Shown here in pieces: positions 1 to 64,000 of a stretch of DNA of 64,000 nucleotides. This stretch comes from Chlorobiota bacterium (GTDB taxonomy: Bacteria > Bacteroidota > Ignavibacteria > OLB7), in the NCBI GenBank assembly GCA_016710285.1, contig JADJXR010000001.1, forward strand, positions 2,911,942-2,975,941. The letters are read 5' to 3'. Position 1 is the stretch's first letter; every line of letters starts with the position of its first letter. The notes under the pieces were generated by a model that ran no database searches, had not been told where the DNA came from, and worked only from the letters and a program-made list of their open reading frames with translations. Both the position numbers and the translations under genes were made by a program.

Positions 1-230
1 AAGGCACGGTTCAGCATCGTGGGTCGTCTGTTCGGCATACTCATCTTCTCGGAAATTGTGTTTGTTGGACGTGTACTCGGTTGGCCGCCCTTTGTAAACT
101 CGCTCTTCTGCGGGTTGAATGCAATAGCCCAAGAAATTTTCCGCAACCTACGGTCCCATCTGGGCGTAGCGGCCTGCCCAATTCTGCGCCCTTGTTCTTC
201 AACAACCAATTCACAATTCCAACCTCAACA

Positions 231-1232
231 ATGAACCTTCTTATCATTGGTGGAAGCATCTTCCTTGGCAAGCATCTTACCCAGCAGGCGATTGCGCGGG
301 GGCATTCGGTAACGCTGTTCAACCGTGGCATTCACAATCCCGATCTGTTCCCGGAGGCGGCAAAAATCAAGGGGGACCGCAACAGCGATTGCGCCCTGCT
401 GGCCGGCGGGAAATGGGATGCGGTGATTGATACTTGCGGATCGTTCCCCCGGCAAATCACGATGGTGATGGATGCCCTGCGGGGGAACATCGGCCATTAC
501 ACGTTCATCTCCAGCATCAGCGCATTCAGCGATTTCAGCACGCCGGGGATGGATGAATCCGGACCGGTTGGGAGCTTGGACGATGAGACGATGGAGGAAG
601 TAACGTTTGAAAGCTACGGCCCCCTGAAAGTCCTGTGCGAGCGTGCCGTCCAGCAGGCAATGCCCGGACACGCGCTGAATATCCGCCCCGGGCTGATTGT
701 TGGGCGCGATGACTGGAGCGACCGCTTCAGCTACTGGCCCCGCCGGATTGCCCGTGGCGGCCAGGTCCTGCTCCCGGGAAAACCGGAGGCTCCGGTCCAG
801 ATTATTGATGTTGAGGACCTTGCTGCATGGACCCTAAACATGGCTGAGCAGGGGAAAAGCGGGTTGTACAGCGCCACCGGACCTGGCCACCAGCTGACGA
901 TGGCCGACGTTGCCCAAGCGTGCCGCAGCGTAAGCGGAAGCGATGCCACGTTCACTTGGGTTCCCGATGACTTCCTGCTTCGCGAGGGGGTGGGGCAGTG
1001 GATGGAGCTTCCGCTTTGGATTGCCGAGGACCCCGCAATGGCCGGTTTCTCGCGGGTGGATTGCGGGCGCGCCATTGCCGATGGCCTAACCTTCCGCCCC
1101 CTTGCCGAAACCGTTCGGGCCGTTCTGGATTGGAGCGCGACGCTTCCGGCGGATCGCCAACCACGCGCCGGAATCTCTGCCGAGCGGGAAGCGGAGTTGC
1201 TCAAGAAATGGCACGCGGAAGCGGTAGCCTGA
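231..1232 (+). CDS. NAD-dependent epimerase/dehydratase (extended SDR) family protein
   Basis: The ORF track frame 81..1232 begins at TTG. The internal ATG at 231 gives MNLLIIGGSIFLGKHL, a Rossmann GxxGxxG N-terminus typical of the family. Confidence 0.75.
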   Translation: MNLLIIGGSIFLGKHLTQQAIARGHSVTLFNRGIHNPDLFPEAAKIKGDRNSDCALLAGGKWDAVIDTCGSFPRQITMVMDALRGNIGHYTFISSISAFSDFSTPGMDESGPVGSLDDETMEEVTFESYGPLKVLCERAVQQAMPGHALNIRPGLIVGRDDWSDRFSYWPRRIARGGQVLLPGKPEAPVQIIDVEDLAAWTLNMAEQGKSGLYSATGPGHQLTMADVAQACRSVSGSDATFTWVPDDFLLREGVGQWMELPLWIAEDPAMAGFSRVDCGRAIADGLTFRPLAETVRAVLDWSATLPADRQPRAGISAEREAELLKKWHAEAVA

Positions 1233-1268
1233 CACGTGGCGGCGGTGCCGAATCATCGCTGGGTTTGG

Positions 1269-1290
1269 CGGGGAGATTGCCCCGTTTTTT
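1269..1290 (+). terminator. weak rho-independent terminator candidate after the epimerase gene
   Basis: cgggg-agattg-ccccg hairpin followed by a T6 run, about 35 nt after the stop at 1232. A second cccgc-tcg-gcggg plus T-run lies at about 1327-1348. Confidence 0.35.
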
Positions 1291-1576
1291 GCTGAGGTTG
1301 CAACGGCGTTCCCAATCGCAAAAAATCCCGCTCGGCGGGCAATTTTTTCGGCGGTTGGGAAGGCCGTTTTTTCTATCTTTGCGGCGGATGCTTGCGCAGA
1401 GAACAACCACAGAAATCGCCGATTTCTACCATTTTTCAACGCTTCAGCCTCCTTCCGCAGCCACGGGGTTGCGATGGTGGTTGGCGGTTTGCCGTTGCCT
1501 GTTTCGTTAGGCATCCGTTATGGCACTTTGCGGCTTGTAGCAATCAACGTTTTCAATCATACAGAACTGACCCTCC

Positions 1577-4060
1577 ATGGCAACAACGTCCGAACGACTG
1601 GTCCCCATCTCCCTTGAAGATGAGATGCGGAACTCCTTCCTTGATTACTCCTTTTCGGTCATCGTCTCGCGCGCGCTTCCCGACGTGCGCGACGGCTTAA
1701 AACCGGTGCATCGCCGGGTTCTGTACTCCATGTCCGAACTGAGCCTTTCCCCAAACCGTCCGTTCAAAAAATCGGCCCGTATCGTTGGCGAGACGATGGG
1801 GAAGTACCACCCCCACGGCGACGGAGCCATTTACGACTCCTTGGTCCGCATGGCCCAAGATTTCTCGATGCGCCACCCGCTGGTGGATGGGCAAGGGAAT
1901 TTTGGCAGCATGGACGGCGACCCACCAGCGGCCATGCGGTATACCGAGGCGCGCCTTACCCACGTGGCCATGGAGATGCTGCGGGACATTGACAAAAACA
2001 CCATTGACTTCGTCCCCAACTTCGACGACTCCCTTCAGCAACCGGCGGTGCTTCCGGCGAACTTCCCGAACCTTCTGGTAAATGGGGCAAGCGGCATTGC
2101 GGTGGGAATGGCCACCAATATCCCTCCCCATAATCTTGGTGAAGTGGTGGATGGATTGATTGAAATCATCAATAACCCCGAGACCACCATCCAGGAATTG
2201 ATGAAGCACGTGAAAGCCCCTGACTTCCCGACCGGCGGAATCATCTACGGCTACGAAGGCGTTGCCGAGGCATTCCAAAGCGGGCGCGGGCGCGTGGTGA
2301 TGCGCGCACGGGTGAACACCGAGGTGCTGAAATCGGGGAAGGAGCAGCTGGTGATTACCGAGTTCCCCTACCAAGTCAACAAGGCCCAGTTGATTGAGAA
2401 AATTGCCGATCTGGTCAGGGAAAAACGGCTGGAGGACATCTCCAACGTCCGCGACGAATCGGACCGCGACGGCGTGCGGGTGGTGGTGGAACTGAAGCGG
2501 GACGCAACCCCAGAAGTGGTGCTGAACAACCTGTACAAACACACCCAAATGCAGCAGACGTTTGGCGTGATTATGCTGGCACTGGTGGATGGCCGCCCCC
2601 GCGTGCTGAACCTGAAGGAGGTGATGGAGTACTTCCTGAAGCACCGCAACGAGGTGATTGTCCGCCGCACCCAATTCGACCTTGAGGCTGCCGAACGCCG
2701 CGCCCATATCCTTGAGGGCTACATCATCGCCCTGGATAACATTGACGCGGTGATTGAGACGATCAAAAAATCGAAGGATGTGGAGACCGCAAAAGCAAAC
2801 CTGATGAGCCGTTTTGGATTGTCGGAAATCCAGGCCAAGGCCATTCTGGATATGCGGTTGCAACGCCTTACCGGGTTGGAACGCCAGAAAATCGAAGATG
2901 AGTACCGCGAGACCATCAAGCTGATTGAACGGCTGCGCGCAATTTTGGGGTCCAAGGACCTGCAGATGGAGATCATCCGCACCGAGCTTCTGGAGCTGAA
3001 GCAGAAATACGACAACCCCCGCCGGACCGAGATCATCTACGATTATCGTGACTTCACGATCGAGGACATGATTGCCGAGGAGGACATGGTGGTCACCATC
3101 AGCAACAACGGGTTCATCAAGCGGTTCCCGGCAAGTGGCTACCGCCGCCAGCTTCGCGGGGGGAAAGGGGTGACAGGGATGCAAACCCGCGAGGATGATT
3201 TCATCGAGCACGTGTTTGTTGGGTCCACCCACCATTACCTTGTGTTCTTCACCGACCGTGGCCGCTGTTTCCGGGTGAAAATCTACGAGATACCGGAGGC
3301 CGGGCGCGCCGCAAAAGGCCGCTCGCTTGCCAACTTACTTCCGAAGGAGAAGGATGAGAACATCACTGCCGTGATGGCCGTGCGTGGGTTTGCCACCGAG
3401 GAGTTCGTCTTCATGGTGACGCAGAAAGGGACGGTGAAGAAAACGCCGCTGAAAGATTTCGCGAACATCCGTTCCAACGGGATCATCGCCATTAACCTTG
3501 CCGACGGCGATAACCTTGTGGAAGCCCGTTTAACCGACGGGACCAACGACATCGTTATCGGGACCCACCAGGGAATGGCCGTCCGGTTCCGCGAAACCGA
3601 CGTGCGCGACATGGGCCGCCAGGCCGCAGGGGTCCGCGGGGTGACGCTTGCCAACAACGATTTCGTGATCGGCATGGTGGCCGTCAAACGGACCGAATCG
3701 AACCTTCTGGTGGTGGCCGAAAACGGCTACGGCAAACGGAGCCAGGTTGCCGATTTCCGCCTGACGCGGCGTGGCGGAAAGGGGGTGATCTCCATGAACA
3801 CTACCGATAAAACTGGCAACGTTATCTCCATGCGCGAAGTGGTGGATGCCGACGACATCGTGGTGATGACCAAAGGGGGGATGGTGATCCGGCAGCACGT
3901 TGCGGAAATTCGCGTGCTTGGCCGCAACACCCAGGGGGTCCGGCTGATCCGTTTGAACGAAGGCGACCAAATCACCGGGGTGGCCATTGTGGCTTCCGAG
4001 GAAGGAGCGGAGGGAGGAAACGGCGGAAATGGAGAAGAAAACGGCGATTCGGCAGAATAA
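1577..4060 (+). CDS. gyrA: DNA gyrase subunit A
   Basis: 827 aa. N-terminal [29 protein letters not shown] hallmark with the active-site region, and a C-terminal beta-pinwheel repeat region. Confidence 0.97.
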
Positions 4061-4208
4061 TTAGCCGTTTACAATTCTTTTGTTGCATTCGTGGGGGTTG
4101 TGGGCGTATCATTGCAGCCCTTTTCCGCAGAACAGTAGTGCCACTTACCGGGCTGCGGAACGTGCCGAACGGCAAAGCCCAGGGCTTTGCCCCCAACCCC
4201 GGCAACAA

Positions 4209-4293
4209 GCAGGAGTGGCGGAATAGGCAGACGCACCAGACTCAAAATCTGGCGGGCTCAACACCCGTGGGGGTTCGACTCCCCCCTCCTGCA
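4209..4293 (+). tRNA. tRNA-Leu (anticodon CAA), class II with long variable arm
   Basis: Cloverleaf folded by hand. Acceptor GCAGGAG/CTCCTGC, anticodon stem CCAGA/TCTGG with loop CTCAAAA, T arm GGGGG-TTCGACT-CCCCC, discriminator A. Confidence 0.85.
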
Positions 4294-4532
4294 CACCAGA
4301 GCGCGACCAGTACGAACACGGGCAATCAACCGTAGCTCTTTTTCAGCAAGTTCCCATAATGGTCTAGAAACGGAAGACGGGCGGCTTCCCGCAAGGGGGT
4401 CGCCCTCTTTCGTGAACAACCAAGAAACAATTGCAAGATGTGCAGTGCTTGGCAAAGGGACACTGGTCGGTGTATCTTTGCCGTCCTTATTCTGCACACA
4501 GCTTTAACAACCGACGTAGACCGGAGGCAGCC

Positions 4533-4703
4533 ATGGCAAAAACGCAAACGTTCCAAGATAAGAACAAGAAGAAAGGCGCATCGGACAAGATTTCCGTGAA
4601 AATCGTCACGATGAACAAGTCCAATCGGGGCACTTACACCTTTGGCGAGCGATTCATCCAGGTGAAGGACCTTGCCGAAGTTGAGAAAGCAGTGAAAGGC
4701 TAA
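4533..4703 (+). CDS. small basic DUF4295-like protein
   Basis: The ATG at 4533 within ORF 4431..4703 gives MAKTQTFQDKNKKKGA...VKIVTMNKSNRGTYTFGERF. This resembles the DUF4295 proteins that sit beside ribosomal protein genes in FCB-group genomes. Confidence 0.55.
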   Translation: MAKTQTFQDKNKKKGASDKISVKIVTMNKSNRGTYTFGERFIQVKDLAEVEKAVKG

Positions 4704-4732
4704 TCACTTTTTTTGAAAGGGGCTGAACCATA

Positions 4733-4963
4733 ATGAAAGAGAAAATTCATCCGACCTATGTTGCCGCGCAGGTAAGCTGCGTTTGCGGAGCCGTGTTTGT
4801 TACCCGTTCCACCATTGGCAACATCAAGCTAGAAATCTGCTCCGAGTGCCACCCGTTCTTCACCGGGCGCCAGAAGATGATTGATACCGCCGGACGCATT
4901 GACCGCTTCAACCAGCGGTTCCAACGCTCCAAAGATATCCGCGCTTCCAAGCAGAACTCGTAA
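4733..4963 (+). CDS. rpmE: 50S ribosomal protein L31
   Basis: MKEKIHPTY...[28 protein letters not shown] is the canonical L31 sequence with a Cys motif. Confidence 0.95.
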
Positions 4964-5007
4964 ACCAGCGATACGAACAACTCAGAACTTCCATATTTCA
5001 GGCTACC

Positions 5008-5295
5008 GTGAATCCACGTAATAATCGTCGCGATCAAAACAACCTTCCCGATGGTGCGCTTCGCCAGCAAAAACGTGCCGAGCCGCCGCGCCGCCGCCGG
5101 AACCCGCTGAAGGGGATCGAGTACATTGACTACACGAACACCAAGCTGCTGCTTCGCTTCACCAACGACCAAGGGAAAATCCTCCCGAAGCGTATCACCG
5201 GGCTTACCGCAACGCAGCAGCGCGCATTAACCCGCGCCGTGAAGTACGCACGCCACCTTGCCCTGCTTCCGTTCGTCACCGACGACGCTCGCTAA
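5008..5295 (+). CDS. rpsR: 30S ribosomal protein S18
   Basis: GTG start. IDYTNTKLLLRFTNDQGKILPKRITGLTATQQRALTRAVKYARHLALLPF is the canonical S18 core. Confidence 0.93.
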   Translation: MNPRNNRRDQNNLPDGALRQQKRAEPPRRRRNPLKGIEYIDYTNTKLLLRFTNDQGKILPKRITGLTATQQRALTRAVKYARHLALLPFVTDDAR

Positions 5296-5358
5296 GCCAA
5301 GATGTGCGCCAAAACAGCGTAGCCTGAAAAGTTTTTCGCAGGTTATTGAGCTTCATTG

Positions 5359-5398
5359 CAAGCCGCAGGATCATCGTCTCCTGCGGCTTGTCTCGTTT
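5359..5398 (+). terminator. rho-independent terminator after rpsR
   Basis: Perfect 12-bp stem caagccgcagga / tcctgcggcttg with an 8-nt loop, followed by tctcgtttct. Confidence 0.65.
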
Positions 5399-5481
5399 CT
5401 GGTCCTTGCTGCGGAACGGCGGCCAATTCCGTGCTATCTTCCCAGCCAATTCCTCTCCCGTTTGCAATCGTCTGGCGTCCC

Positions 5482-8400
5482 ATGTCCATTCCTTCTGCTG
5501 CCATTCCTTCCATTGATCGCTTCGTTCGCAGCGGCGCGCTTCCGTTTGTGGGGCGCGTGGCGGAGCTTGAGCAGATTTCCCAACTATGGAGCCATGCCGA
5601 GCCGGCCACGCTGCGAGCAATGCTGGTTGTTGGCGAAGCGGGGAGCGGAAAAAGCCGCCTTGTTGAGGAAGCAATTCGGCGCATTGCCGCTGCCGATGGC
5701 GCGGTGGTTCACGCAAGGCTCCGCCCGGAAGAATCTGCCTCGATTGGGCCGGTGCTGGCCCTGGCAATGTGGGGGTCGGAATCGGCTGGGGGGCTGCTGA
5801 AGCAGGAGCCGGAAGGGACAATCCCCGCCGCCGCCGCCGCGCTGCAACGGATTGCCGGATTGCGGCGCACCTTGCTGGTGATTGAAGATATCCATCTGCT
5901 GCAGGGGGCCACGCTTCGCGAGTTCGCAATGCTGCTTGATTCCCTTGCCGACGACTCTCTGGCCTTGCTCTGCACGTCGCGCCCTGCGGACCTTGAAGCA
6001 CGCCAACCGTTGCAGCCCTTTCTTCAAAAGGAGGTTGCCCTTGCTGGATTGGAAGGCGAAGCCCTTTCCGAACTTTGGGATCAACTGTTCGGCGGCAATG
6101 CCGACCCGCAAGCCTTGCGGTCCATGGAGCGGGCAACGCTGGGCAATCCGCTGGCGTTCCGCTCGGCACTTCGCGGTGCAATCAACACCGGGGCAATGCG
6201 GATGGACGAACGCACGAACGCCTGGCGCGTTAGCCTTGCTCCGGCAGCCTTTGCCGAAGTGGTGGAGCGGACCGCCCAGCGAATCTCCGAAGGGATGATT
6301 GCCCACCTTTCCGATGAAGAGCTTCACGCCGCACAGCTGCTTGCGGTTTTGGGCGAGTCGTTCTCCTTCGAGGCCGCCACGCTGCTGCTTCCCAATGTTG
6401 GCCCAATGGTGGAGCAACTGATGGAGCAAGGGGTGATTGTTCGCCCGCACACAGCTTCCCACACGTTGAACGGTGTGGCAAGCGCGCAGCCTCCGTTCGC
6501 GTTTGTTCATACCCTGCTTCACCGTTCGTTGTGGGAGCGGGCCGCGCCGCCGTTCCGGAGCATTGTTGCGTTGCTTACCGATTCCCCGCCCCTCTTTTCG
6601 GTGCGCCCGTTCCAGCTGCTGGCCGAGCGTGCGCTGCCCCAGCCGTTACCGCAATCGCTGGCCGAGCGTGCGATTGCCGCTTTGCTGCCGGCAGCTTCCG
6701 CGCTGGACCATTCTGCCGATTGGCCCTATGCCCTAACCATCTATCATGCCTGCGAAGCCATTTACCAAGCGGTGGATGGATGGGAAAACCGCACCGACCA
6801 ACACCGTGTTCGGATTGAACTGCTGATGCGTGGCGTAAACCAGCTTCGCACCCGTAACGCGCCGGAGGCCTATGCCGGAATGATTGATGAGATCATGGAG
6901 ATTTCGGCAACGCTTCTTGATGATGGCTATCCAACGGCGCGGATGTACGCCTTCCCATTCCAGCAAGAATATCTGTGGCGCTGCCAGGGTCCCGCCTATC
7001 TGAACGTTTGGGATCAGGTCCAGGAGCTTTGCCGCAGCCACCCCGAGGTCCGGTATGATTTCCCGTATCTAGAGTTCCTGGGCCAGGCGATGCACTTCGC
7101 GATTATCGAGCCAGACCTTGAGCGGATGGGGATTATTGAGCAGGAGATTGACGAGCTGATGGCCAGCGAACAGGCCACCGAGCCGTTCAAGAACCATGCG
7201 CTGCTTCACGTTGCGCGTTACCTGATCCTGAAGTTCGACACCCTTGAGGAACTGGCGCGGCGGCAGCGGCTGCGCCAGCAGCTTGACGCGCTGGATGATG
7301 GCGATTTGCGCAACCGCCCGTGGGTTCTGGAATTCCTGTTCACCACCGGCGCCCCCTCCGAAACAATCGCCCAGTCCGACCGCCTGGTCCGCTACTTCCG
7401 CGACGCTGCCTACTGGCAAAGTTTCTATTCCGCCATGCTGCTGAAGCTGGCTTCGCTGGCGTTGATGGGGGCTGCGGCAACGGAACTTCAATCGCTGCTT
7501 GCGGCGTTGCCGAACTGGGGGAATTTGGACCAGGAATTGCACGGACTTGTTGCCCGCCGCTGCTGGGATATCTGCCTTGCGCTGGCCTTGCGGTTTGACA
7601 TTGAAGGGGCAATGGAAATGGCGGCATTCTTCCAGCTTGAGCTTGGCGATGCACCCCTTTCGCAAAGGCTTTTCTGGCAACGCTGCGCCGCTTCCGGTGG
7701 TGAGGTTCCTGATGAATTCATGGAGGAGGGGGGGGAGGAGCATCCATTGTTGAGGTTGTGGAAAGCCAGCACGCTTCCGGTGGAGCCAGCCACGATGGAG
7801 ATGGAAGTGGAGATGAAAATGGAGATGGCGCGGGAGCTTCTGCATCGGCCAATCCTTCGCATCTACGACCTTGCCGACCGCTACACCTTCCTGGCCATTG
7901 CGCAGCAAGCCGAGCAGGAAGGGAATCCGTGGGCCGCCACCAAGGCTGCCGAAGCCTTGCGGCAAATGGGAATACGGAGCTTGGTCGAGTGGTTTGTGGA
8001 GCATGGAATCCACACGCCGATTGAGCCGTTGTTGGACCGCTACGGCAGCCACCTTCCCAAAGAAGAAGCCACCCGATGGTTGCGCGCCGGGCGGGCAATG
8101 GCAAAAAATGCCGAAGGCAATCAACCCACGGCCACCCCTCCCGAGCCGGCCTTGCGGGTTGGAATGTTTGGCAAGATTACAACCCAACCACGCGGAGCCG
8201 CCGAGCCAAGCCGGCTGCGTGGTGCCAGGAACCAAGCCCTGCTGGGGCTGCTGGTTGCCGATGCGATGCTGCGCGAGCCGTTGGAGAGGATTGATTTTTG
8301 CCGGCTTGCAACCAACGATTCCGAGGACCCCGACCGCGCACGCCGCTCGATGAACGTTGCGGTGCTTCGCCTGCGCGAGGCGATTGGGACGGAGATGATC

Positions 8401-8826
8401 CTGACCGACGGCGACACCCCACGCCTGAACCGTGAACTTTGCCACGTTGACATTCTGGATGCCTACGCCGCGCTTCGCCAAGCCCGGCAGGCGCTTCGCG
8501 AAGGGGGCGTTGCCGATGCCTTGCGGAGCATCCAACAGATGCTGGCGCTGTGGCGCGGCCAGGTCCCTTTCCCGGGGTTGTATGATGAGTTCTACGAAAG
8601 CCTTCGCGAAGAATTTGAGAGCCGTGCCCGCAGCACCGCCGTGGCCGTTGCCAAACGATTGCTGAACGAAGATGACCCAGCCGGAGCCGAGCAGCTGTTG
8701 CAGCAAACCTTTTCTATTTTGCCGGAAGATGAAGAGGTTGGGAACCTTCTTCAATCCGCACTGCTTCGCCAGGGGAAGCTGGCCGACACCCAATGGGTGG
8801 CCATGAAGGCGGAGGAGAACGAGTAG
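5482..8826 (+). CDS. large STAND-like AAA ATPase regulator with C-terminal SARP-like (winged-helix + BTAD) module
   Basis: ATG at 5482, downstream of the rpsR terminator. FVGRVAELEQ...VVGEAGSGKSRL is an AAA_16-type Walker A. A long helical middle region follows. The C-terminus, LDAYAALRQARQAL...LALWRGQVPFPGLYDEFYESLREEFE, looks like a bacterial transcriptional activator domain. Confidence 0.7.
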   Translation: MSIPSAAIPSIDRFVRSGALPFVGRVAELEQISQLWSHAEPATLRAMLVVGEAGSGKSRLVEEAIRRIAAADGAVVHARLRPEESASIGPVLALAMWGSESAGGLLKQEPEGTIPAAAAALQRIAGLRRTLLVIEDIHLLQGATLREFAMLLDSLADDSLALLCTSRPADLEARQPLQPFLQKEVALAGLEGEALSELWDQLFGGNADPQALRSMERATLGNPLAFRSALRGAINTGAMRMDERTNAWRVSLAPAAFAEVVERTAQRISEGMIAHLSDEELHAAQLLAVLGESFSFEAATLLLPNVGPMVEQLMEQGVIVRPHTASHTLNGVASAQPPFAFVHTLLHRSLWERAAPPFRSIVALLTDSPPLFSVRPFQLLAERALPQPLPQSLAERAIAALLPAASALDHSADWPYALTIYHACEAIYQAVDGWENRTDQHRVRIELLMRGVNQLRTRNAPEAYAGMIDEIMEISATLLDDGYPTARMYAFPFQQEYLWRCQGPAYLNVWDQVQELCRSHPEVRYDFPYLEFLGQAMHFAIIEPDLERMGIIEQEIDELMASEQATEPFKNHALLHVARYLILKFDTLEELARRQRLRQQLDALDDGDLRNRPWVLEFLFTTGAPSETIAQSDRLVRYFRDAAYWQSFYSAMLLKLASLALMGAAATELQSLLAALPNWGNLDQELHGLVARRCWDICLALALRFDIEGAMEMAAFFQLELGDAPLSQRLFWQRCAASGGEVPDEFMEEGGEEHPLLRLWKASTLPVEPATMEMEVEMKMEMARELLHRPILRIYDLADRYTFLAIAQQAEQEGNPWAATKAAEALRQMGIRSLVEWFVEHGIHTPIEPLLDRYGSHLPKEEATRWLRAGRAMAKNAEGNQPTATPPEPALRVGMFGKITTQPRGAAEPSRLRGARNQALLGLLVADAMLREPLERIDFCRLATNDSEDPDRARRSMNVAVLRLREAIGTEMILTDGDTPRLNRELCHVDILDAYAALRQARQALREGGVADALRSIQQMLALWRGQVPFPGLYDEFYESLREEFESRARSTAVAVAKRLLNEDDPAGAEQLLQQTFSILPEDEEVGNLLQSALLRQGKLADTQWVAMKAEENE

Positions 8827-8905
8827 CCGATTGGGCATTTTGAACCGCACCCGATCACTGGCCGGGTGTGGCAACGGAATCAATCAAACCTTGGAGCAAA
8901 AAAAT

Positions 8906-9763
8906 ATGCGTTGGAGAGACTTACGCCAAAGCAGCAATATCGAAGATCAACGGGGGCAGGGGGGACCGCGGCGCGGACTGGCTGTTGGTGGTGGGATGGG
9001 GGCAATCGTGATTGCCTTGCTTGCCTACTTCTTGGGGGTTGACCCCGGGGCAATGACCGACCAAGCCCCGATGCTTCCTTCCCCTTCCAGCAGCGAAGCA
9101 ACGCGCCCAATCAATCCGGATGATGACTCGGCCAAAGCCTTTGTTTCGGCAGTGCTGGGGAACACCGAAGACGTGTGGTCGGGGATTATGCAGCGCCAGG
9201 GCGAAGCCTATCGCCAGCCGCGGTTGGTGCTTTTTTCGGACCAGGTGCAATCGGCCTGTGGGGTGGCTGGCGCATCGGTGGGACCGTTCTACTGCCCCAT
9301 GGACCAGAAGGTCTATATTGATCTCTCCTTCTTCCGCGAGCTGCGCAGTCGGTTCCGCTCGCCGGGGGATTTTGCCCAAGCGTACGTTATCGCCCACGAG
9401 GTTGGGCATCACGTCCAGAATCTGTTAGGGATTTCTGAACGGGTCCACCGCCAGCAGCAACGGGTTGGGAAGACCGCCGCCAACGAGCTTTCGGTGCGGC
9501 TTGAGCTGCAGGCCGATTATTTGGCCGGCGTGTGGGCCCACCATGCGCAGAAGCAAGGGCTGTTGGAAATTGGCGACATCGAAGAAGCCCTCCGCGCCGC
9601 CACCGCCATTGGCGACGACCGCTTGCAGATGGAGGCGCAAGGCTACACCGTCCCCGATGCCTTCACCCACGGAACGTCCGAGCAGCGCGCCCGCTGGTTC
9701 CGCAAGGGGTTGGAAAGCGGGACGTTGGAAGGGGGCGACACCTTCTCCGCACGGGATTTATAA
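8906..9763 (+). CDS. neutral zinc metallopeptidase, YpfJ family
   Basis: ATG at 8906 gives MRWRDLRQSSNIEDQRG, followed by a TM segment, HEVGHHVQN (HExxH) and a C-terminal FTHGTSEQRARWF motif. Confidence 0.85.
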   Translation: MRWRDLRQSSNIEDQRGQGGPRRGLAVGGGMGAIVIALLAYFLGVDPGAMTDQAPMLPSPSSSEATRPINPDDDSAKAFVSAVLGNTEDVWSGIMQRQGEAYRQPRLVLFSDQVQSACGVAGASVGPFYCPMDQKVYIDLSFFRELRSRFRSPGDFAQAYVIAHEVGHHVQNLLGISERVHRQQQRVGKTAANELSVRLELQADYLAGVWAHHAQKQGLLEIGDIEEALRAATAIGDDRLQMEAQGYTVPDAFTHGTSEQRARWFRKGLESGTLEGGDTFSARDL

Positions 9764-9791
9764 AAAGCCGCAGCCGCGCAGAAACTGGGGG

Positions 9792-10538
9792 ATGTTACAG
9801 CCCTCCGTTGGCTGCGTCAGGCAAGGGAGCGCGCAACCGAAAACCGTTCCCGAATACTCCGCACACATCGCGTTGAACTCCCAACACCAAATACGAACCT
9901 CCATCGCCGCCGATCTGAGCGATGAAACGCTGTTCGAGCAGTTCCTGCTTGGCAGCGAGCAAGCGTATGTTGCGCTGTACGAACGCTACGATAAAGGCAT
10001 CCTCACCTATTTACGCACCGTCCTGAAGGATGCCCCCGACGCTGCCGAGGACCTGTTCCAGGAGACGTTCGTGAAGCTGTTCCGCGAGCGGGGACGGCGG
10101 CAGGAGATTCTGAACCGTGGCGAGGAATACCGCCCGGTGCAGAACTTCCGGGGATGGCTCTTCCGGGTTGCCCACAACTTGGCGATCAGCTTCCACCGCT
10201 CCAACCGCCCCACGGTTTCCCTCACCCCCGACGACGATGAAGAAGCAAGCCGCTGGGACGAACGCCTGATGGTCCCCATCGAGGAATCGTTCTCGCAGTT
10301 GTACGGCGAAGATGACCTGTTCGCCAACGAGACGATCTACAAGCAACTGCGGGTGGCGATTGAGCTTCTGCCGCAATCGCTGCGGGATGTGTTCGTGCTG
10401 CGGGAGGTAAACGGGATGGAGTATGAGGAGGTGGCCGCCACGGTTGGCTGCACCCAAGAAGCCGCACGGATGCGGATTAGCCGCGCCCGCCGCGCGCTTC
10501 GCAAAGCATTGGAAAAATTTTTGGTGAGAGATGAGTAA
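9792..10538 (+). CDS. ECF-type RNA polymerase sigma-70 family factor
   Basis: Region 2 (DLFQETFVKLFRER...FRGWLFRVAHNLAISFHR) and region 4 (YEEVAATVGCTQEAARMRISRARRALRKAL). The start is uncertain: ATG 9792 or in-frame TTG 9873. Confidence 0.8.
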   Translation: MLQPSVGCVRQGSAQPKTVPEYSAHIALNSQHQIRTSIAADLSDETLFEQFLLGSEQAYVALYERYDKGILTYLRTVLKDAPDAAEDLFQETFVKLFRERGRRQEILNRGEEYRPVQNFRGWLFRVAHNLAISFHRSNRPTVSLTPDDDEEASRWDERLMVPIEESFSQLYGEDDLFANETIYKQLRVAIELLPQSLRDVFVLREVNGMEYEEVAATVGCTQEAARMRISRARRALRKALEKFLVRDE

Positions 10539-10616
10539 CCCAGGGCGATTGCAACACAGCAGAGTTCTTATTCCATTGGCATTTAACGCTTCAATCAGCG
10601 TTCCCAAAACAGCACG

Positions 10617-12359
10617 ATGAACATCGAAGATCTAATATCACACTACCTTGATGGCACGCTGAGCAGTGAGGCCGAGGCCGAACTGCATCATCGCTTGTCG
10701 GTGTCGCCCGAGGCACGGAAGATCTTCAAGGCGCAGATTGCCTTGCAGGGGGTTGCCCGCGATGCGCGAGTGCTTCACACGCCAACGCTGCAGATGCGCA
10801 ACGCCCTGTTCGATCGCCTGCAGCGGGAAGAGGGGATGGGGTCCCTTGCCGATTCGCAGGCCGCAACGTTGCCAACGCCAATGGCTGCAATGATGCTGGC
10901 AGAAACTGATCCTCCCAATGCCTACCCAGTTGCAGCCAAGAACGCCGCAATCAACTCAGAGCTGGTTCAGAAGGAAGTCATTGCCGCCTCAAAAGCGGAG
11001 CGCCGCCGCCGGCGGTTGGTTGCGTTGCTGCTTCCGTTGCTGGTGCTGGTGGTTGCCTCCGGCATCGTCTGGCAATGGGATCGGGTGGGGGGTGGCAACG
11101 GCAGTGCGCCGCCAAGCCTTGCATCCGATAACTCCGAAGTCTCGGTCGGCATTGCCCAGCCACAATCGGCTCCGAAGCCAACCAGCGAAACCCTTGCTGC
11201 GAAGCAACCGGAATCTTCAGCAACGGAGCTTTCGGTGACGGAAAAAATTGGGGAGGAACTGCTGGCGATACACCAACCAGATCGGCTATCGGAACGGGCC
11301 TCGGCTCGCGAATATTCCGCAACCAGCAGCGGGCGCGGAACCGCAGCACCCACCGTTGCCGCAGCGTCGCCCGCCAGTATCGTCGTGGCCCCTGACGACA
11401 GCGCACCATTGGATGCGAGCGCACCATCGGGCGTGCCGGAAGGAGCCGATGATGGAGCGGAGGCCAGTGGTGCCGCGATCGGTGAGGAGGAATGGGGTGG
11501 CGATGCACTGGCAATATTCGATGAGGAGAGTGCCACCAGCACGCGGCGGTTCGATGCAGCCGAGGGGACAGTCGTCTTGAATGGAGTTGGCTCGCCACAG
11601 CTGCAACCACCCCCTGCCGACTCTGCCGCGTCTCCAATCCATGCTCTGCTGGCTCGCGATGAAGAAAGTAGTGTTGAGTATCTGGAGAATCCATTGCATC
11701 GGGGAACGGTGTACAGCAACACCCTTCGCTCCAGCGATGGCATCAGCTTAATGGGCCCCACAGAAGCGGCTGCCGAAAGCAGCTCCCAGGTAGATTCTGC
11801 GGCGGATTACGGTGGGGGATTGGCGTTCAGCGCGCCGCCGCCCGCGCCAATCGTTCCCGACCTTCAGGGCCGCAACCCGCGTGGCAGGAACGTCATTCCT
11901 CCTTCGAAGGATTTGCCGCCAGAAGTGCGGTTGCCGAAATCGGAAGGTCAGCTGGAATCGTACAAGACCGCAGCAGCGGAACCGGCAACGGTGGAAGCCG
12001 CCGCCGAGCAACGCTCCGCCAAACAAGGGAAGGAGAGTGGACTTGGCGCGGCGATTACCTCGGCTGATATTCTGGACCTTCAGAACAACCGCCTGACCTT
12101 CACGGAGTTGGCCACCGAGCGGCTGCTTGCCAGCAAAGCGGTGTCGCACAATGCGCGGCTGCAGCTGAATCTGGACACCGCCACGGCAATCAGCGGAACG
12201 TTGGTGGAGCAAGGGGAAGAAAAGCGGCGAACACGGGGGGAGACGCTGCTTCCGTATGAAGTGGTTGGTGGGAAGGTGGTGATTGATATCACCGCTCTTC
12301 CAGCTGCCCAACGCCAGCGGTTGCAGGAATACCTTCGCAAGCTGGGGAAAGCTGAGTAA
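10617..12359 (+). CDS. putative anti-sigma factor, single-pass membrane protein with a long low-complexity extracytoplasmic region
   Basis: Lies immediately downstream of the ECF sigma gene. The N-terminus LISHYLDGTLSSEAEAELHHRLSVSPEARKIF resembles an anti-sigma N-domain without Cys ligands. TM segment LVALLLPLLVLVVASGIVW. Confidence 0.55.
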   Translation: MNIEDLISHYLDGTLSSEAEAELHHRLSVSPEARKIFKAQIALQGVARDARVLHTPTLQMRNALFDRLQREEGMGSLADSQAATLPTPMAAMMLAETDPPNAYPVAAKNAAINSELVQKEVIAASKAERRRRRLVALLLPLLVLVVASGIVWQWDRVGGGNGSAPPSLASDNSEVSVGIAQPQSAPKPTSETLAAKQPESSATELSVTEKIGEELLAIHQPDRLSERASAREYSATSSGRGTAAPTVAAASPASIVVAPDDSAPLDASAPSGVPEGADDGAEASGAAIGEEEWGGDALAIFDEESATSTRRFDAAEGTVVLNGVGSPQLQPPPADSAASPIHALLARDEESSVEYLENPLHRGTVYSNTLRSSDGISLMGPTEAAAESSSQVDSAADYGGGLAFSAPPPAPIVPDLQGRNPRGRNVIPPSKDLPPEVRLPKSEGQLESYKTAAAEPATVEAAAEQRSAKQGKESGLGAAITSADILDLQNNRLTFTELATERLLASKAVSHNARLQLNLDTATAISGTLVEQGEEKRRTRGETLLPYEVVGGKVVIDITALPAAQRQRLQEYLRKLGKAE

Positions 12360-12400
12360 GCGAACGTTCGACACAGAGTGAGTGAGAGAGGGGAGATTAT

Positions 12401-12433
12401 GCCGCCCGAAGCCAGAACATGGTTTCGGGCGGC
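12401..12433 (+). terminator. terminator-like hairpin after the anti-sigma gene
   Basis: 10-bp stem gccgcccgaa / ttcgggcggc with a 13-nt loop and a weak T tract (ggtcgtttg). Confidence 0.35.
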
Positions 12434-12713
12434 GGTCGTTTGCGGCGGCTCCTTATCGGAATGTTGCAGCATGACATCCGTCAGGGTTGCGTGGCTGGGG
12501 AATTGCCGTAATTCGCAGGTTGGAAACCCAAAAAAAACGGGGAAAACGCTTGGATAGGAATGCTCAATTCGTAAATTCGCCGCGCCTTTCTCCAACGGTC
12601 GCGTGGATTCTTAACCGGCTGATTGCCGGTTGCGATCCCTCTGCTGGTTACTCCAAACGTTTCAAACACAGGTCCCCGCTGGGGCTATCAACTTCTGGAT
12701 TACTCACACTGCC

Positions 12714-13427
12714 ATGAAGGAACCAAACAAGCTGTTATCAGCGCTGACCTCGCAGGTGGGGCGCAAGCTGCTGACGGGCATCACCGGCGTTCTGCTGGTG
12801 CTGTTCCTGATCTCGCACCTCTCCGCTAATCTTGCCTTGCTCAACTCGGATCCAACTCCGTTCAACCAGTACACCCAAAACCTTCACAACTTTGGGATGC
12901 TGCTGATTATCGTGGAGATCGGCTTGGGGCTTGTCATCCTGCTGCACGCCTATGTTGGCATTGCCATTATGCTGCGTAAGCGTGCGGCGCGCAAGCAAGG
13001 CTACGATGTTGTGGCCAGCAAAGGGGGACCAAGTCGCCAGTCGCTTTCCTCGCGGACGATGGCCGTTACCGGCAGCATCCTGCTGATCTTCCTGGTGATC
13101 CACATCGTTCAAATGCGCTTTGGTCCAAACATCAGCCAGGGATATACGGCTGTCATCAATGGCCAAGAAGCCCGCGACCTGCACCGCTTGGTGGTGGAGG
13201 TCTTCTCGAACATCTGGTGGGTTGCTTTTTATGTTGGGGTGATGATCATGCTGGGCTTCCATTTGCGGCATGGTATCTGGAGCGCGCTGCAATCGCTTGC
13301 GGCAATGAAACCCCGCTACTCAACAGCCATTTATTCCGTTGCCTTTGTGCTTGCGGTGCTGCTTGCTGTTGGGTTCCTGTTCCTTCCTATCTGGATGTAC
13401 ATTAATCACCGAGGAGCCACCGTATGA
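12714..13427 (+). CDS. sdhC: succinate dehydrogenase / fumarate reductase cytochrome b subunit (b558 family)
   Basis: ATG at 12714. Multi-TM protein with conserved His residues. The stop overlaps the sdhA start (ATGA at 13424). Confidence 0.85.
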
Positions 13428-15358
13428 GCCAGAACCCAACGCATCCAAAACTGGACGCAAAAATCCCTTCTGGGCATATCAGCGAGAAGTGGACGAACTT
13501 TAAATCCACCGCAAAGCTGGTAAACCCGAACAACAAGCGGAAGCATACCATCATCGTGGTGGGAACGGGGCTGGCTGGCGGATCGGCGGCAGCTTCGTTG
13601 GCCGAGCTTGGCTACAACGTCAAAGCGTTCTGCATCCAAGATTCCGCCCGGCGTGCCCACAGCATTGCGGCGCAAGGGGGGATCAACGCCGCCAAAAACT
13701 ACCCGAACGATGGCGACTCCATCTGGCGGCTATTCTACGACACCGTAAAAGGTGGCGACTACCGCGCCCGCGAAGGGAACGTCTATCGCTTGGCCCAGAT
13801 CAGCAACAACATCATTGACCAGTGCGTGGCCCAGGGGGTTCCGTTCGCGCGGGAGTACAGCGGGCTGCTGGCAAACCGCTCGTTCGGCGGCGCGCAGGTT
13901 AGCCGGACCTTCTACGCCCGCGGGCAGACAGGCCAGCAACTTCTGCTTGGAGCCTACCAGGCAATGGAGAAAATGGTGGGTGCCGGAAAAATCCAGATGT
14001 ACGCCCGGCACGAAATGTTGGACCTTGTTGTTGTTGATGGCAAAGCGCGTGGCATTATCGTGCGGGACCTTGTCACCGGCGAAATTGAACGCCACGCTGC
14101 CGATGCCGTGCTGCTTTGCACCGGCGGCTACGGCAACGTCTACTACCTTTCCACCAACGCAAAAAACTCCAACGTCACGGCGGCGTGGCGGTGCTTCAAG
14201 CGGGGCGCGTTTTTTGCGAACCCTTGTTTCACGCAGATCCATCCAACCTGCATTCCGGTCAGTGGTGATTATCAATCCAAACTTACCCTGATGAGCGAAA
14301 GCCTTCGGAACGATGGCCGCGTCTGGGTTCCGAAAAACATCGGCGACAAACGCTCGCCGGAGCAGATACCGGAAGAGGATCGCGATTACTACCTGGAGCG
14401 GAAGTATCCCAGCTTCGGCAACCTTGTCCCGCGCGACGTTGCCAGCCGCAACGCAAAGGAGCAAGCCGACGGCGGAAAAGGCGTTGGGGACACCGGCATG
14501 GCGGTCTATCTCGATTTTGCCGACTCCATCCGCCGGCTTGGCGACGCAACCATCAGCGAGCGGTATGGGAACCTGTTCCAGATGTACGAGAAGATCACCG
14601 GCGAGGACCCGTACAAGGTCCCGATGCGGATATATCCTGCGGTTCACTACACCATGGGGGGCTTGTGGGTGGATTATCATTTAATGAGCACCATCCCCGG
14701 GCTGTTTGTGCTGGGCGAAGCAAACTTCAGCGACCACGGCGCAAACCGGCTTGGCGCAAGCGCGCTGATGCAAGGGCTTGCCGATGGCTACTTCGTGATC
14801 CCCTACACGCTTGGTAACTACATTGCCAACAATACCTTCCCGAAGGTTGACGAATCGAACGAAGCCTTTGCCGCAACCGAGAACGAAGCCCGCGAGCGAA
14901 TCAGCCAACTTCTAAACGTCAACGGAACCAAGACGGTGCAGGAATACCACCGCTCGCTTGGGAAGGTGATGTGGGATTACGTTGGCATGGGGCGCAACCG
15001 CGAAGGGTTGCAGCACGCCATTACCGAGATCGGAAAAATGCGCCAAGAGTATTGGCAAAACGTGAAGATCCCTGGGGAGCGCAACACCATGAACAAAAGC
15101 CTTGAATTCGCCGGGCGCGTTGCCGATTTCATGGAACTTGGCGAGCTGATGGCCCGCGATGCCTTGCAGCGGGAAGAATCGTGCGGCGGGCATTTCCGCG
15201 AAGAATACCAGACCGAAGAAGGGGAGGCCAAACGGGACGACGAAAACTTCAGCTTTGCCGCCGCGTGGGAGTATCAAGGGGAAGGAACCTTGCCGACGAT
15301 GAACAAAGAACCACTCACCTTTGAATACGTTGCGCCAACACAGCGCAGCTACAAATAA
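13424..15358 (+). CDS. sdhA: succinate dehydrogenase / fumarate reductase flavoprotein subunit
   Basis: [15 protein letters not shown]-binding fold, [12 protein letters not shown] (covalent FAD His region), [10 protein letters not shown]. Confidence 0.95.
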
Positions 15359-15372
15359 CAGGGAAGCGCACG

Positions 15373-16131
15373 ATGAGTGATACACTAATGACCATCCATT
15401 TGAAGGTGTGGCGGCAAGATTCGCCGACGCAGCCCGGAAAGTTTGTCCAGTACGCCGTTCCGGGGGTGAACCCCCACATGTCCTTCCTGGAAATGTTCGA
15501 CCTGCTGAACGAGCAGTTGTCGGCAAAAGGTGAGGTCCCCGTGGAGTTCGATAACGACTGCCGCGAAGGGATTTGCGGGTCCTGCAGCATGGTAATTAAC
15601 GGAATGCCCCACGGCCCGCAGCGCGGAACCGCCGCGTGCCAGCTTCACATGCGGCATTTCAACGATGGCGACCACATCGTTGTTGAACCGTGGCGCGCCG
15701 CTGCCTTCCCGATGATTCGCGACTTGGTGGTGGACCGCAGCTCGCTGGACCGGATTATCGCCGCTGGCGGGTTCATCAGCACCAACACCGGCGCGCCCCC
15801 CGATGCCAACTCGCTTCCGGTCAGCAAAGCCGACAGCGACCGTGCGTTCGATTACGCCGCGTGCATCGGTTGCGGGGCCTGCGTTGCCGCCTGCCCGAAC
15901 GCAAGCGCGTCGCTCTTCACCGCCGCAAAAATTGGCCACCTTGCGCTGCTGCCACAAGGCGCGCCGGAGCGGAAACGCCGCGTTATCAACATGGTGGAGC
16001 AGATGGAGAAGGAAGGCTTTGGCGATTGCTCCAACCACGGCGAATGCGAAGCCGCTTGCCCGAAGGAGATCAGCATCAGCGCAATCGCGACCATGCGCCG
16101 GGAGTATGTGAAGGCGGTAGTGGGAAGCTAA
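15373..16131 (+). CDS. sdhB: succinate dehydrogenase / fumarate reductase iron-sulfur subunit
   Basis: [11 protein letters not shown] (2Fe-2S), [13 protein letters not shown] and [13 protein letters not shown] (4Fe-4S / 3Fe-4S) cysteine clusters. Confidence 0.95.
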
Positions 16132-16161
16132 CTGGCGCACGCATCGAATGAAGACAACACA

Positions 16162-16200
16162 CAGTGCCATTCACGTTACCGTTGAATGGCACTGCTTGTT
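16162..16200 (+). terminator. terminator candidate after sdhB
   Basis: 12-bp stem cagtgccattca / tgaatggcactg with a 9-nt loop, followed by cttgtt. Confidence 0.5.
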
Positions 16201-16363
16201 ATCAAGGGGCTGCCGTTGCGCGGGGCATTGGCCAGGCAGGCTTTTGAAAAGCCAACCGTTACGAAAAGTCTGCTAAAGCCGGTGGCTGCCGGAGTTTTTC
16301 TTACTTTTGGCCGCTTAATTCTGGCCGCGACTGTTCCCTAACTCAACCGCACTGATAGACCGC

Positions 16364-17089
16364 ATGGACCATCCACAATACAAGCGAATTTTGCTGAAGC
16401 TCAGCGGCGAAGCCCTTATGGGGGAAGCCGGCTACGGCATTGACCCGCAGATGCTGGAGACTTTTGCCAGCGAGGTGGAGACGATCTATCAGCTTGGTGT
16501 GGAAATTGGAATCGTCATTGGCGGCGGCAATATCTATCGCGGAATCCAAGCCGCTGCCGAAGGGATTCACAAGGTGACGGGGGACTACATGGGGATGCTG
16601 GCCACGGTGATGAACGCCCTGGCAATGCAAAGCGCGTTGGAGAATCGGGGCATCACCACCCGGCTGCAAACAGCGATTAAAATGGAGCAGATTGCCGAGC
16701 CGTTCATCCGCCGCCGTGCCGTGCGCCACCTTGAAAAAGGGCGTGTGGTGATCTTTGGCGCGGGAACCGGCAACCCGTACTTCACCACCGATACCGCCGC
16801 CGCGCTTCGGGCAATCGAGATTGAAGCCGGCGCGCTGATTATGGGGAAGAATGGCGTTGACGGCATCTACAACGCCGACCCCCGCACGAACCCCACCGCC
16901 CAGCGATACGACCACGTCACCTACCGCGAAGTCCACGAACGCAACCTGCGGGTGATGGACCTAACCGCCATCACCCTTTGCCAGGAAAATCGCCTTCCCA
17001 TTATCGTCTTCAACATGAGCCAGCCGGGCAACCTGAAACGGCTGATCCTGGGGGAACATATCGGAACCGTGGTGCGGGGCGAAGGGTGA
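16364..17089 (+). CDS. pyrH: UMP kinase
   Basis: [16 protein letters not shown]...[12 protein letters not shown]...[19 protein letters not shown] is canonical PyrH. Confidence 0.96.
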
Positions 17090-17173
17090 AAGAATTGGCG
17101 GAGATGGAAAGCGGGGAAAGCCTTGCCGCAACATTGAACAACCAACGCATAGAACAGCTATTCAAGAACCACT

Positions 17174-17734
17174 ATGGATGTTAAACTGATCCTTGCCGAA
17201 GCCGAAGGCAGCATGAAAAAAGCAATCGAGCATTGCGCGATTGACTTCGCAAAAATCCGCACCGGGCGCGCCACGCCAAGCCTGTTGGATTCCGTGCGGG
17301 TGGATTATTACGGGTCGCTGGTGCCGATTTCGCAGGTGGCCAACGTCACCACCCCCGATGCCACGATGATCGTTGTGCAGCCGTGGGAAAAAAATATGAT
17401 TGGGCCGATTGATCGGGCAATCCAAGCCGCCAATCTGGGCCTGAACCCGGCGAACGATGGCGTGGTGCTTCGCCTGCCGATTCCCCCCCTAACCGAAGAA
17501 CGCCGCCGCGAGATTGCAAAAATGGCCAAGAAGGTTGCCGAGGACTCCAAGATCGGTGTCCGCAACGCACGCCGCGATGCCATGGAGGCTTTGAAAAAGG
17601 CCGAAAAAGAGGAGCACATGAGCGAGGACGCACGCAAGGGTGGGGAAGCCGACGTGCAAAAACTGACCGACCGCTACATTGCCGAAATCGAAAAACTGTT
17701 CGCTGAAAAAGAGAAGGATATTCTGTCGGTGTAA
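17174..17734 (+). CDS. frr: ribosome recycling factor
   Basis: 186 aa. RTGRATPSLLDSVRVDYYGS...LGLNPANDG...IPPLTEERRRE is canonical Frr. Typical pyrH-frr synteny. Confidence 0.96.
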   Translation: MDVKLILAEAEGSMKKAIEHCAIDFAKIRTGRATPSLLDSVRVDYYGSLVPISQVANVTTPDATMIVVQPWEKNMIGPIDRAIQAANLGLNPANDGVVLRLPIPPLTEERRREIAKMAKKVAEDSKIGVRNARRDAMEALKKAEKEEHMSEDARKGGEADVQKLTDRYIAEIEKLFAEKEKDILSV

Positions 17735-17804
17735 GCCGACCCCTTCAGCCGATCCGATACCTGGCCCGATACCTGATTTTCCAACAACCGACTTCCGCTC
17801 AACT

Positions 17805-18839
17805 ATGGATTCTCACAACGATTCCCCTTTCGTTCCGCCGCATCACGACGGTGAGGTTCGCAATGGTCGCGAGCATCATACGCTCATCATCATGGGGTCC
17901 GGCCCTGCGGGGCTGACGGCGGCGTTGTATGCCGCCCGTGCCAACCTAAAACCGGTCATCCTTGAGGGGAACGTCCCCGGCGGGCAGCTTACTATCACCA
18001 CCGATGTTGAGAACTACCCCGGGTTCGAAAAAGGGATCATGGGGCCGGAGATGATGGAGATCTTTCGCCGCCAAGCCCAGCGATTCGGGGCCGATTGCCG
18101 GTTCGAGTTTGTGGACGAAGTGGACCTAAGCCAGCGCCCGTTCAAACTGAAAACCGATCGCGGCAACCTTCTTTCCTGCGATGCCTTGATTGTTGCCACC
18201 GGCGCATCGGCAAGGCTGCTGAACTTGGAGTCGGAAGCCTTCTTCATGGGCTACGGCGTTAGCGCGTGCGCCACCTGCGACGGGTTCTTCTACCGTGGGA
18301 AGGAAGTTCTGGTGGTGGGGGGGGGCGACACCGCAATGGAGGAGGCGAACTACCTTACCCGTTTTGCCAGCAAGGTGACGCTGATCCACCGCCGCGACAC
18401 CTTCCGCGCTTCCAAAATCATGGTGGATAGGGTGTTGGCCAATCCCAAAGTTGAGGTGATTTATGATGCCAACGTGGTGAACGTAATCGGCGACAGCTCC
18501 CCGATGAAATCCATGACCGGAGTGGTGCTGCGCAGCACCAAAACGGGGGAAACATGGGAGATGAAGGCCGACGGATTGTTCATCGCCATTGGCCACAAGC
18601 CGAACACCGAAGTCTTCCACGGGCAGCTTCAGACCGACACGAACGGCTATCTGATCACCAAAGGAAAAAGCACCTACACCAACGTTGATGGAGTGTTCGC
18701 CTGTGGCGACGTTCAGGACCACGTCTATCGCCAAGCGGTCTCGGCCGCCGGAAGCGGTTGCATGGCCGCGATTGATGCCGAACGCTGGCTGGAAGTGCAA
18801 GCCCACCACAACGCAGGAATGTCGGCAGTGGGGAAGTAG
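17805..18839 (+). CDS. trxB: thioredoxin-disulfide reductase
   Basis: ATG at 17805. GSGPAGLTAALYAARA, redox-active CATCDG, GGGDTAMEEA and a GDVQD C-terminal FAD motif. Confidence 0.93.
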   Translation: MDSHNDSPFVPPHHDGEVRNGREHHTLIIMGSGPAGLTAALYAARANLKPVILEGNVPGGQLTITTDVENYPGFEKGIMGPEMMEIFRRQAQRFGADCRFEFVDEVDLSQRPFKLKTDRGNLLSCDALIVATGASARLLNLESEAFFMGYGVSACATCDGFFYRGKEVLVVGGGDTAMEEANYLTRFASKVTLIHRRDTFRASKIMVDRVLANPKVEVIYDANVVNVIGDSSPMKSMTGVVLRSTKTGETWEMKADGLFIAIGHKPNTEVFHGQLQTDTNGYLITKGKSTYTNVDGVFACGDVQDHVYRQAVSAAGSGCMAAIDAERWLEVQAHHNAGMSAVGK

Positions 18840-18923
18840 GGGGCTTGCAAGGTGGTTCTTGACTGCGGGAGCGCAACGCAATTTTGCGCCTTGTTGCTCC
18901 CACTCGATTTCTAACACTCTCCT

Positions 18924-18965
18924 AAAAAAAACGCAGGGTGCTTCTTTCTTCAAGAAGCACCCTGC
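18924..18965 (-). terminator. rho-independent terminator of the 18997..22332 gene
   Basis: gcagggtgcttc...gaagcaccctgc hairpin (18933-18965). An A8 run on the + strand gives a U-run on the - strand. The element is duplicated identically at 22556-22597. Confidence 0.8.
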
Positions 18966-19616
18966 GTTGGTTATCGGCGTGCGCGTTGCTGCGCGATTAC
19001 TTGGCCACGACCATCGAACGAGTGATCGTCTGGCCGTTGACGCTCAGGCGGTAGTGGTAGCTGCCGCTGTTCAACTCACGGACGCTGAAGCTGACGCTGT
19101 GGTCGCCGGCGGCGCGTGCACCTTCGTCAAGGGTCAGCACTTCCTGGCCTTGCTCGTTGTAGAGCTTCACCGAGACGTTCCCGGCATTGGCCAAACGGTA
19201 GGCCAGCTTCACAAGGTCGCGGCCTGGGTTTGGTGTGGTTTGCCACAGTGTTGTGCCGTTTGCGCCAAAGGTCGCGTCCACGCTGCTGGTTCCGTTGGAT
19301 TCGCCAGTTCCTGGCTGGATGCGTGTAGCGGTTCCTCCAAGCTGGACGGTCAACGCGCCGTTGGTGGCGTTGCTGTTGATGGTCAAGGTAGCGGTGGAGG
19401 TTCCCTGGTTCAGCGGACGGTAGGTGACTTCAAGGAACTCACTCTGTCCCGGGGCCAAGCTGGTGCGTGGCAGGCGACCCAGGGTGTAATCGGTGGAAGT
19501 TGCGCCGGTGATGGTTGTGGTTCCCAACCGCAGCGGGGCCGTCCCATTGTTGGTAATCATCACCGTTTGGCGTGCGACCTTCCCAACCGGAATCGTCACG
19601 TTGTCGAACAACGAGG
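18924..19616. repeat. copy 1 of an approx. 690-bp near-identical segment (3' CDS end plus terminator) shared with 22556..23248
   Basis: Manual alignment at a constant offset of 3632 nt. The first approx. 88 nt are identical. I count about 31 mismatches over approx. 685 nt (around 95%), then similarity drops abruptly. Confidence 0.9.
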
Positions 19617-22332
19617 CCGGGGCCACTGCAATGGTGCGCGTGTTGGCCTCGCCGGTGATTGCTGCAGTCAACGTGTCGCCCGTGCTGGTAATCAGCAGGA
19701 GCATTGCGTTGCGTGGTCCGGGCTGGCTTCCCGCCGCTGGCGTGTGGATGATGCTTAGATCAATGCTTTGCCCCGGGCTGATGGCAAATGGCACGGCTGG
19801 CCAGGGCTTTGCCGGGTTCATTGCAAATTCGGCAGCATCGGGTCCGGCAATCACCACTTTTTCGATGACTGTTAGCTCGATGGTGTTGTTTTCGGCGTGG
19901 GCATTTCCGATTCCTGCCTCTGCGCCGGGGGCATCAATCACGCTTGGGGCAACGGCCACATCGTTTGTCTGGACCGTGGCCAACCCCACGCCGCTGATAT
20001 CCCAGTAGTAGCTTCCCCGCTCGGTGTTTCCTGGAAGAATGATTGTGGAATCGTTCGTTTGCAGCTGCACCGTTGCGCGGCGCGTTCCGCTGCGCGATGG
20101 AGTGAAGCTGAAGGTAATTGAAGCGCAGCTATCGGGCGGAATCACCCATGTGTCGTCGTTGTTGCTCTGCTCGGTGCCAATTCCCAGGAAGGCTTCAACA
20201 ATCTTGAACTCCTGGGCATCGCCGCCAAACACGTGGAACTGGCGGCGGCCAACGCGAAGGTCGCACGCGCCGTTGTTGCATAGCTGGATGGTTGTTGTCG
20301 AGGTCTTGCCGATTTTGGTTTGCGGCATGGTGACTGCGCTAATCGCAGAGCCGTTGCTTGCGGCTGGAAGCGCCCCAATCCCACGTCCGAACAGATCCAA
20401 CACCAGCAATCCATCACGCACGGTTCCATCAACATCAACTCCGGTGAAGTTGGCAGCGTTTGTGTGGATAAACATCCGTGTGAATCGCTTGCCAGGCTTC
20501 TGTGGTACAAAGGTCAGATAGTAGGTGGAGTTACCCGCTTCCGGTGTCTCCAATGGATAGAACGGCGTTGCATTGCTTGATGCCGGAGCCACGCCTGGGT
20601 CGGTGGTCAGGAAGTAATCCTTGGTTCCTATCAGTGCGGTTCCATTCACGCGGCGCAACTGATACCGTGGAGCCCCCTGCATGTAGATGGTGTCGGTTTC
20701 ATAGGCCTCAACATCGGTGATTCGCATCGTTCCTTCGCCAATGTTTTTCATCACAACAGGGAGGGTAACGAACGACTCGCCGGTGCAGATGAAATCTTTT
20801 TTGAACAGCTCTGCATCGGATGTCAGCTTGGTGCTGTTAATGAAAAAGTCTGCGCCAGCAGCGCGGGAGTAGGCGTAGAGATTAAAGGTCCGTTTGCCAT
20901 CTTCCGTTGTTACGGTTAGCGTTGCCAACTGGTTTGCCACGCCCACCGGAAGGAACCGAATCACGGGCGTTGAGGTCCCCGTGGCTTGCACTGTTGTGCT
21001 AAACGTGTTCACCAAGCCGCCCCCCACTGGGTTCACCAGTTTATACTGGTTTGTTGGGTCGGTGATGGTGTAGGTGACGGGCATTGCTGGGGCCGCAGCA
21101 TTGCTGTTGAAGTTTAGGATGGAAAGCGGGGTGCAATCGCGCCAAGCAAAACGGTCCACCCGAATGATCCGCATCAGGGTGTCCTGATCGGCCATGGCAG
21201 CGGTTCCTCCTTCGGCAATATTCCCAACGTATTGCACGCGGGTGCTCCCCTGGGCGGCAAGGTTGTAGTTGATGGAAAACCCGTTGTCATCTTGGATGGT
21301 AAGCACCGCCGGGCGTACCCCCAGCCCTGTTGGCGCAAAGCGAATGTACGGCGTGCTGGTGGCTGCGTTGACCAACGTGCCGCTTAACACCGAAGTGAAA
21401 GGACCGGAAGCGGAGTTCGATAAGCTATACTCCGAAGCACTTGCCCCGCTAATGCTGTACGTGTAGGTGCGCGTGCCGCACGCCGGAAGCGATGCCGATC
21501 CGTTGCTGGCTGAAAACGGCTGGAACGTTGGGGCATTGCCGCGTTGGACCAAGAACGCCCCGCCTGTAAACAAACTGTCGTTGTTGGCCATCTTTACTGT
21601 CCCACCTTGCGCAAGGTCCCCTGCAATCATCAGATTGGCAACGCATGGTGCCAGTTTGTAGAGTGTCCCCGAGGTTGGGTAGTAGGTGGAGCTGTACGAT
21701 GAGAAGGAGACAGATGGAGTTGAGGTGTTGATAGAAGCAAACTGTGTTGAGCTGATGCTGATACCAACAGACCCATTGTAGCTGGTGCCGTACGCGGAAG
21801 AACCGGACCCGTACACGAACTCAATAGCGTTGGTCGTTTCGTACAGCCGCACTTGGAACTTCACTTGGTAGGAAGAGCTAACGCAGCATTGGTTCACACG
21901 CCACTCCACTGTTAAAACGCGGTTTGGCGATGACCCGCTCAGCAAGTAGTACACGCCACCATCGCTTGGGCAGTACTGGTCGCGCCAGTATGCTGTGATG
22001 ATTGGGGTGCCATAGCTGGAAGCCAGTGATGGCGGGCAGCAATACGTAGTGGTTACTGTTGATGAGCCCAAACCCAACGCCCCGTTCGAGCTAACGGAGA
22101 ATTGTGTGTAGCTGGTTCCGGCAAGCTTGAACGTAAACCCGATGTTCGTGACGGATGAGGCTACGTCATCCTGATATGATCCCAACAGCGAACTTGCACT
22201 GCCCATGTCGGTCAGCGAGGCCCCTGTCGAGGATGAAAACTGGTACTGATTAAGCGACTGGCCGCTTGCCGGCCAGCATATCAGCATGATGAGTAGGAGG
22301 CTTGCCCCCAGTAGGCGATACGTAGAAATCAT
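18997..22332 (-). CDS. giant secreted surface protein: NIDO-like N-domain, multiple Ig-like (choice-of-anchor-D / ASH-type) repeats, T9SS C-terminal sorting domain
   Basis: 1111 aa with a signal peptide (MISTYRLLGASLLLIMLICWPASG). Repeated motifs of the form LFDNVTIPVGKVARQTVMITNNGTAPL. The C-terminus, NPGRDLVKLAYRL...VKLYNEQGQEV...GSYHYRLSVNGQTITRSMVV, is typical of a type A T9SS CTD. Confidence 0.8.
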   Translation of the reverse strand: MISTYRLLGASLLLIMLICWPASGQSLNQYQFSSSTGASLTDMGSASSLLGSYQDDVASSVTNIGFTFKLAGTSYTQFSVSSNGALGLGSSTVTTTYCCPPSLASSYGTPIITAYWRDQYCPSDGGVYYLLSGSSPNRVLTVEWRVNQCCVSSSYQVKFQVRLYETTNAIEFVYGSGSSAYGTSYNGSVGISISSTQFASINTSTPSVSFSSYSSTYYPTSGTLYKLAPCVANLMIAGDLAQGGTVKMANNDSLFTGGAFLVQRGNAPTFQPFSASNGSASLPACGTRTYTYSISGASASEYSLSNSASGPFTSVLSGTLVNAATSTPYIRFAPTGLGVRPAVLTIQDDNGFSINYNLAAQGSTRVQYVGNIAEGGTAAMADQDTLMRIIRVDRFAWRDCTPLSILNFNSNAAAPAMPVTYTITDPTNQYKLVNPVGGGLVNTFSTTVQATGTSTPVIRFLPVGVANQLATLTVTTEDGKRTFNLYAYSRAAGADFFINSTKLTSDAELFKKDFICTGESFVTLPVVMKNIGEGTMRITDVEAYETDTIYMQGAPRYQLRRVNGTALIGTKDYFLTTDPGVAPASSNATPFYPLETPEAGNSTYYLTFVPQKPGKRFTRMFIHTNAANFTGVDVDGTVRDGLLVLDLFGRGIGALPAASNGSAISAVTMPQTKIGKTSTTTIQLCNNGACDLRVGRRQFHVFGGDAQEFKIVEAFLGIGTEQSNNDDTWVIPPDSCASITFSFTPSRSGTRRATVQLQTNDSTIILPGNTERGSYYWDISGVGLATVQTNDVAVAPSVIDAPGAEAGIGNAHAENNTIELTVIEKVVIAGPDAAEFAMNPAKPWPAVPFAISPGQSIDLSIIHTPAAGSQPGPRNAMLLLITSTGDTLTAAITGEANTRTIAVAPASLFDNVTIPVGKVARQTVMITNNGTAPLRLGTTTITGATSTDYTLGRLPRTSLAPGQSEFLEVTYRPLNQGTSTATLTINSNATNGALTVQLGGTATRIQPGTGESNGTSSVDATFGANGTTLWQTTPNPGRDLVKLAYRLANAGNVSVKLYNEQGQEVLTLDEGARAAGDHSVSFSVRELNSGSYHYRLSVNGQTITRSMVVAK

Positions 22333-22555
22333 GGGTTAACTCCCGATGGATTAAGGATGGAAGAACGTTGCTCATTTGGCGACATTCACTAACAACAGCA
22401 ACGCGCTCTACGGGTGCGAATTGCTGGGGAAGGGAGGGCTGAAAACAGATGCCACAGCTGGTGGCCTTGATAAGGCTTCCGGCTGGCAGCCGAAAACATC
22501 GGAAAGTTGGGGCTAATGACAAAGAGTTTTTTCCTTAATTGTTCAAATCTTTGAA

Positions 22556-22597
22556 AAAAAAAGCGCAGGGTGCTTCTTTCTTCAAGAAGCACCCTGC
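22556..22597 (-). terminator. rho-independent terminator of the 22629..26054 gene
   Basis: Same hairpin as 18933-18965, preceded by an A-run on the + strand. Confidence 0.8.
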
Positions 22598-23248
22598 GTT
22601 GGTTATCGGCGTGCGCGTTGCTGCGCGATTACTTGGCCACGACCATCGAACGGATGATCGTCTGGCCGTTGACGCTCAGGCGGTAGTGGTAGCTTCCGCT
22701 GCTCAACTCACCGACGCTGAAGCTAACGCTGTGGTCGCCGGCGGCGCGTGCACCTTCGTCAAGAGTCAGCACTTCCTGGCCTTGCTCGTTGTAGAGCTTC
22801 ACCGAGACGTTTCCGGCATTGGCCAAACGGTAGGCCAGCGTCACAAGGTCGCGGCCTGGGTTTGGTGCGGTTTGCCAGAGCGTTGTGCCGTTTGCGCCAA
22901 AGGTCGCGTCCACGCTGCTGGTTCCGTTGCTTTCGCCGGTTCCTGGCTGGATGCGTGTAGCGGTTCCTCCAAGCTGGACGGTCAGCGCGCCGTTGGTGGC
23001 GTTGCTGTTGATGGTCAAGGTAGCGCTGGAGGTTCCCTGGTTGAGCGGACGGTAGGTGACTTCAAGGAACTCACTCTGTCCCGGGGCCAAGCTGGTGCGT
23101 GGCAGGCGGCCCAGGGTGTAGTCGGTGGAGGTTGCGCCGGTGATGGTTGTGGTTCCCAGCTTAATCGGCATGGTGCCATTGTTGGTAATCATCACCGTTT
23201 GGCGTGCGACCTTCCCAACCGGAATCGTCACGTTGTCGAACAACGAGG
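22556..23248. repeat. copy 2 of the approx. 690-bp near-identical segment
   Basis: See 18924..19616. Confidence 0.9.
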
Positions 23249-26054
23249 CTTGGCTGGTGGCCAGCGTGCGGGTTCCGGCTTCGCCAATCAGGTTCAACGT
23301 CACAACGTCGCCGTTGGAAAGGGTCAAGTTCAGCTGGGCGTTGCGTGGGCCTGGCTGGCTTGCTGGTGCTGGGTTGTGAACAATGGCGAAGTGCATGGCT
23401 GCACCCGGCATCACTGCAAACGGCACGGCTGGCCACGGCTTCGCTGGATCCATCGTGAACTCCGCTGCATCGGTTCCCACAATCTCAATCTTGTTCACAA
23501 AGATCAATTCCTGCGTGGTGTTCTCCACCATCGCGCTTGCTGCCGAGTGGTCCGCGGTTGCGCCGCCAATCACTGCCGGGGCAAACATCACGTCGCGTGG
23601 CTCAAGCCCAACGGTTCCAACGCCGGTAACATCCCAGTAGTAGCTTCCCCGTTCGGTTAGCCCAGGAAGGATGATCGTGGAATCGTTGGTCCTTAGCTCA
23701 ATCGTTGCGCGGCGCGATCCGCTGCGCGATGGCGTGAACTCTAACGTGACGGTGGTGCTGTCGCCCGGGGCCATCATGTAGGTTCCGGTGTTTCCGTCCA
23801 GCGTAAGGTTGCTGAAGGCATCAACAATCTTGAACTCCTTCACGTCGCCCGAACCAATACGGAAGCGGTTTTTGTCAATCCGAAGGTCGCAGGCACCTGG
23901 GTTGTAAAGCGTGACGGTCATCATGCGGCTGGTGCGGACTGCGGTGTTCGCGAACTTCACCGGCTTCGGAAGCTGGCCACCTTCCACACGGTCGCTGATG
24001 CTGGATCCCAAACCACGACCGAACAGATCAAACGTGAGCAATCCATCTTCGGTGTAACCCGTGACCGGATTGATCCCGGTGAAGTTTGCGCCGTTGGTTG
24101 GCAGGTAGATGCGGGCAAACCGCTTGCCTGGTTCCTGTGCCACAAAGTTCACGTAAATCGTCCGCGAGCCTTTCTCCGGAACGGAGATCGGGTAATCTTG
24201 GAAGCCGTTTGCCGGAACCGGAGCAACGCCTGGTTCGGTGCTGATGAAGTAATCAACCGATGGAATCGGCATCCAGTTCTCATCCATCAGCAGCGGATAG
24301 GCTGGGTTCCCTTGCCCGTAAATCGAATCGGTTCGATAGACCATGGATCCCAAAATCTGGAACTCCCCTTCGCCAACATTCACCACGTTGATCGGGTAGC
24401 TTTGGATATACTCCCCGGCGCAAATGAAATCTTTGTTGAAGACATCTTCATTTGGACCCAGCTTGCGGCTGCCCAAGTAGAATTCACCACCGGCAGCGGC
24501 GGAGAAGGCGTAGAGAACGTACGTCCGGATTTCCCCTTCGGCATTCACCGTCAAGGTTGCCCGCTGCGGACCAACGCCTTTTGGCGAGAAGCGGATTGCC
24601 GGGGTTGTGGAACCCAAAGCCGTTAGCCCGGTGCTGTAAGTGTTCACCAACTGGCCGTTGTCTGGGTTGACGATTTTGTACTGGTTGGTTGGGTCGTTCA
24701 GCACGAAGCTGGTTGGTGCGCTCGGGGCCTTGCCGTTGTTGTTGGTGTTGCTCACCGTCAGCGGCATGAAGTCTTGCCACGCAAGGCGGGTCACTTTGAT
24801 GCCGTTGATAAGCGTGTCGCCGCTGGCAACGGAAGCTGTTCCGCCGCTGGCAACGTTGCCAATGTAGATCAACCGCCGTGTGGCTTCGGCTTCAAGAGTG
24901 TAGCTGCGGCTGAAACCGTTGTCGTCGGTGACTTGCAGCGTGGCGGTGCGGATGCCAATCGCCGTTGGAGCAAAGGTCACCGTTGGTGTCACCTTGCTGT
25001 CGGCACCGATCTTCCCGCTAGTTGGCGAAATAATGAAATCGCCTGGGTTCGCTCCGCTGATGCTGAAGGTGTAGCCGCGTGCCGAGCAAGGATCGGGATC
25101 CAAATAGATGGTGAATGGCTGGTAGCCCTGCGAGGTCCACACCTGAATCTTCGTTCCGCTCAACAGCTTGTCGCCGTCGGCCATCACCGTGGTCCCACCC
25201 TGGGCAGGGTCGCCACTGATCTGGATGTTGCAAGGGTTGAAGATGTAGAGGGTGCCGTAGCTAATGGGAGTGTCGAATAAATAGATGTCGTTGTTCGCAG
25301 TGCTGGTGCTAGTCGTAGCTCCTGTGATTCCTTGAAAACCACCTCCTGATGCTTTAGCCTCACTCCCTCCGCTTTCAGAGCCAGGGGTAACGCTGATAAA
25401 ATCGGAAGAGCTTGCGGCAATGCCGATGGATGCGGAATTGGAATAGTAATCACCATACACGTTGGAGTAGGTGCTCATATCTCCATACCAGAGTTCAACC
25501 CTGTTGGATCCTTCATATAAGCGAACTTGGAAGGACCCGTACACGTAATCGTAGTATGAAAGCTCAATGGATTGGAAGTCAATAACCAAAACGCGATTTG
25601 GGGCAGTGCCGTTGATGAAATACGAGACAGACCCTGAAACTTCATCATCAAAATCATCGCCTGGAACGCGAAGATCGTTCCAGAACGGAGCAATCTGAGG
25701 TGTTGTTCCTAATGAGTAGTTTCCGCTTGTAGCTGTTAGGTTGTTGACATAGTAGCCAGTCACGTTCGTTGAGCCAAGCCCAATCACACCATTGGAGCTT
25801 ACGGAGAATCGTGTGTACGGCTTGTTATCGAAGTAGAAGGTGAACGCCGGTTGGCCTTTTGCAACCGATGGAGTAAAGGCGGCGACATCGTCATCGGCCC
25901 CGACGCTGAGTATCTCGGTGGGCTTTCCCTCTGGTGAAATTGGATCACCGTAGGTGTCCAAGAATTGGTAGTTGGAGACGTTGCCGTAGGATAAGCCCAT
26001 CGGCAGCATCAGTGCTAGGGCTACCCCCAGCAAAAGTCTGTACAGGTGTCTCAT
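22629..26054 (-). CDS. giant secreted surface protein, paralog of 18997..22332 (NIDO-like N-domain, Ig-like repeats, T9SS CTD)
   Basis: 1141 aa with a signal peptide. N-domain motifs FSVSSNGVIGLGS, IAPFWNDLRV and FQVRLYEGSNRVELWYG. The last approx. 215 aa are nearly identical to the paralog. Confidence 0.8.
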   Translation of the reverse strand: MRHLYRLLLGVALALMLPMGLSYGNVSNYQFLDTYGDPISPEGKPTEILSVGADDDVAAFTPSVAKGQPAFTFYFDNKPYTRFSVSSNGVIGLGSTNVTGYYVNNLTATSGNYSLGTTPQIAPFWNDLRVPGDDFDDEVSGSVSYFINGTAPNRVLVIDFQSIELSYYDYVYGSFQVRLYEGSNRVELWYGDMSTYSNVYGDYYSNSASIGIAASSSDFISVTPGSESGGSEAKASGGGFQGITGATTSTSTANNDIYLFDTPISYGTLYIFNPCNIQISGDPAQGGTTVMADGDKLLSGTKIQVWTSQGYQPFTIYLDPDPCSARGYTFSISGANPGDFIISPTSGKIGADSKVTPTVTFAPTAIGIRTATLQVTDDNGFSRSYTLEAEATRRLIYIGNVASGGTASVASGDTLINGIKVTRLAWQDFMPLTVSNTNNNGKAPSAPTSFVLNDPTNQYKIVNPDNGQLVNTYSTGLTALGSTTPAIRFSPKGVGPQRATLTVNAEGEIRTYVLYAFSAAAGGEFYLGSRKLGPNEDVFNKDFICAGEYIQSYPINVVNVGEGEFQILGSMVYRTDSIYGQGNPAYPLLMDENWMPIPSVDYFISTEPGVAPVPANGFQDYPISVPEKGSRTIYVNFVAQEPGKRFARIYLPTNGANFTGINPVTGYTEDGLLTFDLFGRGLGSSISDRVEGGQLPKPVKFANTAVRTSRMMTVTLYNPGACDLRIDKNRFRIGSGDVKEFKIVDAFSNLTLDGNTGTYMMAPGDSTTVTLEFTPSRSGSRRATIELRTNDSTIILPGLTERGSYYWDVTGVGTVGLEPRDVMFAPAVIGGATADHSAASAMVENTTQELIFVNKIEIVGTDAAEFTMDPAKPWPAVPFAVMPGAAMHFAIVHNPAPASQPGPRNAQLNLTLSNGDVVTLNLIGEAGTRTLATSQASLFDNVTIPVGKVARQTVMITNNGTMPIKLGTTTITGATSTDYTLGRLPRTSLAPGQSEFLEVTYRPLNQGTSSATLTINSNATNGALTVQLGGTATRIQPGTGESNGTSSVDATFGANGTTLWQTAPNPGRDLVTLAYRLANAGNVSVKLYNEQGQEVLTLDEGARAAGDHSVSFSVGELSSGSYHYRLSVNGQTIIRSMVVAK

Positions 26055-26200
26055 GGTTGGAAACTCCGGTTAGTGAGAGATGTAGTCTGGATGCGTTCTT
26101 TTTGTATTGCCTATTGCACCACGCATGGTTCATGGATATGAACCGCAACCCTTCTGGGCTGCTTCAGCGGGCATTGTTGATTTTTCTATAAATCAGTTAT

Positions 26201-26229
26201 GGCCAATAGCGTGCGTCGTGCTATTGGCC
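26201..26229. promoter_or_regulatory. perfect inverted repeat (possible operator) upstream of the 22629..26054 gene
   Basis: ggccaatagc-N9-gctattggcc, about 150-175 nt upstream of the start at 26054. A second inverted repeat, ggttcat-ggat-atgaacc, lies at 26127-26144. Confidence 0.3.
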
Positions 26230-26642
26230 GCCATTGACGAATATCTGCGGCAGAGCAAGGCAGATAGTGGCGTAACAGTGTTAACAACAACATGGGGGGA
26301 TCCTTTTTTCTCGAGTCCGATCGTGCTCCTCATTCTTGGCGTTTGTTGGTCATCGGTTGGCTATTGCTGCGTCATCGGGTCAAAAATCGCAGGTGCGGCG
26401 CACGGATCCACGCCCGCTACTGTACGATTGATCGGCTTGGATAGATTTGGGCACATAGCAGCATGGTATTCTTGCTATGGTCAAATCGGACACCCATAAT
26501 AAGCAAAAATTATGCCCAAGAACACCGCCTTCCTTCAATGGTTACACGATCCCACACTGCTGGTAGGACTGGCCCCACCAGATGCCTGCTTTTAGACGTG
26601 GCAATCTTTCACGGTGCGGGGTAACTCGTCCCCATTGACCCC

Positions 26643-28754
26643 TTACGGCTCCTTCCGAATATCCTCCAGCGGCGTTGAGACCTCCACCGTCACCGTGCGG
26701 CAGTAGTAACGGCCCTCGGGAAGGGCGTTGTCGTACAGCAGCCGCGACGGCCCCACCCCTTGCGCGCCAAGAATGGCCGCGCCGGGCCGCTCGGCAAGGA
26801 TCAAATCCCGCACCGCAAACGCGCGCGATTCCGACAGCTGCTGGTTGTGCCGAAGCTCGCCAAGCCGGTCGGTGGAGCCGGTGATCTGCAAGGTGGAGCG
26901 GGGATAGATGGATTGCGCCACAAATGCCGAAACCATCCGCCGGTTCTGCGGCGTTATCTCCGCCTTGTCGAAATCAAACACGATCAAGCTCAGCCTGCTG
27001 ATCTCGAACGGGTGGGTTGCCCCGCTTGCCGGAATCGTTGCTTCCGATTGCGCCCGTTTCCCCCGCGCATCGGTGATCTCCAGCACGCTTTCTATCTCCC
27101 CACGCTCCCCAACGTTTTCGGAAATCACCCCAGCGGCGTGGTCGTCCAGGGTCCACGTTACCGTTGTGGGGGGCGCGCCGGTTCCGGCCTGCTGGGCCAC
27201 GGTGGTGGTTCCGGCACTCACCCGCAATTGCCACGAGCGAATGGCCGCCGGGCTGGTTGCCTCCGTTGCGAAGGATAGACTTTTGGGGGAGTAGGAGTAC
27301 TCATTGAACCGCTCGTGAAGGATCGGAGCCAACAGGTCATCGGTCAGCGAAGCGATTTCAACGCGCCGGTTTTCCTCCACCCCTTCCTGATACTCGGCAC
27401 TGCTGGGGAACGTTGGCCGCGCAAGCACCGCAATGGCGATCCGTTTTGGATCCACCCCCCACGTGTTGGTGATGTACGTTTTTATCGCCTGCGCCCGCTG
27501 CTTGGCCAGCGTGGTGGCTTCGGGTTGGGTTGCGGTTTCGCGCCCGTCGGTGGTCCCGTTCAGGGTGATCTTGATGGAAGGCTCGGCGGCCATTCGCGAG
27601 CCGATCACGTTCAGGATGTTGTAGTAGGCATCCAACGAGCGGTGCGGCAAATCTTTCTCATTGAACGCCGCACGCGCTTCGGGGCTAATCTTCTGATACC
27701 GCCCGGGAATGTCCGTGCTGGCACTGTCGAAGAAGATGTACGGAAGGATCGGGAACGTCTCGGTGACGATGGTTCGCACCACCTGGACCCGCTCGCTTGT
27801 GCTGGCGGTGATTCCCGCCACGGGAAGAACCTCCGGCGGCGGAGGAGGTGGGGGGGGCGGTGGCGGCGGAGGAGGTGGCGGCGGCGGTTGCACCGGAACT
27901 CCAAAATCGTAGCGGAGCGCAAGGTCCCCCTGGATGGTGGAGGTGCGCCAGCGATTCGATAGAGTGATGTCGGTGAAGGGGTGATAGTAGCTTACCTCCG
28001 GTGCAATGCTCAATCGGTTGGCAATGGGGAAGGCGTAGCCCAGCGTCCCGCTTGCGGTGATCAGCGTCTGGACATCGTTGATTGGTCCGTTCCCAACATC
28101 GCGAATCACCCGATTGGTTTCGGGATAGACCACACCATCGGGGGAGGTGATTTCCTCGGTTTGGTGGTAGGTCGGTTCCGCCAGCGGAAACCCCGCGCCC
28201 GCGCCGGCCCGGACGTAGATTGGGAACTCTGGAAATGGCGCAACCCGCAGCCCGAACTCACCCACAAAAAAATTCAGCGTTGCGGTGTAGTTGTGCTTCC
28301 GTTCAAGCGGGACGTAGCGGTTGCTGTTTGGGTCCAGCACCGGAAGCCCTGCGGTGTAGGCCTCGCCGAAGGATCCGCCGCGCTGCGCAAACAGCAGATG
28401 GGCGGTAAGGTCAACCGCGCCGCCAAGCAGTGGGAACTCGCCGAACACCCCAGCAATCATCCCCTCCCCGTCGCCATTGCCAAACGCGCCGCACTCGGTT
28501 CCGCTGGTGAAGATGCTGGCTTGGGTTTCGTGGCGGTTGTAGCCATATCCCCCCAACGCCCCAAGCCGGAACGTCACCCGCTCCAATCGCCCCGAATCGA
28601 ATTCGGTTGTGTCTGGGGGCGTTTCCTGGGCCGTGGCCTGCGAAGCCGCAATCAATGAAAAAGCAATCGCGCAAAGAAGGAGTGCGCGGTGTTGTTGAGT
28701 ATGCAAGTGCGTCAAACCGGTGTCATGGGTTGTTGGAAAAACGCGTTGTGCCAT
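26643..28754 (-). CDS. OmpA-family outer membrane protein (N-terminal beta-barrel-like region, poly-Pro hinge, two OmpA_C-like domains)
   Basis: Start chosen at ATG 28754 (MAQRVF...LLLCAIAFSLIAASQATAQE signal). 18 consecutive Pro codons at 27834-27887. RRVEIASL in the first OmpA-like domain. C-terminus LYDNALPEGRYYCRTVTVEV. Confidence 0.8.
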   Translation of the reverse strand: MAQRVFPTTHDTGLTHLHTQQHRALLLCAIAFSLIAASQATAQETPPDTTEFDSGRLERVTFRLGALGGYGYNRHETQASIFTSGTECGAFGNGDGEGMIAGVFGEFPLLGGAVDLTAHLLFAQRGGSFGEAYTAGLPVLDPNSNRYVPLERKHNYTATLNFFVGEFGLRVAPFPEFPIYVRAGAGAGFPLAEPTYHQTEEITSPDGVVYPETNRVIRDVGNGPINDVQTLITASGTLGYAFPIANRLSIAPEVSYYHPFTDITLSNRWRTSTIQGDLALRYDFGVPVQPPPPPPPPPPPPPPPPPPEVLPVAGITASTSERVQVVRTIVTETFPILPYIFFDSASTDIPGRYQKISPEARAAFNEKDLPHRSLDAYYNILNVIGSRMAAEPSIKITLNGTTDGRETATQPEATTLAKQRAQAIKTYITNTWGVDPKRIAIAVLARPTFPSSAEYQEGVEENRRVEIASLTDDLLAPILHERFNEYSYSPKSLSFATEATSPAAIRSWQLRVSAGTTTVAQQAGTGAPPTTVTWTLDDHAAGVISENVGERGEIESVLEITDARGKRAQSEATIPASGATHPFEISRLSLIVFDFDKAEITPQNRRMVSAFVAQSIYPRSTLQITGSTDRLGELRHNQQLSESRAFAVRDLILAERPGAAILGAQGVGPSRLLYDNALPEGRYYCRTVTVEVSTPLEDIRKEP

Positions 28755-28802
28755 GCCGCCATAAGGTAGCCGTCCCGAATGAGTCGGGGCCGCTACCACT
28801 GT

Positions 28803-29155
28803 GAGGTAGCCGAAGGTCTTTAGCCTTCGGCGTCTAGCATTGGGGAACGACTGGGCAGGCTAAAGACCTGTTATCAATCCCGACGAAGGTCGGAACCGCT
28901 ACCGTTTCGCTGCAAAAAACTCACCTGCCCATTCCTCCAGCATTGGAGGGACGAGGTAGCCGAAGGTCTTTAGCCTTCGGCGTCTAGTTTTGAGGAACGA
29001 CTGGGCTCCGACAAAGGTCGGAGGCGCTACCGTGTCTATCTCTGGGGAACGTCTCGGCAGGCTAAAGACCTGTTATCAATCCCGACGAAGGTCGGGGCCG
29101 CTACCGTTGCCCGGATCCGGGAGCTGCTACCGTTTCGCTGCAAAAAACTCACCTC
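28803..29155. repeat. cluster of modular palindromic intergenic repeats (family 1)
   Basis: Modules recur in order. gaggtagccgaaggtctttagccttcggcgtctag occurs at 28803 and 28953. ggcaggctaaagacctgttatcaatcccgacgaaggtcgg..ccgctaccgt occurs at 28855 and 29057. ctaccgtttcgctgcaaaaaactcacct occurs at 28899 and 29126. Each module is itself a hairpin. Confidence 0.8.
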
Positions 29156-32100
29156 ACCACTTCCATCCGTTCGGTTGCGCGGAAGTTGTTGGCTTCAAAG
29201 ATGTAGAAGTAGCTTCCCTGCGGAAGATCGGCGGTGTTCAGCTCCACGCGGTAGCGTCCGCCGGGGAGCAGTTGGTGCCCGTCCATCAGCTTCGCCACCT
29301 GGACCCCCGCGCTGTTGAACAAGCTGAGCCGTGCGTTGGCATCTTCAAAGAACTCCACCTCAATCGTCACAATCCCTTTTGTTGGGTTCGGCGATGGAGC
29401 CGTCAGCCGGTTCAGCCCGCCACGGAAATTCAGCCGTGAGATATTGCAGCGCGGGTCCACCTGCACGATGCTGGTGTCGCCGGTTGGGATCAGCTTCACG
29501 AAGAAGATGGAGTCGCTGCTGAAATCGGTTGCCAACACCGCAAGGTGCATCGGCGAGCGGATGGAGTCCGGAACCGCAACGGCAAACCGCGCCCGCGCAA
29601 GCTCCCCACGTTGCACGCTGTCGCAGCCGGGGATGCTCACCCTGATTCCGGTTGTCCCTTCCGTTGCCGAAACCGCCGCCGAGTAGGGCGAGCTGATGCT
29701 CAAGAACTGCAACGCACGCCGGTTGTAATTCAGCGCGAACCCAACATCCAACGGCATCTGGGCAATGTCCCGGTCGCTGTAAATCCCCACCTCAATCGTG
29801 TCGGCAATCACCCCGCCAATCGTGTCAATCTGGCTCACGTTCGTGTCCAAAGTAAAGCGGAACGGGAAGGGGGGAGCGTAGCCGAAACTGTAGATCCGCC
29901 CGGTGTCGGCGATTGGGCAAGGGAGGTTCGATTCGGCAGTGATTGCGGTGTCGTACAACCGCTCCACGAACGGGCAGAACCGCACCGTCAGCAGGACGGT
30001 ATCCCCCGGCGCAAGCTGGGTTGGATACGGGACGCTGCTCCCCACAACCGTATGCCCGGGGGGAAGCCGCAGCGCGTTGAACTCCACCGGAATTTTGCCC
30101 GGGTTCGTCACCGCCAGCACCCTGTCGGCGCAGCTTTTCAGGTTCACCGTGTCGAAGCTGGTCAGCGATGAAACGGCGATGCGTGGTTGCGCAATCTGGA
30201 TGTAGATGCTGTCGGGCGGAACCACCAGCTTGTACAGGACCAGCGTGTCGCTGTCGAAATCCACCTCATCAATGTGGACCTTGAAAATCGTGTCCCCCGT
30301 TCGTGGAATGAACGTCACCCACGCGATGGTGTCGGCCGGGACCTGCAGCGCGTTCCGCAGCGTGACCCGTGCGCCGTCGCCGGTGTCAATCGCGGTGATG
30401 TTGTTGGTGTAGCTGCTGGAGACCTGCCCCAGGCTTACGATGGTGGAATCGTACTGAATCCTGAACCGAACATCAATCCGATCCTGCGGCATATCACGGT
30501 CGGTGATGACCGGAAGCCGCAGCGTGTCGCAGGTGGTGATGGTGATCGTGTCGAGCGTGGCCGCAACGGTGTCGAACGTCATCCGCATTCCGTAGGGGAA
30601 GGCAAACCCTTCGCCGCGAACCAGCACGGTGGTGTCGTCGTCGTTGCAGGGATAGGAGGTGGTGATATACATCCGCGCCTGGTACGGGCGGGGTGCGCGT
30701 GGGGTGAAGTTCACCCGAATGCGGAAGGTGTCGCCACGCTTAATCACCCACGGAAATGGCGCGCCGTTTACCGGGGCCGCCGCAAACACTTGCTGGTCCG
30801 GAACAAACCGAATCCCGGTCACGATCATGCTGTCGCCGCTGGGATTCACGAACTGGTCGGGGACCGTCACCGTCACGGTTCGGTTGGGCGATGTTGTGCC
30901 GGCGCGGGTGTTCGGGAAGTTGATTGGCGTTGGAGCCGGCTGGAAATTCAGCTCGCGCCGCCCGCTCATCGTCACCGTGTCCTCGCGGTTCCAATCGGTG
31001 GTGTGCGAACGGATGTGGAACTTCCCGTTGGCCAGCAAATTCTGCTGCGTTGCCGGAATGTTCGGGCAGAACGAAATCTCCAACGTGTCGGTGGTGCTTG
31101 GCGGAATCTGGTAGGGAAGCGTCCGCGCGCCGGTCAGCTTGCTTCGCCACGAATAGACTGCGGGGATTGCGTTGGCAACGTTCCGCCCGTCAATCCAGAT
31201 GGAGTCAACGGTGATCGGCTTGAAGGCACTTTGGTTCGGCAGCGGGATTTCCCGAACAATGCAATCGCACGGGCGCACCAGCCCGTAATTGATAAAGCTG
31301 AGCGGGACGTCCAACCGGTAGATAATCCCTTGCCCGGTCAAGCTCCCAACTTGCTGAATCGCACACGGGTTGCTGCTGACCGCACGCACGTTCCCGTTGT
31401 AGGCCGTCTCCTGCGTTGGCGCGAATTGAACATCCACCAGAATGGAATCGCGCGGTTGCAACGTTGCCGGGAACGGGCGCGTTGTGGCAACGATGGAGTA
31501 CCCTGGCGGCAGATACAGCGTATCCACCTCCACCGGAACCGTGCTGATATTCTCCACCAAAATGCGGTCGGTTCTTGTTGTCCCAACCTCAACCAATCCG
31601 TAGGTGGTCAGCGGCGTGACGTAGAGTTTTGGGGTGGTGCTGGTCCCCCGAATCAGGACTTGGTATCGCTGGCCATCGCTTAGGTTCACGTCAATGAAGG
31701 CTTGGTCCGCACGGTCGTCGGCCAGATCGTTGGGGCAATAGCGGAGCGTCCAGGTTGTGCTTTCGCCTGGCTGCAAGGTTCCGCTGCTCATGCCGGAGAC
31801 TTTCGTGTACTTCCCGGTCGGGTCATTCAGCGTTGCCGAGGTGATGGTCAGCGGGCCGGCGGAGGCGTTCGTGATCGTGATGGAATCTTGGCCGCAACGG
31901 CAGCCAACAACGTTGCTGATGGAGAGATACGACGGCTGGAACGACAACGCATCGAACACTCCGGTTCCGCTGATTGGAATGCAGACCACGCCGTAGCACT
32001 CTTCATCAAAAATGCAGAGGGTGTCGTAGTAGGTGATGGCCTCGCGCGGGCGGAACTCCACGGTGACGTTCCCGCTGCGCCCTTTTGCAAGGTTCAGCGA

Positions 32101-34071
32101 ACGCCCGCCGGCGATGCGGAAGACATCGCCAATTTTCAGATAGGCCGAAAGCCGCCGTGGGTCGCCCCGATTCTCCACCGTCACTGCTTGTGTGGCGGTC
32201 TTCCCAATCGTCACATTCCCAAAGCCGATGATGCTTTGATTGAACACGAAGTTCACATCAATCCCATATGCTTTCAGGAAGACTTTTTTGACGATGGTGC
32301 ACCCCCTGTAGCGGGTCTTCACCCGCATCTCGCCGGTGTAAGTTCCGGCGCGGGTTGGGCGGAACCGGACGAACGTTGCGTTGTACGCCTCCTGCGGTTG
32401 CAGCATAATCGGGAAGCGGAACCGGCGGCCAAAAAAGCCGTCGTCGAACTCGATGGTGTCAATGCCGATGGGATCGCTAACACCGCTGCGGTATTGATAC
32501 GTCCGCACGTCGCTGATCTGCCCCGGGCATACCGGGCCGAAGCTCATGGAATCAATTTTGCTGCCATCCTCTTTCAGCAGCAGCAGGACCTCCTGCGTAT
32601 GGCCCACCAGCGGGATAATGCCGCTTCCTGGGCAGCGGTCGTCGCTGAACAGGCGCAAGGTGTCGTAGTTGGTGCGGGTGGTGTCGCCGGCGTTCATCCG
32701 TATCAGCATCGTCCAGCTTCCCCCAGGCGGGACCGTCAGCGGAAGGTTCTGGCCTGCGATTGCCGGGGACCATTTGAAGACGGTATCGCTCAGCCGGATG
32801 CTATCAATGTTTAGCGGGCGGTTGGTGATGTTGGTAAGGGTCAGCGGTTTCTCGGCAAACGGTTTCTCCACGCAGCCAACGTACAGGGTGTCAAGGTCAA
32901 TCTGCCCTTCGCTGTACTCAAAATCTGTTTTCCGAATAAAGTTGATGGGGATGCGGGCGATGTTGTTGCAGCGGTTGTTGTTGAACACCCGAAGCTCCGC
33001 CTGCAACTGCCCGGTGATGGTTGCGCGCATCCTGACGGTGGCCGATTGCGGCGCGTTCTGCTGCAACGTCAGCCGGTTTGGGGTGACGGTGAACAGCCCC
33101 GCATCGCGCCCGGCAACCTGCAGCACCACTTGCCCCGCACAGAACGACGTGTCGGTGACGGTGACGGTGAACGTGGTGTCGCCGGTGCAGATGATGGTTC
33201 CGCTGAAACTTGTTGGCGCGACGCTAAAGGTGAATGGGACGGTGCGGTTGCTGGCCTCGCACCGTGCTCCGCTTCGCATCCGCCCAACGATTCCGTGGCC
33301 GGTGGCATCGCACAAGGCTTGCCCGGTGGGGGCTTCGTTGAACCGGTAGTACAGCACCAATCCGTTCTCGTTTCCATTCAGCGAAAGGTCCTTTTGGCAG
33401 CGGATTTCGTTGGCGGTAAGCGCGCGGCTCCAGATTCGGACTTCATCAATCTGGCCCAAGAAGGTGCGGTAGCGGTTGGCATCGTCGTACAAGCCATTGC
33501 AGCTTCCAATCTGCGTTTGCAGGTTCCGGTTGGCAACCGGGTGAAGCCGTGTGACGGGATACGCCGGGTTGGTCCCCGTGGCAGCCTGGAACCCGTTGAC
33601 GAACAGCTGCGCCGTTCCGCTGCTTTCCCACACCGCCGCAACGTGGACCCATCCGCGTGTGTACAGGTCCGGAACGTCAACGCTGGCAATGGTGTTGTCG
33701 GCACTTTCCAGCTTGGTTCCGTCGGCACTCAGCTCAAAGTAGATGCGCGTCCCTTCGATATAGACCACCCACTGGTCGTTGTCATCTTTGTTCGGCCCCC
33801 ACAGTCCACCAACGAACTGCCGCATCCCTGGCTGCTCCTGCGGTTTTATCCATGCCTCGAACGTCAGCGCGGTGTTGAGCGCGGCCAGGCGGTAGCTGGT
33901 GTCAACGTCAACATACTGCGCATTGCGCCCGCTGGTGACTTGCGTCAGCAGCGCGTTGCCGATGCACGCTTTGTTGGCATCGCAAGGGGCGGGGAACTGT
34001 GCGTTCGCCCCCGTGCTGGTTGCCACAATCAGCGCGGAAAGAAGGAGCAGTTGATACAGGAATGGGCGCAT
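29149..34071 (-). CDS. giant secreted surface protein: N-terminal LamG / concanavalin-A-like lectin domain, many Ig-like repeats, T9SS CTD
   Basis: 1640 aa with a signal peptide. LTFEAWIKPQ...WVVYIEG...IDEVRIWSRALTANEI is LamG-like. C-terminus PNPTKGIVTIEVEF...LSLFNSAGVQVAKL...GSYFYIFEANNFRATERMEV is a T9SS CTD. Confidence 0.8.
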   Translation of the reverse strand: MRPFLYQLLLLSALIVATSTGANAQFPAPCDANKACIGNALLTQVTSGRNAQYVDVDTSYRLAALNTALTFEAWIKPQEQPGMRQFVGGLWGPNKDDNDQWVVYIEGTRIYFELSADGTKLESADNTIASVDVPDLYTRGWVHVAAVWESSGTAQLFVNGFQAATGTNPAYPVTRLHPVANRNLQTQIGSCNGLYDDANRYRTFLGQIDEVRIWSRALTANEIRCQKDLSLNGNENGLVLYYRFNEAPTGQALCDATGHGIVGRMRSGARCEASNRTVPFTFSVAPTSFSGTIICTGDTTFTVTVTDTSFCAGQVVLQVAGRDAGLFTVTPNRLTLQQNAPQSATVRMRATITGQLQAELRVFNNNRCNNIARIPINFIRKTDFEYSEGQIDLDTLYVGCVEKPFAEKPLTLTNITNRPLNIDSIRLSDTVFKWSPAIAGQNLPLTVPPGGSWTMLIRMNAGDTTRTNYDTLRLFSDDRCPGSGIIPLVGHTQEVLLLLKEDGSKIDSMSFGPVCPGQISDVRTYQYRSGVSDPIGIDTIEFDDGFFGRRFRFPIMLQPQEAYNATFVRFRPTRAGTYTGEMRVKTRYRGCTIVKKVFLKAYGIDVNFVFNQSIIGFGNVTIGKTATQAVTVENRGDPRRLSAYLKIGDVFRIAGGRSLNLAKGRSGNVTVEFRPREAITYYDTLCIFDEECYGVVCIPISGTGVFDALSFQPSYLSISNVVGCRCGQDSITITNASAGPLTITSATLNDPTGKYTKVSGMSSGTLQPGESTTWTLRYCPNDLADDRADQAFIDVNLSDGQRYQVLIRGTSTTPKLYVTPLTTYGLVEVGTTRTDRILVENISTVPVEVDTLYLPPGYSIVATTRPFPATLQPRDSILVDVQFAPTQETAYNGNVRAVSSNPCAIQQVGSLTGQGIIYRLDVPLSFINYGLVRPCDCIVREIPLPNQSAFKPITVDSIWIDGRNVANAIPAVYSWRSKLTGARTLPYQIPPSTTDTLEISFCPNIPATQQNLLANGKFHIRSHTTDWNREDTVTMSGRRELNFQPAPTPINFPNTRAGTTSPNRTVTVTVPDQFVNPSGDSMIVTGIRFVPDQQVFAAAPVNGAPFPWVIKRGDTFRIRVNFTPRAPRPYQARMYITTSYPCNDDDTTVLVRGEGFAFPYGMRMTFDTVAATLDTITITTCDTLRLPVITDRDMPQDRIDVRFRIQYDSTIVSLGQVSSSYTNNITAIDTGDGARVTLRNALQVPADTIAWVTFIPRTGDTIFKVHIDEVDFDSDTLVLYKLVVPPDSIYIQIAQPRIAVSSLTSFDTVNLKSCADRVLAVTNPGKIPVEFNALRLPPGHTVVGSSVPYPTQLAPGDTVLLTVRFCPFVERLYDTAITAESNLPCPIADTGRIYSFGYAPPFPFRFTLDTNVSQIDTIGGVIADTIEVGIYSDRDIAQMPLDVGFALNYNRRALQFLSISSPYSAAVSATEGTTGIRVSIPGCDSVQRGELARARFAVAVPDSIRSPMHLAVLATDFSSDSIFFVKLIPTGDTSIVQVDPRCNISRLNFRGGLNRLTAPSPNPTKGIVTIEVEFFEDANARLSLFNSAGVQVAKLMDGHQLLPGGRYRVELNTADLPQGSYFYIFEANNFRATERMEVVR

Positions 34072-34119
34072 ACAATGGTAGGGAAGAGCTTGCCAATTAC
34101 GTCGGTTCTGCGGAAATCA

Positions 34120-35709
34120 TCACCGCACGCATCGCACCACTTGCGTGGCTATCCGTTGCCCGTCGCGAAGGGTGCAAAGATAGGTCCCCGCTGGCAGTTC
34201 TGCGGTAAGTGGGATTTGGTACTTGCCCGGGCTTACGCGGCGGTCCAGCAGGGTCGCCACCCGTTGCCCGGCCATGGTGGATAGGTCCAATTGCACGTGG
34301 GTCGCACGGTCAATGCTGATCTGCAACGTGGTGGTTGTCCGGAACGGGTTTGGGTACGCCCCGGCAATGCTGAAGCTCCCGTCGGCATACTCAGCACGGC
34401 GGTCGGTTCCGCTTTTTTGCGCTTGCAGAATGTCCAGCGGGATCACCGTCTCATCTTGCAGCACGGTGCGCATCTCCGGCATGGTCATCCCAAACCAATC
34501 GGTTAAGATTTCGGCATAGACTGCGCGGTAGTCAATCTGGTACTGAAGGTCGCCGTTGGCATTCAGGTTTTTTAGATCTGGCGGATCCCCAAACACTCCG
34601 CTGTTGACTTGGGTTCCGAACACGAACTGCACCGAGGCCGCGCCGTGGTCGGTCCCGCGGCTTCCGTTCTCGTATGGCCGCCGCCCGAACTCGCTGATCG
34701 TCATCCCAATCACCCGGTCGGCCAATCCCAGCCGCGTCATGTCGTGCATGAATTGCGCCACCGAGTCGCCAATCCGGCTAAGAAGCGTGGGGTGAAGCCC
34801 CACGTACTCATCGCCAACGGCAATCTGCTGCGAGACGTGCGTATCGAATCCCCCCATCGAGACCACATAGACTTTGGTGTTCAACCCCCCAGCAATCAGC
34901 GCGGCCACCGAGGCCATCTGCTGCGAAAGGCTGTCGTCGCCGTAGGTGGCGTCCAGCTTGCTTTTGCCGTTGTTGTAGGCATCCCGCACCGATTGCGCGT
35001 ACTTGTTGGAGCGGTTGGCGATGTCGGCAACGAACTGATATTCCAGGCTGTAGCTGGTGTTCGCGCTGTCGGGGTCCAGCTCGTCAAGTTGCGAGGCAAC
35101 GCCTTGCAGTTGCGTGGGGTCAATCACCTCGATCCCCATCCGCCCTTTGGAGCTTATCAACGCCAGCGAGAAACCGCCGAACTGAATGGCCAACGGGTCC
35201 GGAGGAAGGGAGGCGGGGAAGTCGGGATAGCGTTGCTCCAGATAACGGCCAACCCATCCGGTGTCCAATCGGGTGTCGGGGTTGGAATTGTTGATGCCGC
35301 TTAGCCAAATATCGGTGGAGCGGAAGTGCGACAAGTTCGGGTTGGGATAGCCAACGCCTTGCACAATCGCCAGCGTCCCAATTTCCAACATCCGCCCCAT
35401 CCCCCCGCGCGAGCCGGTGGCCAACGCGGGGTGCAGGTAGATGTCGCCAATGTTGTTCCAGGCCTTGTCCTTTGCGATTGCCAGCGCAGGGCGGATGCGG
35501 TAGTACTCGTCGTCGTGGCAGGGGGGCATGGTGTTCAGCCCGTCGTTGCCGCCGAACAGTTGGATCACCACCAGGATGCGGTCGTTGTCGGGTGGCATCT
35601 GTGCAAGTGCGGCAAGCGAGGTGTTCGCCCGCGCCGGCAATCCCCCCACCATGAACGGTGCGGCGGCGGTTGCGGCGGCAGCAGTCTTCAGGAATGAACG
35701 GCGTCTCAT
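34120..35709 (-). CDS. DUF1501 (sulfatase-fold) family protein with Tat signal and T9SS C-terminal sorting domain
   Basis: MRRRSFLKTAAAATAAAPF is a twin-arginine motif. FGGNDGLNT, GGFDTH and SEFGRRPYENGSRGTDHG are DUF1501 hallmarks. The final approx. 85 aa, AYPNPFRTTTTLQISI...GTYLCTLRDGQRIATQVV, resemble a T9SS CTD. Confidence 0.85.
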   Translation of the reverse strand: MRRRSFLKTAAAATAAAPFMVGGLPARANTSLAALAQMPPDNDRILVVIQLFGGNDGLNTMPPCHDDEYYRIRPALAIAKDKAWNNIGDIYLHPALATGSRGGMGRMLEIGTLAIVQGVGYPNPNLSHFRSTDIWLSGINNSNPDTRLDTGWVGRYLEQRYPDFPASLPPDPLAIQFGGFSLALISSKGRMGIEVIDPTQLQGVASQLDELDPDSANTSYSLEYQFVADIANRSNKYAQSVRDAYNNGKSKLDATYGDDSLSQQMASVAALIAGGLNTKVYVVSMGGFDTHVSQQIAVGDEYVGLHPTLLSRIGDSVAQFMHDMTRLGLADRVIGMTISEFGRRPYENGSRGTDHGAASVQFVFGTQVNSGVFGDPPDLKNLNANGDLQYQIDYRAVYAEILTDWFGMTMPEMRTVLQDETVIPLDILQAQKSGTDRRAEYADGSFSIAGAYPNPFRTTTTLQISIDRATHVQLDLSTMAGQRVATLLDRRVSPGKYQIPLTAELPAGTYLCTLRDGQRIATQVVRCVR

Positions 35710-35768
35710 AGTTGGTTATCGGAAATGCGGTTGTCGGGAAATAGCGTTGTGCGTCGGCCAGAAGATGT

Positions 35769-35820
35769 CGAAGGCTAAAGACCTTTTATCAACCCCGACG
35801 GAGTCGGGGCGGCTACCACT
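35769..35820. repeat. single family-1 repeat unit in the DUF1800/DUF1501 spacer
   Basis: cgaaggctaaagaccttttatcaaccccgacggagtcggggcggctaccact matches the ggctaaagacc...cccgacg.agtcgg..gctacc module seen at 28855, 29057, 40170 and 40340. Confidence 0.7.
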
Positions 35821-35832
35821 TCGTGGGTTTCA

Positions 35833-37401
35833 CTAGCACAGCTGGAAGTCGGGCAGTTCGGCGATTGTTTGCAGCAGGTCTTTCATGTTTCGGGCTGCGG
35901 TCGAGGGGCTGTTTTCCACAATCCCTGCCCATTCGTAATCGGGCGCGCCGCCAACCAGCTTCTTCACAAAAATGCCTTTGCGCCCTGCCGAAAGCGGGCG
36001 TGGCAGCAGCAACGCGCCAAGCGATTTCACCAGCTCGTTCACGTCGTCGTACTGCGGGAATTGCTTGATGAACGTTAGCACCGCCGCTTCGCCCATTGCC
36101 GAAATCACTCGGCGTGCTGCGTCGGCGCGAACCGGGTAGGTGGTGGTTGTCACCCAGTCGCGGTAGCCGGGCCAGCCGCTGACGTTTGGGGGATCGAACA
36201 GGTCCTGGCCCATTGCCCGCATCTCGCCGTACAGGTTTCCGGTTGCGCCAAGCTGCCGCGCCAGCCCAACTTCGAACTCCATCGGCGTTTTAATCTGCGC
36301 GCCGATGTTGGCGTTGTCGTAGAAGTGCGCGCTTTTCAGCAGCGCGGCCATCACCGGCTTGATGTTGAAGTTGTTGGCAACAAAGATGTCGGCCATCGCC
36401 TCAATCACCGCTGCGTCCGATTTTGCTGGGTTGCTGTACACGAAGAAGGTGTAGAGTTTCCGGCAGATGAACCGCGCAACCTCGCGCGGGCGTTTCTGGA
36501 AGATGGTGTCAATCAGCTTGGCAATCTCTTCCTGCCGGACAATATGCTCGGTGTTGGTGGTGCTGTCGCGCGCGGGGAACGAGGTCCCCATGAACTGCTT
36601 GGCGTTGGTGTCGTGGTTCTTGGCCTCGAAGTAGCTGCTGAACAACCCGCTTGGCGGGATGAACTGGTCGGTGAACTGCGAAACACGCCACCCCGTCAGT
36701 ATCCGCGCCGCCTCCTTCACATCCCCCTCGGTGTAGTGGCCGATTCCGGTGGTGAACAGCTCCAACAGTTCGCGCCCGTAATTCTCGTTCGGTGCTCCGG
36801 CGCGGTTAAGGTCCCCGCCAAGATAGACCAGCATTGCCCCGTCCAACGTGATGTTGAAGGTCAACGCCTTAAAATCCCCCAAGCCGGTGTCGCGGAATAA
36901 TTTGTTTTGGCGGTACAGAAGCGGCCCAATCACGAACTCCAGATCAACCTCAAACTCACTGGTGAAATGGCCGCTCCAGAACGCTGCCATTTTTTCGGCA
37001 GCGGTCAATCCGGCATCGCGCATCACCCCAATGGACCAGTTCCGCAGCGCGCCGGCATCGGCAATCCACTGGCCACGGATTTGGCTTTCCAAGTCAGGGG
37101 TTAATCCCTCCAAACTTTCGGTGGCGTGGTCAACCATAGCGGGTGGGGTCGGTTCGTTGGGGGTGTCCAGCAGTTTGTCCACTGCTTCGCCCGGGGTGAG
37201 CTTCATCAGCGCGTCAATATCACTCCAGCGTGGAAGGAAGGTGATGCGCCGCAGCAAATGGCCCACACGAATCGCATCCCACGGTTGTGCGGTGCTTGGG
37301 ACGAACGGCTCAAGCCCAGAAAGCGGGCGAACAGCGGTGGCAGTTTCGGGGCGCGCGATGCGGTTGTGCGCCCACGTGGTAAGGAAGGAACGACGGTCCA
37401 T
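35833..37401 (-). CDS. DUF1800 family protein
   Basis: ATG at 37401 (MDRRSFLTT). Approx. 520 aa helical protein immediately upstream of DUF1501, which is the canonical DUF1800-DUF1501 gene pair. Confidence 0.8.
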   Translation of the reverse strand: MDRRSFLTTWAHNRIARPETATAVRPLSGLEPFVPSTAQPWDAIRVGHLLRRITFLPRWSDIDALMKLTPGEAVDKLLDTPNEPTPPAMVDHATESLEGLTPDLESQIRGQWIADAGALRNWSIGVMRDAGLTAAEKMAAFWSGHFTSEFEVDLEFVIGPLLYRQNKLFRDTGLGDFKALTFNITLDGAMLVYLGGDLNRAGAPNENYGRELLELFTTGIGHYTEGDVKEAARILTGWRVSQFTDQFIPPSGLFSSYFEAKNHDTNAKQFMGTSFPARDSTTNTEHIVRQEEIAKLIDTIFQKRPREVARFICRKLYTFFVYSNPAKSDAAVIEAMADIFVANNFNIKPVMAALLKSAHFYDNANIGAQIKTPMEFEVGLARQLGATGNLYGEMRAMGQDLFDPPNVSGWPGYRDWVTTTTYPVRADAARRVISAMGEAAVLTFIKQFPQYDDVNELVKSLGALLLPRPLSAGRKGIFVKKLVGGAPDYEWAGIVENSPSTAARNMKDLLQTIAELPDFQLC

Positions 37402-37684
37402 AAACAACTCCGGGTACAGACGGCCAGCCAGGGTGCAACGCCGTTGGCTTGAACGCCGCCAGCAAGCATACCACACGGCTGCTTTTTGAGTGGAATGGGA
37501 ACTTGGGGAGGAAGATAGGGCAACGCACGCAAAGAACCTTCGGAAGAAGCGGCCAGCACCCCGTTGATAGTAGCGATGCCGGCGCGGCCTTTTGCGTCAC
37601 GCTTGTGTGCGCTGGCCAAGTTGACACAACCTTTTTGATGAAGTTACGGCCCTTACTTCATCGAACTCAATCTTCCTTCAGAAT

Positions 37685-37852
37685 CCGCCAACGTAGCAGC
37701 CCCCACCCCGCCTCCCCCAATTCTGGGGGAGGGGCTGGCAGCAATGGTTCGGGATTCAGAGAGAACGGGGTCAATAGCCAAACCAGTTCCCCCCAGCATT
37801 GGGGGGACGCGAAGCCGCTTGCGGCGAAGCAGGGGGGCGCGGCGCAAGCCGT
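37685..37852. repeat. family-2 composite palindromic repeat, copy 1
   Basis: Module A (37685-37740: ccgccaacgtagcagcccccaccccgcctcccccaattctgggggaggggctggca) and module B (37788-37852: ...ccccagcattggggggacgcgaagccgcttgcggcgaagcaggggggcgcgg). Both recur as reverse complements at 60673-60832. Confidence 0.75.
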
Positions 37853-38035
37853 GCGAAGTCCCCTCAGGTTCAGTGTGTTTGCTTCAGCCTAGTGGCGCGG
37901 TTCCACTCTGCACCGTTCGGCAGTTGAACTCAGTTCTTTTTTTCTTTGCTTGCCTCCGTTGCTTCGCTCCCGTTATCTTTCCGGCAAACAGCATTCCGCT
38001 TCTGCATCGCGCAACACCGATCTTCCCAACAGCCA

Positions 38036-40063
38036 ATGAAGAAAAAACAATCTTCCCCGAAACGCTCTCCCCTGAAGAAATCTTCCCGCGCCGCCACGGC
38101 TGCACCTTCGGAATCCGCCGAGCAATCTATCACCAGCGTGTTGCACGAGTCGCGGTTGTTCCCGCCGGCGGAGGGGTTCAGCAGCCAGGCAAGGGTGAAG
38201 TCGCTGCGGGAGTACAAGAAACTGGTGAAACGCGCCGAAGAAGACCCGGAAAAATTTTGGGGTGAGATTGCCAACCAACTCCACTGGCACAAACCGTGGC
38301 GGAAGCTGCTGCAATGGAAGGCCCCGTTCGCCAAGTGGTTCGTTGGTGGCAAAACGAACATGAGCCACAACTGCCTGGACCGGCATCTTGACGGCTGGCG
38401 GAAAACAAAGGCCGCGATTATCTGGGAAGGGGAGCCTGGCGAGCAGCGGACGCTGACTTACGGGCAGCTGCACCACGAGGTCCAAAAGTTCGCGAACGTT
38501 CTGCTTTCGCTTGGGGTGAAGCAGGGCGATACCGTTGGAATCTACATGGGGATGGTCCCTGAAGCCGCAATCGCCATGCTGGCTTGCACGCGGATTGGCG
38601 CGGCCCACAACGTGGTGTTCGGCGGGTTCAGTGCCGAGGCTCTTCGCGACCGCATGAACGACAGCAACGCCAAACTGATCGTCACCCAGGACGCAGCGTG
38701 GCGGCGCGGAACCGAAGTGAAATTGAAGGAGGCCGTGGACCGCGCGCTGCCGGAATGCCCAACGGTCCAGCACGTTGTGGTGCTTCGCCGCACCGGAACC
38801 CACGTGGGGATGCACGCCGGGCGGGACCATTGGTGGCATGAGATGATGCAATCCGCTTCCGCCGTTTGCCCGGCTGTTCCGCTCGATAGCGAGCACCCGC
38901 TCTACTTCCTGTACACCAGCGGCTCCACCGGAAAACCGAAAGGGATTTTCCACACGCTTGGGGGAAGCATGGTCTGGCTTCACTACACCACCCGAATGGT
39001 GTTCGACGTTCGCGACGACGACATCTACTGGTGCACCGCCGACATCGGCTGGGTGACGGGGCACAGCTACGTGGTCTATGGTCCGCTGCTGAACGGCATC
39101 ACCACGCTGATGTACGAAGGCGCGCCAAACTGGCCAGAAGCCGACCGTTTCTGGGACATCATCGAACGCCACCGGGTCACCATTTTCTACACCGCGCCAA
39201 CGGCAATCCGCGCCTTCATGCGGTGGGGGGAAGGCTTCCCGCGCAAGCATGATCTCCGCTCGCTGCGGCTGCTTGGCTCGGTTGGCGAACCGATCAACCC
39301 CGAGGCATGGATCTGGTACCAGCAAACAATCGGCGGCGGACATTGCCCGGTGGTGGACACATGGTGGCAGACCGAAACCGGGGGGATTATGATCTCGCCG
39401 CTTCCGGGCGCAACGCCAACAAAGCCGGGATCCGCCACGCTTCCGCTTCCGGGAATCAACGCCGAGGTTGTCCGCAAAGATGGCACACGCTGCAACCCCG
39501 ACGAAGGGGGATTCCTTGTGGTGAAAAGCCCGTGGCCGGCAATGCTCCGCACAATTTTTGGCGACGACGAACGCTACCGCAAAACCTACTGGAGCAACTA
39601 CAAAGGATGGTACTTCACCGGCGACGGCGCACGCCGCGACCGCGACGGATATTTCTGGATTATGGGCCGGGTGGACGACGTGGTGAACGTATCGGGCCAC
39701 CGGTTGGGAACTGCCGAAATTGAGTCGTCGCTGGTAAGCCACCGCGACGTTGCCGAGGCCGCCGTGGTTGCCCGGCCCGACGAGTTGAAGGGGAACGCCC
39801 TGGTGGCGTTCGTCACCCTGAAAAGCAGCAAAGCACCAAGCGACCAGCTGAAGGAAACGCTGCGGAATCACGTTGGGGAGGAGATTGGCCACATCGCCAA
39901 GCCGGATGAAATCCGATTTACCGACGCGCTCCCCAAAACCCGATCTGGCAAAATCATGCGCCGGTTGCTCCGCGAGATTGCCAGCACCGGAAGCGTCAGC
40001 GGCGACGTGACAACGCTGGAGGATTTCACCACCCTGGAACGCCTCCGCACGGAGGAGGAGTGA
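38036..40063 (+). CDS. acs: acetate--CoA ligase (acetyl-CoA synthetase)
   Basis: ATG at 38036. [14 protein letters not shown]-binding motif, WWQTETGG, and [14 protein letters not shown] at the C-terminus are canonical Acs. Confidence 0.95.
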
Positions 40064-40415
40064 GGTTGAGATTGCGGGGTAGCGGCCCCGACCTTCGTCG
40101 GGGCCGAGTCGGCGGAGCGGGGTAGCGGCAGGTCTTTAGCCTGCCGAGTCTTTTTTGAGAGATAGTCGCCGAAGGCTAAAGACCTTTTATCAATCCCGAC
40201 GAAAGTCGGGACGGCTACCGGTTGGAGGAGTGAGGTTGAGATTGCGGGGTAGCGGCTCCGACCTTCGTCGGGGCCCAGTCTTTTTTGAGAGATAGCCGCC
40301 GAAGGCTAAAGACCTTCGGCTACCGATTGGAGTCGCCAAAGGCTAAAGACCTTTTATCAATCCCGACGAAAGTCGAGACGGCTACCGGTTCGCAGGAGGA
40401 GTGAGGTTGAGATTG
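40052..40415. repeat. tandem array (period approx. 170 bp, two full units plus a partial) of family-1 modules that starts inside the last acs codons
   Basis: ggaggagtgaggttgagattg occurs at 40054, 40224 and 40395. The units contain ggggtagcggc.ccgaccttcgtcgggg, ggtctttagcc / ggctaaagacc and gagtcttttttgagagatag modules. Confidence 0.8.
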
Positions 40416-40463
40416 AAATTGAAATAGAAACTGAGAGAACACACACACCTTAAAAAAACAACC

Positions 40464-40943
40464 ATGAAATTGATCCCTTGCATCGCCCTGTTGGTATTGC
40501 TTGGAGCTTCGATTGCCGAAGCGCAGAGCCTTAAAATTGTTGGGGAAACCGTGAAGGACTCGCTGGTGCTTTCCCTGACGGAGCTTCAATCAATGCCCTC
40601 CGATTCCGTTGAGGTGGTCCATGATGGAGCCTCGCACTGGTTCCACGGCGTTCGGTTGAACGAGCTTCTGCGGCGTGCCGGGGTTCCCACCGGGCGTTCG
40701 CTGCGCGGCGATGCCATGAACCTGGTGATGCGCCTTTCAGCAGCCGATGGCTATCGCATCACCCTTTCCCTTTCCGAACTGGAACCCGACTTCACCAACC
40801 GCACGGCGATTGTGGCCTACCGGATGGGGGATGGTGCCCTTTCGGAAAAAGATGGCCCGCTCCGCCTGGTCATCTCCGGCGAAAAACGTGGCGCGCGAAT
40901 GATCCGCCAACTCACAGAAATCCGGATCGTGCGGGTGGAGTGA
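40464..40943 (+). CDS. small secreted molybdopterin-dependent-oxidoreductase-like domain protein
   Basis: 159 aa with a signal peptide (ALLVLLGASIAEA). The pattern LSLTELQSMP...HWFHGVRLNELL...SADGYRITLSLSEL...IVAYRMGDGAL..DGPLRLV resembles short Oxidored_molyb-type proteins. Confidence 0.5.
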   Translation: MKLIPCIALLVLLGASIAEAQSLKIVGETVKDSLVLSLTELQSMPSDSVEVVHDGASHWFHGVRLNELLRRAGVPTGRSLRGDAMNLVMRLSAADGYRITLSLSELEPDFTNRTAIVAYRMGDGALSEKDGPLRLVISGEKRGARMIRQLTEIRIVRVE

Positions 40944-41020
40944 ACTCCGCAAAAAGCGAATGGCCTTGCGGCCCTCCGATCTTCCTGTTCCATGTGTCTT
41001 CCAACAACCAATCTCCAACC

Positions 41021-41839
41021 ATGTCCGAACTTTCACTTGTCACCAAAAGTCAGCTTGTCCACGATTTACGGGCGATGGGCCTGCGGCCTGGGGAGCTGGT
41101 GATGCTTCATGCTTCGGTGAAATCGTTAGGGTGGGTGGTTGGCGGCCCGGAAGTGGTGCTGCAAGCCTTGTTCGACGTGCTGATGCCTGGCGGAACTTTG
41201 ATGATGGTGGCCAGCTGGGACAGCGCCGAAACCGCCTACAGCCTTAGCGAGCTTCCCGCCGAACACCGGCAAACGTACTACCAGGAACTCCCTTCCTACG
41301 ACCCCCTAACCTCCCATGCCGACTGGCGCGGGATGAGCATCCTTGCCGAGTATCTGCGGCTTTGGCCTGGGGCCTCGCGCAGTGGCCACCCGTTCTCCTA
41401 CGTGGCGGTTGGGTCGCTTGCCCAAAAGATCACCGAGAAGCAACCCCTGAACTACCGCGACGGCGTTGGCTCCCCGCTGGCCAAGCTCTGCGGATTTGGC
41501 GGGCGGGTCCTGCAGCTTGGCTCTCCGTTGGGGGATATCACCCTGCTGCACCATGCCGAGACGATGGCGCGGGTTCCGAACAAGCGGGTGGTCCGCTACT
41601 CCATGCCGCTGCTGCAACGGGGGCGGCGTATCTGGGTGGAGATTGAGGAGTTCGACACCTCGCGCGGGATTGTTGACTGGCCCGAAAATTACTTCGAGGC
41701 GATTGCCCGCGAATATCTTACCTCCGGCCGGGGGACAACCGGGAAAGTTGGCTCGGCAGCGGCGCGTCTGTACAACGCGGCGGACCTTGCCGCCTTTGGG
41801 ATTGACTGGATGGAACGGCACTTCGGGAAGGTGGAGTAA
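41021..41839 (+). CDS. aminoglycoside N(3)-acetyltransferase (AAC(3)) family protein
   Basis: ATG at 41021. LVHDLRAMGLRPGELVMLHASVKSLGWVVGGPEVVLQALFDVLMPGGTLMM is the typical Antibiotic_NAT N-terminus. Confidence 0.8.
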   Translation: MSELSLVTKSQLVHDLRAMGLRPGELVMLHASVKSLGWVVGGPEVVLQALFDVLMPGGTLMMVASWDSAETAYSLSELPAEHRQTYYQELPSYDPLTSHADWRGMSILAEYLRLWPGASRSGHPFSYVAVGSLAQKITEKQPLNYRDGVGSPLAKLCGFGGRVLQLGSPLGDITLLHHAETMARVPNKRVVRYSMPLLQRGRRIWVEIEEFDTSRGIVDWPENYFEAIAREYLTSGRGTTGKVGSAAARLYNAADLAAFGIDWMERHFGKVE

Positions 41840-41848
41840 GGTGAACCG

Positions 41849-42727
41849 ATGAACCCACCGATTGGGCAGCGGCGGCTTGAACACTGGTGGATTGGGCACT
41901 CATGGATTGAGCAATCGCCGGAGCAATTTCTTTGCAGCATCGGCACGATCGTTGCGCAATTCGACGCAGCCACGCAAGACTCTGGGAACATCTCCTACGT
42001 GGTGCAAGTTGGCGATGCGCGCTGGTTTGTGAAGACCGCAGGCGTGGCAGATGACCCAGCCCCATTGCTTCCCCACGGCCAACGGGTTGCGCTTCTTCGG
42101 AATGCGGTGCGGCTGCATCGCTCGGTGGCACATCCGGCACTTCCCAAGCTCCATCATGTGATTGAATCTTCCGCCGGGCCGTTGTTGATCTACCAGTGGT
42201 GCAGTGGCGATCTGCTTGGCGTGCCGCGTCAGTTTCGCGATGATCCTGCTTCGGCCTATCAGCGGTTCCGCAGTTTGCCAGCCGCTACAATTCTTGCCGC
42301 GCTCCATTCGCTGTTCCAGCTTCACCACGTGCTGGCCCAGTCGGGCTGGGTTGCTGTTGATCTGTACGATGGCTCACTGCTGTATAACTTCGCCACCGAA
42401 CAACTTCATGTTGTTGATCTGGACCATTATCACCCCGGCCCGTTTTGCAACCAGATGGGGAGGATGTTCGGCTCGGCGCGGTTTATGGCTCCCGAAGAAT
42501 TTCAGCGGGGAGAAATGATTGACCAGCGGACAACGCTTTTCACCCTTGCGCGAATTGCCTTGTGGATGCTTGGCGATGGAACCCTGAACCCACAAGCATT
42601 TCGCGGAACAGAGGGAATGCTTCAGGTGCTGAAACAAGCCACCGAACCAAACCCTGAGTTGAGATTCCAGACGGTGAGGAGTTTTTGGGAAGCATGGTGC
42701 AAGGCTACAGAAGAGAGAAAAGCATGA
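41849..42727 (+). CDS. protein-kinase-fold protein (eukaryotic-like kinase / phosphotransferase)
   Basis: FVKTAG (VAIK-like Lys), VAVDLYDGSLLYN (catalytic-loop analogue), VVDLDHY (DFG-like), FMAPEEF (APE motif). Confidence 0.6.
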   Translation: MNPPIGQRRLEHWWIGHSWIEQSPEQFLCSIGTIVAQFDAATQDSGNISYVVQVGDARWFVKTAGVADDPAPLLPHGQRVALLRNAVRLHRSVAHPALPKLHHVIESSAGPLLIYQWCSGDLLGVPRQFRDDPASAYQRFRSLPAATILAALHSLFQLHHVLAQSGWVAVDLYDGSLLYNFATEQLHVVDLDHYHPGPFCNQMGRMFGSARFMAPEEFQRGEMIDQRTTLFTLARIALWMLGDGTLNPQAFRGTEGMLQVLKQATEPNPELRFQTVRSFWEAWCKATEERKA

Positions 42728-42796
42728 AAGGCAATATCCACAAGACCCAATAGACTCAATCGAGGTTCGTTCCGCAACGATCTCTTCATCCGAATC

Positions 42797-43354
42797 ATGC
42801 ATCAAGCCGGCTCCATGAACGAAGAAGAAATCATCATCCGCCCATATCACCCCGATGACTCCATCGGCCAGATCACCACGTTGCTTCACGAGGCCTACGG
42901 CCAGCTTGCGCGGATGGGGTTGCGCTACTTGGCAACCCACCAGGACCAGGCCACCACGCTGGACCGTATCGCCAGCGGGGTTCGCACGTTTGTGGCCGAG
43001 CAGGGGGGCGCGATTGTTGGAACGCTGACGCTGTATGGACCCTACCCCGAATCCTCCACCCCCTGGTATCGCCAGCCGACGGTCTTCCACTTTGGGCAAT
43101 TTGCCGTGCAGCCCCGGCTTCAGCGCAACGGCATCGGGTTGCGGATGATTGAGCTGGCCGAAGCAGAGGCGCGGGCACTTGGCGCAACCGAGCTTGCGCT
43201 GGACACCGCCCAGCCGGCCGAGCATCTTTGCCAGTGGTATCAGCGGCTTGGCTTCCGGTTTATCGAGTATGCCCAGTGGGACGTTACCAACTACCGCAGC
43301 GTTATCCTTTCCAAACGGCTTGTTGGGGAAATGGATCAAGCAAGTCAAGATTGA
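42797..43354 (+). CDS. GNAT family N-acetyltransferase
   Basis: FGQFAVQPRLQRNGIGLRMIELAEAEARALGATEL is the acetyl-CoA binding motif A (Q/RxxGxG). An alternative ATG lies at 42815. Confidence 0.8.
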   Translation: MHQAGSMNEEEIIIRPYHPDDSIGQITTLLHEAYGQLARMGLRYLATHQDQATTLDRIASGVRTFVAEQGGAIVGTLTLYGPYPESSTPWYRQPTVFHFGQFAVQPRLQRNGIGLRMIELAEAEARALGATELALDTAQPAEHLCQWYQRLGFRFIEYAQWDVTNYRSVILSKRLVGEMDQASQD

Positions 43355-43575
43355 TGACGTGGCATGGCTGCAGGCTATCGCCGCTTGCGGTTTCAATCGC
43401 GAAGAACGCCTTGTTCAAAAAAAACTCAATCCCGCACGGTTGCACACGCGGCGGCACTTCTCTACTTTCGCCTTCCAAATTTTGGATGTTGTTGGTGGTT
43501 CCAAGCAACCGCATCCAGAAGTCTCCTTCAATCTTCAACATCAATCTCCAACCTCTGTTTCCCAACGGTACGCCA

Positions 43576-44877
43576 ATGATCTCACGATGTCTGCTTTGCC
43601 TTGTTCTGATTGCTGTTGTGTGTGGCGGTGCGGCGGCGCAATCGCAAAAAGGGACCTTTGCCCTTACCAATGCCCGTATCCAAACCGTGACGAATGGAGT
43701 GGTGGAGCGGGGCGTGCTGGTGATCCGCGATGGAACAATCGCCGCGCTTGGCCCCGACGTTCCGGTCCCAGCAGATGCCACCGTTATTGACTGCAGCGGC
43801 CTGACGCTGTACCCAGGAATGATTGATGGCGGAACCCAGCTTGGCCTTGTTGAAGTTGGCTCGCTTCCGGAAACCCGCGACAACAGGGAGCTTGGGCAGA
43901 TTGCCCCGCAGATGCGTGCGCTTACCGCCGTCAATCCGAACTCCGTCAGCATTCCCGTCACCCGCGTCAGTGGCGTGACAACGGTGCTGACGGTGCCGAA
44001 CGGAGGCTTGTTCCCGGGAACCGCCGCGCTGATTAACCTGAACGGATACACGCCGGAGCAGATGAGCGTTGCCGGCTGGCAGGCGGTGGCGATGAACTTC
44101 CCTTCAACCGGGCGGCGCGGCTGGTGGGATGACCGCCCCGAAGAGGAGGTGGAGAAAGAAGCCACCAAGGCCCGCGAACGATTGGACGACGTGTGGCGGA
44201 AGGCACGGCTGTACGCCGCAATTGATTCGGCACGCCGCGCCAACCCTGACCCAAAACGGTTGCCGGAATATCTTCCAGAAATGGACGCGCTCCTCCCCGC
44301 CGTCACCGGGCGCGCACCGTTGTTGATTGAGGTGAACGTGGCGCGGGACATTGATTCGGCGATTGTGTGGGCAAAGCAAAACAACGTGCGGGCAATTTTT
44401 ACCGGCGTTGAGGAAGGGTGGCGCGTGGCCGATAAGCTTGCGGCGGCAAAGATTCCCTGCATTGTTGGTCCGGTGCTAAGCATCCCCAACCGCCCCAGCG
44501 ACCGTTACGACCGTGCGTACGGGAACGCCGGATTGCTTCATGCTGCGGGGGTGAAAGTTGCCTTGCGAACCAACGAGGAAGCCAACGTCCGTAACCTGCC
44601 GTTCCAAGCCGGATATGCCGCTGCTTACGGAATGGGGCGCGAAGAAGCCTTGCGAGCGGTGACGATTACCGCAGCGGAAATTTTTGGCGTGAGCAACCAG
44701 CTTGGCTCGCTCGAGGTTGGCAAGCAAGCCACGCTGTTTGCCGCCGACGGGGACCCGTTTGAACCCGCCACCAACATCCGCCACCTGTTCATTGATGGCT
44801 ACCGGATACCGATGACCAGCAGGCACACCGATCTTCATCAAGAATTTCTGCATCGCCAGCCCGGGCTGAAGGAGTAG
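43576..44877 (+). CDS. secreted amidohydrolase family protein
   Basis: ATG at 43576 gives the signal peptide MISRCLLCLVLIAVVCGGAAAQ. The N-terminal beta-sandwich pattern (LTNARIQTVTNG...VLVIRDGTIAALG...VIDCSGLTLYPGMIDGGT) and C-terminal ADGDPF...FIDG are typical of the metal-dependent hydrolase superfamily. Confidence 0.75.
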   Translation: MISRCLLCLVLIAVVCGGAAAQSQKGTFALTNARIQTVTNGVVERGVLVIRDGTIAALGPDVPVPADATVIDCSGLTLYPGMIDGGTQLGLVEVGSLPETRDNRELGQIAPQMRALTAVNPNSVSIPVTRVSGVTTVLTVPNGGLFPGTAALINLNGYTPEQMSVAGWQAVAMNFPSTGRRGWWDDRPEEEVEKEATKARERLDDVWRKARLYAAIDSARRANPDPKRLPEYLPEMDALLPAVTGRAPLLIEVNVARDIDSAIVWAKQNNVRAIFTGVEEGWRVADKLAAAKIPCIVGPVLSIPNRPSDRYDRAYGNAGLLHAAGVKVALRTNEEANVRNLPFQAGYAAAYGMGREEALRAVTITAAEIFGVSNQLGSLEVGKQATLFAADGDPFEPATNIRHLFIDGYRIPMTSRHTDLHQEFLHRQPGLKE

Positions 44878-44887
44878 TTGGAAGGGA

Positions 44888-45526
44888 ATGCCACGTTGGG
44901 CGCGTTGGTTGCTGTTTGCGCTGCTGTTGCTGCTGGTTGTGCTGCTGCCGTTTGGGTTGTTTGGCGAAGCGGTGGAGAAGTGGGTTGGCAGGTTTATCGC
45001 CGCAACCCACCAGCAGCCGGTCGTCACGGGTTTGGTGTTGGCGTTGTTGCTGGTGTCGGATATTCTGCTGCCGGTGCCAAGCAGTGTGGTCAGCACGGCG
45101 GCGGGGTATCTGTTGGGGTTTTGGGGCGGGCTGACTGCCTCGTTTTTTGGAATGAGTTTGGGGAGCTTGTTGGGGTATTGGTTGGGGAAACGTGCGGGCC
45201 GGGGGGCCGCCGTTCGGATTGTGGGGAAGGAGGAACTTGAGCGGTTCCGGTTGCTAACGGAGCGTTGGGGGGCTTGGGGCGTTGTGGTGGCGCGGCCAAT
45301 TCCGGTGCTGGCCGAGGTCTCCGCCTTTGCTGCCGGAATAAGCGGGATGAATCCCAGCAGCTACTTGCTTCTAACGGGGCTTGCCAACCTGGGAATCTCC
45401 GCCGTCTATGCCGCAACCGGGGCGTTCGCTGCCAGCGCAGAATCGTTCCTGTGGGCGTTTGGAGCATCGGTCCTGCTGCCCGGGGTGGGGATGATGTATG
45501 TGAGAAGAGTGAGGGGGGAGAAATAG
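44888..45526 (+). CDS. DedA / VTT-domain (TVP38/TMEM64) family membrane protein
   Basis: Multi-TM, 212 aa. LLVSDILLPVPSSVVSTAAGYLLGFWGG...GYWLGKRAG is a VTT-domain signature. Confidence 0.7.
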   Translation: MPRWARWLLFALLLLLVVLLPFGLFGEAVEKWVGRFIAATHQQPVVTGLVLALLLVSDILLPVPSSVVSTAAGYLLGFWGGLTASFFGMSLGSLLGYWLGKRAGRGAAVRIVGKEELERFRLLTERWGAWGVVVARPIPVLAEVSAFAAGISGMNPSSYLLLTGLANLGISAVYAATGAFAASAESFLWAFGASVLLPGVGMMYVRRVRGEK

Positions 45527-45570
45527 AGTTTGATTGATGCCTGCGGGGATACCAACCGGAGCGCAAAAAT

Positions 45571-45608
45571 GGAAGAAGGGGGTGGCACAACTGCCACCCC
45601 CTTCTTCC
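45571..45608. terminator. bidirectional terminator between convergent genes
   Basis: Perfect 17-bp stem ggaagaagggggtggca / tgccacccccttcttcc with a 4-nt loop. aaaaat lies on the left flank, which gives a U-run for the minus-strand OmpA gene. Confidence 0.7.
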
Positions 45609-45639
45609 GTAATCTTGACGGCAAAACCACACCGCCTTG

Positions 45640-47790
45640 TTAATTCACCCCAATCCCCCGGTCCTTCGCGGTTGTGCTGGCGGTGGGGTTCACTGGCGTT
45701 TCCACGATTACCGTGACGGTCCGGCAGTAGTAGCGGCCTTCGGGCAACTCGTTGTCGTACAGAAGGTCCTTTTCCCCCCGCCCAATCGTTTCCTTCACCG
45801 GAATCCCCAACGCCTCCGCGGCAGCGTCGGCGCGGCGTTGCGAAAGGGCTTTGTTGTACGGCGGAAGCCCAATCCGGTCCGTGTGGCCAATCACCCGCAC
45901 CACCGATTGCGGCGTTATCCGATCCTGCATGATCGCCGTTGCTTGGCGGCTGAAATCTTGGATGTCCTGCTGGTCGAACCCGAACAACAGCAGGGTGTAG
46001 GTGTCAACATACTTCCCATCAATCACCTCCCGCTCCTCCTCGTATTCCTCCTCCTGAACAATCACCACCCGCTTGCTCTGCTCGCGCTCCATCACGTTGT
46101 CCATCGAGTCGCGGATGGTGAGCTTGCTGGAGATTTTCACCGTGTCGGTAAGGTTCAGCCCCGGGCGGCGTTCAACCTCGAAGTCAATCTGCTTCGGGGG
46201 CGTTCCGTAGCCGGACTTAGCATCGGTAATCACCGAATCCCCAACGGTGACATCCAAGGACCAAGCGTTCAATTCCTTGGTCGAGTCTGGCTCGCCGCCG
46301 GTGGTTGGAAGGAACCGGATCAGCCCGGCGGTTCCCAGCGTTGCGGTGTCGGGCAAGCGAACCGGGGCAAGGAGCGAAAGGTCCTTTGCGTAAATCTCCA
46401 CCCGTTGGTTTTCGCGCGCGCCCTCGGCGGTGTCAACTTCGCTGAGCGACGGGTTGGCCGGAAGCCCCCGCACCGCAAGCTCCACCCGGTTTGCGCGGAT
46501 GCGCCACGTGTTGATGATGTAATCGCGCACCGCTTCGGCACGGCGGCGGGCAAGCGTGGTGTCGGTCTCGAATTGGCTTAGGCATCCCGTCACGGTGATG
46601 GTCGCCCTGCTGTTGCGGCGCAACCGCTGGCCAATAATGTTGAGCAGTTGATGATAGACCCCGATGGTGTTGCCACGTGGCAGCCGCTCAATCTCAAAAT
46701 TTTTCACCGACTTTTTATCCAGTTGCTTGTAGCGTGCCGGTATCACCGCGCTGTCGCGTTCGAAGAAAACGTAGGGGAGCAGCGCGTGGAATTCGGTTGA
46801 TTGAATTTTCCGTTTGCTGAGGATGACGGTATCCTTCAACCCCTCCGGCGTGACGGCTCCGGCCTCGAACAACGTGTCGGGAATGGCAGCGGGGTCGGTT
46901 CCTCCTTTCTTGCTGGTGTCTGGCTTCCGTGCGATTGGCGGGGAAGGAGGGATCACCTGGTACCAATCCCCCCCGATCGCGTAGCGGAAACCAATCGTCC
47001 CGCTGAAGTTCGTCGCCTTCCACTCCTCCCCCGAACGGAGGTTGTTCGTGATGTTATCGAACACCGGGGAGTATTGGACCTCAAGGAAGAATTTGAATTG
47101 CTCCGATAACGGGATGTTGATCCCCGTCGCCACCGTCACCCCAAACACCGATTGCTGCCCGGTGATTTCGCCATCATCCAGCGTGCGGGCCGTTTGGCTG
47201 TTCAGGCGGAACTGGGCGTTGGCGGGGTCAGTGATTTTTTCGGTGTAGTTGTAGGACCCATTCAGCGGAAGAAGAATCGTTGGGCCAACCTCGAAATACA
47301 AGGGGAATCCAACCGGGCCAAAATAGAGATACGGGGTGGCGTTCAGCACCCCGTAGGAGTTCACCACGGTTCCTTCAACGTCGGCAGGGATGGTTGCGCC
47401 GGTTGGTCCTTTCACCTCCGTTTCGTTGCGGTAGTTTTTCACCAAATCCGCCCCGCGCGACTCGTATCCGGCGCGAAGTCCAAGCGCGAAAACGCGATCC
47501 AGGGGAACCTCGAACAACAGCCCGATTGCCCCCCCAATCCCGTAGCCTTCGGTGAAGATGCTGGAGGTTGGGGCGGTGCGCCGGCTGGCGGCGAAATAGT
47601 CGGGTTGGATCAGCCCGCTTTGCGTCACCCCGGCAAGGCTGCCGTACGCGCCAACGTAAAAATCGGGGACAAGCCAACGTTCCGCGCTGTCCTGCTCCGA
47701 TTGCTCTTGCGCCCATGCCGCGTGCGGCGGCAGCAGCAGCCAGCAGCAAAGGAAAAGCAATGGAGGAAACAGGAATCGGATGGCGCGCAT
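45640..47790 (-). CDS. OmpA-family outer membrane protein, paralog of 26643..28754
   Basis: ATG at 47790 (MRAIRFLFPPLLFLCCWLLLPPHAAWAQE). Same architecture as the paralog. ENQRVEIYAK in the first OmpA-like domain. C-terminus LYDNELPEGRYYCRTVTVIVE. Confidence 0.8.
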   Translation of the reverse strand: MRAIRFLFPPLLFLCCWLLLPPHAAWAQEQSEQDSAERWLVPDFYVGAYGSLAGVTQSGLIQPDYFAASRRTAPTSSIFTEGYGIGGAIGLLFEVPLDRVFALGLRAGYESRGADLVKNYRNETEVKGPTGATIPADVEGTVVNSYGVLNATPYLYFGPVGFPLYFEVGPTILLPLNGSYNYTEKITDPANAQFRLNSQTARTLDDGEITGQQSVFGVTVATGINIPLSEQFKFFLEVQYSPVFDNITNNLRSGEEWKATNFSGTIGFRYAIGGDWYQVIPPSPPIARKPDTSKKGGTDPAAIPDTLFEAGAVTPEGLKDTVILSKRKIQSTEFHALLPYVFFERDSAVIPARYKQLDKKSVKNFEIERLPRGNTIGVYHQLLNIIGQRLRRNSRATITVTGCLSQFETDTTLARRRAEAVRDYIINTWRIRANRVELAVRGLPANPSLSEVDTAEGARENQRVEIYAKDLSLLAPVRLPDTATLGTAGLIRFLPTTGGEPDSTKELNAWSLDVTVGDSVITDAKSGYGTPPKQIDFEVERRPGLNLTDTVKISSKLTIRDSMDNVMEREQSKRVVIVQEEEYEEEREVIDGKYVDTYTLLLFGFDQQDIQDFSRQATAIMQDRITPQSVVRVIGHTDRIGLPPYNKALSQRRADAAAEALGIPVKETIGRGEKDLLYDNELPEGRYYCRTVTVIVETPVNPTASTTAKDRGIGVN

Positions 47791-48013
47791 CGGATTGGCG
47801 TGGGCAACAAGGATTTGAGTTGAAAAGCGATTCAGCATCAGAACAGTACTTCTGTGAATGATTCTTGGTATCGCAACAACGGGAAGGCTTCGGCCAGAGT
47901 TAGTTCCGATCACCAGAAAACAACGCCTTAAAGATAGCACCACATCCCCGCCGAAAAAGGGGAAAGAACGTCCTGCAACGGAAATCGAAAGGGACCCAGC
48001 GGGCGACCCGCGC

Positions 48014-48817
48014 CTACTGGAACCGCTCAATCACGTGTTGCAGCCACAGCTTCCGGGCGTGCTGAAGGAACTGGTCCGGCGCGTTCTGGAAGTCGCGAGC
48101 GTTCGCGTATTTGCCATCCATCTTCCAATACTCTCCGTTGGTTTCAATGGCGGTTTGGTCAAGGTCATCAAGGCAGCAGATGTCGGATTCGGTGGGGAGC
48201 GGGCGGTTGTTCGTGGCTTCGTCGCTTAGGCCGGAGTAATCAATAAACATGATTCCCCGCAGCGCGAACTTCCGGTTGTTTTCGTGCATCAGCAGCTTCA
48301 TGCTGGCCGGCGAGACATCGCTGCGGCAGGCAAGTTTGTAGAGGATCGTGGTCTCGGTGATGCCATTGTTGTCCAGATCGGTAACGGTTGGGCGGCCCAG
48401 AAACTGCAGGGTGATGTCGAACTCGCAATGGCGGATCGCGTCGGCAATGTCCCACAGCACCGCCCAGCCGGTGTCGCGGCGAACGTACTGTTTGGCAATC
48501 AGCTGGCTGCTTTGGCCCAGCATCCCATCGCGGTCGGGAAGTTTCTCATCGTAGGGTGGAACCAGCGACTCCACCAGCAGGTTCTGGCCGTTCGCGTCCT
48601 CCCACCGCAACCCCAACTGCGCCCGCCCCCGCACCGCAATTTCCGCCGGAAGCTCCGATGGCTTCAGCGTATCAACATCCAACGGTTTGGGCACGTTCGG
48701 TTTTGGTGTGGTTGCGGTCTGTTCCGCCGGCGGCTGTTTCCCTGCCTCCTCGGTCTGCGGTTGGGACGAGCAAGCGATGAGAAGCGAAAGCATCAGGCAG
48801 GCAAGGAAGGTTTTCAT
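48014..48817 (-). CDS. hypothetical lipoprotein
   Basis: ATG at 48817 gives MKTFLACLMLSLLIACSSQ (lipobox L-I-A-C). I recognise no family. Confidence 0.6.
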   Translation of the reverse strand: MKTFLACLMLSLLIACSSQPQTEEAGKQPPAEQTATTPKPNVPKPLDVDTLKPSELPAEIAVRGRAQLGLRWEDANGQNLLVESLVPPYDEKLPDRDGMLGQSSQLIAKQYVRRDTGWAVLWDIADAIRHCEFDITLQFLGRPTVTDLDNNGITETTILYKLACRSDVSPASMKLLMHENNRKFALRGIMFIDYSGLSDEATNNRPLPTESDICCLDDLDQTAIETNGEYWKMDGKYANARDFQNAPDQFLQHARKLWLQHVIERFQ

Positions 48818-49066
48818 GGAGAAATAGAGTTGTGTGATTTCAGCACTCTGCAGCCAAACTGGCAAGGATGAAATTGCGAAGAATTGGTGTGATGGAAGCG
48901 GGGGCTTGGAGTGTTGAAACAGAGATGGGGAAAAGGTGAGAGTTTCTTGCCGCACAACTTCCCCCCGCTGTTTCCTCTCGTGACTACTCCCTTCGCGGTT
49001 GGGTGAGTAATTTTGTGCGGTTTTCTGCATGGAATTTCACTAACAACTCAGTCCAATCTACGGCTC

Positions 49067-51958
49067 ATGTCAACGACCGTCAACGACCTTGATCTTCGCT
49101 ACACCGACGACTTCATCCCCCGCCATATCGGCCCAAACGACGACGAAACCGCGCTGATGCTTGCCGCATTAGGCCACTCAACGCTTGATGAACTGATTGA
49201 AGCCACCATCCCTGCCGACATCCGGTTGCGCCAGCCGCTTCCGATCCAAGATGGAAAAAGTGAGTACGAGATGCTGGCCGAGCTTCGCGCTATCTCCAAA
49301 AAAAACCAGGTCTATCGCTCCTACCTCGGCATGGGGTACTACGACACCATCACCCCGGGGGTGATCCAGCGGAACATCCTGGAAAACCCAGGGTGGTACA
49401 CCCAGTACACCCCCTACCAAGCGGAGATTGCGCAGGGCCGTTTGGAGGCGTTGCTCAATTTCCAAACAATGGTGATTGACCTTACCGGACTGCCGATTGC
49501 CAACGCTTCGCTGCTGGACGAAGCCACCGCCGCTGCCGAGGCAATGCACCTTAGCTACGCAGCCCATAAAAATCCCGAAGCCAACGCCTTTTTTGTCAGC
49601 GAAGAATGCTTCCCGCAGACGATTGAGGTAATCCGCACCCGCGCGCTGATGCAGGGGATTGACGTGGTTGTTGGGGACCACCGCACCTTCGACTTCAGCA
49701 CCCCGGTGTTTGGCGTGCTGGTCCAATATCCCGCTGCCGATGGGGCCGTGCATGATTATCGCGACTTCATCGCCCGCGCCCACCAGCATGGCGCAACCGT
49801 GGCAATGGCTGCCGACCTTCTTTCCCTTGCACTGCTGACACCCCCGGGTGAGCTGGGGGCCGACATCGCAATCGGGACCACGCAGCGGTTTGGTGTGCCG
49901 CTTGGATTTGGCGGACCGCACGCCGCGTTTTTTGCCACCCGCGATGAGTTCAAACGGATTATCCCGGGCCGCATCATCGGCGTTTCGGTGGATGCCCAGG
50001 GGAAACCCGCGTTGCGGATGGCGTTGCAAACCCGCGAGCAGCATATCCGCCGCGAGAAAGCAACCAGCAACATCTGCACGGCCCAAGTGCTGCTGGCGGT
50101 GATTGCCGGGATGTACGCCGTCTATCACGGCCCCCATGGAATCCGCCGCATTGCCCACCGGGTCCACAAGTTGGCGGCGGTGCTGGCCGCGGGCCTAGGG
50201 CGGTTAGGGTTCAGCATCCAACACAACATCTACTTCGACACGATCAGGGTGAACGTCCCGGAGGGGAAGGCAAACCAAATTCTGCTGCTTGCACGCGAGC
50301 GGAAGATCAACCTGCGGAAACTGGATGCCTGCTCAATCGGCATTGCCCTTGATGAGACCGTCCAGATCAAGGACCTGCTGGACCTGTTGGCGGTGTTCAA
50401 CAACGGCCTTCCGGTAACGTTCGGAATGGATGACCTTGCCGGCGAGGCATCAGTTGGCTACGGGGCGGAGTTCGCACGCACCAGCCCGTACCTTACTCAC
50501 CCGGTCTTCAACAAACATCACAGCGAGCATGAGATGCTCCGCTACATGCGGATGCTGGAGTCGCGGGACCTTTCGCTGACCCACTCCATGATCCCCCTTG
50601 GCTCCTGCACGATGAAGCTGAACGCCACCAGCGAGATGTTCCCGGTGACGTGGGCGGAGTTCGGGAAGATCCACCCGTTTGCCCCAAGCGAGCAGACGGA
50701 GGGATACCACACCCTGTTCAGCACGCTGGAGGAAGCGTTGGAGAATATCACCGGATTCGCGAAAGTCTCCTTGCAGCCGAACGCAGGCTCGCAGGGTGAG
50801 TACGCCGGGTTGCTGGTGATTATGGCGTATCATCGCGCCCGTGGCGAATCGCACCGGAACGTCTGCATCATCCCGCAGTCGGCACACGGGACCAACCCCG
50901 CCAGCGCGGTGATGGCCGGCATGAAAGTGGTGGTGGTTGCCACCGCCCCCAACGGCAACATTGACATTGCCGACCTGAAGAAAAAAGCCGAGGAGCACAA
51001 GGATAACCTTGCTGCGTTGATGGTGACCTACCCCAGCACACACGGGGTGTTCGAGGAAGGGATTCGGGAGATTTGCGAAACCATCCACACCCACGGCGGC
51101 CAGGTGTACATGGACGGCGCGAACATGAACGCACAAGTTGGGCTAACCAGCCCGGCGACAATCGGCGCGGACGTGTGCCACCTGAACCTCCATAAAACAT
51201 TCTGCATTCCGCACGGTGGCGGCGGGCCGGGGATGGGGCCGATTGGCGTTGCGGCGCACCTTGCTCCGTTTTTGCCCGGGCATCCGGTGGTGAAGATTGG
51301 GGGGGACCAAGCAATCGGTCCGGTGTCGGCTGCGCCGTGGGGAAGTGCCAGCATCCTTCCAATCAGCTGGATGTACATTTTTATGATGGGGGGTGCGGGG
51401 CTTACCCACGCCACCAAAATCGCAATCCTGAACGCCAACTACGTGGCCAAGCGGCTGGAAGAACACTACCCCGTTCTCTACAAAGGAACCAACGGCACGG
51501 TTGCCCACGAGTGCATTCTGGACCTGCGCCACTTGAAGGCTTCCAGCGGTGTGGAAGTTGAGGATGTGGCGAAGCGATTGATGGATTACGGGTTCCACGC
51601 CCCAACCGTCAGCTTCCCCGTTGCCGGAACGCTGATGGTGGAGCCAACCGAAAGCGAGACGTTGGACGAGTTGGACCGGTTCTGCGAGGCGATGATCGCC
51701 ATTCGCCAGGAGATTCGTGAGATTGAGGAGGGAGCCGCCGACAAAGCCGACAACCTGCTGAAGAACGCGCCCCACACCGCCGAAGTGGTAATGGCCGACG
51801 ACTGGAACCGCCCGTACACCCGCCAGCGTGCGGCGTATCCGGCGCAGTGGGTGCGCCACAGCAAGTTCTGGCCCTCGGTCGGTCGCGTCAACAACGCCGC
51901 CGGGGACCGCACGCTTATCTGTGCCTGCCCGCCGATTGAGGAGTATATGGAGGCGTGA
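49067..51958 (+). CDS. gcvP: glycine dehydrogenase (aminomethyl-transferring), single-chain P protein
   Basis: ATG at 49067. [27 protein letters not shown], and the [22 protein letters not shown]-Lys region. Confidence 0.96.
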
Positions 51959-52053
51959 AAGAGGGAGGGGGGAGAAGGTTGAAGATGAGTTCCGTTGTGC
52001 GGTTCACTGAATAACGGCCTTCGCTCATTCTGAACTTCGTGACGAGAATACCG

Positions 52054-52100
52054 AAGGAGGCGTTCCAATTTTGCAGAAGTGCTTTGCGGAACGCCTCCTT
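52054..52100 (+). terminator. terminator candidate after gcvP, at the left edge of the AT-rich islet
   Basis: 13-bp stem aaggaggcgttcc / ggaacgcctcctt with a 21-nt loop, then tgtcgcagtttt. Confidence 0.5.
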
Positions 52101-52202
52101 TGTCGCAGTTTTGGGTTCCTTTGTTCACCTTGAGGTGGCGGGTTGATAGGAAGCATTGCTTGCCGTTAAAGTATTTGGCAATTTTTCAAAGTAGAGTCGT
52201 CT

Positions 52203-53045
52203 ATGTGGTCGCCAACAACGTTCAGGCGTTATGTTCGCACAATTGAATCAAGCTCACGCCCAGCATATATTGACACTGATGCGGGGCCAGCATACTTAAA
52301 AGCGGCGAATAATCCAGAAGGGCCGCATATCCTTGCCTGTGATTGGTTCGGGACGCGCTTAGCGCAGAAATTTCATCTTCCGACGTTAGAAGTAGCGATA
52401 CTGCCATTAACGAGCCTTGATGAAATTCCAATTGGCAAGGGAATAATTGCCTCACCAGAGCCAGCATTCGTTAGCCGTGCTGAACAAGGGGCAACGATGG
52501 GAGGTAGTGGTACATTAGAGTATGTTGAGAATCTGGACGATATTCCCCGAATTGTTGTTTTTGATACGTGGGTGCGCAACTGCGATCGGTATTGCCCAAC
52601 TGACACGCCCAACGGCAAGCCGCGAATCAACGTAGATAATGTTTTTCTTTCGGTGGAGGGGGCAACACAGGGCAAATTTATTTTGAAGCCAATTGATCAT
52701 GGCCACATTTTTTCCTGTGGCAAGCAATTAACACCGAAATTGTCGAATATCTCAAATGTGCAAGAACGAAAGCTCTATGGATTATTTCCGGAATTCCGCA
52801 AGTATGTCACAATTGAGAGCCTTCATGCAATCGTAGATGAGCTTGCCGATATTCGGCCAACGTTGTGGGAAGACTTGCTCCATGATTTACCAGATGCATG
52901 GCATATTACAGATGAAATCCGAGCAGCGATTAATTCTTTTTTGATTGATCGCGCACAGTTTTTGTCAAACAATCTTCGTGAAATTGCTTACAACGAACTG
53001 CACCCCGGAAAAATAGATTTTGACGCAAATCAAACGCAACCATGA
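52203..53045 (+). CDS. HipA-like kinase-fold protein (putative toxin component)
   Basis: 280 aa in a low-GC islet. VVFDTWVRNCDRY...NVDNVFL resembles the HipA-type catalytic loop (N.D.H..N), and KPIDHGHIF is a plausible metal-binding Asp segment. The stop overlaps the next start (ATGA). Confidence 0.6.
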   Translation: MWSPTTFRRYVRTIESSSRPAYIDTDAGPAYLKAANNPEGPHILACDWFGTRLAQKFHLPTLEVAILPLTSLDEIPIGKGIIASPEPAFVSRAEQGATMGGSGTLEYVENLDDIPRIVVFDTWVRNCDRYCPTDTPNGKPRINVDNVFLSVEGATQGKFILKPIDHGHIFSCGKQLTPKLSNISNVQERKLYGLFPEFRKYVTIESLHAIVDELADIRPTLWEDLLHDLPDAWHITDEIRAAINSFLIDRAQFLSNNLREIAYNELHPGKIDFDANQTQP

Positions 53046-53854
53046 ACACAGATATGCAACCGGCAAAAGGTTATTACTCCATCGTTCAGTACGTGCCTGA
53101 CGTTGAGCGTACTGAGGGGGCCAACATCGGTATCGTACTCTTTTGTCCTGATAAACATTTTCTGCAAGCAAAGCTATCACCTAATAACAATCGCGTCAAT
53201 CGGTTCTTTGGCTCTAAGCCAGATAGCAATCTTGATGGAACAAGAATCAAGACGCTGAAAATGGCGTTTCAAGAGCGTATGGTCTTCGAGAAAGAGCGCA
53301 TTAAAACCCAAGAAGATTTCCGATTATTTGGTGCTTCACGTGGCAATCATTTGCTTCTGACAGAACCACGGCCAATTAAAGTCCTTAATCCCGAAGAAGA
53401 ATTGAATCAGCTATTCAATCGTCTTGTTGGCAGTAATTCTCATAGAAAACAGAATGATGACACGAAGCATCTAATAAAAGAGATTGATAAGCAATTCGAA
53501 TCGGAAATAAGCAAGCAAGGGATCGCGCAGTTAATTAAAAAGAATGTTCTTCTGGAACTTCCACTTCTTAAACGAGCTGAGGTGTTCCCCTTCAGCTTTC
53601 AAAATGGACAGCAAAATGTGATTAAAACTTTTGCCATCCGAAGCAATGACCAGAAAAATACCAATCAGGCTTGCGTAGTTGCTATGGAGGGGAAGGCTCT
53701 TGCTGATATTAATGTGAAATTGAACGTGCTGGCAAAATATGATGCTGTTGAAGATGATCACGTCCCAAATATCTTTGCGTCAATGGATATCCCAGTCCAT
53801 ACAGTGGACCGCATTGAGGAATTTGTACTAGAGATTAAAAAATTCGCTCATTGA
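53042..53854 (+). CDS. DUF3037-like protein (putative partner / antitoxin or effector)
   Basis: 270 aa. The N-terminus YYSIVQYVPDVERTEGANIGIVLFCPD matches my recollection of the DUF3037 signature (Y.vlryvPd..r.E.vNiGvvl). Translationally coupled to the kinase-like gene. Confidence 0.6.
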   Translation: MNTDMQPAKGYYSIVQYVPDVERTEGANIGIVLFCPDKHFLQAKLSPNNNRVNRFFGSKPDSNLDGTRIKTLKMAFQERMVFEKERIKTQEDFRLFGASRGNHLLLTEPRPIKVLNPEEELNQLFNRLVGSNSHRKQNDDTKHLIKEIDKQFESEISKQGIAQLIKKNVLLELPLLKRAEVFPFSFQNGQQNVIKTFAIRSNDQKNTNQACVVAMEGKALADINVKLNVLAKYDAVEDDHVPNIFASMDIPVHTVDRIEEFVLEIKKFAH

Positions 53855-53877
53855 GTAGCGCACTTTACGCAAAAATC

Positions 53878-53916
53878 AACAGAGCGGGGCGACTACAATA
53901 GCCGCCCCGCTCTGTT
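53878..53916. terminator. bidirectional terminator at the right edge of the AT-rich islet
   Basis: 14-bp stem aacagagcggggcg / cgccccgctctgtt. atttct follows on the + side and gatttttg follows on the - side. It lies between convergent genes. Confidence 0.7.
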
Positions 53917-53941
53917 ATTTCTGATCTCTCGCCTGTTATTC

Positions 53942-54592
53942 TTACAACACCACCCCAATGCACATCCCATCCCCAATCGGTACCAGCGAGCTTTGCAGTT
54001 CCGGGCGGGCGGCCATTGCGCGGTTGAAGGCTTGCATCCCTTGCACGCTTGGGTCCTGGGCATCGGGGTCGGCGATTTGGCCCCAGGCCAACGCGTTGTC
54101 CCCGGCAATCACCCCGCCGCGCCGCATCATCGGCAGGATCAGTTCAAGGTAGCGGACGTAGTTCGGTTTGTCGGCATCAATAAACGCGAAGTCATAAGGG
54201 CCGCTTCCGGCAAGGTCGCGCTCCAAAACATCAACCCCCGCGCCAACACGAACCTCGATCTTGGATCCCAGTCCGGCGCGCTCGGCCCAGCTTTGCGCAA
54301 ACTCGGCATGGAACGGGTCCCGCTCAATGGTGGTGACGGTTCCATCCTCCGGCAGCGCGCGTGCCATGGTGATGGCACTGTATCCGGCAAGCGTCCCAAC
54401 TTCCAGCACCCGCTTTGCCCCAATCGCCCGCAGAAAAACCTGCATGAATGCCGCTTGTTCCGGGCTGATCTGAATCGCCGGTATCCCCGCCTGGATTGCT
54501 GCCGCCCGAAGCTCACCCAAAATGGTGTCCTCCGCCGGAAACAGCTGGATCATGTAGTCAACAATCTGGTCAGTTAATGGTGTTCCTTTCAT
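53942..54592 (-). CDS. class I SAM-dependent O-methyltransferase (caffeoyl-CoA OMT-like, Methyltransf_3)
   Basis: ATG at 54592 (MKGTPLTDQIVDYM). VLEVGTLAGYSAI is the SAM motif I. FAFIDADKPNY and GGVIAGDN are also present. Confidence 0.85.
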   Translation of the reverse strand: MKGTPLTDQIVDYMIQLFPAEDTILGELRAAAIQAGIPAIQISPEQAAFMQVFLRAIGAKRVLEVGTLAGYSAITMARALPEDGTVTTIERDPFHAEFAQSWAERAGLGSKIEVRVGAGVDVLERDLAGSGPYDFAFIDADKPNYVRYLELILPMMRRGGVIAGDNALAWGQIADPDAQDPSVQGMQAFNRAMAARPELQSSLVPIGDGMCIGVVL

Positions 54593-54823
54593 GGAAATCG
54601 GTTGATAGAGGATTGGTTGATGGATTGCAGTTTTGTGCGATTTTGAACGCGGCGAATATACGATATTCAGCACCCGGTAACGTGGGAACAGATGAAGGGT
54701 GAAGGGGATGGACGTTGACGACGTGTGGAGAAGGCGATGGAGCCAAAGGATCACCAAACGCAATCCCATGCTCCATTCTATTGAACCAATCGAATTACCG
54801 ATTCTTGATAACCAAACCCAACC

Positions 54824-56482
54824 ATGAACGATTCCCCACGCCGTGTTGGCGGCTATGAACTGTTGGAACTGCTTGGCTCCGGAGGGATGAGCCAGGTCTA
54901 TCGCGCCCGCCGGATTGACGACGGGGAGGTGGTTGCCCTGAAGGCAATTCGGATGGAGGATGTGGAGGCCGAACACGAACGCCGCCTGCGCCGCGAACCC
55001 GAGGTCCAGCAAGGGGCGGGGCACGCCAACATCGTGAAGATGCACGATTGGTTCCGCGAGCACGACACGTTCTATCTGGTGATGGAGTATGTGGCCGGGC
55101 GTTCCCTTGCGCAGGTGATCTACAAGGAATCGGGACCGCTTCCGTTCGAGCGTGCGCGTGGGTATCTGCGCCAGGCGTTGGCGGGGCTGGCGCATCTTCA
55201 CTCCCTGGGGATTATCCACCGTGACATCAAACCTTCCAACCTGATAGTGGGGTGGGACGACACGGTGAAACTTGCCGATTTCGGCATCGCGAAATTTGCC
55301 TGGCAGCAGGGGGAAACCCGCACCCAAAAAGGGTTGGGAACCCCCGAGTATATGTCGCCCGAGCAAGTCCGCGGGGCGCAGATTGACCACCGCACCGACC
55401 TCTATTCGCTGGGCATCACCTTCTTCGAAATGCTGACCGCACGCAAGCCGTTTGCGCGTGGCCAGGAAACCCCCATCGGCTATGCTGAAGTGATCCAGGG
55501 GGTGCTGACCGCCCAGCTTCCCGACCCGCGAACGTTCCAACCAACGCTGCCCCCCACCGTTGTCCGGCTGCTGAATCGCGCAACCGCAAAGGACCCTGCC
55601 GAACGGTTCCAAACCGCAGGGGAGTTTGCAAGCGCGTTGGAGATGGTGGAGGCCGCCCCGGAGGCCGCCGCTGGAGCTCCATTCCACGATCCCGCGCCAA
55701 CAGTGGTGGCCGGCGCGATGCCGCAAACTCCATCGTTATCTCCATCCTCGCCGCCGCCGCAAGCCCCATCACCACAGCCGAACCCTGTGCCTCCGGCAGC
55801 GCAGCCGGTTCAGGAGCGGATGCCCAGCAATGCTCCGCTTTGGATTATTCTGGCAGCCATTATTCTGGGGGTGGGTGGGTATTTCGGGATGCGGTGGTAT
55901 AAGGAGAGCCAGAATCTTCTGCCGGTTTCCGTTGGGCTTACCGATGCGGGGGCGTTGGACCTCTCAAAAAAAATCGCCGTTGATTACCAGATGTTCTCCC
56001 GCAACCAAAACGCCGGCGCGCTTGCCTCGCTCTATGCCGAGCAGGGGGTGGAGTACTTCCGCCTGAAGCGAGCCTCACGCAAGGTTATCGAGAACGATAT
56101 GGATGATTTTTTCAGCCGGATTGTTGCCACGCCACGGTTCGACATCACGGTGAAAAACGCCAAAGCCCAGAACGACAGCACCATCGCCACCGAGTGGTGG
56201 ATTGCCTACGAACGGCAGCGCGACGACCAAACCTTGCTGCGCGGGCAAACCAGCAACCTGCTGACAATCCAGCGGAACGGCGGGGAGTGGCTGATCGTTC
56301 GCCAATCGCAAAAGTGGATAAAGCGGGATGACGTTGCTCCCCCCGCCGACACGCCCGAAGTGAAGGACATCATCCATCCCCCCGCCGACACCGTGACGAG
56401 CGCGCCGCCAACGGTTCCCGATACCGCGTCGTCGCCAAACAATCCGTCGTCGCCCCAATCACAAGTCCGTCGCCAGCCGTAG
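54824..56482 (+). CDS. Hanks-type serine/threonine protein kinase with TM segment and extracytoplasmic NTF2/SnoaL-like domain
   Basis: GSGGMSQVYRA, VALK, HRDIKPSNL, DFG, GTPEYMSPE. A Pro-rich linker is followed by the TM segment LWIILAAIILGVGGYFG. Confidence 0.9.
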   Translation: MNDSPRRVGGYELLELLGSGGMSQVYRARRIDDGEVVALKAIRMEDVEAEHERRLRREPEVQQGAGHANIVKMHDWFREHDTFYLVMEYVAGRSLAQVIYKESGPLPFERARGYLRQALAGLAHLHSLGIIHRDIKPSNLIVGWDDTVKLADFGIAKFAWQQGETRTQKGLGTPEYMSPEQVRGAQIDHRTDLYSLGITFFEMLTARKPFARGQETPIGYAEVIQGVLTAQLPDPRTFQPTLPPTVVRLLNRATAKDPAERFQTAGEFASALEMVEAAPEAAAGAPFHDPAPTVVAGAMPQTPSLSPSSPPPQAPSPQPNPVPPAAQPVQERMPSNAPLWIILAAIILGVGGYFGMRWYKESQNLLPVSVGLTDAGALDLSKKIAVDYQMFSRNQNAGALASLYAEQGVEYFRLKRASRKVIENDMDDFFSRIVATPRFDITVKNAKAQNDSTIATEWWIAYERQRDDQTLLRGQTSNLLTIQRNGGEWLIVRQSQKWIKRDDVAPPADTPEVKDIIHPPADTVTSAPPTVPDTASSPNNPSSPQSQVRRQP

Positions 56483-56483
56483 C

Positions 56484-57566
56484 ATGAGCCTGCCCAACCC
56501 ACCCAACACCAACGCCCCGGTCCGCATTGCCACGCGGACCGATGTCGGGCTGCGCCGGATGCAGAACGAGGATTCGCTGGGAACGCTTCCCCTTCCCAAC
56601 GGCCACGCGCTGGTGGTGTGCGATGGAATGGGGGGTCACGAAGGTGGGGCCGAAGCAAGCAACATTGCCGTCACGGCCTTCCTGTCGGAACTGAGCAACG
56701 CAGCTCCGTCCGTGGCCGATGCCGCAGCAATGGAGCAAGGGGTGAAGATTGCCAACCAGGAAATTTTCCAAGCTGCGCGCAAGCGTGGGGAGGGGGTGGT
56801 GATGGGGACCACGTTGGTGGGGGGGATAATCGCGGCGCGCGGCACGGGGGCAGGGGAAACTTCGCTGACACTATCGGTGGTGAACGTGGGGGATAGCCGG
56901 GCGTATCTGTTCAGGGACCAGCGGTTGCAGCAGATCACCAAGGATCATTCCCATGTGGCGCACCTTCTTTCCATTGGGGCAATCACCCCGGCACAAGCGG
57001 CCAATTTTCCCGGGCGGAACGTTGTCACCCGGGCACTTGGTTCGGAGCCTTCGGTGCGGCCCGATCTGTTCCAGCTTCCGCTGCAGCGGGGTGATCTTCT
57101 CCTGCTTTGCAGCGACGGGCTTCACTCGGAAATCAGCGATGAACGAATCGCGGAAATCTTGCGAAGCAATCCCCAATTAGAAACCGCGTGCGACGCGCTG
57201 GTGGTTGCTGCGCTGGCCGCCGGCGGGCGCGATAACATCACCGTGATCCTTGCACGGATGGAGGAAGGGGCTGCGGTGGACGCTGCAACCGCCGCCAACA
57301 CCCTGGAGCTTGCCTCCACCGCTGTGAAAGAAAAATCGGACCCGAAAAAAAGTGCGTGGCTGCGGGCAATGCTGGTAAGCACCGTTGCCGCCGTGGCGAT
57401 GATTGCGGCCTGGCTTGTGCTTCTTTGCCCCGCGCCCTGTTCCGCTCCGGCAGCAATGGGTCCCAGCGATTCCGGCAGCGCGCAACCGGCCATCAACCCC
57501 GCGCAACCGGTTGACTCGGCACCGGCGCAACGCACCCCGGGCGAGGGGTTGTACGAGGTTCCATAA
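56484..57566 (+). CDS. PP2C-family serine/threonine phosphatase (Stp-like) with C-terminal TM anchor
   Basis: [43 protein letters not shown]. Begins 1 nt after the kinase stop. Confidence 0.88.
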
Positions 57567-57744
57567 GCAGTTGGCATTGGCGCGCCGCAACCCCATGTTC
57601 TGCGGGAGCCAATACAATTGGGAACGGGAGAATTCTCCGGCGGGAGGGGTTCGGCGTTGTATTTTCGGCAGCTTTCCAAGCGGGCGGGCAACCGACCTTC
57701 ATCAAGTCTTCTTCATCAACTTTCAACGATACAGAACCATCCAG

Positions 57745-58596
57745 ATGGAAATCCAGAACATCCTTGTTATCGGTGCCGGAACCATGGGGAACGGCATTGC
57801 CCACGTGTTTGCGCAAACCGGCCACAACGTCACGCTGGTTGACGTGGACGCGCAACGCTTGCAGGGGGGGATTGGCACCATTGCCAAAAACCTTGACCGG
57901 CAAGTGAAGAAAGAAGCGATCACCGAAGCGGAAAAGGAGGCAACGTTAGGCCGCATCACCCCTTCCACCGATTTGGTGGGATCGGCTGCGGGGGCGGATT
58001 TAATTATCGAGGCGGCCACCGAGAATCCAACAATCAAAGCGGAGATTTTCCGCACGTTGGATGCCAACGCGAAGGAGTCGGCGATACTGGCCACGAACAC
58101 TTCCTCCATCTCCATCACCCAGATTGCCGGCGGGACGCAACGCCCCGAGAAGGTGATTGGAATGCACTTCTTCAACCCCGTTCCGGTGATGAAGTTGGTG
58201 GAGATCATCCGTGGGCTTGCCACCAGCGACGAAACCTACACGGCGATAAAACTGCTGAGCGAAAAACTTGGGAAAGTCCCGGTGGAGGTCCACGATTACC
58301 CAGGCTTCGTCAGCAACCGCGTGTTGATGCCGATGATTAACGAGGCCATCTACTGCGTGATGGAAGGGGTGGCAACGGTGGAGTCGGTGGACACGGTGAT
58401 GAAACTTGGCATGGCCCACCCAATGGGTCCGCTAACGCTGGCCGATTTCATCGGCTTGGATGTTTGCCTTGCCATCATGGAGGTCCTGCACAAAGGGCTT
58501 GGCGACGACAAATATCGCCCCTGCCCGCTGCTGCGGAAAATGGTGGCCGCCGGCCATTTGGGGCGGAAGAGTGGGAAAGGATTTTATCAGTATTGA
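57745..58596 (+). CDS. hbd: 3-hydroxybutyryl-CoA (3-hydroxyacyl-CoA) dehydrogenase
   Basis: ATG at 57745. [19 protein letters not shown] fold, [49 protein letters not shown]. Confidence 0.9.
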
Positions 58597-58655
58597 TCCC
58601 CCAAAACAGAGGGTGATGTTGGCGCAAAGTAGCGGCCGCGATTCAATCGGGGTCG

Positions 58656-59663
58656 CTACTTCTGCGTTGTGCGGGTGGTTATTCCGGCCAGGGTGTTGAA
58701 CTGCCGGCGTGCGTTCCAGCGGCTTTGCTTGATGTGGTAAGCAACTTCGGCGCCGATCAGGAAGACCAGCGCGCTGTAGTAAATCCAAATGGCCGCGGCG
58801 GCAAGGAAGGCGTACGTCCCGTAGATTTTGCCGAAGGTTCGGAACTCAGTTAAATAAAACCCAAACACCTGGCGCGCCACTTCCCACAGCACCGTGCTGG
58901 TGATTGCCCCAACAAGAATGATATGCCGCTGCTGCCGCTGGTACGGCATAAACCGGAAGATGACATAGAACAGCAGAAGCGAAGTTGCCACGCTGATAAC
59001 CCCCGACAGAAATCCATCCAGCCCGGTGATGTTTAGGGTGTTTTCGATTCGGTCGCCGGTGGCCATCACCAGCTGCATGATGGGACCGAACAGGATGCTG
59101 ATGAAGATCAATAAGCCCACCAGCATGATTGCGAAAACATCATAGAGCTTGTAAATCAAGAAGTGCCGTTCCTCGCGGCAGCGAAGCACCCGATTCAGCC
59201 CAAGCCGCATTGAGGCGGCCAGTGCCGACGCGGTCCAAAGCAAACCGATAAAGCCCACCAATCCAGCAATCCCACGGTTCTCAACCAGAACGTTCACCTG
59301 CGTTTTCAAGGTGTCCAGCACCTCCAATCGGCTGTCGCCGGTGACGATGTACTGGGTGACGTAGCGGGTGATCTCCCGCATCACCGATTCGGAATCCAAA
59401 AAGTACCCCAGCGCGAACAGCAGCAGCAACAGCAACGGAACCAGCGACGTGATGATGTTAAACGCAATCCCCGCCGCCAGCATGAAGACGTGGTCCTCAT
59501 CGGTCCGCAGCCCAATGGCATAAACCTGCTTCCACACCCACGTTAGCCACCCTTGAACGCCCCGCGTTTCCGGCAACGAAGCAAGCTGCACCGGCGCGGC
59601 TGCGGGCATGGGTGCCGGCGGTTGCTCTGCTGCTTGCTGGGCTGATGTCGGTTGCGAAGGCAT
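58656..59663 (-). CDS. YihY / virulence factor BrkB family membrane protein
   Basis: 335 aa, about 6 TM segments. AAGIAFNIITSLVPLLLLLL and the C-terminal YYSALVFLIGAEV are typical of the family. Confidence 0.8.
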   Translation of the reverse strand: MPSQPTSAQQAAEQPPAPMPAAAPVQLASLPETRGVQGWLTWVWKQVYAIGLRTDEDHVFMLAAGIAFNIITSLVPLLLLLLFALGYFLDSESVMREITRYVTQYIVTGDSRLEVLDTLKTQVNVLVENRGIAGLVGFIGLLWTASALAASMRLGLNRVLRCREERHFLIYKLYDVFAIMLVGLLIFISILFGPIMQLVMATGDRIENTLNITGLDGFLSGVISVATSLLLFYVIFRFMPYQRQQRHIILVGAITSTVLWEVARQVFGFYLTEFRTFGKIYGTYAFLAAAAIWIYYSALVFLIGAEVAYHIKQSRWNARRQFNTLAGITTRTTQK

Positions 59664-59760
59664 GGATGGAAAGTTGGTTGGGAGAGGGAGAGAGGAAGAA
59701 GCCTGATAGCAAGAAACGATGGATATACTCCGATGGAGCGGGCAGAACCAGATTGCTGCC

Positions 59761-59786
59761 GAAAGAGAAAGAGAGAGAGAGAAAAG
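59761..59786. repeat. purine-only (GA/GAAA)n microsatellite
   Basis: gaaagagaaagagagagagagaaaag is 26 nt of uninterrupted A/G. Confidence 0.8.
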
Positions 59787-59817
59787 CCCGGGGCGGAAGC
59801 GGCAGGCTCGCCCCGGG
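59787..59817 (-). terminator. terminator candidate after the LolA-like gene
   Basis: 9-bp stem cccggggcg / cgccccggg. On the minus strand it is followed by the CT-rich run cttttctctctc. Confidence 0.5.
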
Positions 59818-59870
59818 AATCATTCCGATTATTTCTTCCCTCCAGCGTTCGGTTTCCCAAAGTTCGGCAA

Positions 59871-60524
59871 TTACCGCGACAGATCAATCACCTGCGCCCC
59901 TTTCGGTGGCTGGAAGGTGAACGTGGAGGCTGGCGGACGCAGGTTGTAGTTGGCCGAGACGATGCGGATGGTTGCCTTCCCCAGCGAAGGGCTTGTGACG
60001 GCCACTTGCTGGAATCGGTAGGTCTTTTTATCAATGTACAGGATCGCCTCGGTTACGTCGCCGATGGTGTTGCTGCCGCGTGGCGTGCACCGAACAACCC
60101 ACACATCCCGCTTGTTCACTTTGTCGCTCCCTTTCAGTTCGGTGGCGTAATCGCCCGGGAAGGAGCGAAGGATGTCGTTCGGGGTAAGGCGTCCGCCGCC
60201 GGATGCGGTTTTGGAGATCACCACTTGGTTTGCCGAGCGGTTCCAGGTCCAGGTGGTTGTGCCGTTGCTTACCAGCGTCTGCTTCAAGAACTCAATGGTA
60301 TATCTGTTCCCTTCCCCATACACCAGCGTTCCGTTGATGGTCCCGGCACCCGCGCCGGTCTGCTGGAACGTGATCTTTGCCCCTTTCGTTGTGGCATACA
60401 ACGCCTTGCTTTTGCGGACGATCTCTTGAACGCTTTCCCCCTGCGGTTTCCCCCAACCGATGCTTCCGGCCAAGAGGAGGAACGCAACAATGGGAAGGAG
60501 CGATCTGTTTATTACGCTATTCAT
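59871..60524 (-). CDS. LolA-like outer-membrane lipoprotein carrier / sorting protein
   Basis: ATG at 60524 (MNSVINRSLLPIVAFLLLAGS). KALYATTKGAKITFQQT...GTLVYGEGNRYTIEF...LVSNGTTTWTWN is the LolA-fold pattern. Confidence 0.7.
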   Translation of the reverse strand: MNSVINRSLLPIVAFLLLAGSIGWGKPQGESVQEIVRKSKALYATTKGAKITFQQTGAGAGTINGTLVYGEGNRYTIEFLKQTLVSNGTTTWTWNRSANQVVISKTASGGGRLTPNDILRSFPGDYATELKGSDKVNKRDVWVVRCTPRGSNTIGDVTEAILYIDKKTYRFQQVAVTSPSLGKATIRIVSANYNLRPPASTFTFQPPKGAQVIDLSR

Positions 60525-60672
60525 TTTGGTGCAGTGAGTTTGGTGAAGTTCTGGGAAGCCCCAGTTGGAATCTATCCCGTGGCCCATGACTATTTCGGAA
60601 AGGAGTTGTTTAACAAGTCATCTTGCCCAGTTGCTTCGGCTCCTTCTTCCCCCCCTCCGTCAACGGCTATTG

Positions 60673-60832
60673 CCGCGTCCCCCTGCTTGGCCGCAAGCGG
60701 CTTCGCGTCCCCCCAATGCTGGGAGGAAATGGTTTATAGAAAGATTGCGTTGCTTACTGTTGGCCAGGTTATCGGATGCCAGCCCCTCCCCCAGAATTGG
60801 GGGAGGCGGGGAGGGGGCTGCTGCGTTGGCGG
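60673..60832. repeat. family-2 composite palindromic repeat, copy 2 (inverted relative to 37685..37852)
   Basis: The reverse complement of 60777-60832 matches 37685-37740 with a few mismatches. The reverse complement of 60673-60726 matches 37788-37852. The spacer between the modules differs. Confidence 0.75.
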
Positions 60833-60882
60833 TTCAGTAGGCTCCTCCGTTTCCAATATCACCCCAAGCCATGTGCCGACGC

Positions 60883-63081
60883 TTACAGCCGAACATCCAC
60901 TTGCAGGGTTAGGGAGTTGTTCAGCGGGCCGCGGATTTCTTGCAGGTCACCCTGGCTGATGATTGCGCGGTTGCGGTACCAGGTCTCGCTGTATTTGGCC
61001 GAGATCGTTGCCCACTCGGCCGGCTCCCACTGAACCAGCAGATAGAGCCGTTGGCCCTGGTCGTAGAACGCAAGGTTCGTGAACCTTCCGGGAACGTCCG
61101 ATTCGTACTGATAGACCGCTGCGTCGAAATTATCGCCGTTGAACAGCGTGACCCGCCCGGCAAGGGAAATCGTGGCGATTGGATTCCAGCGAAGGTCCAA
61201 AAACGTGAGCGTTCCGTTGGCCGCTGGGCGCAAGGAGCCATACTCAACATATCGCCGCTCGAACCGCGCACGCAGCCGCAGGCGATCGCCCACCGATGCG
61301 TAGCCAGCTTCGATCCTTCCCGATGCGGTGGTTTTGTCGAACAGGGCGCGGCGTTCTTGGCCCGAGCCATCTTCCAACGTCAGCGCGTCCCCTTTGACCT
61401 CCTGCTTCAACCGGCAGGAGAGGCTGAAGCGTGGGGAAAGCGACCAGTCGAATTGCACCATCCCGTCGGCTCCGTTGATGGGGAAGGGGACGGAGTAGGT
61501 TTGCTGCGGGAATCGGTAGATGTCAAAGTATCCCGAAAGAACGCCACGCGGAACCACCGGAACTTTCACGCCAACATACACCCCGCGCTCGTTCTGTTGC
61601 GCCGTGGGCGACTCCCCAAACCCAACGCCGTGGGGCGTGTAGAAACCGGCATCAACGTTCCGCCCGGCGATTGCAAATTCCGCGTTGTCCACAGTCCCGC
61701 CGATTCCGGCAATCGCGCCAATCTTTCCGTTGCTGCCGCGTGCCGCTTCCCCGAACAGGTAGAATCCCCCAATCAGATAGCGGGCATCAACGCTGAACAG
61801 CTGAAGGTGTTGGCCGGAAAAATCGTGCGAGAAATCGGGTTGGATTGCCACGCTGTAGCGGGAGTCGTAGCCCGTAATTCCAACGTGGCCGTCGCCGAAA
61901 CCGTATCGGGCCGCCGCGCCAAGAACCCGTTCCTCCAGCCCACCGCTTCGGCGCAGCTCGGTGCGGGTACGGCGGTAGCCATCGGTGCCGATGGAGCTTA
62001 CTTGCGACAGCGTATCGCCAACGGCATCCACCACGCGATCGAACGAGGCATCGAACGAACGGTAGGAGCCGAAGACGCTTCCGCTAAGCCCGCGCCGCTT
62101 CCGCCCGGTTTCGTTGAACGTCACCGCGCCACCCCGGAAAAACGCCACCTCCCCCGAGGACCGATACGGGACAATCCCGCGCCCGGCTTTGTAGGGGGCA
62201 TCAACCGCGTCGCCCCCTTTGGTCCCGCCGAAGCTGCTCCAGAGTGCCAGCCCCTGGCCATATTCTGCGGTGAAATCTCCCACAATCAATCGAACAGGGC
62301 CAACCGTTGCCGCGCCGCTTCCGCTGACGAACGCCCCCAGCCGCTGCTGGACGGTCCCCACCGGCTGCGACGGGTCCACAAGCTCATGGCTGGCGTAGCT
62401 GCGCGCCAGTGTGTCGTTGAAGGTGAGCGGCTCGCCGGCATCTTTTTCAAATGTGAGGTTCAGTTCGTGGTCGCCGTAGCGTAAGGTTAGGCGGGTCATC
62501 AACGCATCGCGCAAGCCAAGATAGGAGGGGCCGATGGAGATGGTATCAACCCCCAGCGAGTCGCCCGTGGCGGGGTCGCGGCGGAGAACGCGGCGCAGAA
62601 GGTTATCGCCATATCCCCGCCGTGGCTGAAGGTCGCGGATCCACCGCGAACGAAGCGTGGCCCGCAGCGGAATCGAGGGGTGATCAATCTGGCTCATGGG
62701 CCGGGCAAGGGTGGTGTAGGTTCGCAGGATTGCGCGTTGCGGCTCCGACAGCGTTGGTATCTCCTCAAGCTGTTCAAACTCCACCGGGTTCAGGCTATCA
62801 ACAGCGGTCAGGATTGCCACCGCGTCGTGCAAGGTAATGCCAGGAAGCCGCGACAGCTCATCGGCAGTGGTGGTGTAAAGGTTCATCGGGGCGGTGCGGT
62901 AGCGTTCCAGCTCATCCAAGAACTCGGGGTCCTGGTCGCCTTGCTCGCCGGCATCTTCCACGGTTCGTTCAAGCTCAATTTCCAGCCCATCGGGAACGCC
63001 TTCATCGGCCTGGGCAAAAAGGGATGGCGATGGAGAGAGAAGGATCACCAATCCCGCAAGAATCAAGCGGCGGGCTACCAT
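60883..63081 (-). CDS. large putative outer-membrane protein with N-terminal helix-hairpin-helix (ComEA-like) motif
   Basis: ATG at 63081 (MVARRLILAGLVILLSPSPSLFAQA). TTADELSRLPGITLHDAVAILTAVD is HhH-like. The remaining approx. 600 aa show alternating beta-strand-like patterns. Confidence 0.55.
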   Translation of the reverse strand: MVARRLILAGLVILLSPSPSLFAQADEGVPDGLEIELERTVEDAGEQGDQDPEFLDELERYRTAPMNLYTTTADELSRLPGITLHDAVAILTAVDSLNPVEFEQLEEIPTLSEPQRAILRTYTTLARPMSQIDHPSIPLRATLRSRWIRDLQPRRGYGDNLLRRVLRRDPATGDSLGVDTISIGPSYLGLRDALMTRLTLRYGDHELNLTFEKDAGEPLTFNDTLARSYASHELVDPSQPVGTVQQRLGAFVSGSGAATVGPVRLIVGDFTAEYGQGLALWSSFGGTKGGDAVDAPYKAGRGIVPYRSSGEVAFFRGGAVTFNETGRKRRGLSGSVFGSYRSFDASFDRVVDAVGDTLSQVSSIGTDGYRRTRTELRRSGGLEERVLGAAARYGFGDGHVGITGYDSRYSVAIQPDFSHDFSGQHLQLFSVDARYLIGGFYLFGEAARGSNGKIGAIAGIGGTVDNAEFAIAGRNVDAGFYTPHGVGFGESPTAQQNERGVYVGVKVPVVPRGVLSGYFDIYRFPQQTYSVPFPINGADGMVQFDWSLSPRFSLSCRLKQEVKGDALTLEDGSGQERRALFDKTTASGRIEAGYASVGDRLRLRARFERRYVEYGSLRPAANGTLTFLDLRWNPIATISLAGRVTLFNGDNFDAAVYQYESDVPGRFTNLAFYDQGQRLYLLVQWEPAEWATISAKYSETWYRNRAIISQGDLQEIRGPLNNSLTLQVDVRL

Positions 63082-63920
63082 GCAACCCCCACCCCAACGG
63101 AATGCCGCAAGCCAACGGGGTTCACCCATGCGCCGCCATACTCAATCAGGTACTCGCCGAAGCGATAGCCGAACCCAAGCGAAAGGTTTGTGGGATAGTG
63201 CCCAACCCCGCCGCGCATCATCAATTCCGGAAGGAGCCATGTGGAGAATCCGAGCGAGGTGGTGATGGCATGGCCAATCTGGTTGCTCATGTCAATCGAG
63301 AGCGAGGTAGCGGGCGATAGGTCGAAGGCAAAACCGACGGCAAGGGTTTGCGGCAGTGGTTCGTTGGCAACGGTGGCGCGGGTAAGGTTGGTTGCTGCGC
63401 CACCAATGCGGATTCCCGCTGCCGGGCGCACCAGCAACCCAACGTCGAGCGTTGGGGCAACGGCGGATCCGTAGCTCTCAATATTCACCGAGTTCAAGGC
63501 GATTGCCGCGCCAAGCGTGATAAACCGATCGGGAGAAAATGCGACCATCCCGCCGCCGCGAACCTGCCGGTAGGTTGCCGCGCTCAATCCCTCAAGGTTC
63601 ACCCCAACGTTGAAGGTGGAATCCAACGGCAATGTGGCAAGAAGGCTGCCGTCAACATAACCGGCAATGCCAAGCGAAGAAGGGGAGGCGCTGGCATGAA
63701 GCCGCCGCCCGACGGTTCCGGCCAATGCCGGGTTCACGCGGGCAAACGGAAGCTCACCCGCGCGCGCAGCCCCCGATCCGGCCAGCGCAATTTCGGTGGA
63801 GCTTGGCGCAACGGGTAGTTGGGCAAACGCTATCTTGCCAACCAGAAACAATGCGGCAACAATCCACCCCTTTTTCCGGTGGAGCGGCTTCAGTAGATTC
63901 GGGCATTGAGGACAGGGCAT
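63075..63920 (-). CDS. putative outer-membrane beta-barrel protein, PorV/PorQ-like
   Basis: Signal peptide WIVAALFLVGKIAFAQ. ALAGSGAARAGELPFARVNPALAG resembles the N-terminal motif of PorV/PorQ-type barrels. The stop overlaps the downstream start by 7 nt. Confidence 0.45.
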   Translation of the reverse strand: MPCPQCPNLLKPLHRKKGWIVAALFLVGKIAFAQLPVAPSSTEIALAGSGAARAGELPFARVNPALAGTVGRRLHASASPSSLGIAGYVDGSLLATLPLDSTFNVGVNLEGLSAATYRQVRGGGMVAFSPDRFITLGAAIALNSVNIESYGSAVAPTLDVGLLVRPAAGIRIGGAATNLTRATVANEPLPQTLAVGFAFDLSPATSLSIDMSNQIGHAITTSLGFSTWLLPELMMRGGVGHYPTNLSLGFGYRFGEYLIEYGGAWVNPVGLRHSVGVGVAW

Positions 63921-64000
63921 ACGGAATCTTCAAGATCGGTTGATAGGAGCCGGAGAGTGGTGGGGCCAAACGTCAGCCGCAGAAAGGGGGAATTGTGATT

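Follow-up and report, generated by a model that had tools for sequence, protein, structure and literature searches.

What does an AT-rich islet of two genes do between gcvP and a convergent O-methyltransferase gene in the chromosome of an uncultured bacterium? The islet lies in the 64-kb stretch of Chlorobiota DNA that we analyzed (hereafter, the window). A sequence-only reading had proposed that the two genes arrived by horizontal transfer as a module of a kinase toxin and its DUF3037 partner, that is, a noncanonical toxin-antitoxin or abortive-infection system. It had left open whether such a pairing had already been characterized.

The islet differs sharply from its surroundings in base composition, as had been claimed from its letters. 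The GC content of the two open reading frames (ORFs) is 0.433, compared with a mean of 0.589 ± 0.020 (minimum, 0.512) for other segments of equal size (z = -7.6), and the stretch they occupy has the lowest GC content of the whole 64 kb. GC content at third codon positions is likewise foreign, with values of 0.40 to 0.41 in the ORF pair and 0.69 to 0.77 in gcvP and the methyltransferase gene. Both of the hairpins said to bracket the islet folded strongly. The upstream hairpin (52054-52100), whose core pairs perfectly over 13 nt and whose fold contains 15 pairs, has a free energy of -30.8 kcal/mol (z = -5.8) that was equaled by 0 of 200 shuffles. A simple terminator scan did not call this hairpin, which probably terminates gcvP and forms the 5' edge of the islet. 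The downstream hairpin (53878-53916) has an 18-nt stem with free energies of -32 kcal/mol on the plus strand and -39 kcal/mol on the minus strand (z of about -9 on both). Because it is stable on both strands and is flanked by T-runs on either side, we interpret it as a bidirectional terminator. The coordinates of the remaining features, including the ATGA overlap between what proved to be exactly two ORFs, are given in Table 1.

Table 1. Features of the islet, numbered from the first nucleotide of the window
Feature	Position	Strand	Details
Variable interval (cargo hotspot with islet)	51959..53941	.	gcvP stop to stop of convergent O-methyltransferase gene
Upstream hairpin	52052..52102	+	15-bp stem followed by T-rich tract; inverted repeat I3, 100% complementary
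Leader	52103..52202	+	Presumed promoter region of two-gene operon; gene-free
ORF1	52203..53045	+	HipA_2-family Ser/Thr-kinase-like protein, 280 aa, presumed toxin/effector; Pfam HipA_2, phrog_3162
Predicted key residues of ORF1	K33, 52299-52301; D128 (NCDR), 52584-52586; N146, 52638-52640; D165 (IDHG), 52695-52697	+	
ATGA stop/start overlap of ORF1 and ORF2	53042..53045	+	
ORF2	53042..53854	+	Two-domain partner, 270 aa, presumed antitoxin/sensor; DUF3037 PF11236, PDC-M66B, phrog_5137
DUF3037 domain of ORF2 (aa 12-129)	53075..53428	+	Pfam profile positions 1-118 of 118
C-terminal domain of ORF2 (aa 166-268)	53537..53845	+	Follows long linker helix, aa 133-159
Bidirectional intrinsic terminator	53877..53917	.	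Common to operon and convergent methyltransferase gene; terminator scan, 19 pairs, 11 G-C

The 244-nt leader contains no plausible ORF and no helix-turn-helix (HTH) gene. A scan of the leader returned one sigma-70-like match (52143-52172), and the region presumably serves as the promoter of the pair. No HipB-type HTH gene, HipS-like gene, integrase, or transposase occurs in the islet, in agreement with the sequence-only reading. We also considered 10- to 11-nt direct repeats (D4 and D8) that flank the islet as target-site duplications, and rejected them since they are at chance level: a stretch of 2.3 kb is expected to hold about 2.5 exact 10-mers.

Occupancy of the site varies among relatives. 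Homology with two related loci (L007 and L012) stops just past the gcvP stop codon and restarts at the stop codon of the methyltransferase gene. At this site, the allele of the pair in L007 has diverged to protein identities of 65% and 57%, compared with 92% and 88% for the flanking genes, while L012 carries AT-rich cargo with an unrelated 110-aa ORF in place of the pair. Since what close relatives hold here is either a diverged version of the pair or a small gene unrelated to it, we regard the gap between gcvP and the methyltransferase gene as a cargo hotspot.

ORF1 belongs to a family of kinase-like proteins. It matched Pfam HipA_2 (PF20613) over residues 19 to 249 with 33.3 bits (gathering cutoff, 27; E = 3.8e-8), and this was the sole match in a Pfam scan at E ≤ 1. 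The description of ORF1 as a HipA-like kinase thus stood for HipA_2 but not for HipA_C (PF07804), which was not matched, and HipA_N was not matched either. KINtaro places PF07804 and PF20613 in one kinase family. Among the 120 ORF1 homologs listed, all but five, which are shorter and fragmentary, carry PF20613. The motifs FDTWVRNCDRY, NVDNVFL, and KPIDHGH are present as quoted, and T25, D26, K33, D121 to W123, C127 to R129, N146, and D165 are invariant across 46 homologs. The AlphaFold2 (AF2) model of ORF1 (pLDDT, 94; pTM, 0.92) has a kinase fold, with actin-fragmin kinase, PI4KII, CotH, CtkA, and HipA as its nearest folds. TM scores were 0.40 to 0.48 against HipA structures (3dnt, 3dnv, and 2wiu) and 0.58 against CtkA. 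A sequence-profile search of the PDB with ORF1 gave no match to any chain. The protein is under purifying selection (dN/dS of 0.036 against the strain variant L001), and both reading frames of the pair are intact in strain variants L001 and L002. A possible kinase pseudogene in L002, suggested by a 182-aa source call, was dismissed because the full 280-aa frame is intact and the short call reflects another choice of start. ORF1 also matched phrog_3162 (E = 1.6e-20). Despite the PHROG matches, we found no phage relatives of ORF1 in a tblastn search of 50,697 phage records or a pattern scan of IMG/VR.

The partner consists of two domains that differ in conservation. The proposed DUF3037 likeness of ORF2 was borne out by a match to PF11236 with 70.4 bits (cutoff, 22.6; E = 1.9e-19), and the motif YYSIVQYVPDVERTEGANIGIVLF is present as quoted. 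ORF2 also matched phrog_5137 (E = 4.8e-22). Its AF2 model had a pLDDT of 86 and a pTM of 0.51, the latter fitting a two-domain build. Selection on ORF2 is purifying as well (dN/dS = 0.18). Subfamily members are on average 55% identical to the window's ORF2 in the DUF3037 domain, compared with 15% in the linker and 34% in the C-terminal domain, making DUF3037 the most conserved part. In the AF2 model, the C-terminal domain has the topology β-β-β-α-β-α-β-α, which is compatible with the α-β-β-β-α-β core of restriction endonucleases, and Foldseek matches in the PDB were weak (Cdn1, Can2, Card1, VC1899, and AF1548; E = 2e-3 to 2e-2). Matches in BFVD included a viral DUF1828 protein (5e-5), restriction endonucleases, Cas4, and DUF2726. 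From these matches, weak in the PDB and better in BFVD, the modeled domain appears to have a restriction-endonuclease-like fold. The invariant residues are P183, N188, G189, E216, L220, L227, and V229; the D...(D/E)xK motif is not conserved, and strands 2 and 3 carry no conserved Asp or Lys. The domain occurs solely at the C terminus of DUF3037 proteins. One apparent exception, P0152, a repeat protein of 3,722 aa that is rich in Ser, Asp, and Glu and matched nothing in Pfam, was discarded as a compositional artifact. DUF1829 was also rejected for this region, with matches in 0 of 18 subfamily members. A sequence-profile search of the PDB with ORF2 returned insignificant matches to Csm3 only (E = 0.3).

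The two families are inseparable in most of the loci in which we could compare them. Seventy metagenome loci were informative in that their sequence continues for 150 nt or more past the kinase gene. In 69 of these, a full-length ORF2-type gene directly follows the kinase gene on the same strand, so that the adjacency anticipated by the sequence-only reading is near-obligate in a large environmental clade. The ATGA overlap implies, from the sequence, that translation of ORF1 and ORF2 is coupled, and the same junction (-4 nt) is the commonest among related loci (17 of 58), the rest being mostly 3 to 28 nt. Across phyla, the neighbors differ at every locus with the exception of the partner gene. 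Most neighborhoods on long contigs consist of ordinary metabolic genes rather than defense islands. Several pairs nonetheless have defense-type genes upstream: L009 has an MmeI-type enzyme and a PLD/SNF2 helicase, L136 and L130 have HsdS immediately before the pair, and L062 has an Eco57I methylase.

The pairing has been described and tested by others, which settles what the sequence-only reading had left open: the window pair is real but is not the first of its kind. In Escherichia coli, phage defense has been validated for DS-6, also called HipAD, which consists of the kinase WP_000389051.1 and the DUF3037 protein WP_000210934.1 (DefensePredictor; PMC13092281). The same source credits an independent discovery of HipAD to Brenes and Laub (2025, Cell Host Microbe 33:1004). 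Defense by DS-6 was reported lost upon mutation of a key residue predicted to be catalytic, and a D139A mutant is an entry in the DS-6 strain table (PMC13092281). D128 of the window aligned with D139 of DS-6A by both BLASTP and hhalign. DS-6 and the window pair each combine the HipA_2 and DUF3037 families with the kinase gene first, overlap by 4 bp (DS-6 genes at 2415-3164 and 1591-2418), have a two-domain partner with DUF3037 at its N terminus, and lack HipB and HipS genes. Their proteins measure 249 and 275 aa in DS-6 and 280 and 270 aa in the window. The kinases share 26% identity (E = 7e-5; profile alignment over residues 15 to 248, E = 4.5e-6), and the partners share 27% (E = 8e-13; hhalign probability, 97.5%).

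Pairs of HipA-like and DUF3037 proteins carry the PADLOC label PDC-M66 (PMC12548924). This candidate is exactly the combination proposed for the islet, and its two models were the only PADLOC models matched, PDC-M66A by ORF1 and PDC-M66B by ORF2. The kinase match was marginal (16.4 bits, E = 9.5e-4, compared with 53 bits for DS-6A). The partner match (E = 7.8e-13) covered residues 11 to 169, the N-terminal 60% of ORF2, whereas DS-6B was matched over its full length. The DS-6 proteins scored E = 6e-15 and 3.8e-16 on the two PDC-M66 models and also matched the same Pfam models, with a HipA_2 score of 258 bits for DS-6A versus 33 bits for ORF1. These low kinase scores place ORF1 on a distant branch that PADLOC might not call, and judging from profile scores, it may miss the subfamily represented in the window.

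A second precedent, which we compared by its description, comes from the Retron-Sda1 operon, where HipA and DUF3037 form a stand-alone two-gene defense unit, as the window pair is proposed to do (PMC12548924). Defense against phage Bas51 was abolished by a deletion of HipA and did not depend on the reverse transcriptase (RT) or noncoding RNA (ncRNA); a deletion of DUF3037 was toxic (PMC12548924). These phenotypes point to a toxin role for the kinase and an antitoxin role for the DUF3037 protein. The Retron-Sda1 operon adds an HTH gene, a retron ncRNA, and an RT, none of which is present at the islet. The C terminus of its DUF3037 protein has been likened to an accessory protein of retron type III-A1, which is named as a DNA-binding protein in the text and as a PRTase effector in the figure legend (PMC12548924). 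That region has no counterpart at the islet.

The better-known Hip systems are more distant. Canonical HipA and HipT, which act on aminoacyl-tRNA synthetases, appear to share a broad kinase fold with ORF1, and HipBA and HipBST resemble the window pair by analogy of logic, in that a growth-arresting kinase would be held in check by a co-encoded protein. Canonical HipA is about 440 aa, however, compared with 280 aa for ORF1, and the HTH antitoxin gene of HipBA lies upstream of the kinase gene, whereas in the window gcvP lies upstream and the presumed antitoxin gene downstream. HipBST has a separate HipS-like gene, unlike the islet with its two genes, and ORF2 matched DUF3037 alone. The survey of HipA homologs by Gerdes et al. 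(2021) makes no mention of DUF3037 as a partner. HipB-like autoregulation is also unsupported, as no inverted repeat or motif is shared in the 160 nt upstream of the kinase gene across 73 loci.

We propose, with a probability of about 0.75, that the islet is a chromosomal HipA_2/DUF3037 system of the kind labeled PDC-M66, DS-6, or HipAD, toxin-antitoxin-like in its organization and acting in phage defense by abortive infection. The original proposal of a horizontally acquired kinase-toxin module is thereby supported by the family, PADLOC, co-occurrence, and GC tests. We infer that ORF1 and ORF2 bind each other, along with the trigger, the kinase target, and activity in this host, as follows. 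The cassette would have been acquired horizontally at the gcvP/O-methyltransferase hotspot of a Chlorobiota/Kapaibacteria-like genome. A single transcript would start in the leader and end at the downstream terminator, and coupling through ATGA would yield ORF1 and ORF2 in fixed proportion. ORF2 would bind the small HipA-like kinase and keep it inactive. Infection by a phage would then perturb ORF2, perhaps through sensing by its variable linker and endonuclease-fold C-terminal domain; alternatively, a shutdown of host gene expression could deplete ORF2. The freed kinase, using K33, D128, N146, and D165, would phosphorylate an essential host or phage protein, and growth and phage production would stop. 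That the kinase would be needed for defense and that loss of the DUF3037 protein would be toxic are carried over by analogy from homologs with 26 to 27% identity.

Could the pair instead be a plain addiction cassette, a selfish piece of cargo whose loss kills the cell and which gives the host no meaningful protection from phages? We consider this unlikely, even though a lone two-gene cassette amid ordinary genes is the usual state of the family and the site is a hotspot with interchangeable cargo. The decay of one plasmid copy, with an IS6 element in place of the partner gene and a shortened kinase, also fits addiction, and toxicity upon loss of the DUF3037 gene (PMC12548924) is equally expected of an addiction module. 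However, two independent homologs shield E. coli from phages in a kinase-dependent manner (PMC12548924, PMC13092281), several relatives lie directly behind restriction-modification genes, and the islet, on the chromosome and flanked by housekeeping genes, has no mobile element that it could stabilize. Moreover, roles in addiction and in defense are compatible with each other. Very unlikely, in our judgment, is a reversal of roles in which ORF2 would be the effector, a nuclease by virtue of its C-terminal domain, and would be activated by the kinase as sensor or regulator. Deletion of DUF3037 from Retron-Sda1 is toxic and deletion of the kinase merely ends defense, the opposite of what this arrangement predicts (PMC12548924). 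The α-β-β-β-α-β topology and the weak matches to Can2, Card1, Cdn1, AF1548, and viral restriction-endonuclease-like proteins would suit a nuclease, but the PDB fold matches are at E = 2e-3 or worse, and P183, N188, G189, and E216 rather than D...(D/E)xK are the residues kept.

Genes for a Hanks-type kinase and a PP2C phosphatase (eSTK/PP2C) lie just downstream of the islet (54824-57566), and the upstream neighbor in L140 and L087 is a Pkinase gene. Both observations would fit if ORF1 were a kinase that, together with an accessory subunit, served housekeeping or regulation in normal physiology, perhaps tied to the eSTK/PP2C genes. We give this idea very little credence, since a relative whose flanking genes are 92% identical has other cargo and no pair, the composition of the pair is foreign, and the neighbors vary across phyla at every locus except for the partner gene. 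Furthermore, within the compared loci, the eSTK/PP2C genes adjoin the methyltransferase gene also in relatives without a HipA_2/DUF3037 match. Hardly credible at all is a decaying, nonfunctional remnant of a prophage or mobile element: the frames are intact here and in both strain variants, dN/dS is low for each gene, the catalytic residues are all kept, and phage genes do not flank the pair. The PHROG family matches of both proteins and the absence of mobility genes nearby would fit a remnant, but the searched collections held no phage relative.

The defense reading leaves room for a difference between the window pair and DS-6 in how infection is sensed. ORF1 has a longer insert than DS-6A between the catalytic Asp and the Asn that follows it, and the C-terminal domain of ORF2 has no sequence similarity to the C terminus of DS-6B (hhalign probability, 0.6%), although the two may have a common fold, given the matches of the ORF2 domain to a viral DUF1828 protein and to endonuclease-fold proteins. 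The C terminus of DS-6B has been assigned to DUF1829 at an HHpred probability of 78% (PMC13092281), a value that leaves the family weakly defined by this feature. Given this divergence in sequence, the sensing or regulatory part of the window pair may differ from that of DS-6. It is possible, if doubtful, that the window clade is a distinct HipA_2/DUF3037 subtype with a different sensor (of phage DNA or a phage protein, for example) that is barely detected by current models and is exchanged as a recombinase-free cassette between gcvP and the methyltransferase gene. The idea stems from the fast-evolving linker and the apparently catalytically dead endonuclease-fold domain, which is confined to this architecture and unrelated in sequence to the DS-6B C terminus.

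The islet adds a new chromosomal example to the known HipA-like/DUF3037 pairs. Its uncultured, Chlorobiota/Kapaibacteria-like lineage is remote from the tested systems of E. coli and the Retron-Sda1 operon. Because the clade is marginal on the PADLOC kinase model, surveys probably undercount it. For questions about the kinase target and the trigger, the locus is no more tractable than the E. coli system. Still, the C-terminal half of the partner is the variable part, making it a natural place to seek the trigger. Finally, the leader contains a palindrome-like motif, TAGnAAGCAnnGCTTGC, that is common to the window and L007 but is not shared by the other loci among the 73 whose upstream regions were compared.

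The islet between gcvP and the convergent O-methyltransferase gene contains exactly two credible plus-strand open reading frames, ORF1 and ORF2, in which the stop of the first and the start of the second overlap as ATGA. No plausible gene was found in the 244-nt leader 5' of ORF1. Together, the two genes have a G+C content of 0.433, compared with 0.589 ± 0.020 (minimum, 0.512) for other windows of equal size (z = -7.6), and they are the most AT-rich stretch within 64 kb. GC3 was 0.40 to 0.41 for the pair versus 0.77 for gcvP and 0.69 for the methyltransferase gene. An earlier, sequence-only reading had described an AT-rich islet with two overlapping genes bracketed by hairpins; the composition and both genes were confirmed, and both hairpins are real by folding energy (see the table). 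The downstream hairpin is a bidirectional terminator common to the islet and the convergent gene. Elsewhere in the 64 kb, a single 500-bp window (25301 to 25800) had a G+C content below 0.48 (0.476).

Features of the islet, its insertion site, and related loci (positions refer to the window unless a locus is named)
Feature	Locus	Position	Strand	Remarks
ORF1	window	52203-53045	+	280 aa
ORF2	window	53042-53854	+	270 aa
DUF3037 domain of ORF2	window	residues 8-128		structure model
Long linker helix of ORF2	window	residues 133-159		structure model
C-terminal domain of ORF2	window	residues 166-268		structure model; beta-beta-beta-alpha-beta-alpha-beta-alpha
Upstream hairpin	window	52052-52102		dG -30.8 kcal/mol; z -5.8
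Downstream hairpin	window	53877-53917		dG -32 (+ strand), -39 (- strand) kcal/mol; z about -9 on both; flanking T-runs
Site state 1	window, L001-L006			window allele
Site state 2	L007/L008			divergent AT-rich allele; kinase 65-67%, partner 57% identical to window proteins
Site state 3	L012	7990-8322	- in locus (gcvP orientation)	AT-rich unrelated 110-aa ORF (MKTKIMYIEHKGGNLTGEARIGKVNF...); GC 0.33-0.40
MmeI-type R-M enzyme	L009	1840-5103		ends directly upstream of pair; PLD/SNF2 helicase also in locus
Type I HsdS	L136	2-1366		directly upstream of pair
Type I HsdS	L130	1394-2626		directly upstream of pair
Eco57I-family methylase	L062	1-1374		directly upstream of pair
RadC	L075			in neighbourhood
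RT and ParA-like genes	L141			in neighbourhood

The sole Pfam match of ORF1 was to HipA_2 (PF20613), above the gathering score (33.3 bits, E = 3.8e-8). The HipA-like kinase proposed from sequence alone thus stood at the level of this family, but HipA_C was not matched in the Pfam search of ORF1. The protein also matched phrog_3162 (E = 1.6e-20) and PDC-M66A in PADLOC-DB (E = 9.5e-4). Across 46 aligned homologues, T25, D26, K33, D121-T122-W123, C127-D128-R129, N146, and D165 were invariant. By analogy with the kinases named below, K33 may be the ATP-binding lysine, N146 and D165 (in IDHG) are putative metal ligands, and D128 is assigned as the catalytic-loop aspartate; D128, the only residue assignment with outside support, aligns with D139 of DS-6A, the kinase of a tested relative from Escherichia coli. 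The AlphaFold2 model of ORF1 was confident (pLDDT 94, pTM 0.92), and its nearest solved folds were atypical protein-kinase-like (actin-fragmin kinase, PI4KII-alpha, CotH, CtkA, and HipA), with TM scores of up to 0.59 for CtkA and other atypical kinases and 0.40 to 0.48 for HipA.

ORF2 matched DUF3037 across the whole profile (E = 1.9e-19), which bears out the DUF3037-like assignment made from sequence alone. It also matched phrog_5137 (E = 4.8e-22) and PDC-M66B (E = 7.8e-13), so that ORF1 and ORF2 match both components of a single PADLOC candidate system. The ORF2 model (pLDDT 86, pTM 0.51) has three parts. Within the subfamily, mean identity to the ORF2 of the window was 55% for the DUF3037 domain, 34% for the C-terminal domain, and 15% for the linker. 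Fold matches in the PDB were nuclease-containing proteins (Cdn1, Can2, Card1, VC1899, and AF1548; E = 2e-3 to 2e-2), and matches in BFVD comprised two full-length viral look-alikes (E = 3e-11 and 7e-10), as well as a DUF1828 protein, restriction endonucleases, Cas4, and DUF2726 proteins. The search output gave no aligned-residue positions; we placed the nuclease-fold matches in the C-terminal domain, which has a fitting topology. Invariant residues in this domain were P183, N188, G189, and E216. No conserved D...(D/E)xK motif was found in it, and we therefore read it as a putative non-catalytic binding module. Used as the sole query against 1.84 billion proteins, the domain retrieved only 22 representatives, and all but one were C-terminal in DUF3037 proteins (about 265 to 290 aa) or fragments; the exception was rejected as a compositional artefact.

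The pairing of these two families is already known and has been tested in homologues. A survey of HipA homologues from 2021 makes no mention of it. DUF3037 genes show a strong association with genes for HipA-like kinases, and the pair carries the PADLOC label PDC-M66 (PMC12548924, PLoS Biol 2025). In the Retron-Sda1 operon, defence against phage Bas51 was lost when the kinase was deleted, and deletion of the DUF3037 gene was toxic, whereas the RT, ncRNA, and HTH components were dispensable (PMC12548924). The DefensePredictor study validated DS-6 and renamed it HipAD, crediting an independent discovery to Brenes & Laub 2025 (PMC13092281, Science 2026). There, DS-6A is a HipA-related kinase and DS-6B combines DUF3037 with a DUF1829-like C-terminus; AlphaFold3 predicted their interaction (ipTM 0.76 to 0.79), along with a weaker one with DNA, and defence was lost in a catalytic mutant, given as D139A with the sequences in the supplement (PMC13092281).

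The gene arrangement of DS-6 matches that of the window pair, with the kinase gene upstream, the DUF3037 gene downstream, and a 4-bp overlap. ORF1 was 26% identical to DS-6A over 133 residues (E = 7e-5; profile alignment over residues 15 to 248, E = 4.5e-6), and ORF2 was 27% identical to DS-6B over 150 residues (E = 8e-13; profile probability, 97.5%). DS-6A and DS-6B match the same Pfam and PADLOC models as the window proteins, and the window pair is thus a distant member of the DS-6 system. The features that define this system are present, namely both Pfam families, the catalytic aspartate, the gene order, and the stop/start overlap; the one feature lacking, itself weakly defined, is sequence-level likeness between the C-terminal domains of DS-6B and ORF2. 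The kinase-side match is much stronger in DS-6A, which scored 258 bits on HipA_2 versus 33 bits for ORF1. The window pair is not a canonical HipBA or HipBST system, since it lacks a HipA_C domain as well as HipB and HipS. What is new is a distant branch, an environmental clade barely detected by the current PADLOC kinase model and with a distinct C-terminal module in the partner.

A metagenome scan recovered 80 loci with ORF1 relatives (37 to 65% identity). Adjacency of the two genes, which the sequence-only reading had put forward as a check, held in 69 of the 70 loci with at least 150 nt of downstream sequence: an ORF2-type gene lay directly downstream on the same strand, and the match spanned full-length ORF2, including the C-terminal domain, wherever the contig was long enough. 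At the single exception, the kinase hit was fragmentary. The junction was -4 nt in 17/58 loci and mostly 3 to 28 nt in the rest, the few large negative values being start-codon-choice artefacts. In a comparison with L001, a strain variant with 97% identity, dN/dS was 0.036 for ORF1 and 0.18 for ORF2, so both are under purifying selection. In the same comparison, dS in the kinase gene (52203 to 53042; 0.131) was about 4.7 times that in adjacent gcvP (49067 to 51955; 0.028), which could reflect weaker codon constraint or cassette recombination. On an Alisedimentitalea scapharcae plasmid (L143; NZ_CP123585.1, 3971 to 5407), a gene annotated as "HipA family kinase" (33% identity to ORF1) matched solely query residues 2 to 207, and an IS6 transposase gene follows directly at the position expected for the DUF3037 gene, so that the module seems to have been disrupted in this copy.

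The nearest relatives come from Chlorobiota/Kapaibacteria-like metagenome-assembled genomes. Among genomes with gcvP 92 to 93% and the methyltransferase 88% identical to the window, the site was found in three states. Homology between genomes breaks off immediately past the stop codon of gcvP and returns at that of the methyltransferase gene, which makes the interval a cargo hotspot. In the third state, from a Chlorobiota genome (gcvP, 92.7%; methyltransferase, 88%), the 110-aa ORF had no Pfam hit. No mobility genes were found at the islet, and its flanking direct repeats were not above chance; homologous recombination via the conserved flanks is the probable route of cargo turnover. The methyltransferase gene and gcvP are no longer neighbours in more distant relatives.

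Most likely, the pair is a toxin-antitoxin-like abortive-infection module. One coupled transcript would yield both proteins in fixed proportion, and ORF2 would keep the kinase inactive, presumably by direct binding. Infection might lift this inhibition, either sensed by ORF2 through its variable linker and C-terminal domain or through loss of ORF2 upon shutdown of host expression, and the freed kinase would phosphorylate an essential target and stop growth. Binding, trigger, target, and activity in this host are our suppositions. For the window pair itself, the analysis shows that the proteins belong to these families, that the kinase keeps its catalytic residues and fold, and that the genes are paired, coupled, under purifying selection, and of foreign origin; that the kinase would be required for defence and be toxic without its partner is drawn from the homologues. 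The pair could instead be a pure addiction module. Another alternative reverses the roles and makes ORF2 a nuclease, but the homologue genetics and the absent nuclease motif argue against it. Presence/absence polymorphism at the site speaks against a housekeeping kinase, and the dN/dS values against the decay expected of a dead remnant.

Other genes near the islet were also noted. Just beyond the methyltransferase gene (54824 to 57566) lie two genes, one for a Hanks-type Ser/Thr kinase of 552 aa and the other for a 360-aa PP2C phosphatase, whose start codon comes one base after the kinase stop codon. This kinase adjoins the methyltransferase in all more distant Kapaibacteria-like relatives (L013 to L027) and is core genome, outside the islet. 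A 338-aa ORF (48014 to 49030, minus strand) between an OmpA-family gene (45640 to 48030) and gcvP had no Pfam hit at E <= 0.01. Far from the islet, a tRNA-Leu (CAA) at 4209 to 4294 is the sole tRNA and the sole Rfam gathering-level match in the window. One genome labelled Armatimonadota (L007/L011; GCA_020850315.1, JADZEY010000017.1) has gcvP 92% and the methyltransferase 88% identical to the window, as close as in Chlorobiota genomes; the probable cause is a mis-binned contig, or else a wrong label.

Neighbourhoods of kinase/DUF3037 loci were mixed, some being defence-type and others holding ordinary metabolic genes, and in many cases the pair follows R-M operons. At four further loci (L114, L080, L076, and L086), an HsdS-like "...AFKGEL"-type C-terminus lies upstream but lacks a Pfam hit. 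At L103, a small DUF2513 gene (3609 to 3971; Pfam E = 5e-25), with no counterpart in the window, ends immediately before the HipA_2 gene. Its C-terminal motif recurs just upstream of the kinase gene at three other loci of the same subclade (L112, L113, and L126), and the gene could add a regulator-like third component to the pair, much like the HTH gene of the Retron-Sda1 operon.
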